NCBI GenBank assembly: GCA_964508705.1 | Contig: CAZDUS010000002.1 | Location: 67,552-131,551 of the forward strand | Direction: 5' to 3' | Origin: an uncultured Verrucomicrobiota bacterium | GTDB taxonomy: Bacteria; Verrucomicrobiota; Kiritimatiellia; CAIKKV01; CAITUY01 | Length of the DNA: 64,000 nt | Shown here: positions 1 through 64,000 of the stretch, one piece after another | Layout of the letters: the number at the start of each line of letters is the position of its first letter | Position numbering within the stretch: position 1 is the first letter of the stretch | Position numbers and translations under genes: made by a program | The notes under the pieces: generated by a model | The model's input: the letters and a program-made list of their open reading frames with translations, nothing else | What the model was told of the DNA's origin: nothing | Database searches by the model: none

Positions 1-1079
1 TTCGAGATCGCTATTTGTTGCGACGAGTTATAGAGACTTCCCGTGAAATTGAAAAGGATTGCTATCAAGCTGATGCAGATGCCCAAGCTGTTTTAAGCGG
101 CGCAGAGCAGGCTTTCTTTGATATTACCGTGCATCAGCATGGGCAGATGCCGCCCTGGAGTGATTTGGTTAATGAGGTTGTGCGGCTTTTGGATTCGGGT
201 CATAAGGGGATGATGGGGTTGTCGACGGGATTCAAGGACATTGACCGATGCATTGAGGGGTTGAAGCCCAGTAATATGATAATTCTGGCGGCAAGGCCCT
301 CGATGGGTAAGACCTCGTTGGCGATGAACATTGTGGAAAATGTGGCTTTGGGGCGCGGGGATCCTGAGAGGCGTCCGAGAGCGGTAGGTGTGTTCAGCCT
401 TGAAATGTCGTGCGTGGATTTGGTGAAGCGCATGATTTGCAGCAAGGCGGAAGTATCGATGCAAAAGCTTGGGGCAGGGTTTCTGAGCAAGGTGGACAAC
501 AACAAGTTGATTAACGCGGCTGACGCTTTGATATCGGCGCCGATTCTGTTGGACGATACGGCCGGGCTGGAGATCAGTGAAATTCGAGCCAGGGCACGGC
601 GGATGAAGGTGAAGCATCAGGTGGAGCTTATTGTGGTGGATTATCTTCAGTTGCTGAGGGCACCTGAATATAGCAAGCAAAGCCGGCAGGTGGAAATTTC
701 CATGGTTTCGGCTGGTCTTAAAGGCATGGCCAAGGAATTGAATGTGCCTGTGCTGGTGCTTAGTCAGTTGAGTCGTGCGGCAGAACAACGTGACAAGACA
801 GAGAAGCCGAAATTGTCGGACCTGAGAGATTCAGGCTCTATTGAGCAGGATGCCGATATTGTGATGTTTTTGCAGCGGCCGTCGCGTATACCGAATCATC
901 CCAATCATGACGATCAGACGTTGGCGCTAGTGGATGTTGCGAAGAATCGTAATGGTCCTACGGGAGATGACATTCGATTGGAGTTCAGAGCTGAATACAC
1001 CCGGTTCCTGAATGCAATGCAGCAAGGGGTTGATGAAGCGGGTATGCAGCCCTCATATCTACAAGAGGAGCAGTTATGA
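1..1079 (+). CDS. dnaB: Replicative DNA helicase DnaB, C-terminal ATPase domain (5' end outside the window)
   Basis: The frame is open to the window edge upstream of the listed TTG at 15. Motifs ARPSMGKTS (Walker A), LIVVDYLQLL, LSQLSR and RDSGSIEQDAD are typical of the DnaB RecA-like core. Confidence 0.9.
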   Translation, partial: RDRYLLRRVIETSREIEKDCYQADADAQAVLSGAEQAFFDITVHQHGQMPPWSDLVNEVVRLLDSGHKGMMGLSTGFKDIDRCIEGLKPSNMIILAARPSMGKTSLAMNIVENVALGRGDPERRPRAVGVFSLEMSCVDLVKRMICSKAEVSMQKLGAGFLSKVDNNKLINAADALISAPILLDDTAGLEISEIRARARRMKVKHQVELIVVDYLQLLRAPEYSKQSRQVEISMVSAGLKGMAKELNVPVLVLSQLSRAAEQRDKTEKPKLSDLRDSGSIEQDADIVMFLQRPSRIPNHPNHDDQTLALVDVAKNRNGPTGDDIRLEFRAEYTRFLNAMQQGVDEAGMQPSYLQEEQL

Positions 1080-3406
1080 TGAGATCCGGATGGCTTATTG
1101 TGCTGTTGATTGTTTTCCTCACGAGTGTTCTGCATGCGGAAGTGATCCGCGGGGTAGGTGTGCGATCCCTTGGGGCAGCGCAAGTGGATGAGGCTATAAT
1201 TCGTGGTTATGTGTCGGCCAAAGCAGGGCAGGATTTAGATCGAGGTGTGGTGGCCAGCGATGTGCGACAATTGCTTGCGTCCGGACGATTTTCGAATGTC
1301 AGGGCAGAAGTCGAGCCAGGAACGAATGGTGTGATTTTGGTTTATGCCGTCCAGATGAAGCATAAACTGACGCAGCCGGTTCGTGTTACAGGCGCGAAGG
1401 AGCTGGGATCCGGAAAGGTTATAGACATTCTAGGGTTCAAGCCCGGTGATTTTCTTGATGATCCGTCTGTCGCAGCGAGGGTTGTTGCCCTTAAGGAAGA
1501 ATATCGGAAGAAGCTGTTTGGTTCTGTGGCAATCAAGTGGGATTTGAAGGTGACTGACGAAAAAGCGGGATTGGCAACGTTGAGCATCAACATTCAGGAG
1601 GGCGAACAGCGCAAAGTCTACAAGTACAAGTTTAAGGGGAATACATCCGTGGATGTTTCGGCGCTGAGGGAGGCTATGGAAATTCCGGCGTGGTATAATC
1701 CGCTCGGTTGGTTCCGGAGCTTGCCTTATGACGTAGATGAGTTGCGTGCAGGGTGTGAGCGTATTCGAGGAATTTACAAGGATCGCGGCTTTTTGGATGT
1801 CGAGATTGAGAAGCCTCAGGTCAAGGAAGTTGAGCCGGGTAGTTATGAGGTGACGATTCCAATCCGTGAGGGCATCCCTTACAAGGTGTCGCGAATGGTA
1901 GTGAGTGGCGTCAGCTTATATCCCGAATCAACATTGCTTGGCGGTTGTGGACTGAAGATAGGGGATGTGGCATCCGATAGCCAGATTGCCAAAGCGGCTA
2001 ACAACATAAGGGATTATTACGAAAGCCGGGGTTACATGGGGGCGATGGTTATCTACCGTCTGGATTTGCGGGAGCGGGAAGGGGATGTGGACGTCCGATT
2101 TGTGGTTACTGAGGGGGAATTGACATATATCCGGAACGTGTTGATCCAGGGGAACAGCATCACCAAGGACAAGGTGATCCGCCGTGAACTTCAGGTTTAC
2201 CCCGGGCAGAAATATGATGGAGTCAGGGTTCGACAGAGTGAGAGCAAACTAAGAAATTTGAACTTCTTTGAGACTGTGAGCGCCACAGCAGAGCCAACTT
2301 CAACGTCAAATAAGAGCGATTTGGTTTTCCTGGTTGAAGAAAAACCCACTGGACAGTTCATGGCCGGTGCTGGTTTTTCAAGTATCGATAAGCTGGTGGG
2401 GTTTGTTGAAATTAGCCAGGGAAACTTTGATTTAGGCGGCTGGCCACCAGTGGGTAATGGGCAGAAGGTGAAATTCAGGGTTGAGGCAGGGTCAACTCGC
2501 GAAGACTACACATTGTCGTTTGTTGAGCCTTGGTTTCTGGATCGACAATTGTCGCTAAGTTTTGATCTGTACAGTACGCGGCATGATGACACTGACTATG
2601 AAGTGCAGAGGCAGGGTACTGCGGTGGGGCTGGGCGTGCCGATGCCGGGGCCCAACCGGTTAGATCTGAAATACCGGTTGGAAAACGTGGATATTAAGAA
2701 TGTGGAAGACACCAACGCCTACGTGGTAGTTGAAAACGGAGAGGCAACGGAGTTCTATTTTTCGGAACCAGAGCGAGTGGAGAGTTCGCTTAGCGCAACG
2801 TGGACGCGGGATACGCGGGATAATTTCTTTTTGCCGACACGTGGAAACAGGTCGTCGTTTTCCAGCACACTTATGGGTGGCCCACTCGGGTTTGATACTG
2901 ATCTTTATGATCTAGAAATGAGCAGCGCGAGTCATTATGCCCTGTGGCTGGGGCATATATTAAGTGTGCGAGGTCGCGCGGAAGTTGTGGATTTGCTTCA
3001 GGAAAGCACAGATAAAGAAGTGCCGCTTTCTGAGCGGCTCTTTGCCGGGGGTGCCCGTACCATTCGAGGGTTTCGTTATCGCTGGGTTGGCCCGATAGCT
3101 GAAAGCGTAGATGGGACAGGCGAGCTGCGTCCATGTGGTGGTCAGACGTTATTTGTGGCCAGCGCTGAGTATTCAATGCCCGTTGGCATACCCAAGTTCA
3201 GACTTGCGGCGTTCTATGATATTGGTGATGTGGCATTTGAGCCCTATGACTTCGATTTCGGAGGGGTGTCGGCTGGCGCCGGTGTAGGGATCCGTCTTGA
3301 TATACCAGGATTCCCTATACGATTTGATTATGCATGGCCGGTCATTCAGGATGATCCGAGGGCAGAGGTTGAGAATGTCAGCTTCTGGATGGGTTACGGC
3401 TTCTAA
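1076..3406 (+). CDS. bamA: Outer membrane protein assembly factor BamA (Omp85/D15 family)
   Basis: 776-aa ORF with a hydrophobic N-terminal signal, repeated POTRA-like modules and a C-terminal barrel ending in WMGYGF. The start overlaps the dnaB stop (ATGA). It is followed by skp and lpxD, as in the conserved bamA-skp-lpxD cluster. Confidence 0.9.
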   Translation: MMRSGWLIVLLIVFLTSVLHAEVIRGVGVRSLGAAQVDEAIIRGYVSAKAGQDLDRGVVASDVRQLLASGRFSNVRAEVEPGTNGVILVYAVQMKHKLTQPVRVTGAKELGSGKVIDILGFKPGDFLDDPSVAARVVALKEEYRKKLFGSVAIKWDLKVTDEKAGLATLSINIQEGEQRKVYKYKFKGNTSVDVSALREAMEIPAWYNPLGWFRSLPYDVDELRAGCERIRGIYKDRGFLDVEIEKPQVKEVEPGSYEVTIPIREGIPYKVSRMVVSGVSLYPESTLLGGCGLKIGDVASDSQIAKAANNIRDYYESRGYMGAMVIYRLDLREREGDVDVRFVVTEGELTYIRNVLIQGNSITKDKVIRRELQVYPGQKYDGVRVRQSESKLRNLNFFETVSATAEPTSTSNKSDLVFLVEEKPTGQFMAGAGFSSIDKLVGFVEISQGNFDLGGWPPVGNGQKVKFRVEAGSTREDYTLSFVEPWFLDRQLSLSFDLYSTRHDDTDYEVQRQGTAVGLGVPMPGPNRLDLKYRLENVDIKNVEDTNAYVVVENGEATEFYFSEPERVESSLSATWTRDTRDNFFLPTRGNRSSFSSTLMGGPLGFDTDLYDLEMSSASHYALWLGHILSVRGRAEVVDLLQESTDKEVPLSERLFAGGARTIRGFRYRWVGPIAESVDGTGELRPCGGQTLFVASAEYSMPVGIPKFRLAAFYDIGDVAFEPYDFDFGGVSAGAGVGIRLDIPGFPIRFDYAWPVIQDDPRAEVENVSFWMGYGF

Positions 3407-3439
3407 TGATTTTGTTGTTAACTGTATGAGGAGGATGAT

Positions 3440-4021
3440 GTGAAATCACGTTTATTGGCGATAACGATGGCCATTGGATTTGTAACGTCCGTGGCGTTCT
3501 CTGGTGAGACGAAAATTGCGGTTGTGAACGGAAGCCGAGTGCTCAAGGAGTATTACAAGACCGAGTTGGCAGACACGCATATCCAACAGCAATTGGAGGA
3601 TTTTTCCGCTGAGCGGGATAAATTGCTGGCTGAACATAGGAAGCTAAAACAAGATTTTGAAGCGCTTCGTGCAGAGTCTCAGAACAAGGCTTTGACAGAG
3701 GAAGCGCGCGAGAAAAAGCGTGAGCAGGCGGAAGAGAAGATCGCGGAAGTTATAGAGTATGAGGGCGCGATCCGCGATAAGGCGGCTTCGCGAAAAAAAC
3801 AGATTGAAGGCGAGGGGCGGAAAATACATGCGGAATTGGCCAAGGCGGTGAAGTCGGCCGTTCAAGCGTGCGCGACCAAAAGCGGGTACGGTCTTGTCCT
3901 CGAGTGCGGTGGCCAGTTGGCTAACGGGCTTGAGCCTGTTCTTTACGCGGAGCCGACGATGGATATTACGGATGACGTGATTCGCCTGCTAAATGCCGGC
4001 CAATCGGCAAGCAAGGAGTGA
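3440..4021 (+). CDS. skp: Periplasmic chaperone Skp/OmpH family
   Basis: 193 aa with a signal peptide and a Lys/Glu/Ala-rich coiled-coil body. GAGGAGG Shine-Dalgarno sits just upstream of the GTG start. It lies between bamA and lpxD. Confidence 0.75.
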
Positions 4022-5058
4022 CGAATATGCTCGTGACGGTTAAGGAATTAGTGAGCCGACTGGGGGGCGTAGTGGAGGGCGATGAGTCGCTCGAAATAGC
4101 AGGCGTGGCGTCGTTAGACCAGGCTGTGAAAGGGGATATAAGTTTCCTCAGCAATCCGCGTTATACGCCAATGATGAAGACGACCAAGGCGTCTGCGGTG
4201 CTTGTAAATGAATCGTGGCAAGGAGAGAGCGCGGCGGTTCTTATTCGCGTGAAGAATGCGGATGCGGCCTTTGCCCAAGTTGCGGTTTGGCTGGCGCGGC
4301 CTCCCGTCAAGTATACGCCGGGCATCCATGCGACGGCTATCATTGCTGAAGGCGTTATTCTGGGGCGCGATGTCCATATCGGGCCATATTGCGTTGTCGA
4401 GCGGGGTGTCAAGATCGGTGATCGGACTGAACTTATTTCGGGATGCTATGTGGGACAGGAATGTGAATTGGGTTCCGATTGCCGATTTTACCCAACGGTT
4501 AGCATCAGGGAGCACACGCGGATTGGTAATCGCGTGATTGTGCATAACGGAGCTGTGATCGGAAGCGACGGTTTTGGTTATGTGAAAGAAGCTGGGCATT
4601 GGAAAAAAGTGCCGCAGATCGGGAACGTTGAAATTGGTGACGATGTTGAGATTGGCGCTAATACCACGGTTGACCGGGCACGATTCGGGGTGACTCGGAT
4701 AGGGAACGGGGTGAAAATCGACAACCTTGTCCAGGTGGCTCACAATGTGACGATAGGCAATGATACGGCCATAGCAGGGTTGGCGGGTATTTCGGGCAGT
4801 GCGCATATTGGAGCCCGCGTTCAAATTGGCGGACAAGCGGGGATTGGAGGGCATCTTAAGATCGGGGATGACTCGATTGTAGGTGGACAGGCAGGAGTGA
4901 TGAAGGAAGTTCCTCCGGCGACGTTTGTGTCTGGGTATCCGGCATTGCCGCACGATGAGTCGCGCAAAGCGTATGCGCACATGATGAGAATTCCCGAGTT
5001 GAAAAAACGCATTGCCGCCATGGAATCAAGAATTAATGCGCTGGAGGGAAAAGCATGA
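4018..5058 (+). CDS. lpxD: UDP-3-O-acylglucosamine N-acyltransferase LpxD
   Basis: 346 aa with a long run of left-handed beta-helix hexapeptide repeats (IGxxVxIG...) and a C-terminal helical tail. Context next to skp supports the call. Confidence 0.9.
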
Positions 5059-6032
5059 AGGTGTTCCTGACAGGGGGGGCTGGCTATATCGGGAGTGTGA
5101 CGACGGAATTGCTGTTGAATGCCGGGCATGAAGTTGTGATTTTTGACAATCTCGAGCGCGGACACCGCGAAGCTGTGGATAAGCGCGCGCGACTTGTGGT
5201 AGGTGACTTGCGAAATGCCAGTCAGATTAAAAAAGCCATGTTGGACGCGAAGCCGGATGCGGTGATGCATTTCGCTGCCTATGCGTTGGTGGGTGAATCC
5301 ATGCGGGATCCGGGTTTATACTTCACCAACAATGTGACAGGCGGGGTGAATCTTGCGGCGGCGATGGTGAAAGCCGGTGTTCCTAAAATTGTGTTTTCAT
5401 CTACCTGTGCCACCTACGGTTTTCCCGAGCGTATTCCGATAACGGAAGACACGCCACAACGGCCTGTTAATCCTTATGGTGAATCCAAGCTCATGTATGA
5501 AAAGGTTTTGGGGTGGCATCAGCAGATTCACGGAATCAAACCGGTTTTCCTGCGATATTTTAATGCATCAGGGGCAACGGAAAAATTCGGTGAGGATCAT
5601 GAGCCAGAGACGCACTTGATTCCCAATGTCATCAAGGTTGCCCTTGGGCAGAAACCTTTCGTGCAGATATTTGGGAATGATTATCAAACTCCAGATGGGA
5701 CCTGCATACGTGATTATATTCATATAGTTGATCTTGGGCGTGCACATATGCTGGCTTTAGCAGGAACTCATACTGGCGCGTTCAACCTGGGGACAGGCAC
5801 GGGATTTTCGGTAAGAGAGGTGATTGACGTGGTGCGGCAGGTGACAGGACACGCTGTGCCGGAATCATTTTCGCCTAGACGTCCTGGTGATCCGGATCGA
5901 CTGGTGGCGGCGGCCGAGCGGGCAAAAACCGTGCTTGGTTGGACGCCTGTGAATTCAACGCTTAAATCTATAGTGGAAAGCGCGTGGGCATGGCATCAGG
6001 CTCATCCGCATGGTTACAAGAAGACGGCTTGA
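5055..6032 (+). CDS. galE: UDP-glucose 4-epimerase (extended SDR)
   Basis: GGAGYIGS Rossmann motif and the YGESK catalytic YxxxK. Length is 325 aa. Confidence 0.85.
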
Positions 6033-6062
6033 TTGGCCGCAATTAAGGGAGAAACGACAGTC

Positions 6063-7088
6063 ATGAGCAAGGCAACCAAGAACAGTGAAACAGCAACATC
6101 GTCGTCTTCAGCATTAAGCGCCGTTATGGCTCAGATTCAAAAGGAATTTGGCGATGGCGCCATTATGCGCCTGGGTGAGGCGGAGGGAAGCAAAGAGGTA
6201 TCCGTGATTTCCACGGGGGCGCTATCGTTGGACATGGCGCTTGGGGTTGGCGGGTTGCCACGCGGGCGAGTTGTTGAGATATTTGGACCTGAATCGTCGG
6301 GTAAAACCACACTGACATTGCATGTTATTGCCAATGCACAGAAGAAGGGTGGGTTGGCGGCGTTTATTGACACCGAGCACGCCATGGATCCTGTATACGC
6401 AAAGAAGATTGGAGTCAACTTGGATGATCTGCTGGTTTCGCAGCCGTCATCTGGAGAAGAGGCTCTTAGCATATGTGAAACACTGGTTCGCAGTAATGCA
6501 TTAGACGTTGTGGTGCTTGACTCGGTGGCGGCTTTGGCGCCGCGAGCGGAATTGGATGGCGAGATGGGGGATGCCCATGTGGGGTTACAGGCACGGCTGA
6601 TGTCACAGGCGCTTCGGAAATTAACGGCAGCCATAGCGACCTCCAAGACGCTTTGCATTTTCACCAATCAGATTCGCGAGAAGATAGGCGTTATGTTCGG
6701 AAATCCGGAGACAACACCGGGTGGACGTGCGCTGAAGTTTTATTCGTCGGTTCGTTTGGATATTCGCAGGATTGCGGCGATCAAAGATTCAGCCGGTAAG
6801 ATAATTGGGAACAGGACGCGAGTGAAGGTCGTCAAGAACAAGGTGGCGGCACCGTTTGTTGAATCGGAATTCGATATTCTTTTCGCGCGTGGTATTTGGT
6901 GGGCAGGGTCGGTGGTGGATTGCGCAATTGAGCATGGAATTATTGAAAAAAGAGGCTCATGGCTTTCCTTCGAGGGTAATCAATTGGGGCAGGGACGTGA
7001 GGCGGCGGCCGAGCAGGTTGCCAAGGATGCCGTGGTGGAGAAGCAATTGATTGCGAAAATTGTGGAAAAGCTGCAGGCGGTGAAATAA
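6063..7088 (+). CDS. recA: Recombinase RecA
   Basis: [10 protein letters not shown] Walker A and the canonical RecA core ([23 protein letters not shown]). ATG at 6063 is preceded by AAGGGAG. The TTG at 6033 is a less likely start. Confidence 0.95.
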
Positions 7089-7127
7089 CTGCCGGGATGC
7101 CGATTGATACAAGCCGTCAACACCACC

Positions 7128-7739
7128 ATGAAAAACGATAACGAAGAAATATTAGTAGTCGAGCGTTCCTTGGTTGAGCGGTTAGGCATGTTTCAGGGGT
7201 TGAGGCTGGATGTGGATCGGTATTTGGCAGAGATGCTCAATCCCAGGAATTACCGATTTGTTCCCCGATATAAGGCGGAAGCTGATGAAACGCTCAAGCA
7301 GTTGATTCCTTATTTCCTGATTTGTCATGACGACAAAATCTGGTGTTATGTGCGAGGGAAGAAGTCTGGCGAGGAGCGGCTTGTCGCCAAGGCCTCCATC
7401 GGGATAGGTGGACACATCAATAATGAGGACATTAATCTTTTTGGGGATGTTTATTCCACAGCCGCACTGAGGGAGCTTGAAGAAGAAGTGAAGATTGAAG
7501 GGACATACCAACAAAAGGTAGTTGCCTTGCTGAATGACGATGAGACACCTGTGGGGCGTGTCCATCTTGGTGTCATTCACGTTTTAAGGGCTTCCTCCTC
7601 GAATGTGGTGAAGCGAGAGGGAGTCATTACTGAGTCAGGCTTCAGGACGCTGGGCGAGTTGAAGGGTATGAGGGATCGAATGGAGACTTGGTCGCGGATA
7701 TGTCTTGATGAAATTGACGGTCTAATGGCCCGGGGATAA
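7128..7739 (+). CDS. Nudix-like phosphohydrolase family protein (tentative)
   Basis: GIGGHINNED...AALRELEEEVKIEG resembles an imperfect Nudix box. ATG at 7128 is the preferred start. Confidence 0.5.
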   Translation: MKNDNEEILVVERSLVERLGMFQGLRLDVDRYLAEMLNPRNYRFVPRYKAEADETLKQLIPYFLICHDDKIWCYVRGKKSGEERLVAKASIGIGGHINNEDINLFGDVYSTAALRELEEEVKIEGTYQQKVVALLNDDETPVGRVHLGVIHVLRASSSNVVKREGVITESGFRTLGELKGMRDRMETWSRICLDEIDGLMARG

Positions 7740-7805
7740 GGGGCGGGGCAAAAATATTCCCTCACCCCTGTTCACTTTCCTAAAGGGAACGGGCGTTTCA
7801 ATGTC

Positions 7806-8771
7806 TTATGTCAGGAAGCCAGCTTTTCTGAGGTTGTTGGTGATTCTCGTCTCTGCTGGCTCGTCGCTGATTTTGAATTCCAAGCCTGTGACGGTTTCAT
7901 AGGCCTGAATGTAGCGTTTCGCGGCTTCAATGCGAACTTCGTCAGTTAATGCAGGAGGCTGACCGTCACCGCGGAAACCTTGAGAGACAAGCCATTCCCT
8001 GACGTATTCCTTGTCGATTTTACGCTGATCTTTTCTGGCCGCGAAGAGCTCCTCGTAGGTATCAGAAAACCAATAGCGAGATGAATCGGGGGTGTGGATT
8101 TCATCGGACACCACCAATTTTCCGTTAAGTTTTCCCAACTCGTATTTTGTATCCACAAGGATCAGGCCGCGTGAGGCGGCATGTTTTACACCGGCATCAA
8201 AGAGGTGGAAGCAGATGTCGGCGGCATCATCAAAAGTGCGGGCGTCAATGAGTCCCTCCTTGATCGCTTCTTCTCGGGAAATGGGGCGATCGTGTTTTTC
8301 GTGCTTGGTGGTTGGGGTGAGGATGGGGCGGTCGAGTTTCTGATCCTTGCGGAGACCCTCGGCGAGCATGTTGCCGCAGAAGTTACGAACGCCTCGCTCA
8401 TAGTTGTACCAAGCCGACGTTTTGGTGACGCCAGTGATGTGGCCTCGGACAATGAATTCCAAGGGGAGTTGTTCGCACTCATGGACCACCATAACGCAAG
8501 GGTCGGGGATAGAGACGACATGATTGGGAATTATGGATTTCGTTTTTTCGAACCAGAAGGCGGCAAGCTGGTTTAGTACCTGGCCTTTGAAGGGAATTGT
8601 GCCAATGATGCAGTCGAAAGCCGAAACGCGATCCGTGGTGATGAGAATCCGGCGGTTGCCGGCGATATAGCTTTCACGGACTTTGCCTTGGTGGCGTTCG
8701 CCTAGTCCTGTGAAAGCTGTTGAGTCAAGCGTTCGGTTGAGTTCGGCTCGTATACGGGATTCAGCGATCAT
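7806..8771 (-). CDS. purC: Phosphoribosylaminoimidazole-succinocarboxamide (SAICAR) synthase, long form
   Basis: 321 aa with GKVRESY, LILVDTKYELG and DEIHTPDSSRYW motifs characteristic of PurC. Confidence 0.9.
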   Translation of the reverse strand: MIAESRIRAELNRTLDSTAFTGLGERHQGKVRESYIAGNRRILITTDRVSAFDCIIGTIPFKGQVLNQLAAFWFEKTKSIIPNHVVSIPDPCVMVVHECEQLPLEFIVRGHITGVTKTSAWYNYERGVRNFCGNMLAEGLRKDQKLDRPILTPTTKHEKHDRPISREEAIKEGLIDARTFDDAADICFHLFDAGVKHAASRGLILVDTKYELGKLNGKLVVSDEIHTPDSSRYWFSDTYEELFAARKDQRKIDKEYVREWLVSQGFRGDGQPPALTDEVRIEAAKRYIQAYETVTGLEFKISDEPAETRITNNLRKAGFLT

Positions 8772-8815
8772 GTGAGTGTCCTTTCCTGATAAACTGTTTC
8801 ATGCGTAAAAAGAAA

Positions 8816-9478
8816 TCATGATGGGTGCCGTAACTGGGCGACATAGGGGTAGAGTTGGCGACCGGGGCATGCACTTGGGCTCAAGTCACGATGGCCGTAG
8901 ATGCGAGAGCTACGGATACCGCAGGTGCGTCTCAAGGCCAGGATTAGATCGTTCATGGCTGTTAATTGCGAGTGTGACGGCCGCTGGCGCTCGAAGTTGC
9001 CCAGCAATACGATCCCGATGTTTCCCTCGTTATTGCTTAGCACATGCGCGCCCTCATAGCAGAGTGAGCGACCTTCCCAGACTCGGCCAACGTAATCAAC
9101 GGCCAGATGATAGGCGATGTCACCGTAACGGCGAGAACGGTGAGCGTAGAGAACGGTTTGGAGCTCACGAGCCACATAGGTGTGGGAGGTCGCATAGAAT
9201 GGATCGGTGCCCTCATGGTGAACTGTTATTCTGGAGTAACGCCCTGAAGGGTTAAGGCGATTGCGATTGGGAGGCGTGCGGTCCCAGGAAGAGCGACGGA
9301 TGAGGGTCATTTCGGAGGCTATGGCGTCCAGAATGGTTGTGGGTCGCAGGGTTTTGCGAGGGATGGCACTGGCGATAGAAGGGAACAGGGAGACAACAAT
9401 CGCCCCAAGCCCGAGCATCAGGGCGTTACGCCTAGTGCAGGTTTGAGGTAGTAACTGTTTCTCTATCAAGTCGTTCAT
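8816..9478 (-). CDS. N-acetylmuramoyl-L-alanine amidase (amidase_2/PGRP-like)
   Basis: ITVHHEG, YHLAVDYVGRVWEGR, GAHV and IYGHRDL..ACPG motifs. The N-terminal TRRNAL plus a hydrophobic stretch ending in ASA looks like an export signal. Confidence 0.8.
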   Translation of the reverse strand: MNDLIEKQLLPQTCTRRNALMLGLGAIVVSLFPSIASAIPRKTLRPTTILDAIASEMTLIRRSSWDRTPPNRNRLNPSGRYSRITVHHEGTDPFYATSHTYVARELQTVLYAHRSRRYGDIAYHLAVDYVGRVWEGRSLCYEGAHVLSNNEGNIGIVLLGNFERQRPSHSQLTAMNDLILALRRTCGIRSSRIYGHRDLSPSACPGRQLYPYVAQLRHPS

Positions 9479-9485
9479 GGAGAAT

Positions 9486-10115
9486 TTAAGCTTCGACGCT
9501 CAATATCACTGGTGTGGAATCCCATCCTCGCTGATGACGCTTTTGGTCCAGCTGTCGCGCGCAATAATCACGTATTTCGTTCGTCAGGAGCTGAATGGCC
9601 AGAGGGGTGTTGTGAGATCCCAGGATGGATGCAGCCACTATGTTTAGCCCTTTAAGTCCCATTACTCCGCGCCCGCTGGTGGCATCCCATACATCAGCGT
9701 AATCGTGAAGCAGTGTTCGAAGGTGTCCGAAGAGGAGTAGTTCCGTGCAGGGTGTTGCATGTGAGATGATCTTGGTAATATCAAGTGTCCAGACTGTGTC
9801 CTGTCCGGCGGTAATCCAGGAGGCGGCATAGACGGAGGAAGTGCCGGCGAGATGGAGGCGACGAGCAATGGATGACTCGCCTGCGGCTTCCAGGGCACGG
9901 GACATAAGTTTGCAGGAGGTATGCGGGTCCAATTCATGCGGGAAGGTGTCCTGTTCCCTTAAAAGGGCTGCGACTCCCTGGGCCGCCTCGCAAACGGGGG
10001 GCGAGTTTGCCAGCTCCGGTTTCCCGCATAAGGATGGCGCTTGTTCCAGCAGTCGATCAGTTAAATCATGGTGCCATTGCTCGGTGGCAGTTGTGGTGTT
10101 TGACTGCAGGATCAC
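9486..10115 (-). CDS. Hypothetical protein (209 aa)
   Basis: ORF whose start overlaps the nrdR stop by 4 nt. I recognise no motif in it. Confidence 0.45.
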   Translation of the reverse strand: MILQSNTTTATEQWHHDLTDRLLEQAPSLCGKPELANSPPVCEAAQGVAALLREQDTFPHELDPHTSCKLMSRALEAAGESSIARRLHLAGTSSVYAASWITAGQDTVWTLDITKIISHATPCTELLLFGHLRTLLHDYADVWDATSGRGVMGLKGLNIVAASILGSHNTPLAIQLLTNEIRDYCARQLDQKRHQRGWDSTPVILSVEA

Positions 10116-10564
10116 TTACTCACCATCCCTTGGATTGCGTTAAGGAATTGATTAACGTCCTTAAAGCGGCGATAGACGGAAGCGAAACGGACATAAGCAA
10201 CGTCATCAAGTTTTTCAAGACGTTCCATGACTTTTTCTCCGATGGTTTCGCTGGGAACTTCGCGTTCAAATTCGTTCTCAAGTTCGGTGATGATGCCATC
10301 AACGAGCATTTCAATCTGTTCGGGGCTGACAGGTCGTTTTTCGCAAGCGCGTCCGACGCCGTTGATCAGTTTTTCTCGGGAGAGTTCTTCATGGCGCCCA
10401 TCGCGTTTGATCACATGGAGTTCCACTTTGACCACTTCTTCGCGAGTGGTGAACCGATGGTTACAACTTTCGCACGAACGACGACGGCGAATGATATCGC
10501 CGGCGCGGGATGCGCGACTGTCGATAACCTTGTCTTCTGTATGGCCGCATCGTGGGCAACGCAT
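10112..10564 (-). CDS. nrdR: Transcriptional repressor NrdR
   Basis: MRCPRCGH...CESCNHRFTT zinc ribbon followed by an ATP-cone. ATG at 10564 is preferred over the longer listed ORF. Confidence 0.9.
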   Translation of the reverse strand: MRCPRCGHTEDKVIDSRASRAGDIIRRRRSCESCNHRFTTREEVVKVELHVIKRDGRHEELSREKLINGVGRACEKRPVSPEQIEMLVDGIITELENEFEREVPSETIGEKVMERLEKLDDVAYVRFASVYRRFKDVNQFLNAIQGMVSK

Positions 10565-10697
10565 GATTAATTGTGTCCTCCGTTTAACGGTGCACATTAT
10601 TACGGAAGAGGTGGAACCAGGTCAATCTTTTGAGAGAGCGTGCATTGGTCGCGGAGAACTCAAGACTGTCGGGCTGTTTGGCAAGAATCAAGGGTGC

Positions 10698-10732
10698 GGT
10701 TTAGTATTTTGTGGGCGAGGTTTAGTATTTTG
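10698..10732. promoter_or_regulatory. Two exact 14-nt direct repeats GGTTTAGTATTTTG with a 21-bp period in the nrdR/serC divergent intergenic region
   Basis: Copies read at 10698-10711 and 10719-10732. They lie between the divergent nrdR and serC starts. Confidence 0.5.
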
Positions 10733-10870
10733 CCATTTTTAATGTCTGGGAATTTCGGATTGAATGGGAGCGGATTATGTCTAAACTCTGTAACAGTTTT
10801 TAGAATAAAGGCCGCTGAAGGTCTCGCTGGAGCGGGGCAGGCAGAGGCTGCTAAAAGAGAGAGGTTGATT

Positions 10871-11947
10871 ATGGCGCGAATATTCAATTTTGGTGCGGGT
10901 CCTGCAACATTGCCTGTGGAAGTTCTGGAAGAGGCGCAGAAAGAGTTGCTGGATTTCAATGGGTCCGGCATGTCCATCATGGAACACAGTCATCGCGGCA
11001 AGGAATATGATGCTGTCCATGTTGAAGCCGTTGCCAACCTAAGCAAACTACTGGGGCTTTCCGATGATTACACGGTGCTGTTTATTCAGGGTGGCGCCAG
11101 CATGCAGTTTGCAATGGTCCCCGTGAATCTGTTGGGCGCTGGTCAGACAGCGGATTACGTCAACTCCGGGGCGTGGGCTGACAAGGCGGTCAAGGAAGCC
11201 AAGTTGGTCGGGAATGTAAATGTGGTGGCGAATACCGGCAAGGATATTCCCACCCGGATGCCCAAGAACGAGGATTTGAAACTTACCAAGGGCGCAGCGT
11301 ACGTTCATATCACGTCCAATGAAACCATAGCGGGGTCTCAGTGGAAGGTTTTTCCGAAGACCGAAGCGCCGCTGGTTGCGGATATGTCGTCGGATATTTT
11401 ATCCCGTCCGTTTGATATCAATCAGTTCGGTTTGATCTATGCCGGGGCCCAGAAGAATCTGGGGCCGTCGGGATTGGCTGTGGTGGTGATGCGGAAGGAC
11501 TTGGCAGAGCGTGTGCCAGCGCAGGCACCGACAATGCTCAAGTATAAGACCCATATTGAGGAAAACTCTCTGTACAACACACCGCCGACATTCGGCATTT
11601 ACATCTTGATGCTTGTAACACGCTGGATCTTGAAGATGGGGCAGGCGAATCTGTATAAGCAGAACGTGGACAAGGCGGCGAAGATATATCAAGTTCTAGA
11701 TAATGGGGCTTTCTACAAGGGGACAGCGGTCAAGGAGTTCCGGTCTGATATGAACATTACGTTCAGGTTGCCGACCGAGGCTTTGGAGGAGCAGTTTATC
11801 AAGGAGGCGTCCAAGGCGGGCATGAAAGGGCTTAAGGGGCATCGCTCCGTCGGCGGCATTCGCGCCTCGATATACAATGCATTCCCTGTTGCAGGTGTGG
11901 ATGCGCTGGTGTCGTTTATGAAGGAATTTGAGAAAAAGAACGGATAA
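10871..11947 (+). CDS. serC: Phosphoserine aminotransferase
   Basis: MARIFNFGAGPATLP is the typical SerC N-terminus and the rest is a class V aminotransferase body. The upstream part of the listed ORF (10640-10870) is low-complexity and unlikely to be coding. Confidence 0.9.
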   Translation: MARIFNFGAGPATLPVEVLEEAQKELLDFNGSGMSIMEHSHRGKEYDAVHVEAVANLSKLLGLSDDYTVLFIQGGASMQFAMVPVNLLGAGQTADYVNSGAWADKAVKEAKLVGNVNVVANTGKDIPTRMPKNEDLKLTKGAAYVHITSNETIAGSQWKVFPKTEAPLVADMSSDILSRPFDINQFGLIYAGAQKNLGPSGLAVVVMRKDLAERVPAQAPTMLKYKTHIEENSLYNTPPTFGIYILMLVTRWILKMGQANLYKQNVDKAAKIYQVLDNGAFYKGTAVKEFRSDMNITFRLPTEALEEQFIKEASKAGMKGLKGHRSVGGIRASIYNAFPVAGVDALVSFMKEFEKKNG

Positions 11948-12018
11948 TACTGCTTTGGACGGGGAATCGTACTTGACGGCGCCCCGTCTAATGTTTCAGA
12001 CTCCATCCCTTCTTTTAA

Positions 12019-12095
12019 GCGCCTGTAGCTCAATTGGATAGAGCGTCAGCCTCCGAAGCTGAAGGTTGCAAGTTCGATCCTTGCCAGGCGCACCA
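12019..12095 (+). tRNA. tRNA-Arg (anticodon CCG)
   Basis: 77 nt. Acceptor stem GCGCCTG/CAGGCGC, D arm GCTC/GAGC, anticodon stem-loop TCAGC-CTCCGAA-GCTGA, T arm GCAAG-TTCGATC-CTTGC, encoded CCA. Confidence 0.9.
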
Positions 12096-12140
12096 CATCG
12101 TGGCGATGATCGGCTCTCGGCATCTTGAGCCGGCAAGCTC

Positions 12141-14111
12141 TTAAGGTAAATGGATGTTGCGTCGGATGCGGTCGGTCAGAGTGGCGGCATCGGCACGATT
12201 CAATCGGTCCAGTACCCGTTCCCAGCGGTAGGCAAAACTTCCCTGTTCGTCGCGACTTCGATGCTTGAAGAGTGTGTCGAAGCCACGTTTCCGCTTGCGG
12301 TATTCCTGTTGGATGAAGATGAACCGTTCCATGAATGATTCGAGGTAGGTTGATGCCACTTCCTTGGGGCAGGCGATGAAAGGAAGCCGGCGGTTGATAG
12401 GAGCGGCATAACCGGGGGCTTGTTGCTCCAACGGATGCAAATACTCAGTAAATGTTCCTGTATGATCTGAAACGAGAATATCCTTTGGAATGCCGTCTTC
12501 GCCATCAACCAATATTTCGTCCCCATCATCAAAGAGGACCTGATTGGAGAGGTTCATTCGGCCCACAATGATATTGGGAGCAGCGGCCCGGCCGAGGACT
12601 TCTGCGAATTTCAGACTGTACCTAGGGTCCATGAAACGCGAGCGGGGGATTTTGTCTGTAGCCATTCCAGGGATGTATTCCCGCTCAAAGTACGTTGACC
12701 ATATTGTCTTTCCAGCGTATTCACGACGCGTTCCGTGATAAATCTCCGAGATTTTTCGCGTGGTATTCCGATGAGGCAGGTTCATGCCAAGCTGGCGGCA
12801 ACCCAGTCGACGGTCGAGAATGTAGTCGGTATATTCCTCGGCCTGCATAATGGCGGTGAGGAGATCTTTCTGTTCCTCGAGGTGTTCGCGGATTCCCCAT
12901 TTCTGCATGCGGAGAACACGGATGAGAGGACGATCAACCCGTCGCTGTTTGATTTCCGCCACATAGACGTCGCGCCGGCCTGAGGTGGTTGGTCTCTGGG
13001 ATAGCGAGCCGATGATTCTTCCCACATTAACGTATTCGATGTCGCCGAATTCGCGGACGAAGTTGAAGATAAACCCGCGAGCTTTTTCATCGCAGAGTGT
13101 CCGGTCATGCTCTTCGAAGACGGAGTCGAAAAGCAGTTCGCCTTCCTCGATGCGGCCGCCGGGGAGCCATTCGATCTGCATAAAAAACTCTGAACTCATA
13201 CCCATGATGAGCTCTTCCGGGACAGCTTGTTCGTTTTGGCCAATCAAGGCGGAAAACATCAGGTTCCGCCATTCCGTGTTGTCCGGGTTGTCCTCCAAGA
13301 TTTCAGGACGCACCGCTTGACCAAAATGGGCCTTGAGTGCCTCGAAGCAGACCCGCACGTTGGCGGATGTCATTGTAGAGACGTCGCACTGCGGGATATC
13401 GGCATGGGAAAATTTGCCACTGGTTCCGAAAAAGGCGATTTCAGGACGGCCCCTTCGATTATAGCGGCCGGAGAAATCCCGAATTTCGAGCAGATGAGAG
13501 ATGAGTTCTGCATCGGGAAGGTTGCCTAGTTCGGTGAATTGCTGATGGGTCAAGTACCGGGTTCCGCAGAGGCGGCTGTAATAATAAATGGAGCGCCCGC
13601 CGATAGGAATCTTCGACGAGAGGATCATTTGCTTCATTTCCTCTGGGCTCTGCGGCCATGGTGCTATACGCCAGTTTTCTCCACGTTGTTTGACTGACTG
13701 TCTGATTTTGCCATCAATAGCGTTAAGGAATTTAATTTGGCGTTTGGACACAAGCTCCTGAAGCAATTCATCGGCCTCAAAGGCCAGCGGCATGTTTTCC
13801 GGATCAGGGCGGATAAGAACAACGTTATCATCCATGATCAAGTCGACGGATTGTTGCCATTCGACCATTTCCTCTTCATCGGTAAAAGGTGGTAATCCAA
13901 AACCTTTGCGCTCGGCGTTGATTGCCTCGACATAGGCCATGCGTTGGGTGGCGTGAATACCGGGAAGGGTGACCAGTGTTCGGGCGCGGGGGAAGACTGT
14001 GCCGATCCGGGCCTTTAGATTCCCGGATGAATCTATCGCCAACGGGGGGGCTCCTATGATTCTGACTGCCATGTCTGAAAAATAGCATCGTTTTTGGGAT
14101 GTGAACAGCAT
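12141..14111 (-). CDS. Large conserved hypothetical protein; the C-terminal half shows a protein-kinase-like/AceK-like motif pattern (tentative)
   Basis: 656-aa ORF (alternative start MAVRIIG at 14072). VYVAEIK...RVLRMQKW, YFEREYIPG, AAAPNIIVGRMNLSNQVLF and ILVSDHTGTF resemble the lysine, hinge, catalytic-loop and metal-Asp elements of atypical kinases such as AceK. This is from memory only. Confidence 0.4.
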   Translation of the reverse strand: MLFTSQKRCYFSDMAVRIIGAPPLAIDSSGNLKARIGTVFPRARTLVTLPGIHATQRMAYVEAINAERKGFGLPPFTDEEEMVEWQQSVDLIMDDNVVLIRPDPENMPLAFEADELLQELVSKRQIKFLNAIDGKIRQSVKQRGENWRIAPWPQSPEEMKQMILSSKIPIGGRSIYYYSRLCGTRYLTHQQFTELGNLPDAELISHLLEIRDFSGRYNRRGRPEIAFFGTSGKFSHADIPQCDVSTMTSANVRVCFEALKAHFGQAVRPEILEDNPDNTEWRNLMFSALIGQNEQAVPEELIMGMSSEFFMQIEWLPGGRIEEGELLFDSVFEEHDRTLCDEKARGFIFNFVREFGDIEYVNVGRIIGSLSQRPTTSGRRDVYVAEIKQRRVDRPLIRVLRMQKWGIREHLEEQKDLLTAIMQAEEYTDYILDRRLGCRQLGMNLPHRNTTRKISEIYHGTRREYAGKTIWSTYFEREYIPGMATDKIPRSRFMDPRYSLKFAEVLGRAAAPNIIVGRMNLSNQVLFDDGDEILVDGEDGIPKDILVSDHTGTFTEYLHPLEQQAPGYAAPINRRLPFIACPKEVASTYLESFMERFIFIQQEYRKRKRGFDTLFKHRSRDEQGSFAYRWERVLDRLNRADAATLTDRIRRNIHLP

Positions 14112-14200
14112 TTATGGGTGGCCGACGAGGTGTGAGGAGGCGAGGGTGAAAGGGAGGATTATGGTTACGATTGTGTTTATGTTTATGTACGATAAGTCGC

Positions 14201-15121
14201 ATGAACAGCATATACACGACGACGATCACCGATGAAGCCAAACGGCGCGGTATTGCGATTCGGGTGATTGAATCGCAAACCCCTATTTTCATCCTTAGCC
14301 ATGGAGGGAAGGATATCCGGTGTTACAATTCACTGACTGATCACGTTGGGGCCGTGTCCTTTCATATGGCCCAAAACAAACACCTCGCGAATCATTTTTT
14401 GAAGACGAAGGGATTTGTCGTCCCCGAGCAGGAAATATTCTTGGATATGAAACATGCGGAATTTTTTTTGAAACGCCATGGGCGGATAGTTGTAAAGCCG
14501 TGTACGCAGTGGGGCGGGCGCGGTGTGTCAGTAGGGGTGACGACGGTTGATGACTTGCGGAAAGCGGTTAGCCGGGCAAAGCGTTATGAGGAGGATGTAG
14601 CCCTGGAACGTAGCGTATGCGGCGAAGATTACCGTCTTATATTTGTGAACTACCGGTATGTGGCGGCGATCCTCCGGAAACCGGCAGAGGTGACCGGCAA
14701 CGGGAAGGATTCGGTAAGGCAGTTGGTCATACGTCGCAACAGGGAGGCCCGACTCCGAGATCGTAGTAACGTGATACCGCTGGATATGGAAACCGAGCGT
14801 AATCTGCGGGAGCTAGGATGGGATTGGGGCGACATACCCCGAAAGGGTCAGAGGGCGCAGGTACGGTTAACATCCAACTATCATACCGGTGGGACGGTGG
14901 AGATTGTGACGGATCGAGTTCCACGGGAGCTTGTCAGGACAGCTGGACGGGCGGTTCGCGCCTTAAACATTCCGGTTATTGGAGTGGATTTTCTTGTGGA
15001 TGCGAAGAGGGGGCGGAATTGGATTATTGAGTTGAGTCCGGATTTGGCGATTTCGCCGCCGGAGGGTGAAGAAGTGGCGAGGCGATATATTGATTATTTG
15101 TTTCCCGAGACAGCAGGCTGA
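14201..15121 (+). CDS. Stand-alone ATP-grasp ligase resembling the cyanophycin-synthetase/RimK-type ATP-grasp domain
   Basis: ITDEAKRRGI...NKHLANHFLKTKGFVVPE...IVVKPCTQWGGRGVSVGV...GEDYRLIFVNYRYVAA matches the ATP-grasp pattern. It is divergent from the 656-aa ORF. Confidence 0.65.
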   Translation: MNSIYTTTITDEAKRRGIAIRVIESQTPIFILSHGGKDIRCYNSLTDHVGAVSFHMAQNKHLANHFLKTKGFVVPEQEIFLDMKHAEFFLKRHGRIVVKPCTQWGGRGVSVGVTTVDDLRKAVSRAKRYEEDVALERSVCGEDYRLIFVNYRYVAAILRKPAEVTGNGKDSVRQLVIRRNREARLRDRSNVIPLDMETERNLRELGWDWGDIPRKGQRAQVRLTSNYHTGGTVEIVTDRVPRELVRTAGRAVRALNIPVIGVDFLVDAKRGRNWIIELSPDLAISPPEGEEVARRYIDYLFPETAG

Positions 15122-16245
15122 ATGGATGGGGTAGTGCCTGAGCCTGGGATGAGCGTGATAACGGTGATTTCCGGTGGGGCGAAGACTCGTAACGGGGGGC
15201 CCCATGTGCCTGTACCCCGGCTTACATATAGTTTGGACCGTTTGCCAATATCATGGATGCCCGTGGTGAGCGGGTATATCAGATGGGTGACCAGATGGAA
15301 CGGGAATACTTGGCCTCCATGAGTGTGACCTGAGAGTTGCAGATCGAATCGGTCAAGCGAGCGTGGGTCGATCCGAGGTTGGTGTTTCAGCAGGATTGTG
15401 AACTGGGACCGGGGTCCATGAAGAGGGAGCCTAGCCTCGCTGGCGGCATCGCTTGAGCCAAGGAACCGCCCAGTAAGATCATCGGCCCCATAGAGAAAGA
15501 GGGCATCGTTGATTGACACCCCGCATCCGCGCAGGAGGCAAAATCCTGCTTTATTATGCAGGCTGATAGAGTCTGTCATACCGGCGTAAAACTCATGATT
15601 TCCCAGAACGGCATATTTTCCCAAGGGTGGTTTCAGGGTTGCCCATTGATCAGCTAGGCTGCCGACATTGCGCACGGATGAATCGATGAAATCCCCGGTG
15701 CTGAGCAGGAGGTCAGGTGCAAGATCGCGGATAGACTTCACGAGCGACTGGTTCCATCGTTCACTGCGGACGGTGCCAAGATGAACATCGGAGACTTGAA
15801 CGATTTTAATGGGGGCTGACCCAGAAGGAAGGCCGGGCGCGATGAACATCATTTCCCGGTGAATAGGACGTGAGGCTTCCACCAGCCCCCAGCAGGTGGC
15901 CACAAGGACAAACATCGCGGAGATAACACTGTGGGCGCGGGGTGAAAGCCTGAATCGGTGGAAAAGAACGTTCCAAAGGCTGATTGCCCAGCCAGCCATG
16001 CAAAACCAGAAGACCCAGACCATCCATAAAAATGCCGTCCGATTAACGCATCGTGCCAAGGTAATGTGTCCATTGTGATCCAGTGTTCTTCCCGCGAACG
16101 GTAGGGCGATGAGAAGCATGAATAGGGCGATCAGCAGGAGGCGAGATTGACGCGGGAGCACCCATAAGGTTGTGATATGCCGGTATATATACGCGTGCAT
16201 ACCCGCGTAGAGGGCTATCACGAAGATCAGGAAAAAGGCGAACAT
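15094..16245 (-). CDS. Membrane-anchored metallophosphoesterase
   Basis: N-terminal hydrophobic helices, then VSDVHLG, GDFID, GNHEF and SGHTHGGQ calcineurin-like motifs. ATG at 16245 avoids overlap with aroE. Confidence 0.8.
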   Translation of the reverse strand: MFAFFLIFVIALYAGMHAYIYRHITTLWVLPRQSRLLLIALFMLLIALPFAGRTLDHNGHITLARCVNRTAFLWMVWVFWFCMAGWAISLWNVLFHRFRLSPRAHSVISAMFVLVATCWGLVEASRPIHREMMFIAPGLPSGSAPIKIVQVSDVHLGTVRSERWNQSLVKSIRDLAPDLLLSTGDFIDSSVRNVGSLADQWATLKPPLGKYAVLGNHEFYAGMTDSISLHNKAGFCLLRGCGVSINDALFLYGADDLTGRFLGSSDAASEARLPLHGPRSQFTILLKHQPRIDPRSLDRFDLQLSGHTHGGQVFPFHLVTHLIYPLTTGIHDIGKRSKLYVSRGTGTWGPPLRVFAPPEITVITLIPGSGTTPSIQPAVSGNK

Positions 16246-16250
16246 TGGAG

Positions 16251-17117
16251 TCAGTGTTTGTACAAAGCGCTTTCGAGGGCTTGGCGCATGATGTCCACAG
16301 GAGCAGGTTTGCCCGTCCAAATGGAGAGGGCTTCCGCTCCCTGATGCAACAGCATCCCGAGCCCGTTAACGGCGCATGCGCCTGCTTGGCTGGCTGTACG
16401 GGTGAAAGAGGTTTCCGGGAGATTGTAGACCAAGTCAAAGGCTATTTGCCCTTTAGTGAATGCCTCCAGAGCTAGTGGTGGGGGATCATCCGGTTTCATA
16501 CCCACGGGTGAGGCTTGAACAACGAGTGAGGAGGAACGAGCGGAGGCTACCCAACGGTCACGGGAAGCCCCAATTACCTCGACGGGGATTCCCGGCGCGA
16601 ATGAGTTGATGTCACGGGCCACCGCTTCGCAGCGGAGAGGGTCGACGTCGGCGAGCATGATTCGTTTGCAGCCTTCAACGGCGGTGGTGATAGCCACAGC
16701 GCGGCCTGCGCCGCCGCAACCTAGAATGAAGATGTCATGGTGATGAGTAGAGGCTCCAAAGGCTTCCTTTATGGCACGGAGGAACCCTTTGCCGTCGGTG
16801 TTGTGACCTCGCAGTCCGGACGGCAGGAATTGAACGGTATTGACCGCCCCGAGCTGGCGCGCGGACACATCAAGATCGGCCAGTCCACGAAAGGCGACTT
16901 CCTTGAGCGGCACGGTGAGGTTCACTCCGGCAAAACCCATGTCGGCCATACAGGGAAGTGTTGTCATAAGCCGGTCAGGATGCACATCGAAGGCCAAGTA
17001 GATGCCATCGATGCCGAGGGCTTCGAGAGCCGCGTTATGCATTACAGGTGACAAGGTGTGGCCGATGGGGTGCCCCAGGACGGCAAATGGCTTGGTATGG
17101 CCGCTAAGCACTTTCAC
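16251..17117 (-). CDS. aroE: Shikimate dehydrogenase
   Basis: VLGHPIGHTLSPVMHNAA, NLTVPLK, NTDGKGF and GCGGAGRA motifs. Confidence 0.9.
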   Translation of the reverse strand: MKVLSGHTKPFAVLGHPIGHTLSPVMHNAALEALGIDGIYLAFDVHPDRLMTTLPCMADMGFAGVNLTVPLKEVAFRGLADLDVSARQLGAVNTVQFLPSGLRGHNTDGKGFLRAIKEAFGASTHHHDIFILGCGGAGRAVAITTAVEGCKRIMLADVDPLRCEAVARDINSFAPGIPVEVIGASRDRWVASARSSSLVVQASPVGMKPDDPPPLALEAFTKGQIAFDLVYNLPETSFTRTASQAGACAVNGLGMLLHQGAEALSIWTGKPAPVDIMRQALESALYKH

Positions 17118-18712
17118 AGCGGGTTTCTCCCGCGTGCGCTTTTGAGGGCGACTGCTGTGCCGGCGCGCTTGGATTTCCGCTGCATGGTGCGATTAAAGAG
17201 CAGACGGTTGACGCAGGAGAGATAGGCCTTGGCGCTCGCCTCGACGATGTCTGTGCTGGCGGCCTTTGCACTGATGATGTCCTTGCCGAATTGTACCCGT
17301 GCGGTAACTTCGCCCATGGCGTCTTTTCCTACCGTGATGGCTTGGAGCGAGAAATCCAAGAGACGTCCCTGGATTTTTGTAATTCGATCGATGGTCTTCA
17401 GGGCGGCATCCACGGGACCATCACCGCAACCAGCGTCCTGGAAGACTTCATTACCCTTCTTCAGGCGAAGTGTGGCGGTTGGCACTGTGGCCGTCCCTGC
17501 TGTCACCTGGAGGTAGTCCAGCGAATAAGCGTTCTCGACGACATCCATTTGATCCCTGGCAATGGAGATCAGGTCGTCATCATAGACGTGCTTTTTCTTG
17601 TCGGCCAGCTCGATGAACCTGTGGTAGGCGCGCTCGATTTCCGCGTCGGTTAATTTCATTCCCATCTTGGCCATTTTATCGCGGAAGGCGTGGCGACCGG
17701 AATGTTTGCCGAGGACGAGATCGGAACCATCGATGCCGATATCCTCCGGGCGCATGATTTCATAGGTGGTGCGCTCCTTCAGGATACCGTCCTGATGGAC
17801 TCCCGATTCGTGCGCGAACGCGTTGGCGCCGACGATGGCCTTGTTTCGCTGAACGAGCATACCGGTCATGCGGCTGACCATTCGGCTGACGCGGTGGATT
17901 TCCCTGGTTTCGATCCCGGTGTGGAGGCCGAATGAGTCATGGCGGGTGCGAAGGGCCATAACGACCTCTTCGAGGGAGGTGTTGCCGGCTCGTTCTCCGA
18001 GCCCGTTGATGGTACATTCGATCTGTCGGGCACCGGCCTCGACGGCGGCCAGTGAATTGGCAACAGCCATTCCGAGGTCGTTGTGGCAATGGACGGAGAT
18101 GACGACGCCGGGAACGCTGGCTTTGACGCGTTTGGCCACATAGCCGATCATTTCGCCGTATTCGGCGGGGATGGCATAGCCGACTGTGTCGGGGATGTTA
18201 AGGGTGGTGGCGCCAGCTTCAGCCACGGCGGTATAAAGGTCAACGAGGTAGTCCCAATCTGCGCGAGTGCAGTCCTGTGCCGAGTATTCCACGTCATCGG
18301 TGAAGGTGCGCGCGAATTGGACAGCCTTGACCGAGCGTTCGATGTTCTGGGCTCGCGTCATTTTAAGGATTTTCTCGAGGTGAATATCACTGCCGGAGCT
18401 GAAGGTGTGAATGCGCCGCTTGGCGGCCGGGGCGATGGCTTTTCCTGCACAGTCGATGTCTTTTTCCACGGTTCGCGACAGGGCGGCAATGGTAGGTCCC
18501 GAGACGCTTTCGGCAATGGCGTGAACGGCATTGAAGTCATCTGGTGAAGCGATGGGGAATCCCGCTTCGATAACATCCACCTTCAGGGCGGCAAGGGCAT
18601 AGGCGATCTCGAGTTTTTCGCGGTGGTTCAGGCTACAGCCCGGCGCCTGTTCGCCATCTCGAAGCGTCGTGTCGAAAATAATGACTCTGTTCTTGTCTTG
18701 TTTTGTGCTCAT
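17114..18712 (-). CDS. leuA: 2-isopropylmalate synthase
   Basis: IFDTTLRDGEQ and HCHNDLGMAVANSLAAVEAGA motifs plus a C-terminal LeuA dimerisation/regulatory domain. ATG at 18712 (MSTKQDK) is preferred. Confidence 0.9.
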   Translation of the reverse strand: MSTKQDKNRVIIFDTTLRDGEQAPGCSLNHREKLEIAYALAALKVDVIEAGFPIASPDDFNAVHAIAESVSGPTIAALSRTVEKDIDCAGKAIAPAAKRRIHTFSSGSDIHLEKILKMTRAQNIERSVKAVQFARTFTDDVEYSAQDCTRADWDYLVDLYTAVAEAGATTLNIPDTVGYAIPAEYGEMIGYVAKRVKASVPGVVISVHCHNDLGMAVANSLAAVEAGARQIECTINGLGERAGNTSLEEVVMALRTRHDSFGLHTGIETREIHRVSRMVSRMTGMLVQRNKAIVGANAFAHESGVHQDGILKERTTYEIMRPEDIGIDGSDLVLGKHSGRHAFRDKMAKMGMKLTDAEIERAYHRFIELADKKKHVYDDDLISIARDQMDVVENAYSLDYLQVTAGTATVPTATLRLKKGNEVFQDAGCGDGPVDAALKTIDRITKIQGRLLDFSLQAITVGKDAMGEVTARVQFGKDIISAKAASTDIVEASAKAYLSCVNRLLFNRTMQRKSKRAGTAVALKSARGRNPL

Positions 18713-18761
18713 GCATGAATCTCCCTGAAGGATGGAAATTTCAGATATTAAACGATATAGA

Positions 18762-19250
18762 TCATTCCTTATCCATGGCAACAATACCTGACCTGGAAAC
18801 ATCCAGAACCTTGAAAGGCTTCATTAATTCCATAAAATCGTTCACCTCTGTCTGTTCAGCGGTCAGATGAATCACAAGTGAATCGGAACGAACGGCGACG
18901 ACGCTTCCGCCAAAAACGTCTGCCAGTTCGATGATTTCAGACCGATTTTTGCGGCTGGCTGCAACCCGAATCAGGAGGCATTCCCGGTTCAGGAATGGAT
19001 CCTTGGTGAGATCGGTTACCGTGATCACGTCCAACTGTTTGGCAAGTTGCTTACTGACTTGTTCGAGGACGCGGTCATCGCCGGGGACCTGCATGGTCAT
19101 TCTTGAGATTGTCGGATCCTGGGTGGGGCCGACGTTTAGGCTCTCGATGTTGTATCCACGCCCGGAGATCAGTCCGACGACGCGAGCGAGTACGCCGGGT
19201 TGGTTTTCGATTAACGCGGTGATGGTGTGTTTTCTGATGCTGTTGTTCAT
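18762..19250 (-). CDS. ilvN: Acetolactate synthase small (regulatory) subunit
   Basis: 162 aa with an ACT domain (ENQPGVLARVVGLISGRGYNIESL). It lies directly downstream of ilvB. Confidence 0.9.
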   Translation of the reverse strand: MNNSIRKHTITALIENQPGVLARVVGLISGRGYNIESLNVGPTQDPTISRMTMQVPGDDRVLEQVSKQLAKQLDVITVTDLTKDPFLNRECLLIRVAASRKNRSEIIELADVFGGSVVAVRSDSLVIHLTAEQTEVNDFMELMKPFKVLDVSRSGIVAMDKE

Positions 19251-19264
19251 GGCGATATTCCTGA

Positions 19265-20983
19265 TTAGATCATTCTGAGAAGCATTTCGTTCAAGGCGGC
19301 TCCGACGGGCACCATCGGGTACACGTTTTCGTCAGGTTTGACAATGCATTCAACGACGACGGGACGGTGCATGGCAATAGCCTTTTTGAGGGCGGACGTG
19401 ACTTCGCTTTTCTTTGTGACCCGCATCCCGACAGCGCCATGTGCCTCGGCAAGCTTCACGAAGTCCGGCAAGTAAACCGGTGGTTTTGATTTTATCCGTT
19501 CAACCTTTCCGCGCATATCTTGCCCGAGACGCACGGCGGCATATTCCTTTTTATAGAACATTTCCTGCCATTGACGTACCATGCCGAGGTAGCCGTTGTT
19601 CAGGATGACCACGATGATGGGGAGGTCGTGCTCCACGGCCACCACGAGTTCCTGGAAGTTCATCTGGATGCTGCCGTCGCCGGTGATGGTGACGACTTTG
19701 CGGTCGCGGAAGGCAGACTGGACGCCGATGGCGGCGGGGAGACCGAAGCCCATGGTTCCCAATCCCCCGGAGGTGATAAAGGTTCGGGGTTTGGTGTAGT
19801 CGTAGAAATGGGCGGCCCACATCTGGTGTTGGCCCACGTCGGTGACAATAATTGCGTCGCCCTTTGTGACTTCGCCGATTTTGTCGATCACGAATTGAGG
19901 TAAGAGGTCGGTTGATTCCTTGTCATAGGAGAATGGGAATTCCGAGGTCCATTTTTTGCATTGGGCGAGCCACTCCTTGCGGTCCACTGTTTCGACCAGA
20001 TGTGTCAATTCCTTCAGCACCGGTTTGACATGGCCGATCACGGGTATGTCGATGGGAACGCTTTTGGAGATGGCCGACGGGTCGATATCCACATGGGCCT
20101 TGGTGGCGTACGGGGCGAAGCGCGAGACCTTGCCGGTTACACGGTCATCGTATCGTGCGCCGATGGAGATGATCAGATCGCATTCGCTGATGGCCTGGTT
20201 GGCGGCGACGCTGCCGTGCATGCCTGGCATGCGCAGGGCAAGTGGGTCTGTATCCGGGAATCCTCCGATACCCATCAAGGTTGTGGTGACAGGTATTTTT
20301 GCTTTCCTGGCGAAGGCGGTTAATTCGGCTGAGGCGCTGCCGCTGATTACGCCACCACCGGCAAGGATTACCGGCTTGCGGGAGTTGCTGATGGCCTTAA
20401 TGAGAGCGTTGATTTGTTTTGGATCAGGTTCATAAACCGGCTTGAGGCCCCTACGCTGGACTTTATCGGAAGCGATGGCATCCGTCTGTTGCTGCTGGAT
20501 ATCCTTGGGGATATCGACAAGGACGGGCCCCGGTCGACCGCTCTGTGCGATATGGAAAGCCTCGGCGATGATGTCGGGTATATCGTCGACGCGTTTGACG
20601 AGATAGTTATGTTTTGTGACGGCGCGGGTGATGCCGATGGTGTCCGCTTCCTGAAAGGCGTCGTTGCCGATCATGGAGGAGGGGACCTGGCCGGAGATAC
20701 AGACGACCGGGATTCCGTCCATATTGGCGGTGGCGAGGCCGGTTACGGTATTGGTGGCACCGGGTCCGGAGGTGACTATGCAGCAGCCCGTCTTGCCGGT
20801 TGCGCGGGCATAGCCATCCGCCATATGAGCGGCTCCCTGTTCATGGCGAACGAGAACGAATTCGAACGGTGCGTTGTAGAGTTCGGAAAAAATATCCAGA
20901 ACGGTTCCACCTGGAAGTCCGAAGACGGTTTTAACCCCAGCATCCGCTATAGCGTCGATAACACACTTGGCCCCTTTTCTCAT
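19265..20983 (-). CDS. ilvB: Acetolactate synthase large subunit (ThDP-dependent)
   Basis: 572 aa with the ThDP-binding motif GDGSIQMNFQEL...NN and a typical AHAS N-terminus (VFGLPGG). Confidence 0.95.
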   Translation of the reverse strand: MRKGAKCVIDAIADAGVKTVFGLPGGTVLDIFSELYNAPFEFVLVRHEQGAAHMADGYARATGKTGCCIVTSGPGATNTVTGLATANMDGIPVVCISGQVPSSMIGNDAFQEADTIGITRAVTKHNYLVKRVDDIPDIIAEAFHIAQSGRPGPVLVDIPKDIQQQQTDAIASDKVQRRGLKPVYEPDPKQINALIKAISNSRKPVILAGGGVISGSASAELTAFARKAKIPVTTTLMGIGGFPDTDPLALRMPGMHGSVAANQAISECDLIISIGARYDDRVTGKVSRFAPYATKAHVDIDPSAISKSVPIDIPVIGHVKPVLKELTHLVETVDRKEWLAQCKKWTSEFPFSYDKESTDLLPQFVIDKIGEVTKGDAIIVTDVGQHQMWAAHFYDYTKPRTFITSGGLGTMGFGLPAAIGVQSAFRDRKVVTITGDGSIQMNFQELVVAVEHDLPIIVVILNNGYLGMVRQWQEMFYKKEYAAVRLGQDMRGKVERIKSKPPVYLPDFVKLAEAHGAVGMRVTKKSEVTSALKKAIAMHRPVVVECIVKPDENVYPMVPVGAALNEMLLRMI

Positions 20984-21023
20984 TTTTTCTTTCCTTTCGT
21001 AATCGCCCGATTATATGCATCTA

Positions 21024-21057
21024 AACAAAAAAACCCACCGCTTTTTGAGGTGGGTTT
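21024..21057 (-). terminator. Rho-independent terminator hairpin in the ilvB 5' leader (candidate attenuator terminator)
   Basis: The minus strand reads AAACCCACC-TCAAAAAGC-GGTGGGTTT followed by TTTTGTTT. It lies about 40 nt upstream of the ilvB ATG and 24 nt downstream of the stop of a Val/Leu-rich mini-ORF. Confidence 0.75.
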
Positions 21058-21080
21058 CTTTTCAATGGAACATTGCCTGT

Positions 21081-21200
21081 CTAGCAATGACCATCCCACC
21101 GCAGGGCGAGTACCAATACCAGAGCAAGGTACAGCCCGACCGTCCGCAAAACTAGATTTGCGGATTCAACAACGGCTACGATGGGTTTTGCAACGTTCAT
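21081..21200 (-). CDS. Candidate ilv leader peptide (39 aa, MNVAKPIVAVVESANLVLRTVGLYLALVLVLALRWDGHC)
   Basis: 8 Val, 8 Leu and 1 Ile in 39 codons. The stop lies just upstream of the terminator hairpin, and the last codons contain GCGGTGGGAT, a near copy of the terminator 3' arm. There is no clear Shine-Dalgarno. Confidence 0.45.
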   Translation of the reverse strand: MNVAKPIVAVVESANLVLRTVGLYLALVLVLALRWDGHC

Positions 21201-21318
21201 TATTTGTAAGATGCCATAGGGGATGGGGCGGGTCAAGTGTTTAAAAAGACCTTTATGATGGGGGCATGTTGCTATAAAGTCGCACTTTTTTAAGGGACCT
21301 ATCAAAGGGTGTTTTGCC

Positions 21319-22290
21319 ATGGAAAAGAAGTTAAGGATATTGTCTGGAATTCAGCCGTCGGGGAAACTGCATATTGGCAACTATTTCGGAATGATGCGTC
21401 CGGCGCTGGAATTGCAGAACCATGGCGATGCCTATCTTTTCATTGCCAACTACCATGCGTTGACAACAGTGGCAGATCCCGAAGTGTTGCGGACCAATAC
21501 GCGAGATGTGGCTCTGGATTTTCTTGCCTGTGGGCTGGATCCACAGAAGACGGTTTTCTTCCGGCAGAGTGATGTTCCGGAAATCACTGAATTGACCTGG
21601 TTGTTGTCCGTGGTGACTCCGATGGGACTTCTGGAGCGCTGTCATTCCTATAAGGACAAGTTGGCCAAGGGGATTGCCGCTTCGCATGCGTTGTTCAGCT
21701 ATCCGGTGCTGATGGCGGCTGATATCCTTGCGGTGCAGTCAACCACGGTGCCGGTGGGGCGCGACCAGAAGCAACATGTGGAAGTGACGCGCGATATAGC
21801 CATCAAGTTCAATATGCAGTTTGGCGAGGTATTCCGGATTCCAGAGCCGGTTATTCGCGATGAAGTGGCGGTGGTACCGGGAGTGGACGGGCAGAAGATG
21901 TCCAAGTCGTATAATAACACCGTTGAAATCTTCGGAACGGAGAAGGAAACGAAATCCCGCTGTATGAAGATTGTAACCGACAGTAAGCAGCTACAGGATT
22001 CGAAGGATCCGGCGACGTGCAACGTGTTTGCCTTGTACCGATTGTTCGCGACGGAGACTGAGCGACGGGAGATGGAGGAGCGCTACCGGGCTGGTGGTTT
22101 CGGGTACGGAGACGCCAAAAAGAAGCTATTTGAGACATTATGGGCGTATTTCGAGCCGTTCAGGAAGCGGCGACAGGAATTGGAGCGGGATCCCGGTTAT
22201 GTGGAATCGGTTTTGCAGGACGGGGCGGCTAACGCGCGGGCGGAGGCGCGGAAGACACTGGATGCGGCGCGGAAGGCAGTGGGGTTGTAA
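21319..22290 (+). CDS. trpS: Tryptophan--tRNA ligase
   Basis: SGIQPSGKLHIGNY (HIGH region) and KMSKS are both present. Length is 323 aa. Confidence 0.95.
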   Translation: MEKKLRILSGIQPSGKLHIGNYFGMMRPALELQNHGDAYLFIANYHALTTVADPEVLRTNTRDVALDFLACGLDPQKTVFFRQSDVPEITELTWLLSVVTPMGLLERCHSYKDKLAKGIAASHALFSYPVLMAADILAVQSTTVPVGRDQKQHVEVTRDIAIKFNMQFGEVFRIPEPVIRDEVAVVPGVDGQKMSKSYNNTVEIFGTEKETKSRCMKIVTDSKQLQDSKDPATCNVFALYRLFATETERREMEERYRAGGFGYGDAKKKLFETLWAYFEPFRKRRQELERDPGYVESVLQDGAANARAEARKTLDAARKAVGL

Positions 22291-22324
22291 GGGAGGAGAA
22301 AGGGTTCAGGGTTCGGGGTTCAGG
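22291..22324. repeat. Purine-rich tract GGGAGGAGAAAG followed by tandem heptamers GGTTCAG GGTTCGG GGTTCAG
   Basis: Read directly after the trpS stop. The same architecture recurs at 23250-23277, 50466-50509, 61278-61344 and 62248-62290. Confidence 0.8.
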
Positions 22325-22430
22325 CGAGAATGAATGGGAATGGTTGATGGGGAGGGGGAAGGATGGGGAGAGCGAGTGCGGTTAGGATTTTGATTTAGAT
22401 GCGAGTAAGGGCTGAGAAGGGATTGATGCG

Positions 22431-23216
22431 ATGTCAGAATTAGTTGTTCAGGACGATTATAAGGTTCAGCTTGAGATTTTTGAGGGGCCGTTGGATTTGC
22501 TCCTGTATTTGATCAAGCGGGATGAAGTGGATATCTACAACATTCCAATTGAGCGTATTACGAAGCAGTACATGGAGTACCTCTCCGTGATGAAACTGCT
22601 GGATTTGAATATTGCCGGCGAGTTTATTGTGATGGCGGCGACGCTGATGATGATCAAGAGCCGGATGCTGTTGCCGGTGGATGAGCGACCAGATATCGAG
22701 GAAGAGGAGGAGGACCCCCGCTGGGAGTTGGTGCGCCAACTGGTGGAATACAAGAAATTCAAGGAGGCGGCTGGTCATCTTCAGCATCGTGAATTTGTGC
22801 AGGAAAACGTGTTTACCCGAGGGCTTGATCCGGTGGTGGCGGTTGAACCTGAACAAGGGGTGGGGATAGGGGATGTGAGTATTTTTGACCTTATCACGGC
22901 GTTCAATGACACCCTCAAGAGGGTCAAAGTGGTGGAGATCGGCGAGATTGTTGATGACCGATTCACGGTGGTCGATAAGATTGAACATATTCTCGGGACG
23001 ATCAGGCAGAACAGGAAGGTGGAGTTTGCGAGCTTGTTTGCCAATGCGGCCTCCCGGTATGAGATTGTATGCACATTCCTGGCGTTGTTGGAATTGATCC
23101 GGTTGCGGCAGGTAGCGGCGCATCAGGATGGTGATTTCGGTCAGATCATGATTAGCGGGGAGGACAGGGATGGGGGAATCCAGAATCCAGAATCCAGAAG
23201 TCAGGAGTCAGAATGA
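22431..23216 (+). CDS. scpA: Segregation and condensation protein A (kleisin)
   Basis: LEIFEGPLDLLLYLIKRDEVDIYNIPI is the typical ScpA N-terminus. The C-terminal 13 or so codons and the stop lie inside a heptamer repeat. Confidence 0.9.
   Translation: MSELVVQDDYKVQLEIFEGPLDLLLYLIKRDEVDIYNIPIERITKQYMEYLSVMKLLDLNIAGEFIVMAATLMMIKSRMLLPVDERPDIEEEEEDPRWELVRQLVEYKKFKEAAGHLQHREFVQENVFTRGLDPVVAVEPEQGVGIGDVSIFDLITAFNDTLKRVKVVEIGEIVDDRFTVVDKIEHILGTIRQNRKVEFASLFANAASRYEIVCTFLALLELIRLRQVAAHQDGDFGQIMISGEDRDGGIQNPESRSQESE
23177..23216. repeat. Tandem heptamers AATCCAG x3, AAGTCAG, GAGTCAG, AATGAGA
   Basis: 7-nt period read directly. It overlaps the 3' end of scpA and supplies its stop codon. Confidence 0.85.
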
Positions 23217-23408
23217 GAAGAGTTGGAAGATGGTTTATGGTCAATGGCGGGGAGGAGAAATAGGGTTCAGGGTTTGGGCATGAGAAGGGGGCGTTCGCAG
23301 AGGCGCAGAGCGCGCAAAGACGAATGATTATTTAGGAATACGGGGATTTTGAAACTACGAAAAACGCGAAAAAGTTTCGGGTGATCGACGAAAGGGATGT
23401 GAAGCGTT

Positions 23409-24095
23409 ATGGAAATGCAAATTGAACTCAAGCAGGTACTGGGTGCGATTATTTTTGCGGCTCGTCAGCCGTTGACGACGAGTGAGATCCGTAAGATTTT
23501 GCAGGAGACAGCCCAGACTTATGGGGAGGAAGCCAGTGTGTTTGCTGCGGCCAAGGAAGCGGATATTCGTGCCGCCTTGGGTCGGTTACGGGCCGATTGC
23601 GAGACCCAGAAGCCGGGTTTTGATTTGGTGGAGAGCGCGGAAGGGTTTCGGTTTCAGAGTGATCCGGCCGGTGGGCTGTGGGTCCGGCATATGCTGGACG
23701 TGGGCAAGCCGACCAAGTTGTCGCGACCAGCGTTGGAGACACTGGCGATTATCGCGTATCGGCAGCCGATTTCGCGTGCCGAAATGGAAGGGGTGCGCGG
23801 CGTGACGGTGGATCATGTCCTGCGGATGCTTATGGAGATGCAGTTGATCAAGATTGTGGGGCGCAGTGAATTGCCCGGGCGGCCCATGTTATACGGGACG
23901 ACTCAGTTGTTCCTGGAGCATTTTGGATTGAAGGATATCAAGCAGTTGCCCGGCATTGAGGAATTGGCCCGCATGGAGGTGCAGAAGCGGAAGGAGACGC
24001 CTGCCCCGGTGCAGGAAGCCGCGCCGACTGAGCCTGTAGCGCAACCTAAGGCTGAAGGAGTGACGGAGTCGAGTGGAACGGAGGTGGCGACATGA
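23409..24095 (+). CDS. scpB: Segregation and condensation protein B
   Basis: LGAIIFAARQPLTTSEI, LSRPALETLAIIAYRQPISRAEME and RGV motifs. It follows scpA. Confidence 0.9.
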   Translation: MEMQIELKQVLGAIIFAARQPLTTSEIRKILQETAQTYGEEASVFAAAKEADIRAALGRLRADCETQKPGFDLVESAEGFRFQSDPAGGLWVRHMLDVGKPTKLSRPALETLAIIAYRQPISRAEMEGVRGVTVDHVLRMLMEMQLIKIVGRSELPGRPMLYGTTQLFLEHFGLKDIKQLPGIEELARMEVQKRKETPAPVQEAAPTEPVAQPKAEGVTESSGTEVAT

Positions 24096-25159
24096 GTCTT
24101 GATGAATTAAGAAAGAAGATTGATTCCATTGACGTGGAACTTGTCAAACTGCTGAACGCGCGAACCCGAGTGGCGTTGGACATAGGCCAGGTGAAGCAGA
24201 AGGATGGTCAGGGCATCTACGTTCCCGCTCGCGAAAAGGAAGTGCTGAAGCGGGTCACGGAATTGAGCGATGGCCCCTTGAAGTCCGAGAGTTTGCGTGC
24301 GATTTATCGCGAGGTGATGTCTGCGGCCTTGTCTTTGGAGAAGAGCCTCAAGGTGGCTTACCTGGGGCCCCCATCGACGTTTTCGCATCAGGCCGCGAGG
24401 GGGAAATTCGGTGGAAGTGTGGATTACCTTTCGTGCGAGACCATTAGCGATGTGTTTGACGCGGTGGAGAAGGGGATGGCGGATTACGGGGTTGTTCCGA
24501 TTGAGAATTCAACGGAAGGCGCTGTGACGTTCACCTTGGATCGGCTGGCAGAAACGACACTCAAGATTTGCGCCGAGGTCTATTTGCCCATTTCCCAATG
24601 TTTATTGTCAATGGTGCCCCGGGAGCGGATCGAGAAGTTGTACAGTCATCCGCAAGTGCTGGGCCAGTGCAGGCAGTGGATTCAGCGGGAGATGTCCGGC
24701 GTGGATGTTATTCCTGCGGCAAGTACCGCCCGGGCGGCGGAGTTGGCGGCCAAGGAGCCTAACAGCGGAGCGCTGGCGAGCCGATTGGCATCGGAAATTT
24801 ATGGTTTACAGTTACTAGAATCGGACGTTCAGGACATGAGCGGCAATACGACGCGATTCGCGGTTATCAGTCATTCCTATGGGAAGGCTACAGGCGACGA
24901 CAAGACTTCGTTATGTTTTGCCGTGCAGCACAAGGCGGGGGCGCTTTACGGGGCGTTGGAGTCGTTTAAGAAGTTCGGGCTTAACATGACCAAGATCGAG
25001 TCGCGACCAAGCCGGAGCAAGGCGTGGGAGTATCTGTTTTTTGTGGATATTGAAGGACATTCGACTGACGAGGCTCTAAAGCAGGCGATGGTGGATATGA
25101 CTAGCCACTGTGCGCTTCTGACGGTGCTGGGATCATATCCCAATTCGAAAGGACTGTGA
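24092..25159 (+). CDS. pheA: Bifunctional chorismate mutase / prephenate dehydratase (P-protein)
   Basis: N-terminal chorismate mutase helix (LRKKIDSIDVELVKLLNAR), a PDT domain (VAYLGPPSTFSH, TRF) and a C-terminal ACT domain. Confidence 0.9.
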   Translation: MSLDELRKKIDSIDVELVKLLNARTRVALDIGQVKQKDGQGIYVPAREKEVLKRVTELSDGPLKSESLRAIYREVMSAALSLEKSLKVAYLGPPSTFSHQAARGKFGGSVDYLSCETISDVFDAVEKGMADYGVVPIENSTEGAVTFTLDRLAETTLKICAEVYLPISQCLLSMVPRERIEKLYSHPQVLGQCRQWIQREMSGVDVIPAASTARAAELAAKEPNSGALASRLASEIYGLQLLESDVQDMSGNTTRFAVISHSYGKATGDDKTSLCFAVQHKAGALYGALESFKKFGLNMTKIESRPSRSKAWEYLFFVDIEGHSTDEALKQAMVDMTSHCALLTVLGSYPNSKGL

Positions 25160-25162
25160 ACT

Positions 25163-26284
25163 ATGGCGACATTCAAGGATTTGGCTTGTCCGTGGGTGAA
25201 CGGGCTTGGTGTTTATGAGCCTGGCCGCCCGATTGAGGAAGTGGCGCGGGAGTTGGGATTGGCTTCGGCTGACTCGATCATCAAGATGGCTTCCAATGAA
25301 AACGCGCTGGGGCCATCGCCCAAGGCTGTTGCGGCGATGAGGCAAGCGGTTCGCGGGATGCATCTCTATCCGGATGGGGGAGCCTTTTACTTAAGAGAGG
25401 GTTTGGCCCGTCATCTGAATGTGGCGCCCGGGCAGGTTATTGTGGGTGCTGGAAGCAATGAGATGATCGAATTCATTGGCCATGTGTTTTTGACGGCGGG
25501 TGTGAACCTGGTAATGGCGGACAGGGCGTTTGTTGTTTACAAGCTGGTGGGCGACATGTTTCGCGCCAAGACGATCATGGTGCCGATGAAGGAGCATACC
25601 CATGATCTTGATGCCATGTTGGCCGCGATTACGCCGGATACTCGGGTAGTGTTTATTGCCAATCCCAACAATCCAACCGGCACGATGGTGCGCGGGGCGG
25701 AATTGGATGAATTTTTGCACAGGGTTCCTGATCATGTGGTGACCGTCATTGACGAGGCCTACATTGAATTGCTGGGGCCGGAGTCGCAACCGGACACCTT
25801 GAAGCATGTTATGGCTGGCCGGAAGGTGATCCTGTTAAGGACGTTCAGCAAAACCTATGGGCTGGCCGGGTTGAGGATTGGATATGCGATCGCCCCGGAG
25901 GATTGCATCCAATTGTTCAACCGGGTGAGGCAGCCGTTCAATACGTCCTCAATGGCGCAGGTGGCGGCGTTGGCGGCTCTGACTGACGAAGAACATGTTA
26001 AGCGGACCCGGTTGCTGGTGAAGGAAGGATTGGAGTATTTCGCGAAGGCTTTCCAGAAGATGGGGCTTGAGTATGTCCCGTCCTGCGTGAACTTTATCCT
26101 GGTCAAAGTTGGGCGTGGGCGCGAGGTGTTCGAGGCGATGCAGAAGCTTGGCGTAATTGTACGTCCAATGGATCCCTACCGGATGCCGGACTATATCCGG
26201 ATTACCACGGGGACACGCGCAGAGAATAAGCGATGCGTAAAGGTGTTGAGCGAGGTATTGAAACAACGGGAAAAGAGTTTATGA
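25163..26284 (+). CDS. hisC: Histidinol-phosphate/aromatic aminotransferase (class II PLP)
   Basis: NENALGPSP, NPNNPTG and RTFSKTYGLAGLRIGY motifs. Confidence 0.85.
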   Translation: MATFKDLACPWVNGLGVYEPGRPIEEVARELGLASADSIIKMASNENALGPSPKAVAAMRQAVRGMHLYPDGGAFYLREGLARHLNVAPGQVIVGAGSNEMIEFIGHVFLTAGVNLVMADRAFVVYKLVGDMFRAKTIMVPMKEHTHDLDAMLAAITPDTRVVFIANPNNPTGTMVRGAELDEFLHRVPDHVVTVIDEAYIELLGPESQPDTLKHVMAGRKVILLRTFSKTYGLAGLRIGYAIAPEDCIQLFNRVRQPFNTSSMAQVAALAALTDEEHVKRTRLLVKEGLEYFAKAFQKMGLEYVPSCVNFILVKVGRGREVFEAMQKLGVIVRPMDPYRMPDYIRITTGTRAENKRCVKVLSEVLKQREKSL

Positions 26285-27129
26285 AGACGGTTGCGGTCAT
26301 CGGGTTGGGTTTGATGGGTGGCTCGCTGGGGATGGCTTTACGCCAGAAGGGGCTTGCGCGCGTGAAGGGGTATGCCCGGCGTGTGGAGACCCGGCAACAG
26401 GCGTTGGACATGGGGGCCGTTGATGAGGCTTGTGAGACTCCTGGCGAGGCTGTGAAGGGGGCTGCGATTGTGGTGCTTTGCACGCCAGTGTTGACGATAC
26501 CGGCTTTGGTGAATGAATGCCTTGGCGCGAGCAAAGCGGGAGCGGTGATCACTGATGTGGGAAGCACAAAAAGCGAGGTGGTTAACCGTGTGGCTCCGAT
26601 CCTGACTGGGCACAAGGTGCATTTTGTTGGAAGTCATCCGATGGCGGGATCTGAAAAGAGCGGCATCGAAGCGGCCCGGGCTGATTTGTACGAAGGCGCG
26701 GTGACTGCCGTGACGCCTTCCCGTGGAGAGTCGGACAAGGTTGTAAAAGCTGTCATAGATTTGTGGGCGGGCATAGGTAGTCGTGTGATCCGGATTTCTC
26801 CGGAGGAGCATGATGCGTTGGTTGCCAGGACAAGTCATTTGCCACATTTGATTGCCAGTTTACTGGTGACGGCCACGGTCAAGGAGGGTGATGCGAATTT
26901 TCGGGCGCTGTGTGGACCGGGATTCAGGGATACGACGAGGATTGCCGGCGGGTCGCCGGATATGTGGCATGACATTGTTAAGACCAATCGAGTGGCGATA
27001 CTGGAGGCGTTGAAAGGGTGTCAGGGGCAGATGGGGGAGTTGATTTCCGCTCTTGAGATCGGTGATTTTGAGGCAGTGCGCGAGCAGTTGGAGCAGGGGC
27101 GTCGGCTGAGGCGTGGTCTTTGGTCCTGA
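26281..27129 (+). CDS. tyrA: Prephenate dehydrogenase
   Basis: MKTVAVIGLGLMGGSLG Rossmann motif and GSHPMAG. ATG at 26281 overlaps the hisC stop. Confidence 0.85.
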   Translation: MKTVAVIGLGLMGGSLGMALRQKGLARVKGYARRVETRQQALDMGAVDEACETPGEAVKGAAIVVLCTPVLTIPALVNECLGASKAGAVITDVGSTKSEVVNRVAPILTGHKVHFVGSHPMAGSEKSGIEAARADLYEGAVTAVTPSRGESDKVVKAVIDLWAGIGSRVIRISPEEHDALVARTSHLPHLIASLLVTATVKEGDANFRALCGPGFRDTTRIAGGSPDMWHDIVKTNRVAILEALKGCQGQMGELISALEIGDFEAVREQLEQGRRLRRGLWS

Positions 27130-27243
27130 TATTTGAGGGTCCATAATGAGTTGACTTGCGGGATGGTTCTGGGCATCGTATGCGCCCAAGCATTGAGAAA
27201 CATGCAGTAATTAATAAGAGTAACGCAGAGGGAAGGTACGGAT

Positions 27244-27444
27244 ATGGCGGGTAAAGGTTATAATGTTAAGATGAAGCGGCCGGTTAAGAAGGCCAGTGAC
27301 AAGCGTCGTCGTGAAAAAGTTCAGCGCAAGCGTCTAATCGGCTTGGGCGTTGAAGCGGCAAAAGTTAAGTCGTTGGACCCCAGTGAAGTGCGACAGATGC
27401 TCAAGGAGCCGAAGAAGCTCAAGAAGAAGCTTAGCAAGGGTTGA
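27244..27444 (+). CDS. Small, highly basic Lys/Arg-rich protein (66 aa), function unknown
   Basis: ATG ORF preceded by GAGGGAAGG. The composition is roughly one third Lys/Arg. It is followed by a structured element with a T6 run. Confidence 0.5.
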   Translation: MAGKGYNVKMKRPVKKASDKRRREKVQRKRLIGLGVEAAKVKSLDPSEVRQMLKEPKKLKKKLSKG

Positions 27445-27492
27445 TTGGCTCGAGATCGTGCCAGGGACTCTATTTCCTGAGCGCGTGTGATG

Positions 27493-27560
27493 CGGCTACA
27501 AGCACTGTTCTGGTGTCACTGAGTTGAAGTGGCGACCAAGGTGAATTGTAGCCGTTTTTT
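27493..27560 (+). terminator. Nested stem-loop ending in T6 (terminator of the small basic ORF or 5' element of the next gene)
   Basis: Outer stem CGGCTACAA/ATTGTAGCCG and inner stem GGTGTCAC/GTGGCGACC (one bulge, one G-U), then TTTTTT ending 3 nt before the ATG at 27564. Confidence 0.55.
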
Positions 27561-27563
27561 ATT

Positions 27564-28559
27564 ATGAAAGTACTTTGTGTGCTTAATCCCAGTGCTGCGG
27601 GAGGCGTCGCCAAAGATAGGTGGGGCGACGTGGCGGCATTAATTGAGCGGCTCGGTGGGGAGTGCGACTTGTTGACCACCGAGGCGGGGAGTTCGCTTGA
27701 GATTCAAGTCAGTGAGTATCTTGAAGGTCATGATCCAGCCTGCTACGGGGCAATCGCCGGGGTGGGAGGAGATGGGACCCATTCCGGAATCATCAATGGC
27801 CTGATGGCGTTTCAGAATGTGCATCCCGGAAGGTTATTACCTCCTTATGCCTTTATCCCGATGGGAACGGGGAACGATATTGCCAAGTCGCTGGGGATCC
27901 GGATTCGTGATGAATTTTCGGCGAGTGATCTTCGGCGAGCGGTGTCGGCGATTTTTCATGGCGCCGATTACTCTCTTGATCTGGGAATAATCAACGGTTT
28001 GTATTTTGCAGACGCGTTAACCGTGGGATTGGACTCCAGTATTTTGAGGGAGCGGAACGCGAATAAACGTCTGATTGAAAACATTCCATTGTTGCGGCAT
28101 ATAGCCCGCGGGCGCTTTCTATACACGTTTTCAATGGGGGCTAGATTATTCAGGCATGAATTGACCGAAGTGGAGGTTGAGGTCGACGGGATGTCGTGGT
28201 ATTCGGGCCCGATGATAAATCTGGTCGTAAACAATACTCGTATATATGCCGGCGATTTTGATTTCAGTGCAGGGGCTTATGCCGATGATGGATTGTTGGA
28301 CGTGGTGCTATTTGCGGATCAAAAGGACTACCTGGCGCGGTATTTGATGGCGATGCGGCATAATCCGGCGAGTCTGCGGGAACTTTCGGAGGATTTGAAC
28401 AGGCGTGCAAAGCATATCCAGGGCAGTCGTATTGTATTAAAAATCAACAAGATACAACCTGCGCAAGTGGATGGTGAAGAGTATCCGGGTAGCAGGGAGT
28501 TTGATATCCGAGTTATCCGGAAGGCATTGAGGATCAAGACCCCTGTGGAGCCGATCTGA
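27564..28559 (+). CDS. Diacylglycerol/lipid kinase family protein (YegS/BmrU-like)
   Basis: NPSAAGG and GGDGT motifs and a DAGK catalytic-domain layout. Length is 331 aa. Confidence 0.8.
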   Translation: MKVLCVLNPSAAGGVAKDRWGDVAALIERLGGECDLLTTEAGSSLEIQVSEYLEGHDPACYGAIAGVGGDGTHSGIINGLMAFQNVHPGRLLPPYAFIPMGTGNDIAKSLGIRIRDEFSASDLRRAVSAIFHGADYSLDLGIINGLYFADALTVGLDSSILRERNANKRLIENIPLLRHIARGRFLYTFSMGARLFRHELTEVEVEVDGMSWYSGPMINLVVNNTRIYAGDFDFSAGAYADDGLLDVVLFADQKDYLARYLMAMRHNPASLRELSEDLNRRAKHIQGSRIVLKINKIQPAQVDGEEYPGSREFDIRVIRKALRIKTPVEPI

Positions 28560-28595
28560 TTGGACGCGGGGGTGTGGCATGACAAGGGAAGCAAG

Positions 28596-29666
28596 ATGGA
28601 CACATTGAATATTGCACCGGTTTCTGACGGAGAGCGACTCATCACGGGATGGGAGTTTTTGCGGAGTGATCTGGGCGGGATCTGGGAAGCGGTTCGATTG
28701 GTTAAAAAAGGTAATCCCGAGAGTGTTCCGCCGTGGGCACCTGTTACCCTGCCGCATTGTTTCAATGCCACGGACGCTGTTGATCCCGATGTAAGCTATT
28801 ATCAGGGGCCGGGATGGTATCGGACGTATTTAGCGATCAATCAGCCCCATTCCGATGGGCGTGTGGTTTTGCATTTTGAGGGGGCCGGCCAGAAAACACG
28901 CGTGTTTGTATACACCACTGAGGTGGCGCAGCACGTTGGTGGATACGATGAATTCACTGTGGATATCACGAAAGAGGTCAATGAGTTCTTAATGACGGAT
29001 GTTTGCCGGGAGCAGTTTCATTGCCGTGTGCCGGTGATCATCCGATGCGATAATTCACGCGATTTGGAGACTATTCCATCGGATCTGTCGGATTTCAATT
29101 TGTATGGCGGGTTGTATCGATACGTGAATTTGTTGTATCTGCCGCCAGTGTATATCGACCGCGTAACCGTTCAGGCGTCAGCAGGGGCGGTGGGGGGTAG
29201 AGGTGCCTGCGTGATATCGGCGTCGATCAAGAATCATGCCGGGCACGCTTCGGCTGAGGCTGAGATACGTATTTTGGATATGGCGGGTGCCGTTATTGCA
29301 AAGAAGAAGGCAACGTTTCCGGCGGTTTCCGGCAGACATGAACTTTGCAGCATTGAAGTGGACAAGCCGAATCTCTGGTCGCCCGATAAGCCCTATTTGT
29401 ATACTTGCCGTGTGACGGTTAGTTTTCCGTCAGGCAGACATGAAGTGAGTGAACGCTTTGGCTTCCGATCCTTTGAATTCGTGAATAACGGTCCTTTTCT
29501 TTTGAATGGGAAACGGTTGTTGTTGAGAGGGACCCATCGGCATGAGGATCACGCAGGTGTTGGGGCGGCGATGACCGAGGAGATGATTATTGCCGAGATG
29601 ACCCTGATGAAGGAGATGGGGGTTAACTTTATTCGTCTGGCCGTAGCAGATTCCGCTCATCGTTAA
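28596..29666 (+). pseudogene. Glycoside hydrolase family 2 (beta-galactosidase/glucuronidase-like), N-terminal fragment truncated at the start of the TIM barrel
   Basis: Sugar-binding and Ig-like domains are present (WYRT, LWSPDKPYLY, NGKRLLLRGTHRHEDH, MKEMGVNFIRLA). Similarity stops where the conserved HYP of GH2 should follow, and the ORF ends 7 codons later. Confidence 0.8.
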
Positions 29667-30192
29667 GCAATGTTCCGCCATGAGCTTGCCAGAGCCTGGC
29701 GATCGTGGTTTTGCCTGCGCCAGACATCCCGGAAAACAGGATGACCTTGCCATCAACCAGCACGGCGCTGGAATGGACCATGATGGACTCCAGATGGCAG
29801 AAGCGGCCGAGAATGATGGCGCGGTCCTGCGGGTGATACAGGGGGCGAATGAATGGCGCGTCCGGTGCGGGCTGGGGTACAAACAAGTCGCCATGGCTGT
29901 AGTCGCTTGCGATGTGGGCGGCCCTCAACCAACGGGAGGCATGGATGTCGTTGACTTCGATGTCGATGAAATCGCCAGACTCGCGTGTGCGCCAGATTCC
30001 GTTATCCCAGAGAATGCGGCCATCTTCCGGGAGCAAGTTGCCGGGTCTGGCGGTGTAGGTTGCGGCGGGCTGGCCTGCTTTATTGGCGTTGAGGAATAGT
30101 GAGTAATTATCGGGGGGCCGGAGCGGGGGAAGCGTTGAGGAGCCAATAACGCGGAAGTGAGTTTCCGCAAGGGAGAAATCAAGCGTAGTCAC
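29629..30192 (-). pseudogene. HPr-kinase-like P-loop protein, C-terminally truncated
   Basis: 187 aa from a GTG start. The P-loop GMSGAGKTT and LLNDE resemble the HprK-type nucleotide-binding core. The ORF ends 13 aa after LLND, at the junction with the GH2 fragment, so roughly the last third of such proteins appears to be missing. Confidence 0.6.
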
Positions 30193-30199
30193 TGTTTAA

Positions 30200-30378
30200 T
30201 CAGGAAGGGTCAAAGCCAGCGTTGGGTGTCTGCTCCGGAGACTGGGAACAGCAATCGCTGGTCGGGTTGCCTGTCAGGTTTCCGGATTTCGCGCAAGTGT
30301 CGAATGTAACCAGATTCTTGTCTTCAAACCGAACCTCGGTGATGACTGGCGAGACATAAGTTTTTTCGGTTCGCTCAT
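30200..30378 (-). CDS. Candidate RiPP precursor peptide requiring a -1 shift at an A6 run (conceptual 59 aa: MSEPKK|TYVSPVITEVRFEDKNLVTFDTCAKSGNLTGNPTSDCCSQSPEQTPNAGFDPS)
   Basis: ATG at 30378 has a GGAG Shine-Dalgarno 7 nt upstream. The zero frame stops after 34 codons at 30274. The -1 frame is open from the A6 run (30361-30366) to TGA at 30200-30202, 7 nt before the kinase GTG. It has 3 Cys and ends in Ser. Confidence 0.5.
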
Positions 30379-30442
30379 GGTTATTCTCCGCTGATGAGCA
30401 GTTAAACTATCCAGTTAGGGGAGGCGACTCAATCTTAATAAA

Positions 30443-31489
30443 TCAGGGTATTTGTTCGGATTTTGTCAGTTGGCAAAAGAACGAAGGGGCCCCATCCGCC
30501 CGGCCTGTTTCCAGAATGGAGAATGCCGGACAGCAAGCGCACTGACTCCTGTGTTCGCAAGCATCGCAAAGGCCGCCGGGTGCTGGTCGGTTGCGAAGCG
30601 CTGTGAGATGCGCTTTCAACGCTGTCATTGGCGGGCGCGTGGTCAGGTCAAATGGATCCTGGCGCCATGACAGGCAGGGGTGTGCCTGATGTTGGGCGTC
30701 CACATGAACGGTCATGATGCCGGCGCCGCACTCGAACAAGGCGCGCCGTTTGGTGGCCGGGGGTTGAGCAGGCGCTGGTTGTCGTTCGCGATCCCGCCGC
30801 CTGAGTTTGGCGATATCAACGGGGGAAAGTCTTTCGTTCAAGGGGGAAGAGTCGCCGGCGAGGCAGGGGTGGATGATGGCGTCGTACCGGAATCCGCAAC
30901 CCAGGCTGAGCGCCCAGTCGCGCATGGCATCCAATTCATGGGCGTTGGAGTGCATGATCATGGATTTGAGGCGGACAAGGATACCGCGCTTGAGTAGACC
31001 ATCCACGCCTTGACGGAAGCGGCGGTAGGAGCCGGGGGCCCCGGTGACGGCCTCGTAGGTTTGTTCACTGTGCCCGTAGATGGTTAATTCGACGCGGCGG
31101 GGTGGGGCATCCGCCAGGAAGTCCATGAGTGAATCGTCGAGGAGGGTCCCATTGGTAAACAGGGTGAGGAAGAATCCGCATTGCTTGGCTTTGCGATAGA
31201 TGGCCCTGAAATCAGGGCGGGTGAGAGGCTCGCCGCCAGTAAAGACCAGAAAGAGGACCCCCCAGTCCCGCAGGGTTTCAAGCAAGGTTTCCACCTCATG
31301 GGTAGATTTGTCAGGCAGAACGGAGCCGTTGTAGCGGAGGTAGCAATGTTTGCAGGCGATATTGCAGGCGGAGGTCAGTTCAAGGGATGCCACGAAGGGA
31401 AAAGAGGATGCGTGCCAGTCGGAAGCGTGAAGGTCTTCGGCAAATGTGCCTGAGGTGATCTGCTCGATTAGGCAGTCTGTTCCCGTCAT
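30443..31489 (-). CDS. Radical SAM enzyme with C-terminal SPASM/twitch-type Cys cluster (peptide maturase-like)
   Basis: CNIACKHC (CxxxCxxC) lies near residue 42. The C-terminal pattern is CGAG...HPC...CDACEHRSQCACCPA. The start is 3 nt after the PqqD-like stop. Confidence 0.85.
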   Translation of the reverse strand: MTGTDCLIEQITSGTFAEDLHASDWHASSFPFVASLELTSACNIACKHCYLRYNGSVLPDKSTHEVETLLETLRDWGVLFLVFTGGEPLTRPDFRAIYRKAKQCGFFLTLFTNGTLLDDSLMDFLADAPPRRVELTIYGHSEQTYEAVTGAPGSYRRFRQGVDGLLKRGILVRLKSMIMHSNAHELDAMRDWALSLGCGFRYDAIIHPCLAGDSSPLNERLSPVDIAKLRRRDRERQPAPAQPPATKRRALFECGAGIMTVHVDAQHQAHPCLSWRQDPFDLTTRPPMTALKAHLTALRNRPAPGGLCDACEHRSQCACCPAFSILETGRADGAPSFFCQLTKSEQIP

Positions 31490-31492
31490 CGG

Positions 31493-31783
31493 TTACTCCT
31501 GGTGGGAAGGGTTCAAGGCGCCGATGTTGGACATGGCGTCCAGGAATTGTCGCACATCAGCTTTGGCGGCGGACTCCGTCACGGCGTATTCTGAGGTCAG
31601 GCTCTTGATTAGGGAGTTTTCTGTCTGAGCGGTGTGCAATTGACGCCAGAGGAAAGCGGCTGTTTCGTTCAGGGTGTAGAGGGCGTCCAAGCGGGCGGGG
31701 CCGCTTTTCAGGGGGACGAGCATCAGCTTGTTACGGATAGTTCGTTCGACGACGTTTTCTGATTGGATGAAACGAGTACTCAT
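31493..31783 (-). CDS. PqqD-family peptide-binding (RRE) protein
   Basis: 96 aa. ...LVPL....LYTLNETAAFLWRQL......LIKSLTSEYAV....AKADVRQFLDAM matches the PqqD pattern. Only the last third of the listed 273-aa ORF is credible. Confidence 0.8.
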   Translation of the reverse strand: MSTRFIQSENVVERTIRNKLMLVPLKSGPARLDALYTLNETAAFLWRQLHTAQTENSLIKSLTSEYAVTESAAKADVRQFLDAMSNIGALNPSHQE

Positions 31784-31793
31784 GTGGGGGTGG

Positions 31794-31822
31794 ATTATAG
31801 TGTGGCGATGGGGTAGCAACAA
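31794..31822 (-). promoter_or_regulatory. Candidate sigma70-type promoter of the PqqD-rSAM cassette
   Basis: The minus strand reads TTGTTG-17 nt-TATAAT, with the -10 box ending 10 nt before the PqqD ATG. This implies a very short or absent 5' UTR. Confidence 0.35.
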
Positions 31823-31937
31823 GCCATCATTGGGATTCCATAGGGCGAGAGATTGGGGAGAGTACTTCGGTATTGATTGCTGGATGAGTTCAGGGTAATG
31901 CTTACGCGGTTTTGTTGAACCATCAGGGGAGAGTAAA

Positions 31938-33161
31938 ATGGATTTCCAGAAGTTGTTTGCGGAGCGGATAGGCGGAGTTACGTTCGGCACGAAGAACGAG
32001 ATATACAAGTTTGAAAAGATCAAGAGAGCCAAGGCGGCGGCACGCGCGGCCCGGCCAACGGTGGAGTTGCTGGATTTCGGAGTTGGGGAACCCGACCAGA
32101 TGGCGCCAGCACCGATCAGGAAGGCGCTTAAGAAGGCTGTAGATGATCCGGCAAACCGAGGGTATGCCGACAATGGCATCCGGGAGTTCAAGGTAGCGGC
32201 GGCGGAATACATGGCCAAGTTTTTCGGGGTGACAGGTCTTGACCCCGAGACGGAGATCACGCACAGCATTGGATCGAAGCCGGCGTTGGCCATGTTGCCG
32301 CTTTGTTTCATCAATCCCGGCGATGTGGCATTGGTGACGGTGCCGGGTTATCCGGTGCTGGCGACGCACACGCGATATCTGGGCGGGGAAGTGGTCAAGG
32401 TGCCGCTTCGCAAGGAGAATGGATTTTATCCGGCGCTCGACAAGCTGGACCCCGAGGTAGTGCGACGTGCGAAACTGCTCTATGTGAACTATCCGAACAA
32501 TCCCACGGGGGCGGCTCCTACGGAGGAATTGTTTGATGAGCTGATTGCGTTCGCGAAAAAGAACAACATCCTGATTGTGCAAGATGCGGCTTATGCGACA
32601 TTGGTTTACGGGCGTGAGCCGTTGTCCATTCTCAGTCGTCCGGGCGGGAAGGACGTGGCGATTGAACTGCATTCGATGAGCAAGAGCTACAACATGACAG
32701 GCTGGCGCCTGGGATTTGTGGCTGGGGCCCCACGCATTGTTCAGGCTTATGCCGAGGTGAAGGACAATATTGATTCCGGGCAATTCAAGGCGATTCAATT
32801 GGCGGCATGCGCAGGGATTGCCGACAAGGCGCTGTCCGACAAGATCAAGAAGCATTATGAGCGGCGGTTGCGCAAGATGGTCAAGGTTCTGAAGCGGGTG
32901 GGCTTCAAGGCGAAAATGCCGGGTGGGACCTTCTACCTTTACGTTCCGGCTCCGAAGGGTGCGGGAATGACAGTGTTCAACACGGCGGAAGATGCCTCGC
33001 AGTATCTAATCCGCGAGTGTTCTATCTCGACGGTTCCCTGGGATGATGTCGGGACGTTCCTGCGCTTCTCAGCGACGTTTGAAAGCGCTGGGAAGGCTGA
33101 TGACGACAGGGTTATTGCCGAGTTGGAAGAGCGCTTGCTGAAGGCTGACCTGAGGTTTTAA
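31938..33161 (+). CDS. dapL: LL-diaminopimelate aminotransferase-like class I PLP aminotransferase
   Basis: 407 aa with YKFEKIKRAK...LDFGVGEPD, NYPNNPTG and SMSKSYNMTGWRLGF motifs typical of the DapL family. Confidence 0.7.
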   Translation: MDFQKLFAERIGGVTFGTKNEIYKFEKIKRAKAAARAARPTVELLDFGVGEPDQMAPAPIRKALKKAVDDPANRGYADNGIREFKVAAAEYMAKFFGVTGLDPETEITHSIGSKPALAMLPLCFINPGDVALVTVPGYPVLATHTRYLGGEVVKVPLRKENGFYPALDKLDPEVVRRAKLLYVNYPNNPTGAAPTEELFDELIAFAKKNNILIVQDAAYATLVYGREPLSILSRPGGKDVAIELHSMSKSYNMTGWRLGFVAGAPRIVQAYAEVKDNIDSGQFKAIQLAACAGIADKALSDKIKKHYERRLRKMVKVLKRVGFKAKMPGGTFYLYVPAPKGAGMTVFNTAEDASQYLIRECSISTVPWDDVGTFLRFSATFESAGKADDDRVIAELEERLLKADLRF

Positions 33162-33176
33162 CGGTTAAGAGTTAAT

Positions 33177-33219
33177 GGCGCCGGCACCACGCAGTGCGTG
33201 TGTGTGCGGCGCCTTTTTT
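33177..33219 (+). terminator. Rho-independent terminator after dapL
   Basis: GGCGCCGGCAC ... GTGCGGCGCC stem followed by TTTTTTGTTT. Confidence 0.75.
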
Positions 33220-33277
33220 GTTTGGGTGGAGGAGGGAAACTTCACCACTGATGGAAGGAATCGGAGTCCTGTTCAGA

Positions 33278-34180
33278 TCAGGCCTCGAGCTGGCGGGCGA
33301 TGCGAGCCGCGTCCTTTTCGGTTTTGACCGGCCGGGTGTTCTTCAGGAGTTTCCAAGTCTCGATGTGCTTGACGGACTTTCCCGGGGCGAGGGAGATCAG
33401 GGGGCCGAGGGATTCCATCTCCAGCATGCTTTCATTGGAGAACGTCTCGAAATTCACGCCGCCATCGGGGTAAGTGGCACCTTCGATAAAGGCGAATGAC
33501 TTAGCCAGCAGGAAGCCATCGAGCTGGTAAGCCACCCAGCCTTCACGGTGGGCGATGCCCAGCTTGGCCGGTCCGTGCTTGCGGCTTTGTCGAAAGAACA
33601 CATAACGGGACCCGATTGTCCATCGTCCGTCGGCGAGGTCCGTGTAACTCCAGATACTCCATGACTGGTTATGGAGGAGGTTGGTGGTGTGTGAACCTTT
33701 TTCCGGCAGGGGAATAATGCAGAGCCCGTCCGGGGACATGACGGTCAATGACCAGGGGGCCAGCGTGCGGGGTTTGCGTCCGCGATTGACAAGCTGATGT
33801 GTGATGGTGATTTCGTTGTCGGTGTCCGACATGCGGATATCCATGATCTTCTAGATGCAGGTGAGTGGGCCGGGTTCCTGGAGGGTACGGATCCCGCCCG
33901 GGATTTTACGATGCACCAAGGGGGCATTATCGAGTTCGTATGTGTCGGGTTGACATTCCGGTGCGATCCACAGGCGGTGTCCGCCACGGATCATCCATTC
34001 CTTTTCATGGGTGCCACCCATTTGCTCCGGGAATTCGGCCAGGAGGTTGCGTTTGTTGATGAAACCGCAATGGATAATGCGCGGGCCGACGTCCTTGGTG
34101 ACGATCAGGTCAATGGAGCCATTGGACAGCCGGATGTTGCTATTCCAGCCTTTGTGGGGGACGGATTCGATCCTTGGCAT
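33278..34180 (-). pseudogene. DUF4380/galactose-mutarotase-like protein interrupted by one in-frame TAG
   Basis: The ORFs 33851-34180 and 33278-33844 are in the same frame, separated by TAG (33851-33853) plus two codons. Read together they make one protein of about 299 aa (GPRI, GGHRLWIAPE, APWSLTV, LEMESLGPL). Confidence 0.65.
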
Positions 34181-34249
34181 GGGGGCACCGTTTATTGCTT
34201 AGCGTTTCAGCGAAAACGCCAGCCTTTGCATTACGCTACAAGCGAAGGT

Positions 34250-34324
<75 letters not shown>

Positions 34325-34350
34325 GTGAAAAAACGGCACAAACACTATTG

Positions 34351-34379
34351 AAAAAAAAAGCGGGTGTCAACAAGCCCGC
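34351..34379 (-). terminator. Rho-independent terminator of the 34388-34999 gene
   Basis: The minus strand reads GCGGGCTTGTTGACACCCGC followed by T9. Confidence 0.85.
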
Positions 34380-34387
34380 GAGCGTGA

Positions 34388-34999
34388 TTAACGAATCTTT
34401 ATGCCAAACCCGATGAAGGATGAGGTGATGTAAGTTCCTTCCACGAATATTCCCCATGAAGGCGTGAAGTTGTAGAGCAGACCGAGGCTCACTAGAGGGT
34501 TAAGTTCCAGGGTGGTGGTCGTGATGGCGGCGAGGGTTTCCTCGGATTGTGACAAGTCACAGCCGAACGCGCTGTAGATGAACAGGTCGTTCACAAGGGT
34601 TTCGTCACTGGTGACCAGCGCGAGGGTGCCGCCCATGATGTCGACGGAGTCGGTGTTCGCGTAGTAGAAACTGGTGCGGAGAGCCAGATCAGCAAAGGAA
34701 GCTGGGGGGAGGCAGAACGTTGCGCCGAGGGATCCGGCAAAGTCAGTTCCTTTTTCATCGAAGTCGGCGGCGCCCAGATCCAGGAATGCCCTGATGCCTT
34801 CGAGGAAACTGTAGGTCTGGCGCAATCCGTAATAGGAGACGTCCTTACTCACTGCGGCACCGGGCATGAATTCCAACTGGCCTGCGTCGCGGTATTCCGC
34901 AGTGTCGGCGACCGGGAGGCCGATTAATTCGGCGCGCAGTGTGGTGGTGCAAATAACAAGAGTTGAAAGCAGGAGTAGTGAGATTCGAAGATGTTTCAT
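34388..34999 (-). CDS. Putative outer-membrane beta-barrel protein
   Basis: MKHLRISLLLLSTLVICTTTLRA signal peptide, then alternating hydrophobic beta-strand-like segments. Length is about 203 aa. Confidence 0.5.
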   Translation of the reverse strand: MKHLRISLLLLSTLVICTTTLRAELIGLPVADTAEYRDAGQLEFMPGAAVSKDVSYYGLRQTYSFLEGIRAFLDLGAADFDEKGTDFAGSLGATFCLPPASFADLALRTSFYYANTDSVDIMGGTLALVTSDETLVNDLFIYSAFGCDLSQSEETLAAITTTTLELNPLVSLGLLYNFTPSWGIFVEGTYITSSFIGFGIKIR

Positions 35000-35180
35000 T
35001 GTGATGCCCAAATATTTTTTTCCGTGAACTTAAAGACGGCGCGCATAGTGCGAAATGTTTGCGATATGGTCAAGGCGAAGCGGTTGGTTGTCTGGGCGAG
35101 GTCGGGTACACGGGTCGCCTGCCGCGCCAGCGGAAGGCGGTACAGTGCGCCCGCTGTTGTCTAAGTGTTGTCTCGTCCGG

Positions 35181-35340
35181 CTGTAGATTGACACTTTTCC
35201 AAAGGGAGGGAAGAGTGATGAGGACGGTGGTGAGGTATAGTGAGGCGTTTAAGATGGAGGTGATGAGGGGGCTTGAGACGGGGAGGCGGGAGAGTATAGG
35301 GGCGGCGAGGCGAGCGTATGGGATCCGAGGGTCGATAACC
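35181..35340 (+). mobile_element. IS3-family insertion sequence remnant (left end, promoter/RBS and first ~41 codons of the HTH transposase OrfA)
   Basis: TGTAGATTGACAC... begins with TG, as IS3 ends do. AAAGGGAGGG Shine-Dalgarno is followed by MRTVVRYSEAFKMEVMRGLETGRRESIGAARRAYGIRGS, which matches the IS3 OrfA helix-turn-helix. Similarity ends abruptly and the frame runs into beta-helix repeats. Confidence 0.55.
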
Positions 35341-36468
35341 GCGAATCCTACGGACACTGTTGTGCGGGGCAATGCCGCCTATAATCTGGCTTCCAACAGT
35401 GTGTTTATCGTCAACACCAATTGCACAATTCTCAACCTGACGATTCGACACGGCAAGGCCACGTACGGTGGCGGGATATCATGTTCCGCCTTGGCCACCA
35501 ATATTGTGGTTTCCAACAATGCTTATCTGACCATTATGGGCAATACGGCGAATGCGGCGGATACGATTGTGCAGGCGAGTAATGATTACAACATCGCTTC
35601 CACACGTGTGTTTGATGTGAGAACCAACTGTGTGATCAGGAACATGACGGTTCACTATGGAAGATTGACAAGCTCCGCTTCGGGCGCAGGTATTCTTGCA
35701 AGTGGTATGACGGTTGTTTCCAATTGTATTGTGACTCGTAATGTGTATTCGGGTACTGGAAGTGGAGGAGATATTTATTCCTCAAATTCCATAATGATCT
35801 TTGATTCTTTGATTTCGAGAAATGTTGACTCAGGCAAGAGAGGCGAGATTGGTTCGCAGTGTAATGGAGTCAGCATTGTTGTCTGCAATTCAATGATCAT
35901 GGGCAATGCCTCTACAACTCATCTGGCGGTGGGGTGTATGGTGTGATACCGCATCGTCTTCGATGTATATGACGAATTGTACGGTTGCCTACAATAATAG
36001 CGCGGCAAATGGCGGCGGGGTCTATTGCTATGCGATAACTGCGCCTGGCACGGTGCGAATTGTAAACAGCACCATCTATAGCAACAAAGCCACTAATGCG
36101 AATTATGGTGGTGGTGGGATTTACACTAGTGCAGATGGAACATCCTGCGTGTGGAATTGCACCGTTTATGGAAATGAGATGATAGGTGCTGGTAAAGGCG
36201 GAGGTTTGTATAATGGGTCGCTCGACTTGTACTGACGAGCACGATTATTCCGGGTAATACCGTGACAAACTCCACTGATTTCTATTCAACGGGTAGTAGT
36301 CCTGTGATTGAGAAATACAACCCATCAATGCAGGAACCAATTCACTGGGATTGATGTTTGACCAGCTAGGGCTTGGTTATAAGCGTGTGATAGAACCGAA
36401 GGTGGATATCGGGGCGTTTGAGTTCGGGGCAAGCGCTTCATATGGATCGTTGCTGATATTGCACTGAT
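35341..36468 (+). pseudogene. Right-handed beta-helix repeat (adhesin/choice-of-anchor-like) protein, 5'-truncated with multiple frameshifts
   Basis: Repeated N.(T/S)(I/V).N(C/S).(I/F).GN and GGG(I/V)Y units are spread over three frames (35341-35946, 35906-36235, 36233-36350, 36354-36468). The terminal VDIGAFEF motif sits in yet another frame. Confidence 0.65.
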
Positions 36469-36648
36469 CGCGTGCAGAGATTCTTAGGGGTGTAGGGCAG
36501 ATTTTTTGTCCGGGTTAAAATGACCCGCCCATAACCCCTCCAAGAAGGGGAACTTCTTTCGTCTTGGTTATTTTCACGACAGCGGTTTGCGGCTGGATTG
36601 CATTTTGGGAGGGGGGTGATGTCTTACTCCTGCGATGCATGGTGGTGG

Positions 36649-37971
36649 CTATGCTTTGACATAGCCCCATTCGCGCAGTCGTTGCCGCGCATAACGGGCA
36701 TAGTCGCCTTCACCGCCGGATTTCAAGTATCGGGCGTAGCAGTCTGCGGCCTGGTCGCGGCGACCCATGCCCTCGAGACTGCGTCCTTGGAAGAAGATGG
36801 TGTTGGGGTTGCCCGGCAGTAGTGTTTCGTAGCGATGAAACGACTCATAGGCCTTGTCGTACTGGCGGAGGGAGATGGACGCCATCCCATTCACATAGCA
36901 GGCTTGAGGCTCGGATGGATAAACGTCCTGGGCCTGCCGGGCATAGCGTTGGGCTTCGCCAAATTGTTTTGTGGCCAACTCATGACGGGCCATCAATAAC
37001 AGTCCGGCGTAATCGTCGGGAGCCAGCTTCAGAGCCTGGCCCAGCAATGTCCGGCCTTCGTTGGCGTGACCTTCCGCAAGGGCTTCATCGCCTTTCTGCA
37101 TGGTTTCGATGGCTTCGCGCCGGGCACGCAGTGCGGTTGTCCTGTCCATATAGCGCTCGCGGTCCAAGCGTTGGGTTTTTGCCGAGGCATAGGTGTTTTC
37201 CGCTTTTGAGACCGAAGTCTTGAATCGTTCCTCACTCATGGGGTGAGTGGAAAAAAGCAATTGGACGGCGCTCGCATTACTGTGTCCCAGTTGTTTCAAG
37301 AGATCCATCAGGTCAATCATCCCCTGGGGTGTGTAGCCAGCCTTGACCAAATAATCGAGACCCAGCGAATCGGCCTCACGTTCATCATCGCGGCTGTAAC
37401 GGGCCAGTAAAGCGCCGGCCCCCAGGCCACCCAGTCCCAAGGCGAGTAGTGCATGGTCGCGATCTGATTTTCCCAAGGCGATTGCGGCTCCAACGGCGGC
37501 AACTTGAGTCACAACGCCACGCGTCATGGCTTGGGCGGTGTGTCTGGCATTGACGTGGCCGATTTCGTGGCCCAGCACGGCGGCCAGTTCTGCCTCGCTT
37601 TCCATTCTTAAGAGCATCCCGCGAGTGATAGCCATACTGCCACCCGGGAAGGTGTAGGCGTTAACATAGACCGCATTCACGCCACGGTAGGAGTAGGGCA
37701 TATTGGGGCGGTGCGATACACCGGCCACGGACCGGCCGACTTCTGTGATGTAGGCATTCAACTCCGCATCCTGTAAGGCGCCAAAATCAGCGGAGAATTG
37801 GTGTGGAGCAGCTTCACGATCCTTGGCGATCTCTCCGGATTCGCCGATAAAATCCACCATTTTCCGGCCCGTTACGGGGTTTGTAGCGCATCCGGTCAGT
37901 AAAGCCAGTGATGACGCGGACGACAGGGTGATGAAGTCCCGGCGGGAAAGTGTTCGATATGAATTGGTCAT
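36649..37971 (-). CDS. M48-family zinc metalloprotease with C-terminal TPR repeats (BepA-like)
   Basis: HEIGHVNARH (HExxH) and TPR-like repeats in the C-terminal half. The N-terminus SRRDFITLSSASSLALLTGC combines a twin-arginine motif with a lipobox. Confidence 0.85.
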   Translation of the reverse strand: MTNSYRTLSRRDFITLSSASSLALLTGCATNPVTGRKMVDFIGESGEIAKDREAAPHQFSADFGALQDAELNAYITEVGRSVAGVSHRPNMPYSYRGVNAVYVNAYTFPGGSMAITRGMLLRMESEAELAAVLGHEIGHVNARHTAQAMTRGVVTQVAAVGAAIALGKSDRDHALLALGLGGLGAGALLARYSRDDEREADSLGLDYLVKAGYTPQGMIDLMDLLKQLGHSNASAVQLLFSTHPMSEERFKTSVSKAENTYASAKTQRLDRERYMDRTTALRARREAIETMQKGDEALAEGHANEGRTLLGQALKLAPDDYAGLLLMARHELATKQFGEAQRYARQAQDVYPSEPQACYVNGMASISLRQYDKAYESFHRYETLLPGNPNTIFFQGRSLEGMGRRDQAADCYARYLKSGGEGDYARYARQRLREWGYVKA

Positions 37972-38145
37972 AGTTGTGCCCTTATTACGGTGCTGAGTTG
38001 ATAAGCGCCACAGAGGGGAAAATACACCAGAAAGGGCTTGTGTGCCAATAGGTGATGCGATAGTTTCGTTTTAGCCGCAAGGCAATCGGTTTGTCTGTTA
38101 GAACGCGTGACAGTCACCAACAAAAGTCCAATGCAGGGGTGAATT

Positions 38146-38760
38146 ATGGCGGAAGAATTGCAGCATCTTATTGACCGTATTCAGAAGGATGGTATCGCAA
38201 AAGCGGAGGCGGAAGCGGGGCGGATTGTGGCCCAGGCCAAGGAGGACTCTGCGGCCATTATCCGCGAGGCGGAGATCAAGGCACGGGAACATACGGCTGG
38301 CGCGGAGAAAGACGCAGAACTCTTTGCGGAGCGGGGGCGCAAGTCATTGGAGCAGGCGGCCCGTGATGTTGTGCTGCTGGTGAATCAGGCTGTGAGCGAT
38401 ACCTTGAAGCGTATTGTGGACGCTGATGTCGGGAAGGCCCTGACTCCCGATGTGATGAAGCAGATGATGGTCAAACTTGTGGAGACGTATGGCGCAAACA
38501 AGGGTGACTCGGTGGAGATTGATTTGCTGGTAAATCCTGCCGATCAGAAGGTCATTGTCGATTTTTTCCTGAAGGAATTCAGGTCAGCGCTTGAAAAGGG
38601 TGTTGAAATACGCGCGGATGCCGGTGTCTTGTCCGGGTTCAGGGCTTCGATTGAAGGAGCGCATGTTCATCATGAGTTCACCCGCAAGGAAATTGCCGAG
38701 GCGCTTTGCCGACTAGTGAGGCCGCGTCTGGCGGAAATCGTGAAGGGGTCGATCCGGTAG
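38146..38760 (+). CDS. ntpE: V-type ATPase subunit E
   Basis: 204 aa with an N-terminal long charged helix (IQKDGIAKAEAEAGRIVAQAKED...). It is the first gene of the V-ATPase operon. Confidence 0.75.
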   Translation: MAEELQHLIDRIQKDGIAKAEAEAGRIVAQAKEDSAAIIREAEIKAREHTAGAEKDAELFAERGRKSLEQAARDVVLLVNQAVSDTLKRIVDADVGKALTPDVMKQMMVKLVETYGANKGDSVEIDLLVNPADQKVIVDFFLKEFRSALEKGVEIRADAGVLSGFRASIEGAHVHHEFTRKEIAEALCRLVRPRLAEIVKGSIR

Positions 38761-38803
38761 CGGGAAGAGAGCCGATGAGGGGATCGGCCATCAAAGTCAC
38801 AGA

Positions 38804-39337
38804 ATGAACTATTATTACCTTGTTGCGAGTTTGCCGATGCTGACGTTAAGTAAGGAGCCCGCGCTGGATGCGGATGCTTTCCTTGCGTTATGTCGAGCGC
38901 ACCTGACCCAGGACGATCAGTTGGCGATGGAGGCTTTGTTGCAACGGGGTGGCGAGGGGAGCAATCATCCCTTCATTGTGGCGTGGCGTGATGATGAGAC
39001 GCGACTGCGCAACGCGGTGGCGCGGGTCCGTGCCGGCAGGCGCGGAGTGGAGGCAGAGTCTTACTTGAGACCCGTGAACGGGGTTGATCTCGCCTTAAGT
39101 CACGCTGTGGATGACGCGTTTGGGCGCGGCACCCCGGCGGAACGGGAGCTGGAGATTGATCGCATCCGATGGCATCGGATTGAAGCGTTGGCCGGACTGG
39201 ATGTGTTTTCGCCAGCGTCGGTGTTGGCTTATGGGTTGAAACTGAAACTTGCCAGCCGGTGGGCGCAATTGTCGACGGAGGCGGGGCGGCAGAGGCTGGA
39301 GGATTGGGTAACCACGGCGGCGGTTGAGTCGCCATGA
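38804..39337 (+). CDS. DUF2764-like protein (subunit C-equivalent of bacterial V-ATPase operons)
   Basis: 177 aa with MNYYYLVASLP at the N-terminus. It lies between the E and A subunit genes, as in Bacteroidota/Chlamydia-type operons. Confidence 0.6.
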   Translation: MNYYYLVASLPMLTLSKEPALDADAFLALCRAHLTQDDQLAMEALLQRGGEGSNHPFIVAWRDDETRLRNAVARVRAGRRGVEAESYLRPVNGVDLALSHAVDDAFGRGTPAERELEIDRIRWHRIEALAGLDVFSPASVLAYGLKLKLASRWAQLSTEAGRQRLEDWVTTAAVESP

Positions 39338-39353
39338 AAGAGGACGGGAAACA

Positions 39354-41084
39354 ATGAGTACGAGCGGAAGGATCATGGGCGTGAACGGGAATATGATTAC
39401 CGTTCAATTTGAAGGCGCCGTGGGCCAGAATGAGGTTGGTTACGCGCGACTTGGGACACTCCGGTTGATGTCCGAGGTTGTACGGGTCCGGGGAAGTTAT
39501 GTGGACATGCAGGTGTTCGAAGACACCACTGGTTTGGCGGTGGGGGACAGCGTTGAGTTTAGCGGAGAGTTGTTGACCGTGGAACTGGGGCCGGGTCTGT
39601 TGACGCAGATATTTGATGGCTTGCAGAATCCACTGCCCAGCCTTGCGGAGAAATGCGGATTTTTCCTCGAGCGCGGAACCTATCTTCCTGCATTGCGGAG
39701 AGACGCGACATGGGTTTTCACTCCAAGCGTGAAGGTTGGTGACCGGGTAACGGCAGGGGAAACACTGGGTGCAGTGCCGGAGGGCATCTTTCAGCATCGA
39801 ATCATGGTTCCGTTCGGCATGGTGGGGGTGTTGACCGTTGAGGAAATCGCGGTTAAGGGATCTTACACGGTGGATCAGAAGGTGGCGAAGCTCAAGGATG
39901 AGCAGGGAGAGGTTCATGAGGTCGCCATGATGCAGAGGTGGCCGGTAAAGATTCCGATCCGCGCCTATGCTGAACGGCTGAGGCCGACGGAGTCGCTGAC
40001 GACGAAGATTCGCATTATCGACACGTTTTTCCCTGTGGCGCGTGGTGGAACGTATTGCATTCCCGGACCGTTTGGCGCCGGGAAAACTGTATTGCAGCAG
40101 TTGACGAGCCGTTATGCCGATGTGGATGTTGTGATTGTGGCGGCATGCGGCGAGCGGGCCGGGGAGGTGGTGGAGACATTGCGTGAGTTCCCGACCATCA
40201 CGGATCCGAGAACAGGGCGCAGTTTGATGGAGCGGACGGTTATTATCTGCAATACCAGTTCAATGCCGGTGGCGGCGCGCGAAGCGTCGGTGTACACGGC
40301 GGTGACGCTGGCAGAGTATTATCGTCAGATGGGGCTCAACGTGTTGTTGCTTGCGGATTCAACGTCGCGGTGGGCGCAGGCCTTGCGCGAGATGTCGGGG
40401 CGGCTAGAGGAGATTCCGGGCGAAGAGGCGTTTCCAGCTTATCTAGAGTCGGTGATTGCCAGTTTTTATGAACGTGGCGGCGTGGTGACTTTGAAGGATG
40501 GATCAAAGGGGTCCGTGACGATTGGCGGGACGGTGAGTCCGGCGGGCGGAAATTTTGATGAGCCGGTGACGCAGTCCACGCTCAAGGTGGTAGGTGCGTT
40601 CCACGGGCTGTCACGGGCGCGGTCCGATGCGCGGCGCTATCCGGCGATTGATCCGCTTGATAGTTGGACCAAGTATGCGGGCGTGGTGTCGGAGAGTGAA
40701 GTTGCATTGGCGAGGAATGTGCTGGTGCGAGGCAATGAGGTCGGGCAGATGATGAAGGTGGTAGGGGAGGAAGGGACCATGATTGATGATTTCATCGTTC
40801 ATCTTAAAGGGGAATACCTTGATGCCGTCTATCTGCAACAGGATGCCTATCATGAGGTGGATTGCGCGACGCCAGCCGAACGGCAGCGGCATGTCTTCAA
40901 GACCATGGGGAAGATATTGAAAGCGAAGATGCGGTTTGCCGACAAGGATGGGGCTCGGCAATTTTTCCATCGTCTGGCCCAGATGACGCGGGATTGGAAC
41001 CGCATGGCGATGGAAACTGAGGAATTCAAGCAACAGCAGGCCCGGTTGGAGGGTGTGCTAGCGGAGGTGACCGGACATGCATAA
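39354..41084 (+). CDS. ntpA: V-type ATPase catalytic subunit A
   Basis: GPFGAGKTV Walker [16 protein letters not shown], and the non-homologous insertion typical of A subunits. Confidence 0.95.
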
Positions 41085-42411
41085 GGTTTATCATCGGGTT
41101 GACAACATTGCGGGCAACGTTGTGAACGTCAAGGCGCCCGGGGTTAAGTATCGCGAATTGGCGGAAATCACGTCGCGCCGCGGGACATCACTGGCGCAGG
41201 TTATCCGGTTGCAGGGCGATACGGTTTCGTTGCAGGTGTTTGCCGGGGGGCGTGGTATCGCCACCGATGCCCATGTGCGGTTTCTTGGGCATCCGATGCA
41301 GGTGCCGTTTTCTGACTCCCTGCTGGGCAGGGTGTTCACGGGTAGCGCCATGCCGCGCGACAAGGGGCCGGCGCTGAAGGATAACCTGATCGATATTGGC
41401 GGTCCCTCGGTGAATCCAGCCAAGCGTATTATTCCGCGACGGATGGTCAGGACGGGGATTCCGATGATTGATGTGTTCAACACGCTGGTTGAATCCCAGA
41501 AACTGCCGATTTTCGCGCGGGCAGGGGAGCCGTATAATGCGCTGTTGTCGCGAATCGCCTTGCAGGCCGAGGTGGACGTTATTGTTCTGGGCGGCATGGG
41601 GTTGAAGCACGATGACTACCTTGCGTTCCGTGACTCCCTGGAAGAGCAGGGGGCGATGTGGCGCACGGTGATGTTTGTCCATACGGCGGCGGACCCTGTG
41701 GTGGAATGCCTGCTGGTGCCCGATATATGCCTTGCGGTGGCGGAGCAGTTCGCGCTGGCGAACAAGCGGGTGCTGGTGCTGTTGACTGACATGACCAATT
41801 TTGCCGACGCCTTGAAGGAGATTTCCATTACCATGGAACAGGTGCCGGCCAATCGGGGCTATCCGGGCGATCTCTATAGCCAGTTGGCGGCCCGCTACGA
41901 GAAGGCGGTTGATTTTGATACCGCCGGGTCGATTACCCTGCTGGCGGCGACCACGATGCCGGGCGATGATGTGACGCATCCTGTGCCGGACAATACGGGC
42001 TATATCACTGAGGGGCAGTTCTACCTACGGGGAGGGCGCATTGAGCCGTTTGGTTCGCTTAGCCGTCTCAAGCAGTTGGTTAACGGCAAGACGCGCGAAG
42101 ATCACCGGACCATCATGAATTCGATGATCCAATTGTACGCTGGGTATCGGGAGACACTGGAAAAGCAGTCGATGGGATTCCGGATGAGCTCGTGGGACCA
42201 GAAGCTCCTGAAATTCGGGACGCTGTTTGAGAAGGAGATGATGGATCTGTCGGTCAATATTCCGCTGGAAGGAGCGTTGGAATTGGGCTGGAAGTTGTTG
42301 GCGGATTGTTTCGATCCGGTGGAGACAGGGATTCCTTCTAAGCTAATTGAGAAGTTCTGGCCGAAGCAGAAGCATGCGGCGCAGGTTGAATCCGGCAAGG
42401 CGAGCGCTTGA
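41077..42411 (+). CDS. ntpB: V-type ATPase subunit B
   Basis: 444 aa with the typical B-subunit core ([30 protein letters not shown]). Confidence 0.95.
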
Positions 42412-42428
42412 TCTGATAAGTCATTGTC

Positions 42429-43079
42429 ATGGCCAAGATTAAACATACGAAGAATGAGTTAAAGACGCAGAGGGAGTCGTTGCGCCGCTATGAACGTTTC
42501 CTGCCGATGTTGCAGTTGAAGAAGATGCAACTGCGGATGGAACTTCAATCCATTGACGCCCAGATAAGCGAGAAGCGCGAGCAGGAACGTGATGTGCTGG
42601 CTTCGGTGGAGCGATGGGTTCGTCTGTTTTCCGAGCCTGTGGAGTTGGCGTCCTTAACGCGGATTGAGCGGGTTGTCGTGGCTGAGAGTAATGTGGCTGG
42701 TGTTGCGGTGCCGATCCTCAAGGATGTGGTTTTTGTGCGCGCGGAGCAGGACTTGTTCCTGACCCCATCGTGGCTGGATGAGGCTGTGGATGTGATGGAG
42801 CAACTGGTGCAGGCCAGGATAGAGGTTCGGATTTTACAGGAGCAACACCGCTTGATTGGAGAGGAGCTGAGGACAACCTCCCAACGAGTGAACTTGTTTG
42901 AAAAGGTGAAGATACCTGAGGCGAGAGACAATATCCGGGTGATCAAGATATTCCTGGGCGATCAACAGACGGCGGGCGTGGCGCGGGCCAAGTTTGCGAA
43001 GGGGCGCGCGGAGGACATGGAGGGTGACACTTACTCGTTGGCGGCGGTGGGAACCGTCGGGAAGGAGGGGGCCCCATGA
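42429..43079 (+). CDS. ntpD: V-type ATPase subunit D
   Basis: 216 aa with a coiled-coil N-terminus (KHTKNELKTQRESLRRYERFLPMLQLKK) typical of subunit D. Confidence 0.9.
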   Translation: MAKIKHTKNELKTQRESLRRYERFLPMLQLKKMQLRMELQSIDAQISEKREQERDVLASVERWVRLFSEPVELASLTRIERVVVAESNVAGVAVPILKDVVFVRAEQDLFLTPSWLDEAVDVMEQLVQARIEVRILQEQHRLIGEELRTTSQRVNLFEKVKIPEARDNIRVIKIFLGDQQTAGVARAKFAKGRAEDMEGDTYSLAAVGTVGKEGAP

Positions 43080-44857
43080 TTGTCCCGATGAAGCGCGTTA
43101 CTCTTTTGAGTTTCCAGCCGGATCAGGAGCTTACGCTGAATGTACTCCGTGAGATGGGGGTTCTACATGTGACTCCTGTAGTGGTTCCGGACAGTGATGA
43201 CTTGAGTAAGGTCCAGGTAAAACTTGCTGAGGGGCGAGAGGCCTTGCAATTGCTTTCGAGCATCAAGGGCGGGGTCGAGGCGCATACTGCTGGTGGCACT
43301 GCGGCGATGGCTGTGGATGATGTGATTTCCGCCGTGAGAGATGAAACCCGAAGGCAGAAGGATTTGTCTGTGCGGATTGAGGGACTTGAACGCGAGGAGG
43401 AAGCGGTAAGGCCATTCGGGTCGGTTGAGCCAAGTGCTTTGCAGGCACTGGCTGACGCAGGGGTGACAGTGAAGTTGTGCCAGATGGCTGCGACGTTGCC
43501 GATCCCGGTTGTGCAAGGGGCTTTGGTTCAGGTGATTGACGAGGGCAAGCGTGAACGTACGCTGGCGATTGTGTCGAGGGAGGAAGTGGATTGTCCCGGG
43601 CGTGAGTGCGCGTGGCCCGCACGGCCATTGGGATCCATTCAGCGCGAACTTGGCGAGACACGCGGTGCTCTGGAGCAATCGAGGACTGTGTTGTCGGGGC
43701 TGGCTGTTCATTCGGGGGCCGTGAGGGAACGAGTTGTTGAGCTTGAGACTGTGGAGCAATTCGCGCTTGTGAGGGATGGGATGGGGGCATGGGACCGGAT
43801 CAATTATCTTACGGGATATTGCCCGGCTGAGCGCGTGACTGAATTGCAGGCAGCGGCGAAGCAACATGGATGGGGGTTGATGGTTCGTGATCCCCAAGCT
43901 GATGATCAGGTGCCAACGTTGTTGCGAAACTCGCGGTGGGTTCAGCCAATCAAGGCTGTATTCGACATGCTGGGGATATTGCCCGGCTATCGTGAGATTG
44001 ATGTAAGTGTGTGTTTTCTGCTCTTCTTCAGTTTGTTCTTTGCCATGTTGGTTGGGGATGCCGGGTATGGCGCCATCTTTTTGGGTCTAACGGTAATGGC
44101 GCGGCGCAAGATGCCGAAGGCACCGGTTCAGCCGTTCGCGTTGATGATTGTGATGTCGATTGCGACCATGGTTTGGGGCGTGTTGACGGGAACGTATTTC
44201 GGGATTGCCGAGATACCACTGGTCTTGAAGAGTTTGAGGATTGACTGGTTGACCAACGAGGAGAATCTCAAGCTGTTATGTTTTGTCATTGGGACGGTGC
44301 ATCTAATGGTGGCACATGCCTGGAATGGGCTGGTGAATCGCCGTTCCCTGACGGCACTGGCCCAGTTGGGCTGGGTGGGGACCACGCTTTGCATGTTCTA
44401 TCTATCAAGGTTCATGGTGTTGGGCGTGGATATGCCATCGTTCGTGTGGCCGGTGATGGCGGGTAGCGTGGTGTTGATTGTCCTGTTCATGACCCCGGTG
44501 AAGGCGCTGAAGGACGAGTGGTTTAATCATGTGATGTTGCCGTTGAGCGTTGTCAGCAATTTCATGGATGTCATATCCTATGTCCGGTTGTATGCGGTGG
44601 GGATGGCGTCGTTGGCGCTGGCTATGGCGTTTAATGAGATGGCGGCGGGGTTTGGAACTGGTGTCGGGGCGCGCATGGCGGCTGTTGTGGTTTTGTTTCT
44701 TGGGCATGCGTTGAATCTGGTGCTGGCGGGGATGGGTGTGATGGTGCATGGGGTCCGGTTGAATGCGCTGGAGTTTTCGTCGCATATTGGATTGTCTTGG
44801 ACGGGAGTGGCTTTTCGTCCCTTTGCGGGCAAGAAGGAATTAGCGAAGGCGGAGTAG
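43076..44857 (+). CDS. ntpI: V-type ATPase subunit I (a-subunit, membrane stator)
   Basis: 593 aa with a soluble N-terminal half and a polytopic C-terminal half containing the conserved SYVRLYAVGMAS segment. Confidence 0.9.
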   Translation: MIVPMKRVTLLSFQPDQELTLNVLREMGVLHVTPVVVPDSDDLSKVQVKLAEGREALQLLSSIKGGVEAHTAGGTAAMAVDDVISAVRDETRRQKDLSVRIEGLEREEEAVRPFGSVEPSALQALADAGVTVKLCQMAATLPIPVVQGALVQVIDEGKRERTLAIVSREEVDCPGRECAWPARPLGSIQRELGETRGALEQSRTVLSGLAVHSGAVRERVVELETVEQFALVRDGMGAWDRINYLTGYCPAERVTELQAAAKQHGWGLMVRDPQADDQVPTLLRNSRWVQPIKAVFDMLGILPGYREIDVSVCFLLFFSLFFAMLVGDAGYGAIFLGLTVMARRKMPKAPVQPFALMIVMSIATMVWGVLTGTYFGIAEIPLVLKSLRIDWLTNEENLKLLCFVIGTVHLMVAHAWNGLVNRRSLTALAQLGWVGTTLCMFYLSRFMVLGVDMPSFVWPVMAGSVVLIVLFMTPVKALKDEWFNHVMLPLSVVSNFMDVISYVRLYAVGMASLALAMAFNEMAAGFGTGVGARMAAVVVLFLGHALNLVLAGMGVMVHGVRLNALEFSSHIGLSWTGVAFRPFAGKKELAKAE

Positions 44858-44912
44858 CGCCGTTGACGTAATAACGAGTAAATAACAGAGACTGAAAGGA
44901 GCGGGTGGGAGT

Positions 44913-45368
44913 ATGGATGCAGCAACGATGATGGGATTGTGCAAAGTGGGAGCGGCAATGGCGCTGGCGTTGGGTGCGGTCGGGTCGGCGCTAGGAGTGG
45001 GTTGTGCGGGACCGGCGGCGGTGGGCGCATGGAAGAAGCTCTATGTGCAGGGCAAGGCGGCGCCGTTTGTGTTCGTGATCTTCATTGGCGCACCGTTGTC
45101 ACAGACGATTTACGGGATGTTGCTGATGAATTTCATCCTGAAAGCGGCGGCGGCTGATCCCACCCGTTGGCTGGGGTATCTGGGGGTAGGGTTCTTTGGT
45201 GGTTTAGGAATAGGGTTTCCTGCCTGGTTCCAGGGTAAGATCGGAGCCTGCGCGGCGGATGCAATGGGGGAATCGGACAAGGGATTGGGCAATTACATCA
45301 TGGCGCTCGGTATCATAGAGTCCGTTTCGATCTTTGTGTTGATATTCGTGATGTCAGTACTCAAGTAG
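44913..45368 (+). CDS. ntpK: V-type ATPase proteolipid subunit K (4-TM c-subunit)
   Basis: 151 aa in four hydrophobic helices, with a single carboxylate in the last helix (GIIESVS). Confidence 0.9.
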   Translation: MDAATMMGLCKVGAAMALALGAVGSALGVGCAGPAAVGAWKKLYVQGKAAPFVFVIFIGAPLSQTIYGMLLMNFILKAAAADPTRWLGYLGVGFFGGLGIGFPAWFQGKIGACAADAMGESDKGLGNYIMALGIIESVSIFVLIFVMSVLK

Positions 45369-45425
45369 TTGAATGCAGTGGGGAGTTGGAGTACATCTGC
45401 GAGTTCTGGCATAGATTGACTATTT

Positions 45426-45477
45426 GCAGGGGTGCCGCTTGCCGACACCCGCAGGCGTCGGCAAGAGACGCCCCTGC
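45426..45477. repeat. GC-rich imperfect palindrome (21-nt arms, 10-nt loop) containing GGCAAGAGACGCCCCT
   Basis: GCAGGGGTGCCGCTTGCCGAC / GTCGGCAAGAGACGCCCCTGC pair at 18 of 21 positions plus one G-T. Related motifs occur at 53535-53554 and 61401-61418. Confidence 0.8.
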
Positions 45478-45607
45478 GAGATTGAGCAATCTAAATGCCG
45501 AATAAACTCGAGATGCGCCAAGGGCGTTATAGGTCAAAGGTGTGGTGATTGACTTCGTGGTTGGCCGGACGTATAGTAAAGCGTTCTTACGAAAGCGGGG
45601 GTTAAGT

Positions 45608-46285
45608 ATGATCTTTGGGATAATTGTAGCGGCAGGCAAGAGCGAACGCATGGGCGCCGATGTTGACAAGGCGTTCTTATCGCTCGGGACGCGTCCGGTT
45701 CTGGCCTATTCACTTACGGCCTTTGAGCAGTGCCCAATGATTGATGGCGTGATTTTGGTGGTTCGCAAGGATCGTGTGGATTCCGCACGCGGGCTGGTTC
45801 AGGTGTTCGGGTGCGCCAAAGTGCGCAAGGTGATTGCCGGCGGAGCGACACGGCAGGCCTCGGTCCAGAAGGGACTGGCGGAACTTGGGGATGACGTTGA
45901 CATTGTGGCGATCCATGACGGAGCGAGGCCTTGTGTGACGTCCCGGATTATCGAAGACACGATTCGATCGGTGCAGAGTCACGGCTCCGGTGTCGCGGCG
46001 GTCAAAGTTGTGGACACGATTAAAGAGGTTGAGCGGAACATGGTGGTGACCAAGACCGTGGACCGCAGTAAACTGTGGGCAGTCCAGACGCCTCAAAGTT
46101 TCAGGTTGGATTTGATTAATAAGGCGTACAAAGAGGTAGGGAAGAAGAAGCTGATGGTAACGGATGAGGCATCCGCGGTTGAGGCTCTTGGGGAGAAGGT
46201 TTATTTAGTGCCCGCATCATCCTCCAACATCAAGATCACAGCACCCGAGGACCTAACCTTGGCGGCAATGATTCTAAAGGTTTGA
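45608..46285 (+). CDS. ispD: 2-C-methyl-D-erythritol 4-phosphate cytidylyltransferase
   Basis: MIFGIIVAAGKSERMG N-terminus and VAIHDGARP. ATG at 45608 is preferred. Confidence 0.9.
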   Translation: MIFGIIVAAGKSERMGADVDKAFLSLGTRPVLAYSLTAFEQCPMIDGVILVVRKDRVDSARGLVQVFGCAKVRKVIAGGATRQASVQKGLAELGDDVDIVAIHDGARPCVTSRIIEDTIRSVQSHGSGVAAVKVVDTIKEVERNMVVTKTVDRSKLWAVQTPQSFRLDLINKAYKEVGKKKLMVTDEASAVEALGEKVYLVPASSSNIKITAPEDLTLAAMILKV

Positions 46286-46295
46286 AGAGACCGAA

Positions 46296-47030
46296 ATGGC
46301 TAACGAAAAGTACGCAATATTGGGTGATATTCACGGAAACTGGGAAGCGCTTACCGCTGTTCTGGAGGACGCAAAGTCCCAGAACATCACGCACTTCATG
46401 TGCGTAGGGGATACGGTGGGGTACAACGCAAATCCCGCGGAATGTCTGCACAAGATACGGGAACTGGAAGCGGTTTGTGTGCGGGGAAATCACGATCACT
46501 ACTGTTCACACGATGAATGTATACGGGATTTTCACCCGTTGGCCGCGAATGTGGTGGATTGGACGCGGAGTCAGCTTACTGAAGATGACGTTCAATTTCT
46601 GCGACAGCAGAAGTTGGTGAGAGTTGTGAATGGATTCACGCTGGTGCACAGCACGCTGGATATGCCCGAAAAGTGGGGGTATGTGTTTGAGGAGTTGGAG
46701 GCGGAATCCAATTTCAGTTATCAGTCCACGTCGGTATGTTTTTATGGTCACACCCATCATCCGGTTGTGTTTGAGAAGTCGGGCCAGGTGCGGCGATTGA
46801 ATGGTAGCGCGCCTGTGGTGATCACGCTTGGGAAGAAGTATTTCGTTAACGTCGGCAGTGTGGGCCAGCCGCGTGACGGAGACAACCGAGCGGCGTACGC
46901 CATCTATGACACGATGGCGCGGAAGGTGGAGATCAGGCGCGTGGCGTATGATATAGCCACCACGCAGAGGAAGATTATTGACGCTGGCTTGCCTGAACGA
47001 TTGGCCCTTCGACTTGAAGCGGGGGTCTAG
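46296..47030 (+). CDS. Metallophosphoesterase family protein
   Basis: ILGDIHGN, VGDTVGY, GNHD and GHTH motifs. Confidence 0.8.
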   Translation: MANEKYAILGDIHGNWEALTAVLEDAKSQNITHFMCVGDTVGYNANPAECLHKIRELEAVCVRGNHDHYCSHDECIRDFHPLAANVVDWTRSQLTEDDVQFLRQQKLVRVVNGFTLVHSTLDMPEKWGYVFEELEAESNFSYQSTSVCFYGHTHHPVVFEKSGQVRRLNGSAPVVITLGKKYFVNVGSVGQPRDGDNRAAYAIYDTMARKVEIRRVAYDIATTQRKIIDAGLPERLALRLEAGV

Positions 47031-47929
47031 TGCGCCCACTTGCGCCACGGGCACTGTTTATCCTGGTGGATGGGCTTGGTCTAGGGCCCCATGATCCTGG
47101 TTGCAATCCCTTGTACAGCGGTGTTTGTCCTGTCTTGCTAGATCTGTTGGAACGTCAAGCGGTTCCCATCGATGCGGGAATGGGGGTTCCAGGAATTCCC
47201 CAGAGTGCGACCGGCCAGACCGCGCTTTTCACCGGGGTGAATGCGGCGCAGGTAATGGGGCGTCATGTGGAGGGGTTCCCGGGGCCTGCACTACGCGATG
47301 TTATACGGGAACATAACTTCTACGACAAACTTACCGGTCTGGGCTTCCGGTCCACTTTTGCCAATGCTTACTATGTGGACGACATGGCGGAGGTACATTC
47401 ACGGCGACGGCAATCGGTGACCACTGTGGCGGCGTTGAAGGCATTCGGGGTGGTGCGGAACCGTGAGGATATGCTGAAGGGGAAGGCTGTGTATCAGGAT
47501 TTGACGAGGGGATGCCTGCGTGAGCGAGGATATCAGGGGGAGTTGGTGACGCCTACCGACTCAGCGCGGGATTTGCTGGGGATAGCGGCTGAGCATGACT
47601 TTACTGTGTTCGAGTATTTCCAGACTGACCGGATGGCGCATAAGGGATCGCGGGATGAAATCCTGGCGACACTTAAGTTGTTTAATGAGTTTCTGGCGGG
47701 GATCATTCGGTTTCCCTTGACGGAGGGCAACTTGCTTCTATTGACCAGTGATCATGGGAACATAGAAGATTCGGGTTCCTCGCAACATTCGAACAACCCG
47801 GTGCCATTGGTGGCTATCGGGAATGGGGCTGATTTTTTTAAGAGGGAGGCGAAATCCATTTTAGATGTGGCGCCTCTACTGTTGAAACTTTACGAGAGGG
47901 CGCGTGGAGGGTCTGATGGACCGGTTTGA
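47030..47929 (+). CDS. Alkaline-phosphatase-superfamily metalloenzyme (cofactor-independent phosphoglycerate mutase/phosphopentomutase-like)
   Basis: LFILVDGLGLG, SATGQTALFTG and TSDHGN motifs. The GTG start overlaps the previous stop. Confidence 0.5.
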   Translation: MRPLAPRALFILVDGLGLGPHDPGCNPLYSGVCPVLLDLLERQAVPIDAGMGVPGIPQSATGQTALFTGVNAAQVMGRHVEGFPGPALRDVIREHNFYDKLTGLGFRSTFANAYYVDDMAEVHSRRRQSVTTVAALKAFGVVRNREDMLKGKAVYQDLTRGCLRERGYQGELVTPTDSARDLLGIAAEHDFTVFEYFQTDRMAHKGSRDEILATLKLFNEFLAGIIRFPLTEGNLLLLTSDHGNIEDSGSSQHSNNPVPLVAIGNGADFFKREAKSILDVAPLLLKLYERARGGSDGPV

Positions 47930-50465
47930 TTTGCCGATATTTGAAATTGAGAAGCCGTTAATCGCGGCGGCGTCCGGAGGCGGGCGACGGATTGTGCTTC
48001 AGGCACCGACGGGGTCGGGTAAGTCAACCCAGATTCCGCAGATGTTGATGGATCACGGATTGCTTCCAGAGGGACGGCAGGTGATTGTCCTGCAGCCCCG
48101 GAGACTGGCGGCGCGGCTTCTGGCGTGTCGCGTGGCGTCTGAACGTAAAGGGACGGTTGGCGGCGAGGTGGGGTATCAGGTCCGCTTTGAGGATCGTTCC
48201 AGCCGGGCAACGCGGATTCTTTATGTAACCGAAGGCATTTTGCTTCGGAAATTGCTGGGTGATCCGATGTTGTCCACGGTCTCGGTGCTGGTGTTTGATG
48301 AATTTCATGAGAGGCACCTGTTTGGGGACGTGACCCTTGCCCGAGCCATGGAGTTGCAGAAGACAGCGCGTCCTGACCTGACCATCGTGGTCATGTCGGC
48401 TACATTGGATGGCGCTTCCCTAGAACGCTATTTGGAGCCTTGCACGGTGTTGAAAGCCAGCGGGCGGATGTTCCCGGTGGGAGTGGAGTATTTGCAGAAG
48501 TCGGTGGATTTCAGCCGGACACCTGTATGGGAGGTGGCGGCGGCGGAAACGGCACGGCTTTTGTCACGGGAAGCCGAGGGAGATGTCCTGGTGTTCATGC
48601 CCGGGGCGTATGAGATCCAGAAGACGCTTCAGGCATTGGGGCGATATCCAGAAACACGGGGGATGGCCTTGAAGCCATTGCATGGGGAGCTTGCGCCATC
48701 CGATCAGGATGCGGCGGTGGCGCCATCGGAGCGACGGAAGATCATTGTCTCGACGAATGTGGCGGAAACCTCGTTGACGATTGAGGGGATCCGGATGGTT
48801 GTTGATGGTGGTCTGGCGAGGATGGCGCGATTTGATCCTTATCGTGGGATTGACACGCTATGGATTGAAAAGATCAGCCAGGCTTCCGCTGATCAGCGAG
48901 CGGGACGGGCGGGACGAACGGCACCTGGTATTTGCATGCGGTTGTGGACAGAGCGGGAACACATGGAGCGGTTGAGCCGGGAGGCCCCGGAGATCAAGCG
49001 GGTCGATTTGGCTGAAACCGTGTTGATGTTGAAGGCCGGCGGGGTGGGAGATGTCAGGGCGTTTTTGTGGTTTGAGCCACCGGATGAACGTTTGTTGCGG
49101 CGGGCCGAGGTGCTGCTTGAGGATTTGGGTGCCGTGGATGAGGAGGGGCGGATTACAGACATCGGGCGACGGATGCTGGCGTTTCCGTTGCATCCCCGTT
49201 ATGCGCGGATGTTGCTGGCGGCGGAATCGCTGGGGTGTGTGCGTAGCGCCGCGTTGATTGCGGCTTTGACCCAGGAGCGCGGGGTTTTGGTCCGGCGGGC
49301 CGATGAGCGGGCCCTGGAGTTGCGTGACCGGCGGCTTGGGGATGAGGAGGTATCTGATTTCTTTTTACTGATGCGTGCATGGGCGGAGGGGCAGGCACAT
49401 GACTATGAGCTCGATTATTGCCGTCAGCTTGGAATTCATGCGGGAGCGGCGAGGCAAGCGGGTCGCCTATTTGAGATGTTTTGCAGGATTGCCAAATCCG
49501 AGGGGTTACCGTTGGAACAGGACATGGTGACGGATGACCGGGTGCGGCGTTGCATACTGGCGGGGTTTGCCGATCAGGTGGCAAAGCGTATGGATGGGGG
49601 GACATTGCGGTGTGAGTTGGTGCATGGGCGGCGGGGTGTGATTGAGCGGTCCAGTGTCGTTCGGAAAAGTCAGCTAGTGGTGGCGACAGAGGTGCGTGAG
49701 ATTGAAAGCGGCGGCGGGCGTGACATGGAGGTGTTGCTTGCCTCCGTGACGGCGATTGAACCGGATTGGTTGAAGGAGCTGTTCCCGGGCGCGGTCAGGG
49801 AAGAGGTGAACGTGATTTTGGATGCAACAACCCGCCGGGTCATAGCGAAGACGGGTCAGTACTATCACGATTTATGTCTGGAGACGCGAATGGGTGGGGC
49901 CCCGTCCAAGGACGAGGCGGCGCGACTGCTGGCGAATGAAGTGGAAGCCGGGCGATGCACACTTAAGCATTGGAACGAAGATGTTGAGCAATGGATTATA
50001 CGGGTGAATTGTCTGGCGATGTGGTGTCCAGAGTGCGGGGTGGCGGCCATAACGGCGGAGGATCGCCGACTGATGATTGAGGAGATTTGCTCCGGAGCGT
50101 TCGGCATCAAGGAGGTCAAGGAGCGGGAGGTGTGGCCGGTGGTCAAGGGGTGGCTGGATGGGCGTGCGCAGTCGATGGTTGAGAAACATGTGCCGGAACG
50201 AGTGGTGTTGCCCAACGGACGGAAGGTCAAGGTTGCCTATTCCGAAAAGAGTGCGCCGGTGATGGCGGCGCGGATTCAGGATTTATATGGAGTGGAGAGT
50301 AGTATGAGGGTGGCGATGGGACGCCAGACGGTGGTCATCCAGGTGTTGGCTCCGAATTACCGTCCGGTCCAGGTGACGTCTGATCTGACGACGTTCTGGA
50401 AGGAAGGGTATCCAAAGGCGAAGAAGGAGTTGCAGAGGCGTTACCCCAAGCACGAGTGGAAGTAG
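47916..50465 (+). CDS. hrpB: ATP-dependent RNA helicase HrpB (DEAH-box)
   Basis: APTGSGKST, DEFHER, SATL, TNVAETSLTI and QRAGRAGR motifs plus the HrpB C-terminal domain. ATG at 47916 has a GGAGG Shine-Dalgarno. Confidence 0.9.
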   Translation: MDRFDLPIFEIEKPLIAAASGGGRRIVLQAPTGSGKSTQIPQMLMDHGLLPEGRQVIVLQPRRLAARLLACRVASERKGTVGGEVGYQVRFEDRSSRATRILYVTEGILLRKLLGDPMLSTVSVLVFDEFHERHLFGDVTLARAMELQKTARPDLTIVVMSATLDGASLERYLEPCTVLKASGRMFPVGVEYLQKSVDFSRTPVWEVAAAETARLLSREAEGDVLVFMPGAYEIQKTLQALGRYPETRGMALKPLHGELAPSDQDAAVAPSERRKIIVSTNVAETSLTIEGIRMVVDGGLARMARFDPYRGIDTLWIEKISQASADQRAGRAGRTAPGICMRLWTEREHMERLSREAPEIKRVDLAETVLMLKAGGVGDVRAFLWFEPPDERLLRRAEVLLEDLGAVDEEGRITDIGRRMLAFPLHPRYARMLLAAESLGCVRSAALIAALTQERGVLVRRADERALELRDRRLGDEEVSDFFLLMRAWAEGQAHDYELDYCRQLGIHAGAARQAGRLFEMFCRIAKSEGLPLEQDMVTDDRVRRCILAGFADQVAKRMDGGTLRCELVHGRRGVIERSSVVRKSQLVVATEVREIESGGGRDMEVLLASVTAIEPDWLKELFPGAVREEVNVILDATTRRVIAKTGQYYHDLCLETRMGGAPSKDEAARLLANEVEAGRCTLKHWNEDVEQWIIRVNCLAMWCPECGVAAITAEDRRLMIEEICSGAFGIKEVKEREVWPVVKGWLDGRAQSMVEKHVPERVVLPNGRKVKVAYSEKSAPVMAARIQDLYGVESSMRVAMGRQTVVIQVLAPNYRPVQVTSDLTTFWKEGYPKAKKELQRRYPKHEWK

Positions 50466-50509
50466 AGGGGGGGAAGGCAAGTATTCAGGATTCAGAATTC
50501 AGAATGGGG
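50466..50509. repeat. G/A-rich tract plus tandem heptamers TATTCAG GATTCAG AATTCAG AATGGGG
   Basis: Read directly after the hrpB stop. Heptamers lie at 50482-50502. Confidence 0.8.
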
Positions 50510-50563
50510 ATTTGCATGGGGGAGAGAGATGCTTTGGCAGGCTCAGCATGACAAATGGAGCGG

Positions 50564-50591
50564 GGATGGCCACGATGAAGCGTGGCCATCC
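50564..50591. terminator. Perfect 11-bp hairpin between convergent hrpB and lctP
   Basis: GGATGGCCACG-ATGAAG-CGTGGCCATCC. There is no adjacent U-run on either strand. Confidence 0.4.
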
Positions 50592-50603
50592 AGTCCGGAA
50601 GAC

Positions 50604-52427
50604 TCAGTGGAAATGCATTTCGTCTTCTACGGCCTTAAGCGATTCCAGATTCTTGCCCAGGAGTCTCGCCATAATAGTGACCAGGGTGATGACGGCAATG
50701 CCTATGCCGAGATACAGAAGGCCATCATGGTTGAAGGTGGCGACAGCGGTGTTGGCTGATGCCGAAGTTGGCGACGGGGTCGCGGTGGAAAGCTTCTGAT
50801 ATGTGGGAACCATGCCGGGCACAACGTACGCCCAGAGAAGATGCATGCAGCCAACTACGATGGCCAGAATGAGCGAATGCTTGAAGGTGAACCTGAAAAT
50901 GTCAGATTCATGTCCCACAAGGCCTGTGGATCCTGTGGCTACAGCGATGGATTGGGGCGAAATCATTTTTCCGCAGACCCCGCCGCAGGTATTGGCTGAC
51001 ATCGTGATGACCGGATCAACGCTGATCTTGGTGGCCGTGACTTCCTGAAGTTTTCCGAAGAGCGCGTTGGTGGAGGTGTCCGAGCCTGTCATGAACACGC
51101 CGAGCCATCCGATGATGGCGGCGAAGAACGGGAATACCGCGCCTGAGGTCGCGAAGGCGCTACCGAGGGTGATGGCCATTCCTGAGAAGTTCATGATGTA
51201 GGCGAACCCGAGGATGGTGGCGATGGTAATGATGGGCCACTTAAGCGTCTTGATGGTTTTGACTGCCACGCCGAAGGCGGTGGCAAGAGAGGCGCCCATG
51301 ATCGGAATTGAGAAGAACCAGGCAAAGAGGATGGCGGTTCCGGCGGCGCTCAGGACATTGAAGACATAGACTGCAGGCTTTGCCATGCCGAGGTTGTCGA
51401 CGACCATGTTGTCGAGACCGGGAATGTGGATCTTGAAGTTGAAGAGCATACCCATTAGTAGATCTAGGGCCTCCTTGCATGGTTTGATTCCCCATATGGT
51501 AACGAAAAACGACAGGATGATGAACGGAGCCCAGGCCCTGAATATCTGGCCGCCGGTGAACGTGAGCTTTTCCCGTCCGAGGCTTGGTTTTTCGTTAGGG
51601 AAGTGCCAGCTTGTCTTCGGATGCCATAATTTGAGAAAGACGACGGTGCAGATGATGGACGCGAGGGAGGCGATGATGTTGGGGAGCATTGGGCCGATGA
51701 AGTTGGACGATAGGTATTGAGCGATGGCAAAGGAAAGGCCGGAGACGAGGCAGGCGGGCCAAACTTCGAGTCCTCTTCGGAAGCCAGCGATGAGGATGAC
51801 GAGATAAAGAGGGATGAGGACGCTTAGGAATAGGAGGGTCCGTCCCACCATCTGGCTTAAGGCCATCTCAGGGAGTCCGGCGACTTGAGCGCCGACGACG
51901 ATGGGGATGCCGATGGCGCCGAAGGCCACCGGGGCGGTATTGGCCAGTAAGCAGACGCCGGCGGCATAGAGGGGATTAAAGCCAAGTCCGACAAGCATGG
52001 CGGTGGTGATGGCAACGGGAGTGCCGAATCCCGCGGCGCCTTCGATAAAGGCGCCGAATGAAAAGGCGATCAGGAGGGCCTGCATGCGGCGATCGTCGGA
52101 GATGGAGGCGAGCGAGTTCTTGATGACCTCGAACTGGCCAGTTTTGACGGATAGGTTGTAGATGAAGAGGGCTGTGACGACGATCCAGCAGACGGGTAGC
52201 AAGCCGAACAGTGCGCCGTAGGCTGTGGAAAGGAATGCGTATTTTGCGGGCATTCCGTAGACCGTGATGGCTATGGTTATTGCAATGGCCGTGCCACTGA
52301 TGGCGGCCCAGTGTCCTTTCATCCGTTTCACGGCGAGCGCCCAGAAGAGGTAGAAGATCGGGATGGCGGCAATGAGGGCGGACAGGACGATGTGGCCTGT
52401 CGGATCGATGTTCATTTTCCACGGCAT
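50604..52427 (-). CDS. lctP: L-lactate permease family transporter
   Basis: 607 aa, polytopic, with a typical LctP N-terminus (LSALIAAIPIFYLFWALAVKRMKGHWAA). Confidence 0.85.
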   Translation of the reverse strand: MPWKMNIDPTGHIVLSALIAAIPIFYLFWALAVKRMKGHWAAISGTAIAITIAITVYGMPAKYAFLSTAYGALFGLLPVCWIVVTALFIYNLSVKTGQFEVIKNSLASISDDRRMQALLIAFSFGAFIEGAAGFGTPVAITTAMLVGLGFNPLYAAGVCLLANTAPVAFGAIGIPIVVGAQVAGLPEMALSQMVGRTLLFLSVLIPLYLVILIAGFRRGLEVWPACLVSGLSFAIAQYLSSNFIGPMLPNIIASLASIICTVVFLKLWHPKTSWHFPNEKPSLGREKLTFTGGQIFRAWAPFIILSFFVTIWGIKPCKEALDLLMGMLFNFKIHIPGLDNMVVDNLGMAKPAVYVFNVLSAAGTAILFAWFFSIPIMGASLATAFGVAVKTIKTLKWPIITIATILGFAYIMNFSGMAITLGSAFATSGAVFPFFAAIIGWLGVFMTGSDTSTNALFGKLQEVTATKISVDPVITMSANTCGGVCGKMISPQSIAVATGSTGLVGHESDIFRFTFKHSLILAIVVGCMHLLWAYVVPGMVPTYQKLSTATPSPTSASANTAVATFNHDGLLYLGIGIAVITLVTIMARLLGKNLESLKAVEDEMHFH

Positions 52428-52558
52428 ACTGAAACTGCTTTCTCGCTTAATATATTTGAAAAGCGGCGACTATACACAGTTGATGGCCGTGGGCAAGCAA
52501 TGGTGATAGGGGCTATGAGAGGCGTCTATTCAGAGCACGGGGGTACGCCGGAGGTCTA

Positions 52559-53335
52559 TCACTCTCCTTTGAATTCCGGCTTGCGTTTATCGATGAACGC
52601 ATTGACGCCTTCCTGATAGTCATGGCTGTGATAGACCTTCCGGCGCAGGGCTTGAATTCGTTCGAAGGAATCAGGTGAAATAGGATGGGCGGCTGCCAAC
52701 ATATGGAATTGCTCCTTGATGACCGCGACGGCCAGAGGCGAGTTTTGGGCAATCACTGCAGCTAATCGGAAGGTAAAGGCTTCGACGTCGGCGGTGGGCA
52801 CGAGGTGATTTAGGATGCCAACATGATGGGCGCGGTCGGCGCCAAAAGGTGCGGCTGTGAAGAACATTTCCTTGGCGATATTCAAGCCGACGCGGTTGAT
52901 GAAGTGAGTGATGCCGGAAGCGTTGTAAGGCAGACCGATCTTGACGGGGGTGATGGCGAACGTGGCGGTTTCGTCGCCGATGGCCATATCACAGGTGATG
53001 ACCATGTCGGTTGCGCCGCCCCACACACCACCTTGAATCATGGCGATGATGGCGCCGGGATATTCCTGTATGGCCCGGAGGGTGCGCTCCAGTGGGCTGT
53101 CATAGGGCAGGGGGTCGTGCATTTTGGGTAGTTGGCGGATGTCGTGGCCAGCGGACCATACTTTGGCATCCTTCTGCGCCCTGAGAACAACCACGGGTAC
53201 TTTTTTTTCCTCGAAGTTCGTCAATGCGGAGCAAAGCTCGTTACAAAGTTCGAAACTCAGTGCATTTCTTTTTTCGGGATTGTTAAGCGTCAGAACGCCG
53301 ATGTTGTCTTTGATTTCGGACAGAATTAGTTCCAT
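52559..53335 (-). CDS. Enoyl-CoA hydratase/isomerase (crotonase) family, methylmalonyl-CoA decarboxylase-like
   Basis: IGVLTLNNPEKRNALS, GGVWGGA and the crotonase fold length (258 aa). Confidence 0.75.
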   Translation of the reverse strand: MELILSEIKDNIGVLTLNNPEKRNALSFELCNELCSALTNFEEKKVPVVVLRAQKDAKVWSAGHDIRQLPKMHDPLPYDSPLERTLRAIQEYPGAIIAMIQGGVWGGATDMVITCDMAIGDETATFAITPVKIGLPYNASGITHFINRVGLNIAKEMFFTAAPFGADRAHHVGILNHLVPTADVEAFTFRLAAVIAQNSPLAVAVIKEQFHMLAAAHPISPDSFERIQALRRKVYHSHDYQEGVNAFIDKRKPEFKGE

Positions 53336-53471
53336 GTTCGTTGCCCTCCCGTTGCTCTACTTTCTCTGCTGACGTCAGAATGATAGCAATGACACTGGAA
53401 TGCTTCAAGTTTGCAAACCAAATTGGACGCGGTTTGGGTGTGTCTGTGAGTATTGGCGCAGTATAGATTTT

Positions 53472-53556
53472 GTGGGGGCGCTGCGTGCCCGCCTGCGCTA
53501 TGCGTAGCATGGCGGCAGGTCGGTGCCTGCGGGCGTTGGCAAGCGACGCCCCTTGT
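53472..53556. repeat. GC-rich imperfect palindromic element ending in GTTGGCAAGCGACGCCCCTT
   Basis: GTGGGGGCGCTGCGTGCCCGCC ... GCGGGCGTTGGCAAGCGACGCCCCTTGTG. It shares its core with the 45426-45477 element. Confidence 0.6.
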
Positions 53557-53622
53557 GTGGAAAATTTCAAAGATGCCAAAACTCGGAGACGTGCCCGCGG
53601 GGCTCTGTAGTTATTAGCGGGG

Positions 53623-53889
53623 TTAGGATGCGGGATCAGGCATAGTGGATAATTCCAGAGCGGCGAGATAGTGATAGGCATGGGGGGAGGAGTTGCCGCA
53701 CATGTCCTCGGATGGCTTCAGGCTGACACAGACGTCGGGGCGGCTGGAATGACCGAATAGCATGCAAAGGCCATCTCCTGTCAGTTGAATACACCGCTGG
53801 CCGGCGGGTTTTCCGTCAGGTAAGCCCGGGATGGGGGATGAGATGGAAATCTCGACGCAGCAGGCCGCGCATCCAGGGCGGCAGTTCAC
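53623..53889 (-). CDS. YkgJ-like Cys-cluster (zinc/iron-chelating) small protein
   Basis: 88 aa with the CRPGCAACC...C...C...C pattern. Confidence 0.55.
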   Translation of the reverse strand: MNCRPGCAACCVEISISSPIPGLPDGKPAGQRCIQLTGDGLCMLFGHSSRPDVCVSLKPSEDMCGNSSPHAYHYLAALELSTMPDPAS

Positions 53890-55112
53890 GATTTCACCGA
53901 CCTGACGATCTGATAGTTGCGGCGGTGCAACAGTTCGGCGTTGCCGAACAGTTCCTTCATATAGGCCAAGGCATGGGAAGCGGTTTTGGCAACGATATAG
54001 GCGCGGCCTTTTGGCAATAGAGTTTCATAGGCGGTGCGAATGAAGAAATCCGTGATGCGGTCATGGGAGTAGTAGGGCGGATTTCCGACGAAGAGTGTGA
54101 ACCGGCGAGGTGGCGGGACTCCCTGGTCGCTGAGGATGACAGAGAAGTTGGCGATGTTGTTGGCGATGCAGTTTTGCTCGGTGATGGCGGTGGAGCGGGA
54201 ATAGGAGTCCACAAAGCACACGCTGACTGTCGGTTGGTTTTTGGCCAGCGAGATGCCGATACTGCCGCATCCGCACCCCATGTCGAGAATGCTGTCGTTG
54301 GGTTCGGTCTCCACCATTTCCGCCAATGCCTGAGCGCCGGGGTCAACGCGGCGGTGAGCGAATACACCCGGGACGGTGAGGAGTGTGACGGGCAAGCCAT
54401 GCGGCAGGGTCATGGTGAATTCAGACTGATAGACCTTGAGTGACTTCAGCTCGTTTTGTTTGCGGGCCATGAGGAGTGTTGAGGCTTCCCGCGTGCCGCG
54501 GATGGAGCAGTTGCCGAAAAACTTTTTGACGTGTTCGGTGACCCAGGGGGCTTCCTCCTCAACGGTGACGAAGCAAAGTCCGCTTGTTTTCAGGGCCAGA
54601 TGGCATTGTTGAAGCAGGTCTAGGATTAATTCATTGGAGGTGGTGCCCTTGGAAATCTGGAGGCAGATGGCATCGAAATGTGATCGTTCCCTGATTGCGG
54701 GTTCACACCGGCAGGTGACACGGGATGCCCGGTTGCGGTGGAGGTTGCGCTCCACGGCGTGGTGGTGAAACAGATCGAGTGAAGAAACAATGGCTTGCAG
54801 GTGGGGATGGAGATGGGTGGCGATCATGGCGATGGCGCCGGTTCGGTTTCCAAGGACCAGGAGGTGTTCTGCGTTTGATGGGAGCAGGGGAATTGCTTCG
54901 AGGAGATGGGTTTCGGTCAGGCTCAGGCCGGAGCGTGAGATGATATTGACCTTATTGTTAAGGAATAACTCTGAAATGGATTCGTTATCCTCATGAGTAT
55001 CGGTGATTTGGAGGGAGAGTTTTGCGCTATGAGCTTTGCTGGTCATGGTTTGTGTTTCAACCATGCCCTGTTTTCTGTGCCTCGTCCATCTTTTCTGATT
55101 TAAGGAGCTCAC
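53886..55112 (-). CDS. Class I SAM-dependent methyltransferase with duplicated MTase-like domains (RsmC/RlmG-like)
   Basis: ILDMGCGCGSIGISLA (motif I) and VGNPPYY (motif IV) in the C-terminal domain, with a degenerate N-terminal copy. Confidence 0.6.
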   Translation of the reverse strand: MSSLNQKRWTRHRKQGMVETQTMTSKAHSAKLSLQITDTHEDNESISELFLNNKVNIISRSGLSLTETHLLEAIPLLPSNAEHLLVLGNRTGAIAMIATHLHPHLQAIVSSLDLFHHHAVERNLHRNRASRVTCRCEPAIRERSHFDAICLQISKGTTSNELILDLLQQCHLALKTSGLCFVTVEEEAPWVTEHVKKFFGNCSIRGTREASTLLMARKQNELKSLKVYQSEFTMTLPHGLPVTLLTVPGVFAHRRVDPGAQALAEMVETEPNDSILDMGCGCGSIGISLAKNQPTVSVCFVDSYSRSTAITEQNCIANNIANFSVILSDQGVPPPRRFTLFVGNPPYYSHDRITDFFIRTAYETLLPKGRAYIVAKTASHALAYMKELFGNAELLHRRNYQIVRSVKS

Positions 55113-55234
55113 ATGCCTTAAACTGTTTTGGGAGATGGTTCCCTCGGAGAGGTCGCCCCACCTGCAGAATAGATTGGTTAAGGGCTGGCGGCGGGTGGTT
55201 TGACAAGCTTGTGTTGCTGAGATGTTTAAGGCAT
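55113..55234. repeat. 122-bp segment bounded by a perfect 11-bp inverted repeat ATGCCTTAAAC / GTTTAAGGCAT
   Basis: The arms lie at 55113-55123 and 55224-55234. The right arm is followed by TTTTGACTTTTTT. Confidence 0.6.
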
Positions 55235-55282
55235 TTTTGACTTTTTTAGGGAATTGAATGGAGACTCATGGCTAACGAATAA

Positions 55283-56972
55283 ATGTTGTTACCTGTTCCG
55301 CTTCGGTGCGAGCGTCTAGGAGGTTCTATTAAGACGGCTGGGCTTGTCGTGAGGGAAGCGATAGCGCCTGATGACGTGAGGGAGCCGGGGGATGAGGCTT
55401 ATCGTTTGGTTGTTGATGAACAAGGAGCTCGACTTGCCGCCCGGACAGGCAAGGGATTGCGATTTGGGCGAGCCACGCAATTGAGCAATTGCGCAGGCGT
55501 AACCGCATTCCCTGCATGGCTATTGATGATGCACCGCGCTTTGCCTATCGTGGAGTGATGCTCGACATCAGTCGTGACCGTGTGCCGACCATGGCCACCC
55601 TTTATGCCCTTGTTAATCAGTTGTCCGCATGGAAGATGAATCACCTTCAGCTTTATATCGAACATGCGTTGGCCTATGCCGGACACGAGGAGGTTTGGTG
55701 TTCGGACTCGCCGCTTACACTTGAGGAATTGACCGGGCTGGACAGGTATTGCGCTGACCGCGGAGTGGAGCTTAAGGCCAATCAAAACTGTCTGGGGCAT
55801 TTTGAGCGCTGGCTCCAGCATCCCAAGTATGCGCCCCTGGCCGAGATGGATTCCGGGCGTGTCAGCGAGGGTGGCTATTATTACAGGCCCAACACACTCT
55901 GTCCCGGTGATGCGCGGGTTCAACCCTTGCTGGAAGATTTGCTTGCTCAGCAGTTGGCTTGCTGTTCGGGGCCCTATGCCAATATTGGCTGTGATGAACC
56001 GTGGGATCTCGGTCGTGGCCGCAGTAAAGCTGATTGCGAGGCGAGGACCCGCGGGGTGGTGTTCTCGGAGCATGTTTCCAAAGTGGCTGCCATTGCGCGA
56101 CGGCTTGGGAAAAAGCCACAGTTCTGGTGCGATCCGCATCCCAATGAAGGCGATGGCTTGCCCAGGGATCTTATTGCTCTTGTTTGGGGGTATGAAGATA
56201 TCGACGATTTCAATGCCCGTGTGATGGCGCATCGGAAGGTGGGGCGAGAGGTATGGGTGGCGCCGGGCACCAGTTGCTGGAATTCATCCACCGGCCGGAC
56301 GTGGAATCGTCGCGGCAATCTGGACCATGCCGCCAGCGAACGTGAGGCGGTTGGGTTACTTTGTACGGCATGGGGTGATGGTGGGCATCGCCAGCAATGG
56401 CCGATCACGCTGTTCGGATTGGCTGACTCGGCAATGGCGGCATGGTCCGGAGCCGGTTGTTATGATGATCGTGCCGCCGGCCTGCAAGCCTTTGGGATTC
56501 CTGAAGTGGGGCAGTGGTTGGCGTCATTGGGCAATGTGGATGCTGAACTCTGCCGGGGTGAACGGCGAGGATGGGATGGATCTGTTCCCGGGGAGAGAGT
56601 TGTTTATAACGCCACCGCGCTCTGGCGTGAACTGCATGTACCGTTCTTTGACCGGTCAGGATTCGGAGATATTGCAGCTTGGGAGAGGTTGCCGGACGTT
56701 TTGACGTCTTGGCGGCGACGTTGCCGTCGGGTCTTCCTGACCTTCTGGCGCGTGAGTGCAGGCATAGCGTGGCCATTGCCCGATGGACCTGTGAACGCGC
56801 CATCCTGCGTCATGGCGAAGTGACGGAAACCCTGAAGAGCGGGAAGAAGGCAATGGCGGAACGGTTCACCGATCTTATTGAAGAGCATCGGAAATTATGG
56901 CTGGCACGGTCCCGTTATGGTGGGCTTGAAGATAGCATGCGGCAGTATGTGGTGTGTGGAATTCGAGGATGA
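55283..56972 (+). pseudogene. GH20-type beta-N-acetylhexosaminidase-like gene with two frameshifts
   Basis: The N-terminal domain is in frame 2 (EAYRLVVDEQGARLAARTGKGLRFGRAT). The catalytic domain is in frame 1 (AIEQL...IDDAPRFAYRGVMLDISRD...HLQLYIEH). The C-terminal tail is in frame 0 (LPDLLARE...HRKLWLARSRYGGLEDS). The shifts are near 55477 and 56705-56712. Confidence 0.7.
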
Positions 56973-57024
56973 CCGATTGTTTTCAGCATGGCAATTTTCG
57001 TTTTTTTAGAAGGATTAAATCACT

Positions 57025-58092
57025 ATGACAACACCCCGAGAGAATCTATTGAGGGCTTTGAGGCGGCAGGGTTATGACCAGGTGCCCCTTGATTGTGGTA
57101 ATTTTTGCACCTCCCAAAAAGAGGCGTTCAAGGCGAGGTTTGGGCATGATGATATCTACGGGTATTTCAATGTGCCTTTCCGTAATGTCGGGATCTCAAT
57201 GGAAAAGACGTGGACTGACGTTAAGGCGCTCTATCCGCGGGAGGATGTTCCCGCGGATGCTGATATCGATGCTTTTGGGGTGGGGCACTCGCATCACGCC
57301 AATTGTCATCATATGACGCGTTTGCATCATCCGTTGCGCGGGGAGGATGTGACACTGGAAGAAATCCGGAACTATCCGTTGCCGCGTATTGCGGACGGGG
57401 CGGAGGAGAAAGTTTGTCGGAGTGTTGCTGAGATACAATCCATGGGGCTTGCCACCCGGATGGGCATGTCAATGACCTTGTGGGAAATTTCATGGTATAT
57501 CCGGTCGATGGAATATTTGATGACCGATATGATGACGGAAGACGAGAGGGCGACGGTACATTTGGACCGGTTGACGGCTTGTGCGGTTGAGCGCATCAGT
57601 CTTGCGGCGAGGGCTGGCTGCGACATTATCCAGCTTGGGGATGATATTGGGATGCAGAGTACTACCATGAAGAGCGTGGAATTATGGCGGACATGGCTCA
57701 AGCCGCGGCTGGCGCAGATTATCCGGGCGGGGCGCGCGATTAAACCTGATTTGTTGATTTTCTATCATTCCTGCGGGTATGTGCTGCCCTTTCTAGACGA
57801 CCTGATCGAGGTGGGTGTTGATATCCTTAATCCCGTGCAACCGGAATGCATGGCGTTTGACGATGTTCTCAAGATAGTGGAGGGGCGCATGTCCTTCTGG
57901 GGGACCGTAGGCACCCAGACCACATTGCCGTTTGGAACGCCTGAGGACGTTAAGAAGGTGGTATGGGAAAACCTACGCCGATGCGGGCCACAGGGTGGGT
58001 TGGTGATTGCGCCGACACACATGGTTGAACCCGAGGTGCCGTGGGAAAATCTGCTGGCGATGAAAGAAGCCTGCGAGACGTTTAGGAAATAG
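57025..58092 (+). CDS. Uroporphyrinogen decarboxylase (URO-D) family protein
   Basis: 355 aa. The N-terminal PRENLLRALRRQGYDQVP and the overall pattern are those of the URO-D/MtaA-like family. Confidence 0.65.
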   Translation: MTTPRENLLRALRRQGYDQVPLDCGNFCTSQKEAFKARFGHDDIYGYFNVPFRNVGISMEKTWTDVKALYPREDVPADADIDAFGVGHSHHANCHHMTRLHHPLRGEDVTLEEIRNYPLPRIADGAEEKVCRSVAEIQSMGLATRMGMSMTLWEISWYIRSMEYLMTDMMTEDERATVHLDRLTACAVERISLAARAGCDIIQLGDDIGMQSTTMKSVELWRTWLKPRLAQIIRAGRAIKPDLLIFYHSCGYVLPFLDDLIEVGVDILNPVQPECMAFDDVLKIVEGRMSFWGTVGTQTTLPFGTPEDVKKVVWENLRRCGPQGGLVIAPTHMVEPEVPWENLLAMKEACETFRK

Positions 58093-58232
58093 CGCCGCTG
58101 GGGACGGCGGCTACTACCTGATGCGAAGGGGATCGGCTCGGTAGGGACACCTCGCCCTACCTGGGTGTAAGTCGGGCGGGGGATCGCCGCAGGGACTGCG
58201 CCTCCTACATTGAATTGGGAGGGGGGAGTTGG

Positions 58233-58262
58233 GATTAGGATTACGATTAAGATCAGGATTAT
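58233..58262. repeat. Tandem hexamers GATTAG GATTAC GATTAA GATCAG GATTAT
   Basis: Read directly. They are preceded by GGGAGGGGGGAGTTGGG and lie upstream of the ABC permease gene. Confidence 0.75.
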
Positions 58263-58325
58263 GAAAAAGCGGGGTGGATTACGGCTCGACATTTGGCGGC
58301 GGAAAACCCTACTCTTTCGACGCTT

Positions 58326-59105
58326 ATGTTCAGAATAATCCACGATATTGTCAGTCGGCGTGAACTACTGGGAATGCTGGCTGTCCGGAATCTCAAGATC
58401 CGCTACAAGGAGTCGGTGCTCGGGTTCCTTTGGACCTTGCTCGGGCCGGTGTTCATGATTGCGATCTATGCCGTTTTCCTGGGCATCATGAAAGTTGACA
58501 TTCCACTGCCGCTTCTGGTGACGGGTATCTTTGTCTGGCAGTATCTGGCCATGTGCCTCGGGGATTCCGCCAATGCCATTGTGGGAAACACCAATCTGGT
58601 GAAGAAGGCCGCGTTTCCCCGCGTGCTGTTACCGTTCTCCATGGTGCTGGCGAACTTTGTGAATTTCCTTTTGTCGATCGTGATTGTGGTGGTTTATCTC
58701 AAGATCATGGGCTTGCCGTTTGGCTCGCTGGCGTGGTTGCCGCTGGCGATGATAACGCAAATGGCCCTGTGTACCGGGGTTAGTTTGTTTTTGTCCTCGG
58801 TGAATGTCTATTTCCGCGATGTCCAGCATCTGATGGGTGTTGTGACGATGGCATGGTTCTTTCTGACGCCTGCGATTTATCCGCCGGATCTTGTGATCCA
58901 GAAGTTCAGTAACCCGTTAATTCACCAGTTGTTTTATCTCAATCCGATGACCGGCCTACTGGCGTTGTATCGAACAGCGTTGCTGGGTGAGGCGTTGCCA
59001 TCGGTGAAGCTCTGGGGCCCCTCGTTGTTGGTGTCGTGGCTGGTGTGCGTGGTGGGGATTGTGGTTTTCCAAAAGTTGCAGAAGCGATTTGCGGATGAGT
59101 TGTGA
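58326..59105 (+). CDS. ABC-2 type polysaccharide/O-antigen exporter permease (Wzm/TagG-like)
   Basis: RELLGMLAVRNLKIRYKESVLGFLW is the typical ABC-2 N-terminal motif. There are six hydrophobic segments. Confidence 0.85.
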   Translation: MFRIIHDIVSRRELLGMLAVRNLKIRYKESVLGFLWTLLGPVFMIAIYAVFLGIMKVDIPLPLLVTGIFVWQYLAMCLGDSANAIVGNTNLVKKAAFPRVLLPFSMVLANFVNFLLSIVIVVVYLKIMGLPFGSLAWLPLAMITQMALCTGVSLFLSSVNVYFRDVQHLMGVVTMAWFFLTPAIYPPDLVIQKFSNPLIHQLFYLNPMTGLLALYRTALLGEALPSVKLWGPSLLVSWLVCVVGIVVFQKLQKRFADEL

Positions 59106-59110
59106 GGAAT

Positions 59111-60307
59111 ATGATGACGGATACTGTGGCCATCAAGGTTGAAGGAGTAAGCAAGCGATTCCTGTTGCGGCATTCGGCGACACGGACGCTGAAGTCGGTG
59201 GCCATGGATTTATTGAAGAAAGGTGACCGGGGTTCCCGTCAACTGTGGGCACTGAAGAATCTGAACTTTGAAGTCAAAAAGGGGACCACGCTGGGGATCA
59301 TCGGGGCGAATGGGGCGGGGAAGAGCACGTTGCTGTCACTTTTGGCCGGGACAATGTATCCCTCGGAAGGGCAAATCAAGACCTCGGGCGTTATTTCCTC
59401 TTTGCTGGAACTGGGCGCTGGGTTTCATCCTGACTTCACGGGGCGTGAGAACGTTTATCTGGCGGGAGCGATCATGGGGTTGTCGCGGGAGCAGATGAGG
59501 AAGCGGTTTGACGCCATTGTCGATTTTGCGGATATCGGGCCGTTTATTGATCAGCCGGTGAAGCATTATTCGTCGGGCATGTATGTCCGGCTGGGCTTTG
59601 CGGTGGCAGTGGAAGTGGATCCGGATATCCTGCTGGTGGATGAAGTGCTGGCGGTGGGTGACGCGGTATTCCAGCGCAAGTGCTTGAAGCGCATGGAGCA
59701 ATTCCGTGAGATGGGCAAGACGATGCTCATCATTTCGCATGATTTGCATACGATCCAGTCAGTGAGCGACACCATCCTTTTTCTTGATCACGGCGAAATA
59801 AAGGGACATGGGGCCCCGGGCGCGGTGATCGGGCAGTATGAATCTTTTTCGCGCGGTCAAGTAGGGGGAGATCTGCGGCGGGAGTGGGGGACGCGGGAGG
59901 TCATCTTGACCGGCGCGGAGTTTTTTGATGATGCGGGCCATGAGTGTCAGTCGTTTGCCAGCGGCAAGGGATTGAATGTCCGGGTCCGATATGAAGCGAA
60001 GGAGCCGGTTGGGCCGTCGGTGTTTGGGTTCAGTGTATCGGATGAAGGTGGTCGGCTTGTGCATGGGAGCAATACGCAGATTGAAGGTGTGTGTATTGCC
60101 AGCCTGAGCGGCGCTGGTTCAGTGGTGTTGCGATTACCCAAGTTGGATTTGGCGGCGGGGACGTATTTGTTTTCATTTTCGGTTCACTCGGCGGATCACA
60201 GGTCGAACTATCACCGGTTGGATAATGCCTTTGCGATCGGGGTGGATTCCGAACGGCGGTTCGAGGGTGTGTGTTATTTGCCGTCGGAGTGGCGGGTGGA
60301 GAAGTGA
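59111..60307 (+). CDS. ABC exporter ATP-binding protein (Wzt/TagH-like) with a C-terminal substrate-binding-like domain
   Basis: GANGAGKST Walker A, YSSGM signature and LLVDEVLAVGD Walker B, with about 150 aa of extra beta-rich C-terminal domain. Confidence 0.85.
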   Translation: MMTDTVAIKVEGVSKRFLLRHSATRTLKSVAMDLLKKGDRGSRQLWALKNLNFEVKKGTTLGIIGANGAGKSTLLSLLAGTMYPSEGQIKTSGVISSLLELGAGFHPDFTGRENVYLAGAIMGLSREQMRKRFDAIVDFADIGPFIDQPVKHYSSGMYVRLGFAVAVEVDPDILLVDEVLAVGDAVFQRKCLKRMEQFREMGKTMLIISHDLHTIQSVSDTILFLDHGEIKGHGAPGAVIGQYESFSRGQVGGDLRREWGTREVILTGAEFFDDAGHECQSFASGKGLNVRVRYEAKEPVGPSVFGFSVSDEGGRLVHGSNTQIEGVCIASLSGAGSVVLRLPKLDLAAGTYLFSFSVHSADHRSNYHRLDNAFAIGVDSERRFEGVCYLPSEWRVEK

Positions 60308-60422
60308 CGTGTGAAGAGTGGGGGATCGGGAGGGGGCTGGGAGAAGATTGTAACTACGAAAAACGCGAAAGCCCGCGAAAAAACATTATTTTTCAACAGA
60401 GTTATTCAAAGTCAGTTTCTAT

Positions 60423-61277
60423 ATGAACGCTTTTGTTTTGGATGATGAAATTCGGGATTTGATTCGTCGGGCACTGGTGGAGGATGTTGGCGCCGGGGAT
60501 GTCACGACGCAGTCGGTGATTCCGGAAGGGCGTATGGGGAAGGCTGTGATTCTTTCGCGGGGTTCCTATGTCGCGGCAGGGTTGCCGGTGGGCGAGGAAG
60601 TGTTCCGTCAAGTGGATGCGACGCTCCAGTGTCGAATGAGGGTGAAAGAGGGGCAGGCGGTCAGGGCGGATGAGGTGTTGATGGAGGTTGAGGGGGCGGT
60701 CCGGAGCATTTTGACGGCAGAGCGTGTGATGCTGAATTTTGTGCAGAGGATGACGGGGATTGCCAGCCGGACGCGGGAGTTTGTGGACAAGGTGGCGCGG
60801 TATGGCGTCAAGATTCTCGATACGCGGAAGACGACTCCGACGCTGAGGCGGTTGGAGAAATATGCGGTGGTGTGCGGCGGCGGGACGAATCATCGCATGG
60901 GTTTATACGACATGGTATTGATCAAGGATAACCACCGTCGGTTCTGGGCTGAGGCGGGGATACGCGATTTGTGCGGGGCGGTGCAGGCGGCGCGGGCGAA
61001 GTTTCCGGGGGTCCCCGTTGAGGTTGAGGTGGAGTCGGAGGCGGAGTTGGTGGATGCGATACGCGGCAAGCCGGAGTGGATCATGCTGGATAATATGGAG
61101 CCGGCCATGATGAGGCGGTGTGTGGAATTATGCGCGAAGCGGTGCAAGTTGGAGGCCTCTGGTGGTGTCAAGCTGGCGACTGTTGAGGCGATAGCGGCCA
61201 CGGGCGTGGATGCGATTTCGATCGGGGGTTTGACGCACTCGGCGCCGGCGGCGGATTTGTCGCTGGAGTTGATGTAG
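60423..61277 (+). CDS. nadC: Nicotinate-nucleotide diphosphorylase (carboxylating)
   Basis: 284 aa with AERVMLNF, RKTTP and IMLDNM motifs. Confidence 0.9.
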   Translation: MNAFVLDDEIRDLIRRALVEDVGAGDVTTQSVIPEGRMGKAVILSRGSYVAAGLPVGEEVFRQVDATLQCRMRVKEGQAVRADEVLMEVEGAVRSILTAERVMLNFVQRMTGIASRTREFVDKVARYGVKILDTRKTTPTLRRLEKYAVVCGGGTNHRMGLYDMVLIKDNHRRFWAEAGIRDLCGAVQAARAKFPGVPVEVEVESEAELVDAIRGKPEWIMLDNMEPAMMRRCVELCAKRCKLEASGGVKLATVEAIAATGVDAISIGGLTHSAPAADLSLELM

Positions 61278-61344
61278 GGGGGGCGGGGGGGGAGTATTCA
61301 GGAGTCAGAATACGGGAAGGGGTTAGAGGGGGGGCAGGGTTCAG
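61278..61344. repeat. G7-C-G8 run followed by heptamers TATTCAG GAGTCAG and a second G-run plus GGTTCAG
   Basis: Read directly after the nadC stop. Heptamers lie at 61295-61308 and 61338-61344. Confidence 0.8.
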
Positions 61345-61464
61345 GAAGGATGGGAGGGGAAGGAAATCGGGACGGAGGGCGTCGGCATCCTGCAAAGCTG
61401 GACAAGAGCGACGCCCCTACGAAAAGAATATCAAAGCTGGGGATACTTGCCTTGGCCTAAAAGT

Positions 61465-62247
61465 ATGAATAAAGCTGAAAAAATCATTGTGGTGGATATT
61501 GGGAATACCAGCACTACCGTTGGAGTGGCGGTGGGGCGTCGCGTGTTGCGGACCGGGCGTTTGCCTTCGTCAGACGGGAGTGACGCGAAGCGTATTGAGG
61601 CGTTGCTCCGGAAGCTGGCCGCGCCGGGGAGTGTGAAGGATTCGGTTCTTTGCTCAGTAGTGCCGCGGTTGAATCCATGCTGGCGTCATGTATTGAATCG
61701 GTATACCGGGCGTGAGCCTCTGGTGGTTAGCCACAAGATACGCCTGGGTGTGAAGGTGGATTATCCTCATCCCGAGACGATCGGGGCGGACCGGTTGGCC
61801 AATGCGGTGGCGGCTTGGGAGCGGTATCATGGTCCGGTGATTGTGGCGGATTTCGGGACGGCGTTGACGTTTGACGTGATTACGGGGGATGGCCGGTATG
61901 CTGGCGGGGTGATTGCGCCCGGGTTGCCGCTGATGACGGATTACCTTTGTGAGAGGACGGCTTTGTTGCCCCATATCAGCTTGGGACGGGTCACCCGGGC
62001 AATTGGGAAGAGCACACGTGAGGCGATGCGGATTGGGGCGATGGTAGGATACAGGGGGATGGTTCGTGAGATATTCCACGAGGTGGTCAAGGATATGAAA
62101 GACCGCAAGGTGGTGTTTTGTGCCACGGGTGGATATGCGGGGCAGGCTGTGAAGGGATTAGATGTAAAGGTGGATGTGTTGCCGAACCTGACGCTGGAGG
62201 GTTTGATTGGGATAAGGGAGATGAGGGAGGGGAGAGGGAAGGGGTAA
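61465..62247 (+). CDS. coaX: Type III pantothenate kinase
   Basis: IIVVDIGNTSTTVG, GADRLAN and ADFGTALTFD motifs. Confidence 0.9.
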   Translation: MNKAEKIIVVDIGNTSTTVGVAVGRRVLRTGRLPSSDGSDAKRIEALLRKLAAPGSVKDSVLCSVVPRLNPCWRHVLNRYTGREPLVVSHKIRLGVKVDYPHPETIGADRLANAVAAWERYHGPVIVADFGTALTFDVITGDGRYAGGVIAPGLPLMTDYLCERTALLPHISLGRVTRAIGKSTREAMRIGAMVGYRGMVREIFHEVVKDMKDRKVVFCATGGYAGQAVKGLDVKVDVLPNLTLEGLIGIREMREGRGKG

Positions 62248-62349
62248 TGGGGAGGGGTAAAGAAGAGAGGGTTCAGGGTTCAGGAGGGGAATTGCGCCAC
62301 GAGTGATTGATGGTGGATGGGAGATGGAAGCGTGAGATTTGCGGGTGGC

Positions 62350-62793
62350 ATGAAGTGTCTGGTTCGTTTGGTATTGATGGTGAACCTCATCATGCTGTTT
62401 GCTGGTTGTGCTTCGATTCGTCCGCCGCGGGGGGAGCGGCCGATTGAGAGAACCGTATTGACGACGGGGTATTGTCCGTGCGGGTCATGTTGCGGGTGGC
62501 GGCGCAACTGGTTGGGACGTCCTGTGTATTCCTCTGGGAAAATGGCAGGGCAGCATAAGAAGGTCGGGTACACGGCCAGTGGTGTGCGGGCCAAGAAAGG
62601 AACGATTGCGGCGGATACCCGGCTCTATCCTTTTGGGACTGTTTTCTACATTGACGGTTATGGTTATGGCCGGGTGGAGGACCGGGGAGGCGCCATCAAA
62701 GGGGAACACCTGGATTTGTATTTCAGTTCTCACGAAGACGCGTTGGAGTGGGGGCGGCGTTATCGGCGCGCGAAGGTGTGGTTTGCCCGGTGA
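62350..62793 (+). CDS. 3D-domain (MltA/RlpA-like) lipoprotein
   Basis: MKCLVRLVLMVNLIMLFAGC lipobox signal. GTIAADTRLYPFGTVFYIDGYGYGRVEDRGGAIKGEHLDLYF is a typical 3D domain. Confidence 0.75.
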   Translation: MKCLVRLVLMVNLIMLFAGCASIRPPRGERPIERTVLTTGYCPCGSCCGWRRNWLGRPVYSSGKMAGQHKKVGYTASGVRAKKGTIAADTRLYPFGTVFYIDGYGYGRVEDRGGAIKGEHLDLYFSSHEDALEWGRRYRRAKVWFAR

Positions 62794-63475
62794 TGTTGTT
62801 GGTTTGGCGACGAGAGGGTGCGATTCCGTTGCCGGCTGGTATGAAGATGACCAGGGATGATGTTCTTGAGGTGTTTGCCTCCTGCCATTCCAGAAGCACA
62901 CGGGAAGCGCGCGGCAAGAGGTGCCCAGGCGTTGATTTCCAGACGTTGGTCCATCCTTTTTTATCCAGCACCCTGACTTCGAAGTTGGAAATCCCCTTGA
63001 GCACGGAGTTGGAGATAGGTGGTGCCAGGGCGTCGGGGCCCCATAGTGTGACTGACTCACGAATAAGAGAAGATGCGTCAGGGGTAGACGAATCCTTGTC
63101 TTCGTTCAGGCTGTAACGAAGGCGGGAGATGGTCATTTGAGGAAGCCCCTGGTCGCCGGGAGGGGACTTGGCCGTGTGGAAGGTGAGCGTGGAGCGGAAT
63201 CGTCCTTCGATGCCGACGGGTTCACTGGTCAGTTCAAATGTTGGAGAGTTCGAGAAATACGCCTGGACTGAGGAGGCGATATCATGGCGGAGGGTGTCCA
63301 ATGCCAGGGATGATTTTTGATGATGAAGGTTTTTTTGCCGGTTCAGGGAGTTTGAGAAGGTGAAATATACCGAGAGGGCAATGGTTAGAATAAGTGTGGA
63401 GATGGAGATCGCCACGAGTAATTCGATGAGGGTCATTCCGGCAGGGCTGGCCGCTTTATGAGTAGGGCGGGGCAT
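62723..63475 (-). CDS. Prepilin-type N-terminal cleavage/methylation domain protein (pseudopilin-like)
   Basis: MPRPTHKAASPAG|MTLIELLVAISISTLIL is a class III signal. The start at 63475 avoids overlap with the upstream FHA gene. Confidence 0.7.
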   Translation of the reverse strand: MPRPTHKAASPAGMTLIELLVAISISTLILTIALSVYFTFSNSLNRQKNLHHQKSSLALDTLRHDIASSVQAYFSNSPTFELTSEPVGIEGRFRSTLTFHTAKSPPGDQGLPQMTISRLRYSLNEDKDSSTPDASSLIRESVTLWGPDALAPPISNSVLKGISNFEVRVLDKKGWTNVWKSTPGHLLPRASRVLLEWQEANTSRTSSLVIFIPAGNGIAPSRRQTNNITGQTTPSRADNAAPTPTRLREN

Positions 63476-63489
63476 GCCAGTCCGGAGGC

Positions 63490-63975
63490 TTAAACATTCA
63501 TGATGAAATACACCAGAGCGCCCAGGGCTAGGAGAATCAACGCGATGGTGATGATGACCCATGGCTTGCGGCTGTCACGGCGTGATCCGAACGGGGAGGC
63601 TGTGTGGAAGGATGCCGGGATAGATGTGGGGCCGGAAGCGACTTCGATTTTCGATGTCTGGTGAAGAGGGTCATTCGGGATTTCAACATCCTGGCCGTCG
63701 AACATCAGTTCTATCCCGCCGATCTGGATGATGTCTTTTGGCCGGAGGGCCGCCTGCGCGACGGGGGCGCCATTCAGGCGTGTTCCGTTGGTTGAGCCTT
63801 GATCTACCAAGGTGTATTTCCGCTCTTCACGCATTATGCTGCAATGGCGACTGGAGATGGAGGTGTCCTCAATCTGATAATGATTTTGGCCGCTTCGTCC
63901 GATAAACGTCTCGTTATTGGTGATTTCGAACTTCTGGCCCTTAACGGTGCTGGACATGCCAATCAGAACTGCCAT
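63490..63975 (-). CDS. FHA-domain protein with a C-terminal transmembrane anchor
   Basis: FIGRSGQNHYQIEDTSISSRHCSI...LVDQGSTNGTRLNG FHA signature, plus the C-terminal WVIITIALILLALGALVYFI segment. Confidence 0.8.
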   Translation of the reverse strand: MAVLIGMSSTVKGQKFEITNNETFIGRSGQNHYQIEDTSISSRHCSIMREERKYTLVDQGSTNGTRLNGAPVAQAALRPKDIIQIGGIELMFDGQDVEIPNDPLHQTSKIEVASGPTSIPASFHTASPFGSRRDSRKPWVIITIALILLALGALVYFIMNV

Positions 63976-64000
63976 AAGAATTCCTTCCGTGTGTAGTTGA

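Follow-up and report, generated by a model that had tools for sequence, protein, structure and literature searches.

A locus of an uncultured Verrucomicrobiota bacterium as a likely decayed copy of a conserved peptide modification cluster with a radical SAM enzyme and an HPr-kinase-like protein

Our analysis indicates that a locus in the window, i.e., the whole stretch of 64,000 nucleotides analyzed here, is likely a decayed copy of a conserved gene cluster of the RiPP (ribosomal peptide modification) type. Judging from its genes, the widespread and never-characterized family to which this cluster belongs probably makes a small, Cys-crosslinked peptide with a phosphorylated terminal Ser, and we infer every mechanistic step of this pathway from gene content and motifs. 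A sequence-only reading of the locus had described a candidate RiPP cassette. At the level of the family, gene neighborhoods bear this out, but in the window's copy the precursor gene is frameshifted and the kinase gene is truncated.

As that reading described, four packed minus-strand genes encode a PqqD-family protein, a radical SAM (rSAM) protein, a small peptide, and an HPr-kinase-like P-loop protein (from 30192), and their coordinates and Pfam matches agreed with the description (Table 1). The rSAM ATG lies 3 nt downstream of the PqqD TAA. The Shine-Dalgarno sequence of the peptide ORF was also confirmed, but its ATG (30378) follows the rSAM stop by 64 nt rather than by 62 nt. The long frame of the peptide closes at the TGA at 30202-30200, and the kinase GTG is found 7 nt further, again as reported. 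The ATG frame and the long frame are offset by -1, and the window's ORF list shows no ATG, GTG, or TTG start for the latter. The PqqD and rSAM genes are both apparently intact, and the same 96-aa PqqD gene is called in L001, a 99.7% identical contig with an intact cluster, and in L120.

Table 1. Features of the locus, in coordinates of the window
Feature	Position	Strand	Details
PqqD-family peptide-binding (RRE) protein	31493..31783	-	96 aa, ATG 31783, TAA 31493; Pfam PqqD E=2.8e-14
rSAM maturase with SPASM-like C-terminal domain	30443..31489	-	348 aa; Pfam Radical_SAM E=6.7e-22
Shine-Dalgarno-like GGAGAA upstream of precursor ATG	30384..30389	-	Read from sequence
Precursor-peptide pseudogene	30200..30378	-	ATG frame ends after 34 codons; -1 frame encodes ...KKTYVSPVITEVRFEDKNLVTFDTCAKSGNLTGNPTSDCCSQSPEQTPNAGFDPS and then a stop
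A6 homopolymer, site of 1-nt deletion	30361..30366	-	A7 in L001 (alignment)
HPr-kinase-like (ScmC-type) P-loop gene, 5' remnant	29638..30192	-	About 183-185 codons kept; C-terminal ~100 aa gone
Deletion junction, kinase remnant tail to tail with GH2 remnant	29637..29638	.	L001 similarity ends at 29638
3'-truncated GH2 glycosidase	28560..29637	+	ORF extends to stop 29666 within kinase antisense

Since intact relatives have a plain A7 and no frameshift, the A6 run in the precursor gene is a derived lesion; L001 and L002 encode an intact 59-aa orthologue of the peptide. The kinase ORF of the window has 187 codons, compared to 286 aa in L001. At the junction, ...CTGCTACGGCCA is followed by GACGAATAAAG... 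in the window and by ACCGCCGACACC... in L001, and past 29638 the window continues as the antisense of the truncated GH2 gene. The GH2 product breaks off at ...GVNFIRLA, where the TIM-barrel domain ought to go on; the equivalent GH2 genes in L120 and L121 match Glyco_hydro_2_N, Glyco_hydro_2, and Glyco_hydro_2_C. On the comparison with L001, one deletion broke both the GH2 and the kinase gene: it took away the kinase gene's 3' third and the 3' part of the GH2 gene, together with the genes for a peptidase and a nucleotidyltransferase. The idea of an accessory insertion beside a broken GH2 gene was thus wrong in detail, as this gene was cut by the kinase-truncating deletion and not by insertion of the cassette. 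Both lesions, the A6 run and the same junction, were read in L120 (99.9 kb) and L121, which stem from two separate JGI metagenomes. In a third sample, known from its proteins, a truncated GH2 gene again adjoins the 187-aa truncated kinase, and this pair also occurs on a 137-kb NCBI contig that bears the window's proteins. Relative to L001, there are 7 substitutions in the 555 nt of the kinase remnant and 4 in the 1047 nt of the rSAM gene. We read the window's copy as a remnant in which PqqD and rSAM alone remain intact and which, given the precursor frameshift (A7 to A6) and the deletion, should make no product.

The order PqqD, rSAM, precursor, and kinase recurs in L001-L007, L122-L124, and relatives with 30 to 38% rSAM identity. 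Among nonredundant related loci whose contig has enough flanking DNA, 29 of 30 have the kinase gene in this order. As the same order and a homologous small peptide are found in dozens of unrelated contigs, the co-occurrence of the four genes is, on this count, far beyond chance. Intact relatives have one to three radical SAM/SPASM-like maturases per cluster; this number is one in the window's clade, and in multi-rSAM loci (L054, L055, L059, L062, and L067) the kinase gene is flanked by an rSAM gene on each side. The four genes of the cassette are real, but the system is larger than these, as many intact relatives also carry genes for an S26 (SipW/archaeal-type)-like peptidase (16 loci) and an NTP_transf_5 nucleotidyltransferase (12 loci). 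In distant clades, these genes run in the same direction as the cassette. In the close clade, they are convergent with it and adjoin pilus-like and PorU-like genes, and there they could belong to a neighboring system. In L122, a MacB-type ABC exporter, an MFP, and an OEP are adjacent to the cluster.

In L003-L007, L122-L124, and distant loci, a homologous peptide is encoded in the gap that separates the rSAM gene from the kinase gene. The precursors of intact relatives have 50 to 80 aa, usually with three Cys and a C-terminal Ser, and share the lasso-like leader pattern (K/R)-K-x-Y-x-x-P-x-h-x-x-V; in an alignment of 19 peptides, the Y, the P, and two Cys are invariant. The leader-like start, three Cys, and C-terminal Ser first noticed in the window's peptide therefore recur in the family. 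A precursor profile search returned 345 peptides, every one annotated "hypothetical"; among the 120 of these that were retrieved, Ser is the last residue in 118, and the number of Cys is exactly three in 117. Despite differing cores, Ser is also the last residue of 26 of the 31 complete locus peptides, and a few family peptides terminate in Cys, Thr, Asp, or Gln. Within the core, conservation is highest at the C terminus, the remainder is highly variable, and the Cys spacing varies across clades.

The rSAM protein carries CNIACKHC and a C-terminal Cys cluster, as the sequence-only reading had it, and in 34 homologues C42, C46, and C49 as well as seven C-terminal Cys (C254, C272, C308, C311, C317, C320, and C339) are invariant. 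By sequence, the closest solved proteins are SkfB (7e-23) and PqqE (5e-18, nearly full-length coverage), both RiPP maturases, and no anaerobic sulfatase maturase was found among solved relatives at E≤1e-5. Homologues of the protein are almost always found beside PqqD, a homologous Cys peptide, and an HPr-kinase-like protein. Both these conserved neighbors and the lack of a sulfatase maturase match favor the RiPP interpretation of the sequence-only reading, which had named both points as checks. The AF2 model (pLDDT 87) matched MoaA, SkfB, SuiB (TMq 0.69), PqqE, CteB, and anSME in Foldseek; in such structure searches, thioether formation is indistinguishable from other rSAM chemistry. With SkfB, CteB, PapB, AlbA, SuiB, and PqqE, of which SuiB, SkfB, CteB, and PqqE are closest by fold, the protein shares a CX3CX2C core and, at the C terminus, a Cys-rich domain for auxiliary clusters. 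A substrate that contains Cys and reliance on a PqqD-type RRE, as proposed here, are also features of sacti-/ranthipeptide and other RiPP rSAM/SPASM systems. In contrast to those enzymes, the RRE is here a separate protein and not an N-terminal fusion. The Pfam search that gave the PqqD and Radical_SAM matches gave none to the SPASM model in the window's rSAM protein; the C-terminal Cys motif reads CX2CX5CX2C, in contrast to the canonical CX2CX5CX3C. Named NCBIfam models, among them mycofact_rSAM (1.2e-21; 77 versus a 265-bit cut-off) and PqqE, cover just the N-terminal ~160 to 190 residues.

The assignment of the P-loop protein to the HPr-kinase type was upheld. With GMSGAGKTT and LLNDE, the remnant retains H140, G155-x2-G158-x-G160-K161-T162, and D178-E179, whose spacing of 15/6/17 equals that of H148-G163-G166-G168-K169-S170-D186-D187 in BsfK, i.e., the motif with which proven lasso-peptide kinases perform catalysis (PMC10368454); the second acidic residue is Glu instead of Asp, and the Walker Lys is followed by Thr instead of Ser. 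Across the family, H, G-x-S-G-x-G-K-T-T, D, and P-W-H-G show little or no variation, and the C terminus missing from the window includes the nearly invariant SPWHGE segment (P201/G204). The alignment of a family profile with L. casei HprK/P covers the His, the P-loop, and the DD (MHGV...GDSGVGKS...IADDRV). NCBIfam matches to HprK_rel_A (1.7e-5), ScmC (3.5e-4), and HprK_rel_B fell below all curated family cut-offs (best 24 bits versus a 200-bit cut-off); precomputed Pfam ScmC matches are present on almost all listed kinase homologues. For a full-length homologue, the AF2 model (pLDDT 94.7) gave fold matches to ATP-PEPCK (E 3e-7) and to HprK/P (E 1e-5) at modest TM values of 0.3 to 0.5, and it shows an additional beta-rich domain of some 125 aa at the N terminus.

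Several known systems resemble the cluster in part. The paeninodin (PadeK), pseudomycoidin (PsmK and PsmN), and Bradymonas bsf (BsfK, BsfN, and BsfB1) clusters, which make phosphorylated or phosphoglycosylated lasso peptides, have, as here, a stand-alone PqqD-type RRE. They further share leaders with Y-x-x-P-x-(L/I/V), precursors that end in Ser, a frequently paired "uncharacterized nucleotidyltransferase," and a kinase with H...GxxGxGK(S/T)...D(D/E) at the same spacing, a likeness at the level of motifs. Unlike these clusters, the family shows neither a lasso cyclase nor a B2 protease in its annotated neighborhoods, its class-defining enzyme is the radical SAM/SPASM-like maturase, its candidate leader peptidase is S26-like, its cores are Cys-rich, and PqqD and the kinase score below every curated model cut-off. 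The SynChlorMet (SCM) set (ScmC, TIGR04249; ScmD, TIGR04248; ScmE, TIGR04250; ScmF, TIGR04251; Pfam PF27840 for ScmC) consists of the same types of parts, namely, a PqqD relative, one or more rSAM/SPASM proteins, and an HprK-like "ScmC" protein. However, all proteins here, those of multi-rSAM relatives included, lie far under the equivalog cut-offs (ScmC, 20 versus 125 bits; ScmE, 66 versus 400; ScmD, 23 versus 100), the window's clade has one rSAM gene, and no precursor peptide matches any NCBIfam model. SCM is defined in silico, and we found in the literature neither a paper on SCM nor experimental work on related SynChlorMet/ScmC-type cassettes. The combination, of which the sequence-only reading knew no characterized example, had thus been registered in part, as a related set (ScmC/D/E/F, Pfam ScmC) catalogued in silico. 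The mycofactocin pathway (MftA/B/C, the peptidase MftE, and the glycosyltransferase MftF) combines a PqqD-like chaperone and an rSAM/SPASM enzyme with a small precursor whose last residue is invariant. Here, too, such a chaperone, enzyme, and precursor occur with a peptidase and a group-transfer enzyme, but the precursor lacks a C-terminal Val-Tyr and has conserved Cys, a kinase is present, and the rSAM protein falls well short of the mycofactocin cut-off.

Might the peptide be a mere scaffold from which a small molecule or cofactor is made, as in the mycofactocin and PQQ pathways? In this scenario, the C-terminal Ser would be modified by the rSAM enzyme, the kinase, and the nucleotidyltransferase and then excised by the peptidase. 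The set of PqqD, rSAM/SPASM, and a small peptide also marks the PQQ and mycofactocin pathways, and the PqqE relationship, the partial mycofact_rSAM and PqqE matches, conservation that peaks at the C terminus of an otherwise diverse core, and the accompanying peptidase and group-transfer enzyme all fit. We nevertheless consider it rather improbable, as three Cys kept across clades with variable spacing (117/120) are predicted for a crosslinked peptide product and unneeded for a C-terminal excision product; moreover, the kinases that serve as precedents for this type tailor peptides, and the exporter genes of L122 fit a secreted peptide. It is also unlikely that the HPr-kinase-like protein is not the precursor kinase but a phosphorylase/phosphatase, an ATP-dependent scaffold or chaperone of the rSAM enzyme, or a kinase for another substrate, with the terminal Ser serving, e.g., recognition by the rSAM enzyme or peptidase. 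The full catalytic motif at the exact spacing of proven peptide kinases, the tight linkage to a precursor with a near-invariant C-terminal hydroxyl residue, and the co-occurrence of NTP_transf_5, as in psm and bsf lasso clusters, in which the two enzymes act sequentially, argue against such roles, which draw on the sub-threshold family matches, the bifunctionality of HprK/P (PDB titles "kinase/phosphorylase" and "kinase/phosphatase"), the top fold match to PEPCK, a small-molecule kinase, and an N-terminal domain with no assigned role. That the cluster makes a lasso peptide is hardly credible: its leader and kinase motifs fit lasso systems, and lasso-peptide PqqD chaperones are the top NCBIfam matches of its PqqD protein (5e-9 and 4e-7, then ScmD at 7e-5), but every one of these is below its model cut-off (36 versus 70 bits for the lasso chaperone), and no annotated neighborhood has a lasso cyclase (asparagine-synthetase-like) or a B2 transglutaminase-like protease, an rSAM maturase always being present instead.

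For the window's copy itself, the question is whether the decay is real. A six-A run decoded by tRNA-Lys is a slippery context, and the shift required here is indeed -1 at such a run; with PqqD and rSAM intact and the His, P-loop, and D-E motif retained in the kinase remnant, -1 ribosomal frameshifting on CCG-AAA-AAA-C and an active 187-aa kinase fragment could in principle yield a functional system. This is very improbable, since A6 is derived, G-AAA-AAA differs from the canonical X-XXY-YYZ heptamer, the kinase is about 100 residues short and has lost the P201/G204 segment as well as three helices and strands from its fold, neither the peptidase nor the nucleotidyltransferase gene remains, and substitutions are denser in the kinase remnant than in the rSAM gene. 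There is a similarly slight chance, if anything slighter, that errors of sequencing or assembly produced both the frameshift and the kinase/GH2 junction and that the organism has an intact cluster. Metagenome assemblies often show homopolymer length errors and chimeric joins, and L001 is intact; yet both lesions are identical in L120 and L121, the shortened ORF and truncated GH2 gene recur in the third sample and on the 137-kb contig, and the point at which the two ORFs meet tail to tail leaves no ambiguity of read-through.

In linear lasso precursors, the C-terminal Ser is a substrate of HPr-kinase homologues, which add a phosphate to it (PMC8498205), and in one system this Ser receives a phosphate and then hexose through PsmK and the NTP transferase PsmN (PMC6993621). 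BsfK is stimulated by the RRE BsfB1, and bsf leaders carry YxxPxL (PMC10368454); the target of BsfK is Ser3 and not the terminal Ser (PMC10368454), so that homology leaves the kinase target residue unfixed. By analogy, we propose that in intact members of the family PqqD would bind the Y-x-x-P leader and present the linear precursor and that the rSAM enzyme, with its SAM cluster and two auxiliary clusters, would crosslink core Cys, most likely through sacti- or ranthipeptide-like thioethers. The kinase would use ATP to phosphorylate a Ser hydroxyl, with the conserved C-terminal Ser as the most likely site, in line with the homologous lasso-peptide kinases; the nucleotidyltransferase may decorate the phosphate next, comparable to PsmN, and the S26-like peptidase is a candidate for removal of the leader. 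A Cys-crosslinked small peptide with a phosphorylated terminal Ser would thus be the probable product of the family, of whose cluster the window's bacterium likely keeps a decayed copy.

Our data are best explained if the window locus is a decayed copy of a conserved RiPP-type cluster that pairs a radical SAM (rSAM) maturase with an HPr-kinase-like protein, a reading that we consider probable. The four closely packed minus-strand genes at 29629-31783 described by the sequence-only reading were borne out by ORF reading and Pfam matches: the rSAM ATG lies 3 nt past the TAA of the PqqD gene, and the long precursor frame, which lacks an ATG, GTG or TTG start, ends 7 nt ahead of the kinase GTG. A 273-aa mechanical ORF beginning with TTG at 32314 was rejected as the PqqD gene, as it overlaps with dapL and related contigs do not use it. 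The profile searches that had been suggested for the products gave a mixed result, PqqD and Radical_SAM being matched while Pfam SPASM was not and the HprK-like models stayed below threshold. With the expected motifs, an RRE and a precursor all present, the cassette can nevertheless be assigned, as judged from its sequence, to the generic class of PqqD-type RRE plus rSAM/SPASM RiPP clusters.

Cassette genes and tRNA genes read in the window
Feature	Position	Strand	Remarks
PqqD-like ORF	ATG 31783, 96 aa	-	Pfam PqqD E=2.8e-14, 53.6 bits vs 23.4-bit cut-off
Radical SAM gene, 348 aa	31489-30443	-	Pfam Radical_SAM E=6.7e-22
Precursor ATG after GGAGAA	30378; 64 nt past the rSAM gene	-	ATG frame stops after 34 codons
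Long precursor frame (-1 frame)	stop 30202-30200	-	Encodes ...KKTYVSPVITEVRFEDKNLVTFDTCAKSGNLTGNPTSDCCSQSPEQTPNAGFDPS, then stop
Kinase-like P-loop ORF, 187 codons	GTG 30192	-	GMSGAGKTT, LLNDE
tRNA-Met (CAT)	34250-34324	-	Some 2.4 kb outside the cassette on its PqqD side, with dapL and two small genes in between
tRNA-Arg (CCG)	12019-12095	+	Farther from the cassette than tRNA-Met

As to the surrounding DNA, GC skew is positive throughout the window (1-64000), at +0.09 to +0.34 per 4-kb block with a mean of about +0.22, independent of gene strand and with no sign change within the window. Bacterial GC skew is typically a few per cent, a value that the window far exceeds.

Searches returned 178 clusters of rSAM homologues at E<=1e-10 and 74 kinase clusters, and 124 loci were gathered by exact look-up and scans, their six-frame ORFs being labelled by iterated profile searches seeded with the cassette proteins. 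Among the 36 non-redundant loci retained for comparison, whose rSAM protein matches that of the window at E<=1e-40, the genes are as a rule arranged as PqqD, rSAM, peptide, kinase or in a permutation of that order. Almost all related loci have a PqqD/RRE gene next to the rSAM gene, 28 non-redundant loci have a homologous ORF of 50 to 80 aa between their rSAM and kinase genes, and of the 30 loci with a long enough contig, 29 contain the kinase, the decayed locus L008 being the exception. The proposed neighborhood check for a conserved small peptide and a kinase beside rSAM homologues thereby came out in favor of the sequence-only reading. The genomic surroundings are wholly different from locus to locus, as expected of a self-contained accessory module, and members of the family occur in Nitrospirota, Acidobacteria, Kiritimatiellia, Omnitrophica, and further, mostly uncultured lineages. 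A metagenome scan with a 20-sequence alignment used very general patterns and retrieved mostly relatives of 24 to 38% identity, matches that are useful for breadth and not for the close clade; the genome scan yielded only L007 and L008 as close relatives, its other 31 matches being generic rSAM proteins.

Some loci depart from this layout. Two or three rSAM genes flank the kinase gene in L054, L055, L059, L062, L067, and L068, of which L068 has two tandem precursor genes; longer precursors with five Cys occur in L059 and as the second peptide of L068. No simple relation between rSAM gene number and Cys number was visible in the related loci. At L124 (8292-9081), an opposite-strand DUF6036 gene (173 aa) and a 93-aa gene stand between the precursor and kinase genes, a pair that resembles a small module inserted within the cluster.

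The state of the window copy became clear by comparison with L001, a Logan contig that is 99.7% identical to window 34278-29638 with one gap. The gap is a single A, with A6 at window 30361-30366 and A7 in L001, where the ATG frame consequently stays open and encodes a 59-aa peptide, MSEPKKTYVSPV...FDPS. Similarity stops sharply at window 29638, within kinase codon ~183-185; the L001 kinase continues for about 100 codons beyond this point, to 286 aa, and is followed on its 3' side by a convergent S26-like peptidase gene and then by an NTP_transf_5-containing gene. When the window was compared with L001, none of these downstream genes was found elsewhere in the 64 kb, and the peptidase and NTP_transf_5 genes are deleted. 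Past 29638, the window continues as antisense sequence of a GH2 glycosidase gene, which is likewise truncated, the cut falling in its catalytic domain. The A6/A7 gap and the abrupt break thus identify the lesions as a 1-nt deletion and a multi-kilobase deletion, the latter having joined two convergent genes, kinase and GH2, tail to tail. The broken GH2 gene had been taken as a sign that the cassette was inserted there, which is wrong: the deletion that cut the kinase also cut GH2, whose break is its far edge.

Both lesions recur, in sequence identical to the window, in L120 and L121, contigs of two different JGI metagenomes, and a third sample has, at gene level, the same 187-aa truncated kinase adjoining a truncated GH2 gene; the window proteins themselves are located on a 137-kb NCBI contig. 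The presence of the same lesions in independent assemblies argues strongly against an assembly artifact, a reading that we reject. The kinase remnant keeps the catalytic motif and has lost the SPWHGE segment and the entire C-terminal third of the fold, and the window copy is predicted to be a pseudogenized, nonfunctional relic.

Within the kinase remnant, differences from L001 are clustered at window 30082-30124, where two neighboring bases (30082-30083), a run of three (30115-30117), and base 30124 differ. The density of substitutions is 7/555 nt in the remnant versus 4/1,047 nt in the rSAM gene, which may fit relaxed constraint on the remnant, with numbers too small to test. A second, independent decay of the same cassette was found at L008 (994-1911; Kiritimatiellia MAG JBIKMI010000302.1), where the rSAM gene breaks off at codon 305, short of the CX2CX5CX2C cluster, and abuts a convergent rmuC-like gene of 468 aa; neither a peptide nor a kinase gene follows.

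The precursors combine a conserved leader with a variable, Cys-containing core. In an alignment of 19 peptides, Tyr and Pro are invariant in the leader, (K/R)-K-x-Y-x-x-P-x-h-x-x-V, as are two Cys, and the consensus of the window clade reads ...KK-x-Y-x-x-P-x-I-T-E-V-x-F-E-D-K-x-L-V-x-F-x-x-C-x-K...C-C...(D/N)-(P/L)-S. Profile searches of a collection of 5.8 billion proteins yielded 345 precursor clusters, all unnamed or "hypothetical," and no NCBIfam or Pfam model matched any peptide of the family. Ser is the last residue in 118 of the 120 precursors retrieved, and 117 contain exactly three Cys; the 120 belong mostly to one Nitrospira/Acidobacteria-type clade and are therefore not independent observations. 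The two other endings come from a fused or truncated ORF and from a peptide with seven residues after the terminal Ser. Among complete, distinct locus peptides with very different cores, Ser is C-terminal in 26 of 31, so that the terminal Ser pointed out by the sequence-only reading held up as a feature of the family. The database peptide P0290 extends seven residues beyond the usual ...GPRPS end, by what may be stop codon loss or natural variation, and in either case offers a useful natural test of the need for a C-terminal Ser.

The Y-x-x-P-x-L motif of these leaders is also that of lasso precursors, in which PqqD-type B1 proteins read it (PMC10368454). The best NCBIfam matches of the window PqqD protein are two lasso PqqD chaperone models, below their cut-offs, which is consistent with the leader of the family precursors.

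In the rSAM enzyme, the CX3CX2C motif (C42/C46/C49) is invariant across 34 homologues, as are seven C-terminal Cys (C254, C272, C308, C311, C317, C320, and C339), the number expected for two auxiliary clusters, with a central CX2CX5CX2C motif. Pfam SPASM gave no match to the window protein, and no NCBIfam rSAM family covers its full length; since the named models match only the N-terminal ~160 to 190 residues, a reaction type cannot be transferred from them. Among solved proteins, the sequence profile comes closest to the sactipeptide maturase SkfB (7e-23) and to PqqE (5e-18, over almost the full length), with SuiB, BlsE, and CteB next, and a fold search with the rSAM model (pLDDT 87) found MoaA, SkfB, SuiB, PqqE, CteB, and anSME all similar. 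Profile and modeled fold thus place the enzyme among the peptide-modifying SPASM/twitch rSAM proteins and leave its reaction unfixed; thioethers from the three conserved Cys would be the most economical guess. That the protein might instead be an anaerobic sulfatase maturase, an outcome the sequence-only reading had named as speaking against its proposal, is not supported: no anSME occurs among the PDB sequence matches at E<=1e-5 and no sulfatase gene in the annotated neighborhoods of the L001-L006 and L122-L124 cassettes, anSME being only a generic match in the fold search, at rank 16 or lower.

The kinase reached no curated NCBIfam cut-off (HprK_rel_A, 1.7e-5; ScmC, 3.5e-4; HprK_rel_B, 1.1e-3). 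In an alignment of 40 homologues, the His, the G-K-T of Walker A, and the Asp are invariant and a P-W-H-G segment is conserved, and the family profile aligns MHGV...GDSGVGKS...IADDRV of L. casei HprK/P (E=3.4e-4; 1jb1/2qmh), as well as ATP-PEPCK. An AlphaFold model (pLDDT 94.7) of P0122, a full-length homologue 58% identical to the intact L001 kinase and taken in place of the truncated window protein, found ATP-PEPCK (E 3e-7) and HprK/P 1kkl (E 1.4e-5, TMt about 0.5) as its best solved matches in Foldseek. The modeled fold is accordingly of the HprK/P-PEPCK P-loop type.

The residues H140, G155, G158, G160, K161, T162, D178, and E179 of the window remnant share the 15/6/17 spacing of the motif conserved among characterized lasso-peptide kinases (BsfK H148, G163, G166, G168, K169, S170, D186, and D187, numbered as published; PMC10368454), differing from BsfK in Thr for Ser after the Walker Lys and Glu for the second Asp. 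At the position equivalent to the D-E motif, PsmK D158A/D159A is inactive (PMC6993621). The earlier assignment of the protein as a kinase is in keeping with this spacing. Since BsfK modifies Ser3 and not the terminal Ser (PMC10368454), the target here is indicated by the conservation pattern and not by homology, and that pattern makes the C-terminal Ser the most likely one.

The sequence-only reading was incomplete in the extent of the cluster, having missed the S26-like peptidase and the NTP_transf_5 protein. A gene for the former adjoins the cassette in 16 loci; its product has S-M-x-P and H-R-V motifs, matches an archaeal/SipW-type signal peptidase I model below the cut-off (1e-8 to 1e-10), and has no obvious N-terminal membrane anchor. 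NTP_transf_5, a Pfam "uncharacterised nucleotidyltransferase," adjoins it in 12 loci (E=1.9e-24 in L122). In the window's clade, both genes are convergent with the cassette and are followed by pilus-like or PorU-like genes: in L001 (5409-6866) and L007 (8612-10606), NTP_transf_5 is fused to a long C-terminal part that weakly matches "Amuc_1099 family pilus-like system protein," and a PorU/C25-type peptidase gene comes next. On these weak Amuc_1099 and PorU matches, the two genes may belong to an adjacent surface-protein system rather than to the cassette; in distant clades, however, they are codirectional with the cassette and abut the kinase or the last rSAM gene, and we therefore keep them as likely members of the cluster, with less certainty in the window's clade. 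At L122 (390-6691), the intact cassette is directly preceded on the same strand by genes for a SAM methyltransferase, a TolC-like OEP, an RND-type adaptor (MFP), the ATPase and permease of a MacB-type ABC system, and a HEAT-repeat protein; in that genome, these genes plausibly extend the cluster by export and tailoring functions.

Phosphorylated lasso peptides offer the closest parallel to the tailoring genes. In the psm cluster, PsmK adds a phosphate to the C-terminal Ser, on which a hexose is then placed by the NTP transferase PsmN (PMC6993621), and the kinase/nucleotidyltransferase pairing of the psm and bsf clusters is mirrored in the window-family cassettes; a 2014 genome-mining paper also mentions HPr kinase in lasso clusters. 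The family does not, however, form lasso-peptide clusters: neither an Asn-synthetase-like lasso cyclase (C protein) nor a B2 cysteine protease was found in the Pfam-annotated neighborhoods of L001-L006, L120, and L122-L124. With SynChlorMet (SCM), an in silico NCBIfam cassette, the broad design is clearly common, and almost all listed kinase homologues carry precomputed matches to Pfam ScmC (PF27840), marked "weak" in L001 and L003 and without that mark (E<=1e-5) in L122, with none on record for the truncated window kinase, P0121. These matches, in part weak, would place the kinases in the Pfam ScmC superfamily. Membership in the SCM equivalog families (TIGR04248-04251) is nonetheless rejected, every score being far under the cut-off: 23 versus 100 bits for ScmD, 66 versus 400 for ScmE, and 50 versus 400 for ScmF with the window proteins, and 20 versus 125 for ScmC with the window-family kinase. 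SCM has two rSAM/SPASM genes (ScmE and ScmF), whereas loci of the window clade have a single one; two or three occur in some distant relatives, and the multi-rSAM relative L067 fails the SCM cut-offs too. We found no published account of an rSAM cluster with an HPr-kinase-like enzyme, and none of the SCM cassette, in a search that covered the subscription literature thinly, an absence that is not proof.

By analogy, then, the cassette would operate as a hybrid between a sacti-/ranthipeptide maturation pathway and the branch that tailors phosphorylated lasso peptides. From the gene content, conservation, motifs, folds, and lesions established here, we infer the following steps. PqqD would bind the Y-x-x-P leader of the precursor, and the rSAM enzyme would cross-link its Cys. 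Helped by the RRE, as BsfK is by BsfB1, the kinase would then phosphorylate one Ser of the linear precursor, most likely its C-terminal Ser, and the nucleotidyltransferase would extend this phosphate. The leader would be removed by the S26-like peptidase, and export, where a transporter is present, would come last. The kind of system recognized by the sequence-only reading is thus upheld by the recurrence of the cassette, while the window copy itself, with its frameshift and deletion, is not a functional one. Tentatively, we also raise the possibility that the family forms a distinct RiPP class, in which rSAM Cys cross-linking is combined with a lasso-type leader/RRE/kinase/nucleotidyltransferase module, a phosphate or phosphate-linked sugar or nucleotide is carried on the invariant C-terminal Ser, and the leader peptidase is soluble and of the S26 type.

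If this chemistry is true, it would amount to a new mode of RiPP pathway assembly, in which rSAM maturases and a different peptidase are joined to a module with experimental proof in lasso clusters only: a PqqD RRE recognizing a YxxP leader, a Ser kinase of the HPr-kinase-like type, and an NTP_transf_5 enzyme. This would also suggest a possible function for "ScmC" proteins, and the family is a sizeable genome-mining target for RiPP chemists, with testable and precise mass-shift predictions. Together, the fossil in the window and the decayed cassette at L008 show how easily such cassettes come and go.

Follow-up and report, generated by a model that had tools for sequence, protein, structure and literature searches.

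Gene Content of the Locus

The stretch of DNA that was analyzed here (64,000 nucleotides, hereafter the window) contained a small cassette on the minus strand with genes for, in order, a PqqD-family protein, a radical SAM (rSAM) maturase, a short precursor peptide, and an HprK-related kinase. By its predicted gene content, namely an rSAM enzyme, an RRE/PqqD protein, and an adjacent small conserved precursor, the locus qualifies as a generic rSAM/SPASM RiPP cassette. Its features are as follows.

31493..31783, minus strand: PqqD-family peptide-binding (RRE) protein, 96 aa, intact (PF05402, 2.8e-14; gene calls)
30443..31489, minus strand: radical SAM maturase, 348 aa, intact (PF04055, 6.7e-22)
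30386..30389, minus strand: GGAG Shine-Dalgarno-like motif, 7 nt upstream of the ATG at 30378
30200..30378, minus strand: precursor-peptide gene with a 1-nt deletion, 179 nt here and 180 nt in the intact allele
30361..30366, minus strand: A6 homopolymer run, the frameshift site; A7 in the intact allele
30274..30378, minus strand: zero-frame ORF of 34 codons, a frameshift remnant; stop codon at 30276-30274
29629..30192, minus strand: truncated HprK-related (ScmC-like) P-loop kinase gene, 187 aa; weak matches to HprK_rel_A, ScmC, and HprK_rel_B
28556..29637, plus strand: replacement segment of 1,082 nt; breakpoints at 28555/28556 and 29637/29638, both sharp

The order PqqD-rSAM-precursor-kinase was conserved in the orthologous cassettes, in which the kinase was full-length. 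The PqqD gene was called as 96 aa in every related contig; a longer ORF of 273 aa (31493-32314, minus strand) was rejected as an over-extended version that runs antisense into an aminotransferase gene (31938-33161, plus strand). Seven cysteines of the rSAM protein were invariant in the family alignment (C254, C272, C308, C311, C317, C320, and C339), and its C-terminal Cys cluster looks SPASM-like, with partial matches to models of SPASM peptide maturases that were all far below the cut-off. Elsewhere in the window, a V/A-type ATPase operon (subunits A, B, D, I, and c; 38146-45368, from Pfam matches on an identical contig, L036) is followed by genes for IspD, a metallophosphatase, and an HrpB-like helicase, which is an ordinary chromosomal context and fits a Kiritimatiellia-like genome.

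Two Reading Frames in the Precursor Gene

On the minus strand, the GGAG motif (30389-30386) is followed after 7 nt by ATG (30378) AGC GAA CCG AAAAAA (30366-30361) CTT ATG, and the same ATG was chosen by gene callers for the 59-aa gene in contigs that carry A7. Translation from this ATG in the window gives MSEPKKLMSRQSSPRFGLKTRIWLHSTLARNPET, of which the authentic part comprises the first six residues only (MSEPKK); the other 28 residues of the 34-codon ORF are out of frame. The second frame stays open between a TAG near 30410 and the TGA at 30202-30200, contains a coding stretch that reads ...TYVSPVITEVRFEDKNLVTFDTCAKSGNLTGNPTSDCCSQSPEQTPNAGFDPS, and ends in ...ERTEKTYVSPVITEVRFEDKNLVTFDTCAKSGNLTGNPTSDCCSQSPEQTPNAGFDPS before its stop codon. 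A scan of this frame for in-frame ATG, GTG, and TTG codons found none, and its stop is separated by 7 nt (TTAAACA) from the GTG at 30192 that starts the next gene. The slip-site stretch is GAACCGAAAAAACTTATG, and the A6 form of the tract region is GAACCGAAAAAACTTATGTCT. Rereading one A fuses MSEPKK to TYVSP... and gives a peptide of 59 aa. In the intact allele, the A7 run is read as the codons AAA AAA ACT (K5, K6, and T7), and the product is MSEPKKTYVSPVITEVRFEDKNLVTFDTCAKSGNLTGNPTSDCCSQSPEQTPNAGFDPS.

The first-pass annotation had described a candidate precursor split between two frames at the A6 run, with a -1 frame that has no start codon of its own and stops 7 nt before the kinase gene. 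The minus-strand sequence and the ORF listing (30274..30378, 34 aa) confirmed the two frames, and the frame scan confirmed the start-less one; the zero-frame stop lies 81 nt from the next gene, not 82 nt as given there.

Orthologs of the 59-aa Peptide

In the protein search, the joined 59-aa peptide matched a 59-aa protein (P0001) at E = 9e-31 with 95% identity, within the one cluster of 59-aa proteins that was recovered, and another member of this cluster (P0002) was identical to the joined peptide residue for residue. The second frame is therefore coding, well beyond chance. The same exact peptide is encoded by a single A7 ORF in near-identical metagenome contigs, and the 59-aa reconstruction that had been proposed from the window alone was thus correct. 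Distant relatives were collected by an alignment of rSAM homologs and a subsequent scan of one genome per species, in which the best identity was 64% and the window's own species was absent. The genome scan yielded 30 loci, mostly in metagenome-assembled genomes (MAGs) of Kiritimatiellia/Verrucomicrobiota with a few in Chloroflexia, and in 22 of the 30 the rSAM gene was immediately followed by an uninterrupted small ORF belonging to this family. In four loci (L020, L022, L028, and L033), the precursor or kinase was unrecognizable directly after the rSAM match, which may reflect another gene order or decay of their own. According to the family alignment, none of the 22 orthologous cassettes kept the zero-frame 34-aa peptide. 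The first-pass annotation would have been abandoned had no ortholog carried a contiguous 59-aa ORF; contiguous precursor ORFs were clearly present, in these 22 cassettes and in six conspecific A7 assemblies.

Five residues of the family (K6, Y8, P11, C29, and C44) were invariant and a C-terminal Ser was nearly so. The invariant leader motif K-x-Y-x-x-P straddles the A run, with K6 before it and Y8 after it, and the frameshift thus cuts the motif in two. The fuller consensus, which was derived from positions 30200-30378 of the window and L007-L035, is K-x-Y-x-x-P-x-(I/V)-T-x-V-(K/R)-(L/F)-E-D for the leader and ...F-D-x-(S)-P-S for the C-terminus. Scans of the 59-aa peptide and two orthologs against Pfam and NCBIfam assigned them to no family. 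In the Kiritimatiellia/Verrucomicrobiota and Chloroflexia MAGs in which this precursor family occurs, an HprK-like kinase gene always comes after it, and this arrangement suggests, by analogy, that the C-terminal Ser is phosphorylated as in lasso peptides of the paeninodin type. Because both the near-identical contigs and all 22 orthologous cassettes have one contiguous ORF, the comparison identifies the A7 single ORF as the ancestral and functional state, from which the window differs by a deletion of one nucleotide.

A6 and A7 Alleles within the Species

The two tract lengths were counted in assembled contigs that were found through the proteins they encode. Five A7 contigs (L001-L005) were 99.4-99.96% identical to the window and differed from it at the site only by A7 for A6; one of them, L002, differed by one SNP and the A-run indel over 5,004 nt. 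A contig of 99,890 nt from JGI (L036), which was found via a look-up of a neighboring protein, differed from the window by two substitutions and no indels over 21,323 nt (99.991% identity) and likewise had A6. The assemblies carry the alleles as follows.

A6: window, assembly of this stretch
A6: L036, JGI 3300042547
A6: L041, JGI 3300034092
A6: L043, JGI 3300042507
A6: L042, SRR12261227
A6: L055, ERZ27272042
A7: L001, SRR21524769
A7: L003, SRR21524760
A7: L002, ERZ27272096
A7: L005, ERZ27272103
A7: L004, JGI 3300042376
A7: NCBI MAG GCA_041443025.1 (P0001), read from the protein

The tract is therefore polymorphic in length at a nucleotide identity of at least 99.4%, with A6 in six assemblies and A7 in six. 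Some of the SRA runs and JGI/ENA assemblies behind these counts may share reads, with A6 still present in at least three distinct JGI samples. Several of the samples appear to belong to a lake time series. Two scans of metagenome contigs, one with a pattern of variable A-run length and one with a 41-nt flanking pattern, returned no match, these samples being evidently outside the collection searched; an exact look-up of the 656-aa protein encoded at 12141-14111 likewise returned no record.

These data bear on an error in sequencing or assembly, in which the organism would truly carry A7 and the A6 of the window would be an artifact. Homopolymer indels are the commonest type of error on some platforms, and the difference is indeed a single base inside a run. 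However, A6 recurred in at least five other assemblies that were obtained from different samples by three pipelines (JGI, Logan, and ENA/MEGAHIT), and each of the three yielded both alleles. Furthermore, across more than 30 kb of near-identical contigs (about 24064-47971 and 49399-54071), in regions that include runs of A9, T8, T7, and G7, the window showed no further indel of its own. Because A6 was recurrent in independent assemblies and no other window-private indel occurred, the A6 allele is regarded as genuine; the homopolymer error that the first-pass annotation had allowed for is largely refuted and must now be considered most improbable. No homopolymer in the window exceeds the A9 run at 34351-34359, which lies immediately after the stop codon of the ORF at 33797-34351, and the two near-identical contigs that cover it (L036 and L037) showed no difference in its length.

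Absence of the Hallmarks of Recoding

Programmed -1 frameshifting or transcriptional slippage on the A6 run, as the normal and regulated means of low-level synthesis of the 59-aa peptide, would make the split frame a functional arrangement. A -1 slip of tRNA-Lys on CCG AAA AAA C would yield the A7-type product MSEPKK-TYVSP..., and some leaky rescue of this kind is chemically plausible. A-rich shift sites are well known, including A AAA AAG in dnaX and A AAA AAC in IS1. The locus resembles dnaX and IS1 insAB' in its A-rich run read by tRNA-Lys, where a -1 shift gives a functional product; it differs from both in that a canonical zero-frame heptamer, a stimulatory structure, and conservation are all absent, and in that the allele with a single ORF is ancestral. 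The zero-frame heptamer is G AAA AAA (from CCG AAA AAA CTT) rather than X XXY YYZ or A AAA AAN, which permits perfect re-pairing for the A-site tRNA only. The 103-nt segment that covers the site and the sequence beyond it (30372-30270) folded no better than shuffled sequences (z = +1.34; 187 of the 200 shuffles as good), and the sole Shine-Dalgarno-like motif is the ribosome-binding site of the gene itself, GGAG, about 20 nt upstream of the run. The two-frame layout was seen neither in the 22 orthologs nor in the six conspecific assemblies with A7, and the A run itself is absent from the closest relatives. Slippage by RNA polymerase is efficient only on runs that are longer than A6. The programmed recoding that had been put forward for the window thus found no support in layout, heptamer, or downstream fold, and is judged to be highly unlikely; if ribosomes occasionally slip by -1 on AAA AAA and so make the correct product, this would count as leakiness and not as a designed feature.

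Truncation of the Kinase Gene

The cassette of the window carries a second lesion. The kinase has 286 aa in L001 and L003 and is full-length in orthologous cassettes, whereas homology to the full kinase ends sharply at 29638 in the window, where the last 99 residues are gone. The truncated kinase noted at first reading is hence a protein of 187 rather than 286 aa; an exact look-up of the 187-aa form, with either V or M as its first residue, found no record. The 1,082-nt segment that follows holds only the N-terminal third of a GH2 glycosidase, in an ORF of 368 aa (28560-29666) that lacks the catalytic barrel and covers the profile up to about position 337 of 666.

The island that occupies this place in other strains (L045 and L001) comprises a surface-protein gene, genes for an NTP_transf_5 nucleotidyltransferase and a SipW-like signal peptidase, and the 3' end of the kinase gene. 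In L001 and L003, the genes for the peptidase and the nucleotidyltransferase come after the kinase in convergent orientation, and both genes were also found in the cassettes of the two closest relatives. On the far side, the window and L045, which has the full kinase, cease to be homologous at 28555, where a diacylglycerol-kinase-like gene has its stop codon; in L045 this gene is followed by one for an SdrD-B/DUF11 surface protein longer than 1,220 aa. The truncated GH2 and kinase genes were considered as the two ends of one simple deletion, and this was rejected because the full-kinase strain has a non-GH2 island there. In the type represented by the window, a replacement or deletion appears to have removed the C-terminus of the kinase together with the nucleotidyltransferase and peptidase genes.

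The truncation at 29638 was present in the window, L002, L005, L036, L046, L047, and the shorter contigs that reach the junction, and occurred with both tract lengths. Since it was found with A7 (L002 and L005) as well as with A6, and since its carriers are more diverse (up to 23 SNPs, in L047) than those of A6 (0-2 SNPs), the truncation probably preceded the frameshift.

SNP Backgrounds and Phase Variation

Tract length was not tied to a single haplotype. TG at 30064/65 accompanied A7 in L004 and A6 in L043, while A at 30858 accompanied A7 in L001 and L003 and A6 in L055, and all four combinations of tract length with the SNPs at 30064/65 and 30858 were present. Two pairs of contigs were identical but for the tract, namely L004 and L043 (over about 1.28 kb) and the window and L002 (29915-30669). 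Homologous recombination could produce such a pattern, as could the merging of mixed strains into consensus contigs or repeated slippage at the tract; of the three, repeated slippage alone would imply a phase-variable locus. With each tract length present on more than one SNP background, a single recent mutation would require recombination or chimeric assembly in addition; otherwise, the indel must be recurrent.

A 220-nt stretch in the 5' region of the kinase gene (29955-30176) contains a cluster of SNPs (30064/65, 30082/83, and 30115-30124), and contig ends from several independent samples fall within it. These contig breaks indicate co-existing strains, and confidence in the phasing of SNPs from consensus contigs is reduced accordingly.

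Recurrent slippage would be expected of a phase-variable contingency switch, in which slipped-strand mispairing at the A7 tract turns the precursor reversibly off (A6) and on (A7) and the variability itself is useful. Several observations agree with this reading: both lengths are common, each occurs on two or three SNP backgrounds flanking the tract as recurrent switching predicts, contig pairs exist that differ in nothing else, the PqqD and rSAM genes are intact, and the tract occupies codons 5-7, where translational phase variation is typically found. As in the contingency loci of Neisseria, Haemophilus, and Campylobacter, the tract falls in the first codons, and on and off lengths are present in one population. 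In contrast to those loci, the tract here has 7 nt, is unconserved, and comes in two lengths, and it lies in a RiPP precursor gene, not in one for a surface or restriction-modification function. Classical contingency loci have tracts of at least eight G/C or at least nine A/T, and seven A are short for a tract that mutates at a high rate. The closest orthologs read AAG AAA ACC and AAG AAA CCT at this position, and an in-frame A7 occurs in just one of the 22; A5 and A8 were absent, and the longer A9 run at 34351-34359 did not vary among the contigs that span it. The four-combination pattern is accounted for equally well by recombination or by consensus contigs of mixed strains, and contigs break repeatedly at 29955-30176. 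The cassette to be controlled already has a truncated kinase. A phase-variable switch is accordingly rather unlikely. That A7/A6 acts as a working switch of a RiPP precursor in a wild freshwater population of Kiritimatiellia-like bacteria, maybe with a leaky -1 rescue in the off state, is more doubtful again; if true, producers and non-producers would exist at similar frequency, and the locus would represent phase variation of a secondary-metabolite precursor gene.

Decay of the Cassette as the Preferred Explanation

The observations are best explained by a real, heritable deletion from A7 to A6 as a recent loss-of-function step in a decaying cassette, a reading that is held to be reasonably probable. 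The deletion in codons 5-7 would shift the ribosome after MSEPKK and give a nonsense product of 34 aa. Because the remaining frame has no start codon, the precursor would be effectively unmade, save for a small fraction from spontaneous -1 slips on the A run. The A6 allele would have arisen in a lineage that had already lost the C-terminus of the kinase and the nucleotidyltransferase and peptidase genes, and would represent continued decay of the cassette once selection on it had relaxed, with the allele now segregating at intermediate frequency in a wild freshwater population that probably belongs to the Kiritimatiellia.

The fresh pseudogenization that the first-pass annotation listed among its options is supported by the single A7 ORF in the six conspecific assemblies and the 22 cassettes and by the truncated kinase: as in other recent pseudogenes, the frame is broken relative to intact orthologs, an alternative start is lacking, and further lesions lie in the same cluster. 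Homopolymer frameshift pseudogenes of bacterial populations likewise show the loss of one base in a short run near the 5' end, an intact allele in close relatives, and a second lesion in the same cluster; they differ from the present case, in which the alleles are about equally frequent across metagenome assemblies and occur on more than one SNP background. Two observations count against decay. Long-standing decay would not predict intact PqqD and rSAM genes, and at a split of roughly 50:50 (six A6 and six A7), the knockout is more frequent than one would expect were it neutral or deleterious.

For annotation, the locus is to be entered as a precursor gene with a frameshift, whose 59-aa product is known from sister strains, and not as a 34-aa ORF or a recoding site. 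About half of the assembled genomes would have knocked out the substrate gene of their rSAM cassette after the loss of tailoring genes, which is an ordinary kind of event that is unusually cleanly documented here, and which makes the locus a small, clean case of how a natural population loses step by step, or possibly switches, a secondary-metabolite trait.

Probable Working of the Intact System and Related Systems

In the intact system, the PqqD/RRE protein would bind the K-x-Y-x-x-P leader, and the rSAM enzyme would modify the core, with the two invariant Cys as its most likely targets. Related SPASM enzymes most often form a cross-link of the thioether type. The HprK-like kinase would phosphorylate the conserved C-terminal Ser, by analogy with paeninodin and pseudomycoidin, and the NTP_transf_5 protein may decorate the phosphate on that Ser, by analogy with PsmN of pseudomycoidin. 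In these two lasso peptides, the terminal Ser is phosphorylated by a kinase of the HprK family (PadeK/PsmK), and in pseudomycoidin the nucleotidyltransferase PsmN subsequently hexosylates the phosphate (PMC6993621). Both systems share with the present cassette an HprK-like kinase and an uncharacterized nucleotidyltransferase beside a precursor that ends in Ser. In contrast to them, the cassette lacks a lasso cyclase and a protease and has a radical SAM protein as its core enzyme, and phosphorylation of its Ser is suggested from conservation only.

The cassettes described in silico by Haft (SynChlorMet, with ScmC/D/E/F; GeoRSP; and HPr-rel-A) also contain an rSAM with a C-terminal Cys cluster, a PqqD/RRE protein, and an HprK-related P-loop protein, with NTP_transf_5 nearby, as in the intact strains here. 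They differ from the present cassette, which has a single rSAM gene and a precursor without a Pfam or NCBIfam model. The NCBIfam scores were 20 against a cut-off of 125 for ScmC, 24 against 200 for HprK_rel_A, and 66 against 400 for both the GeoRSP rSAM and ScmE; across TIGR04249/04248/04250, TIGR04303/04355, and TIGR04352/04353, all scores were 15-66 bits against cut-offs of 35-400. Because all of these lie far below the curated cut-offs, the cassette can be placed, on its profile scores, as one that has the same types of genes as SynChlorMet, GeoRSP, and HPr-rel-A and is a member of none of them. A literature search for a characterized cassette with rSAM, PqqD, and HprK found none in the library covered.

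Follow-up appears worthwhile for two things only, the uncharacterized precursor family and the possible on/off polymorphism. The family, with its K-x-Y-x-x-P motif, two Cys, and C-terminal Ser, is without a curated model or a characterized product and is the better lead for natural products.
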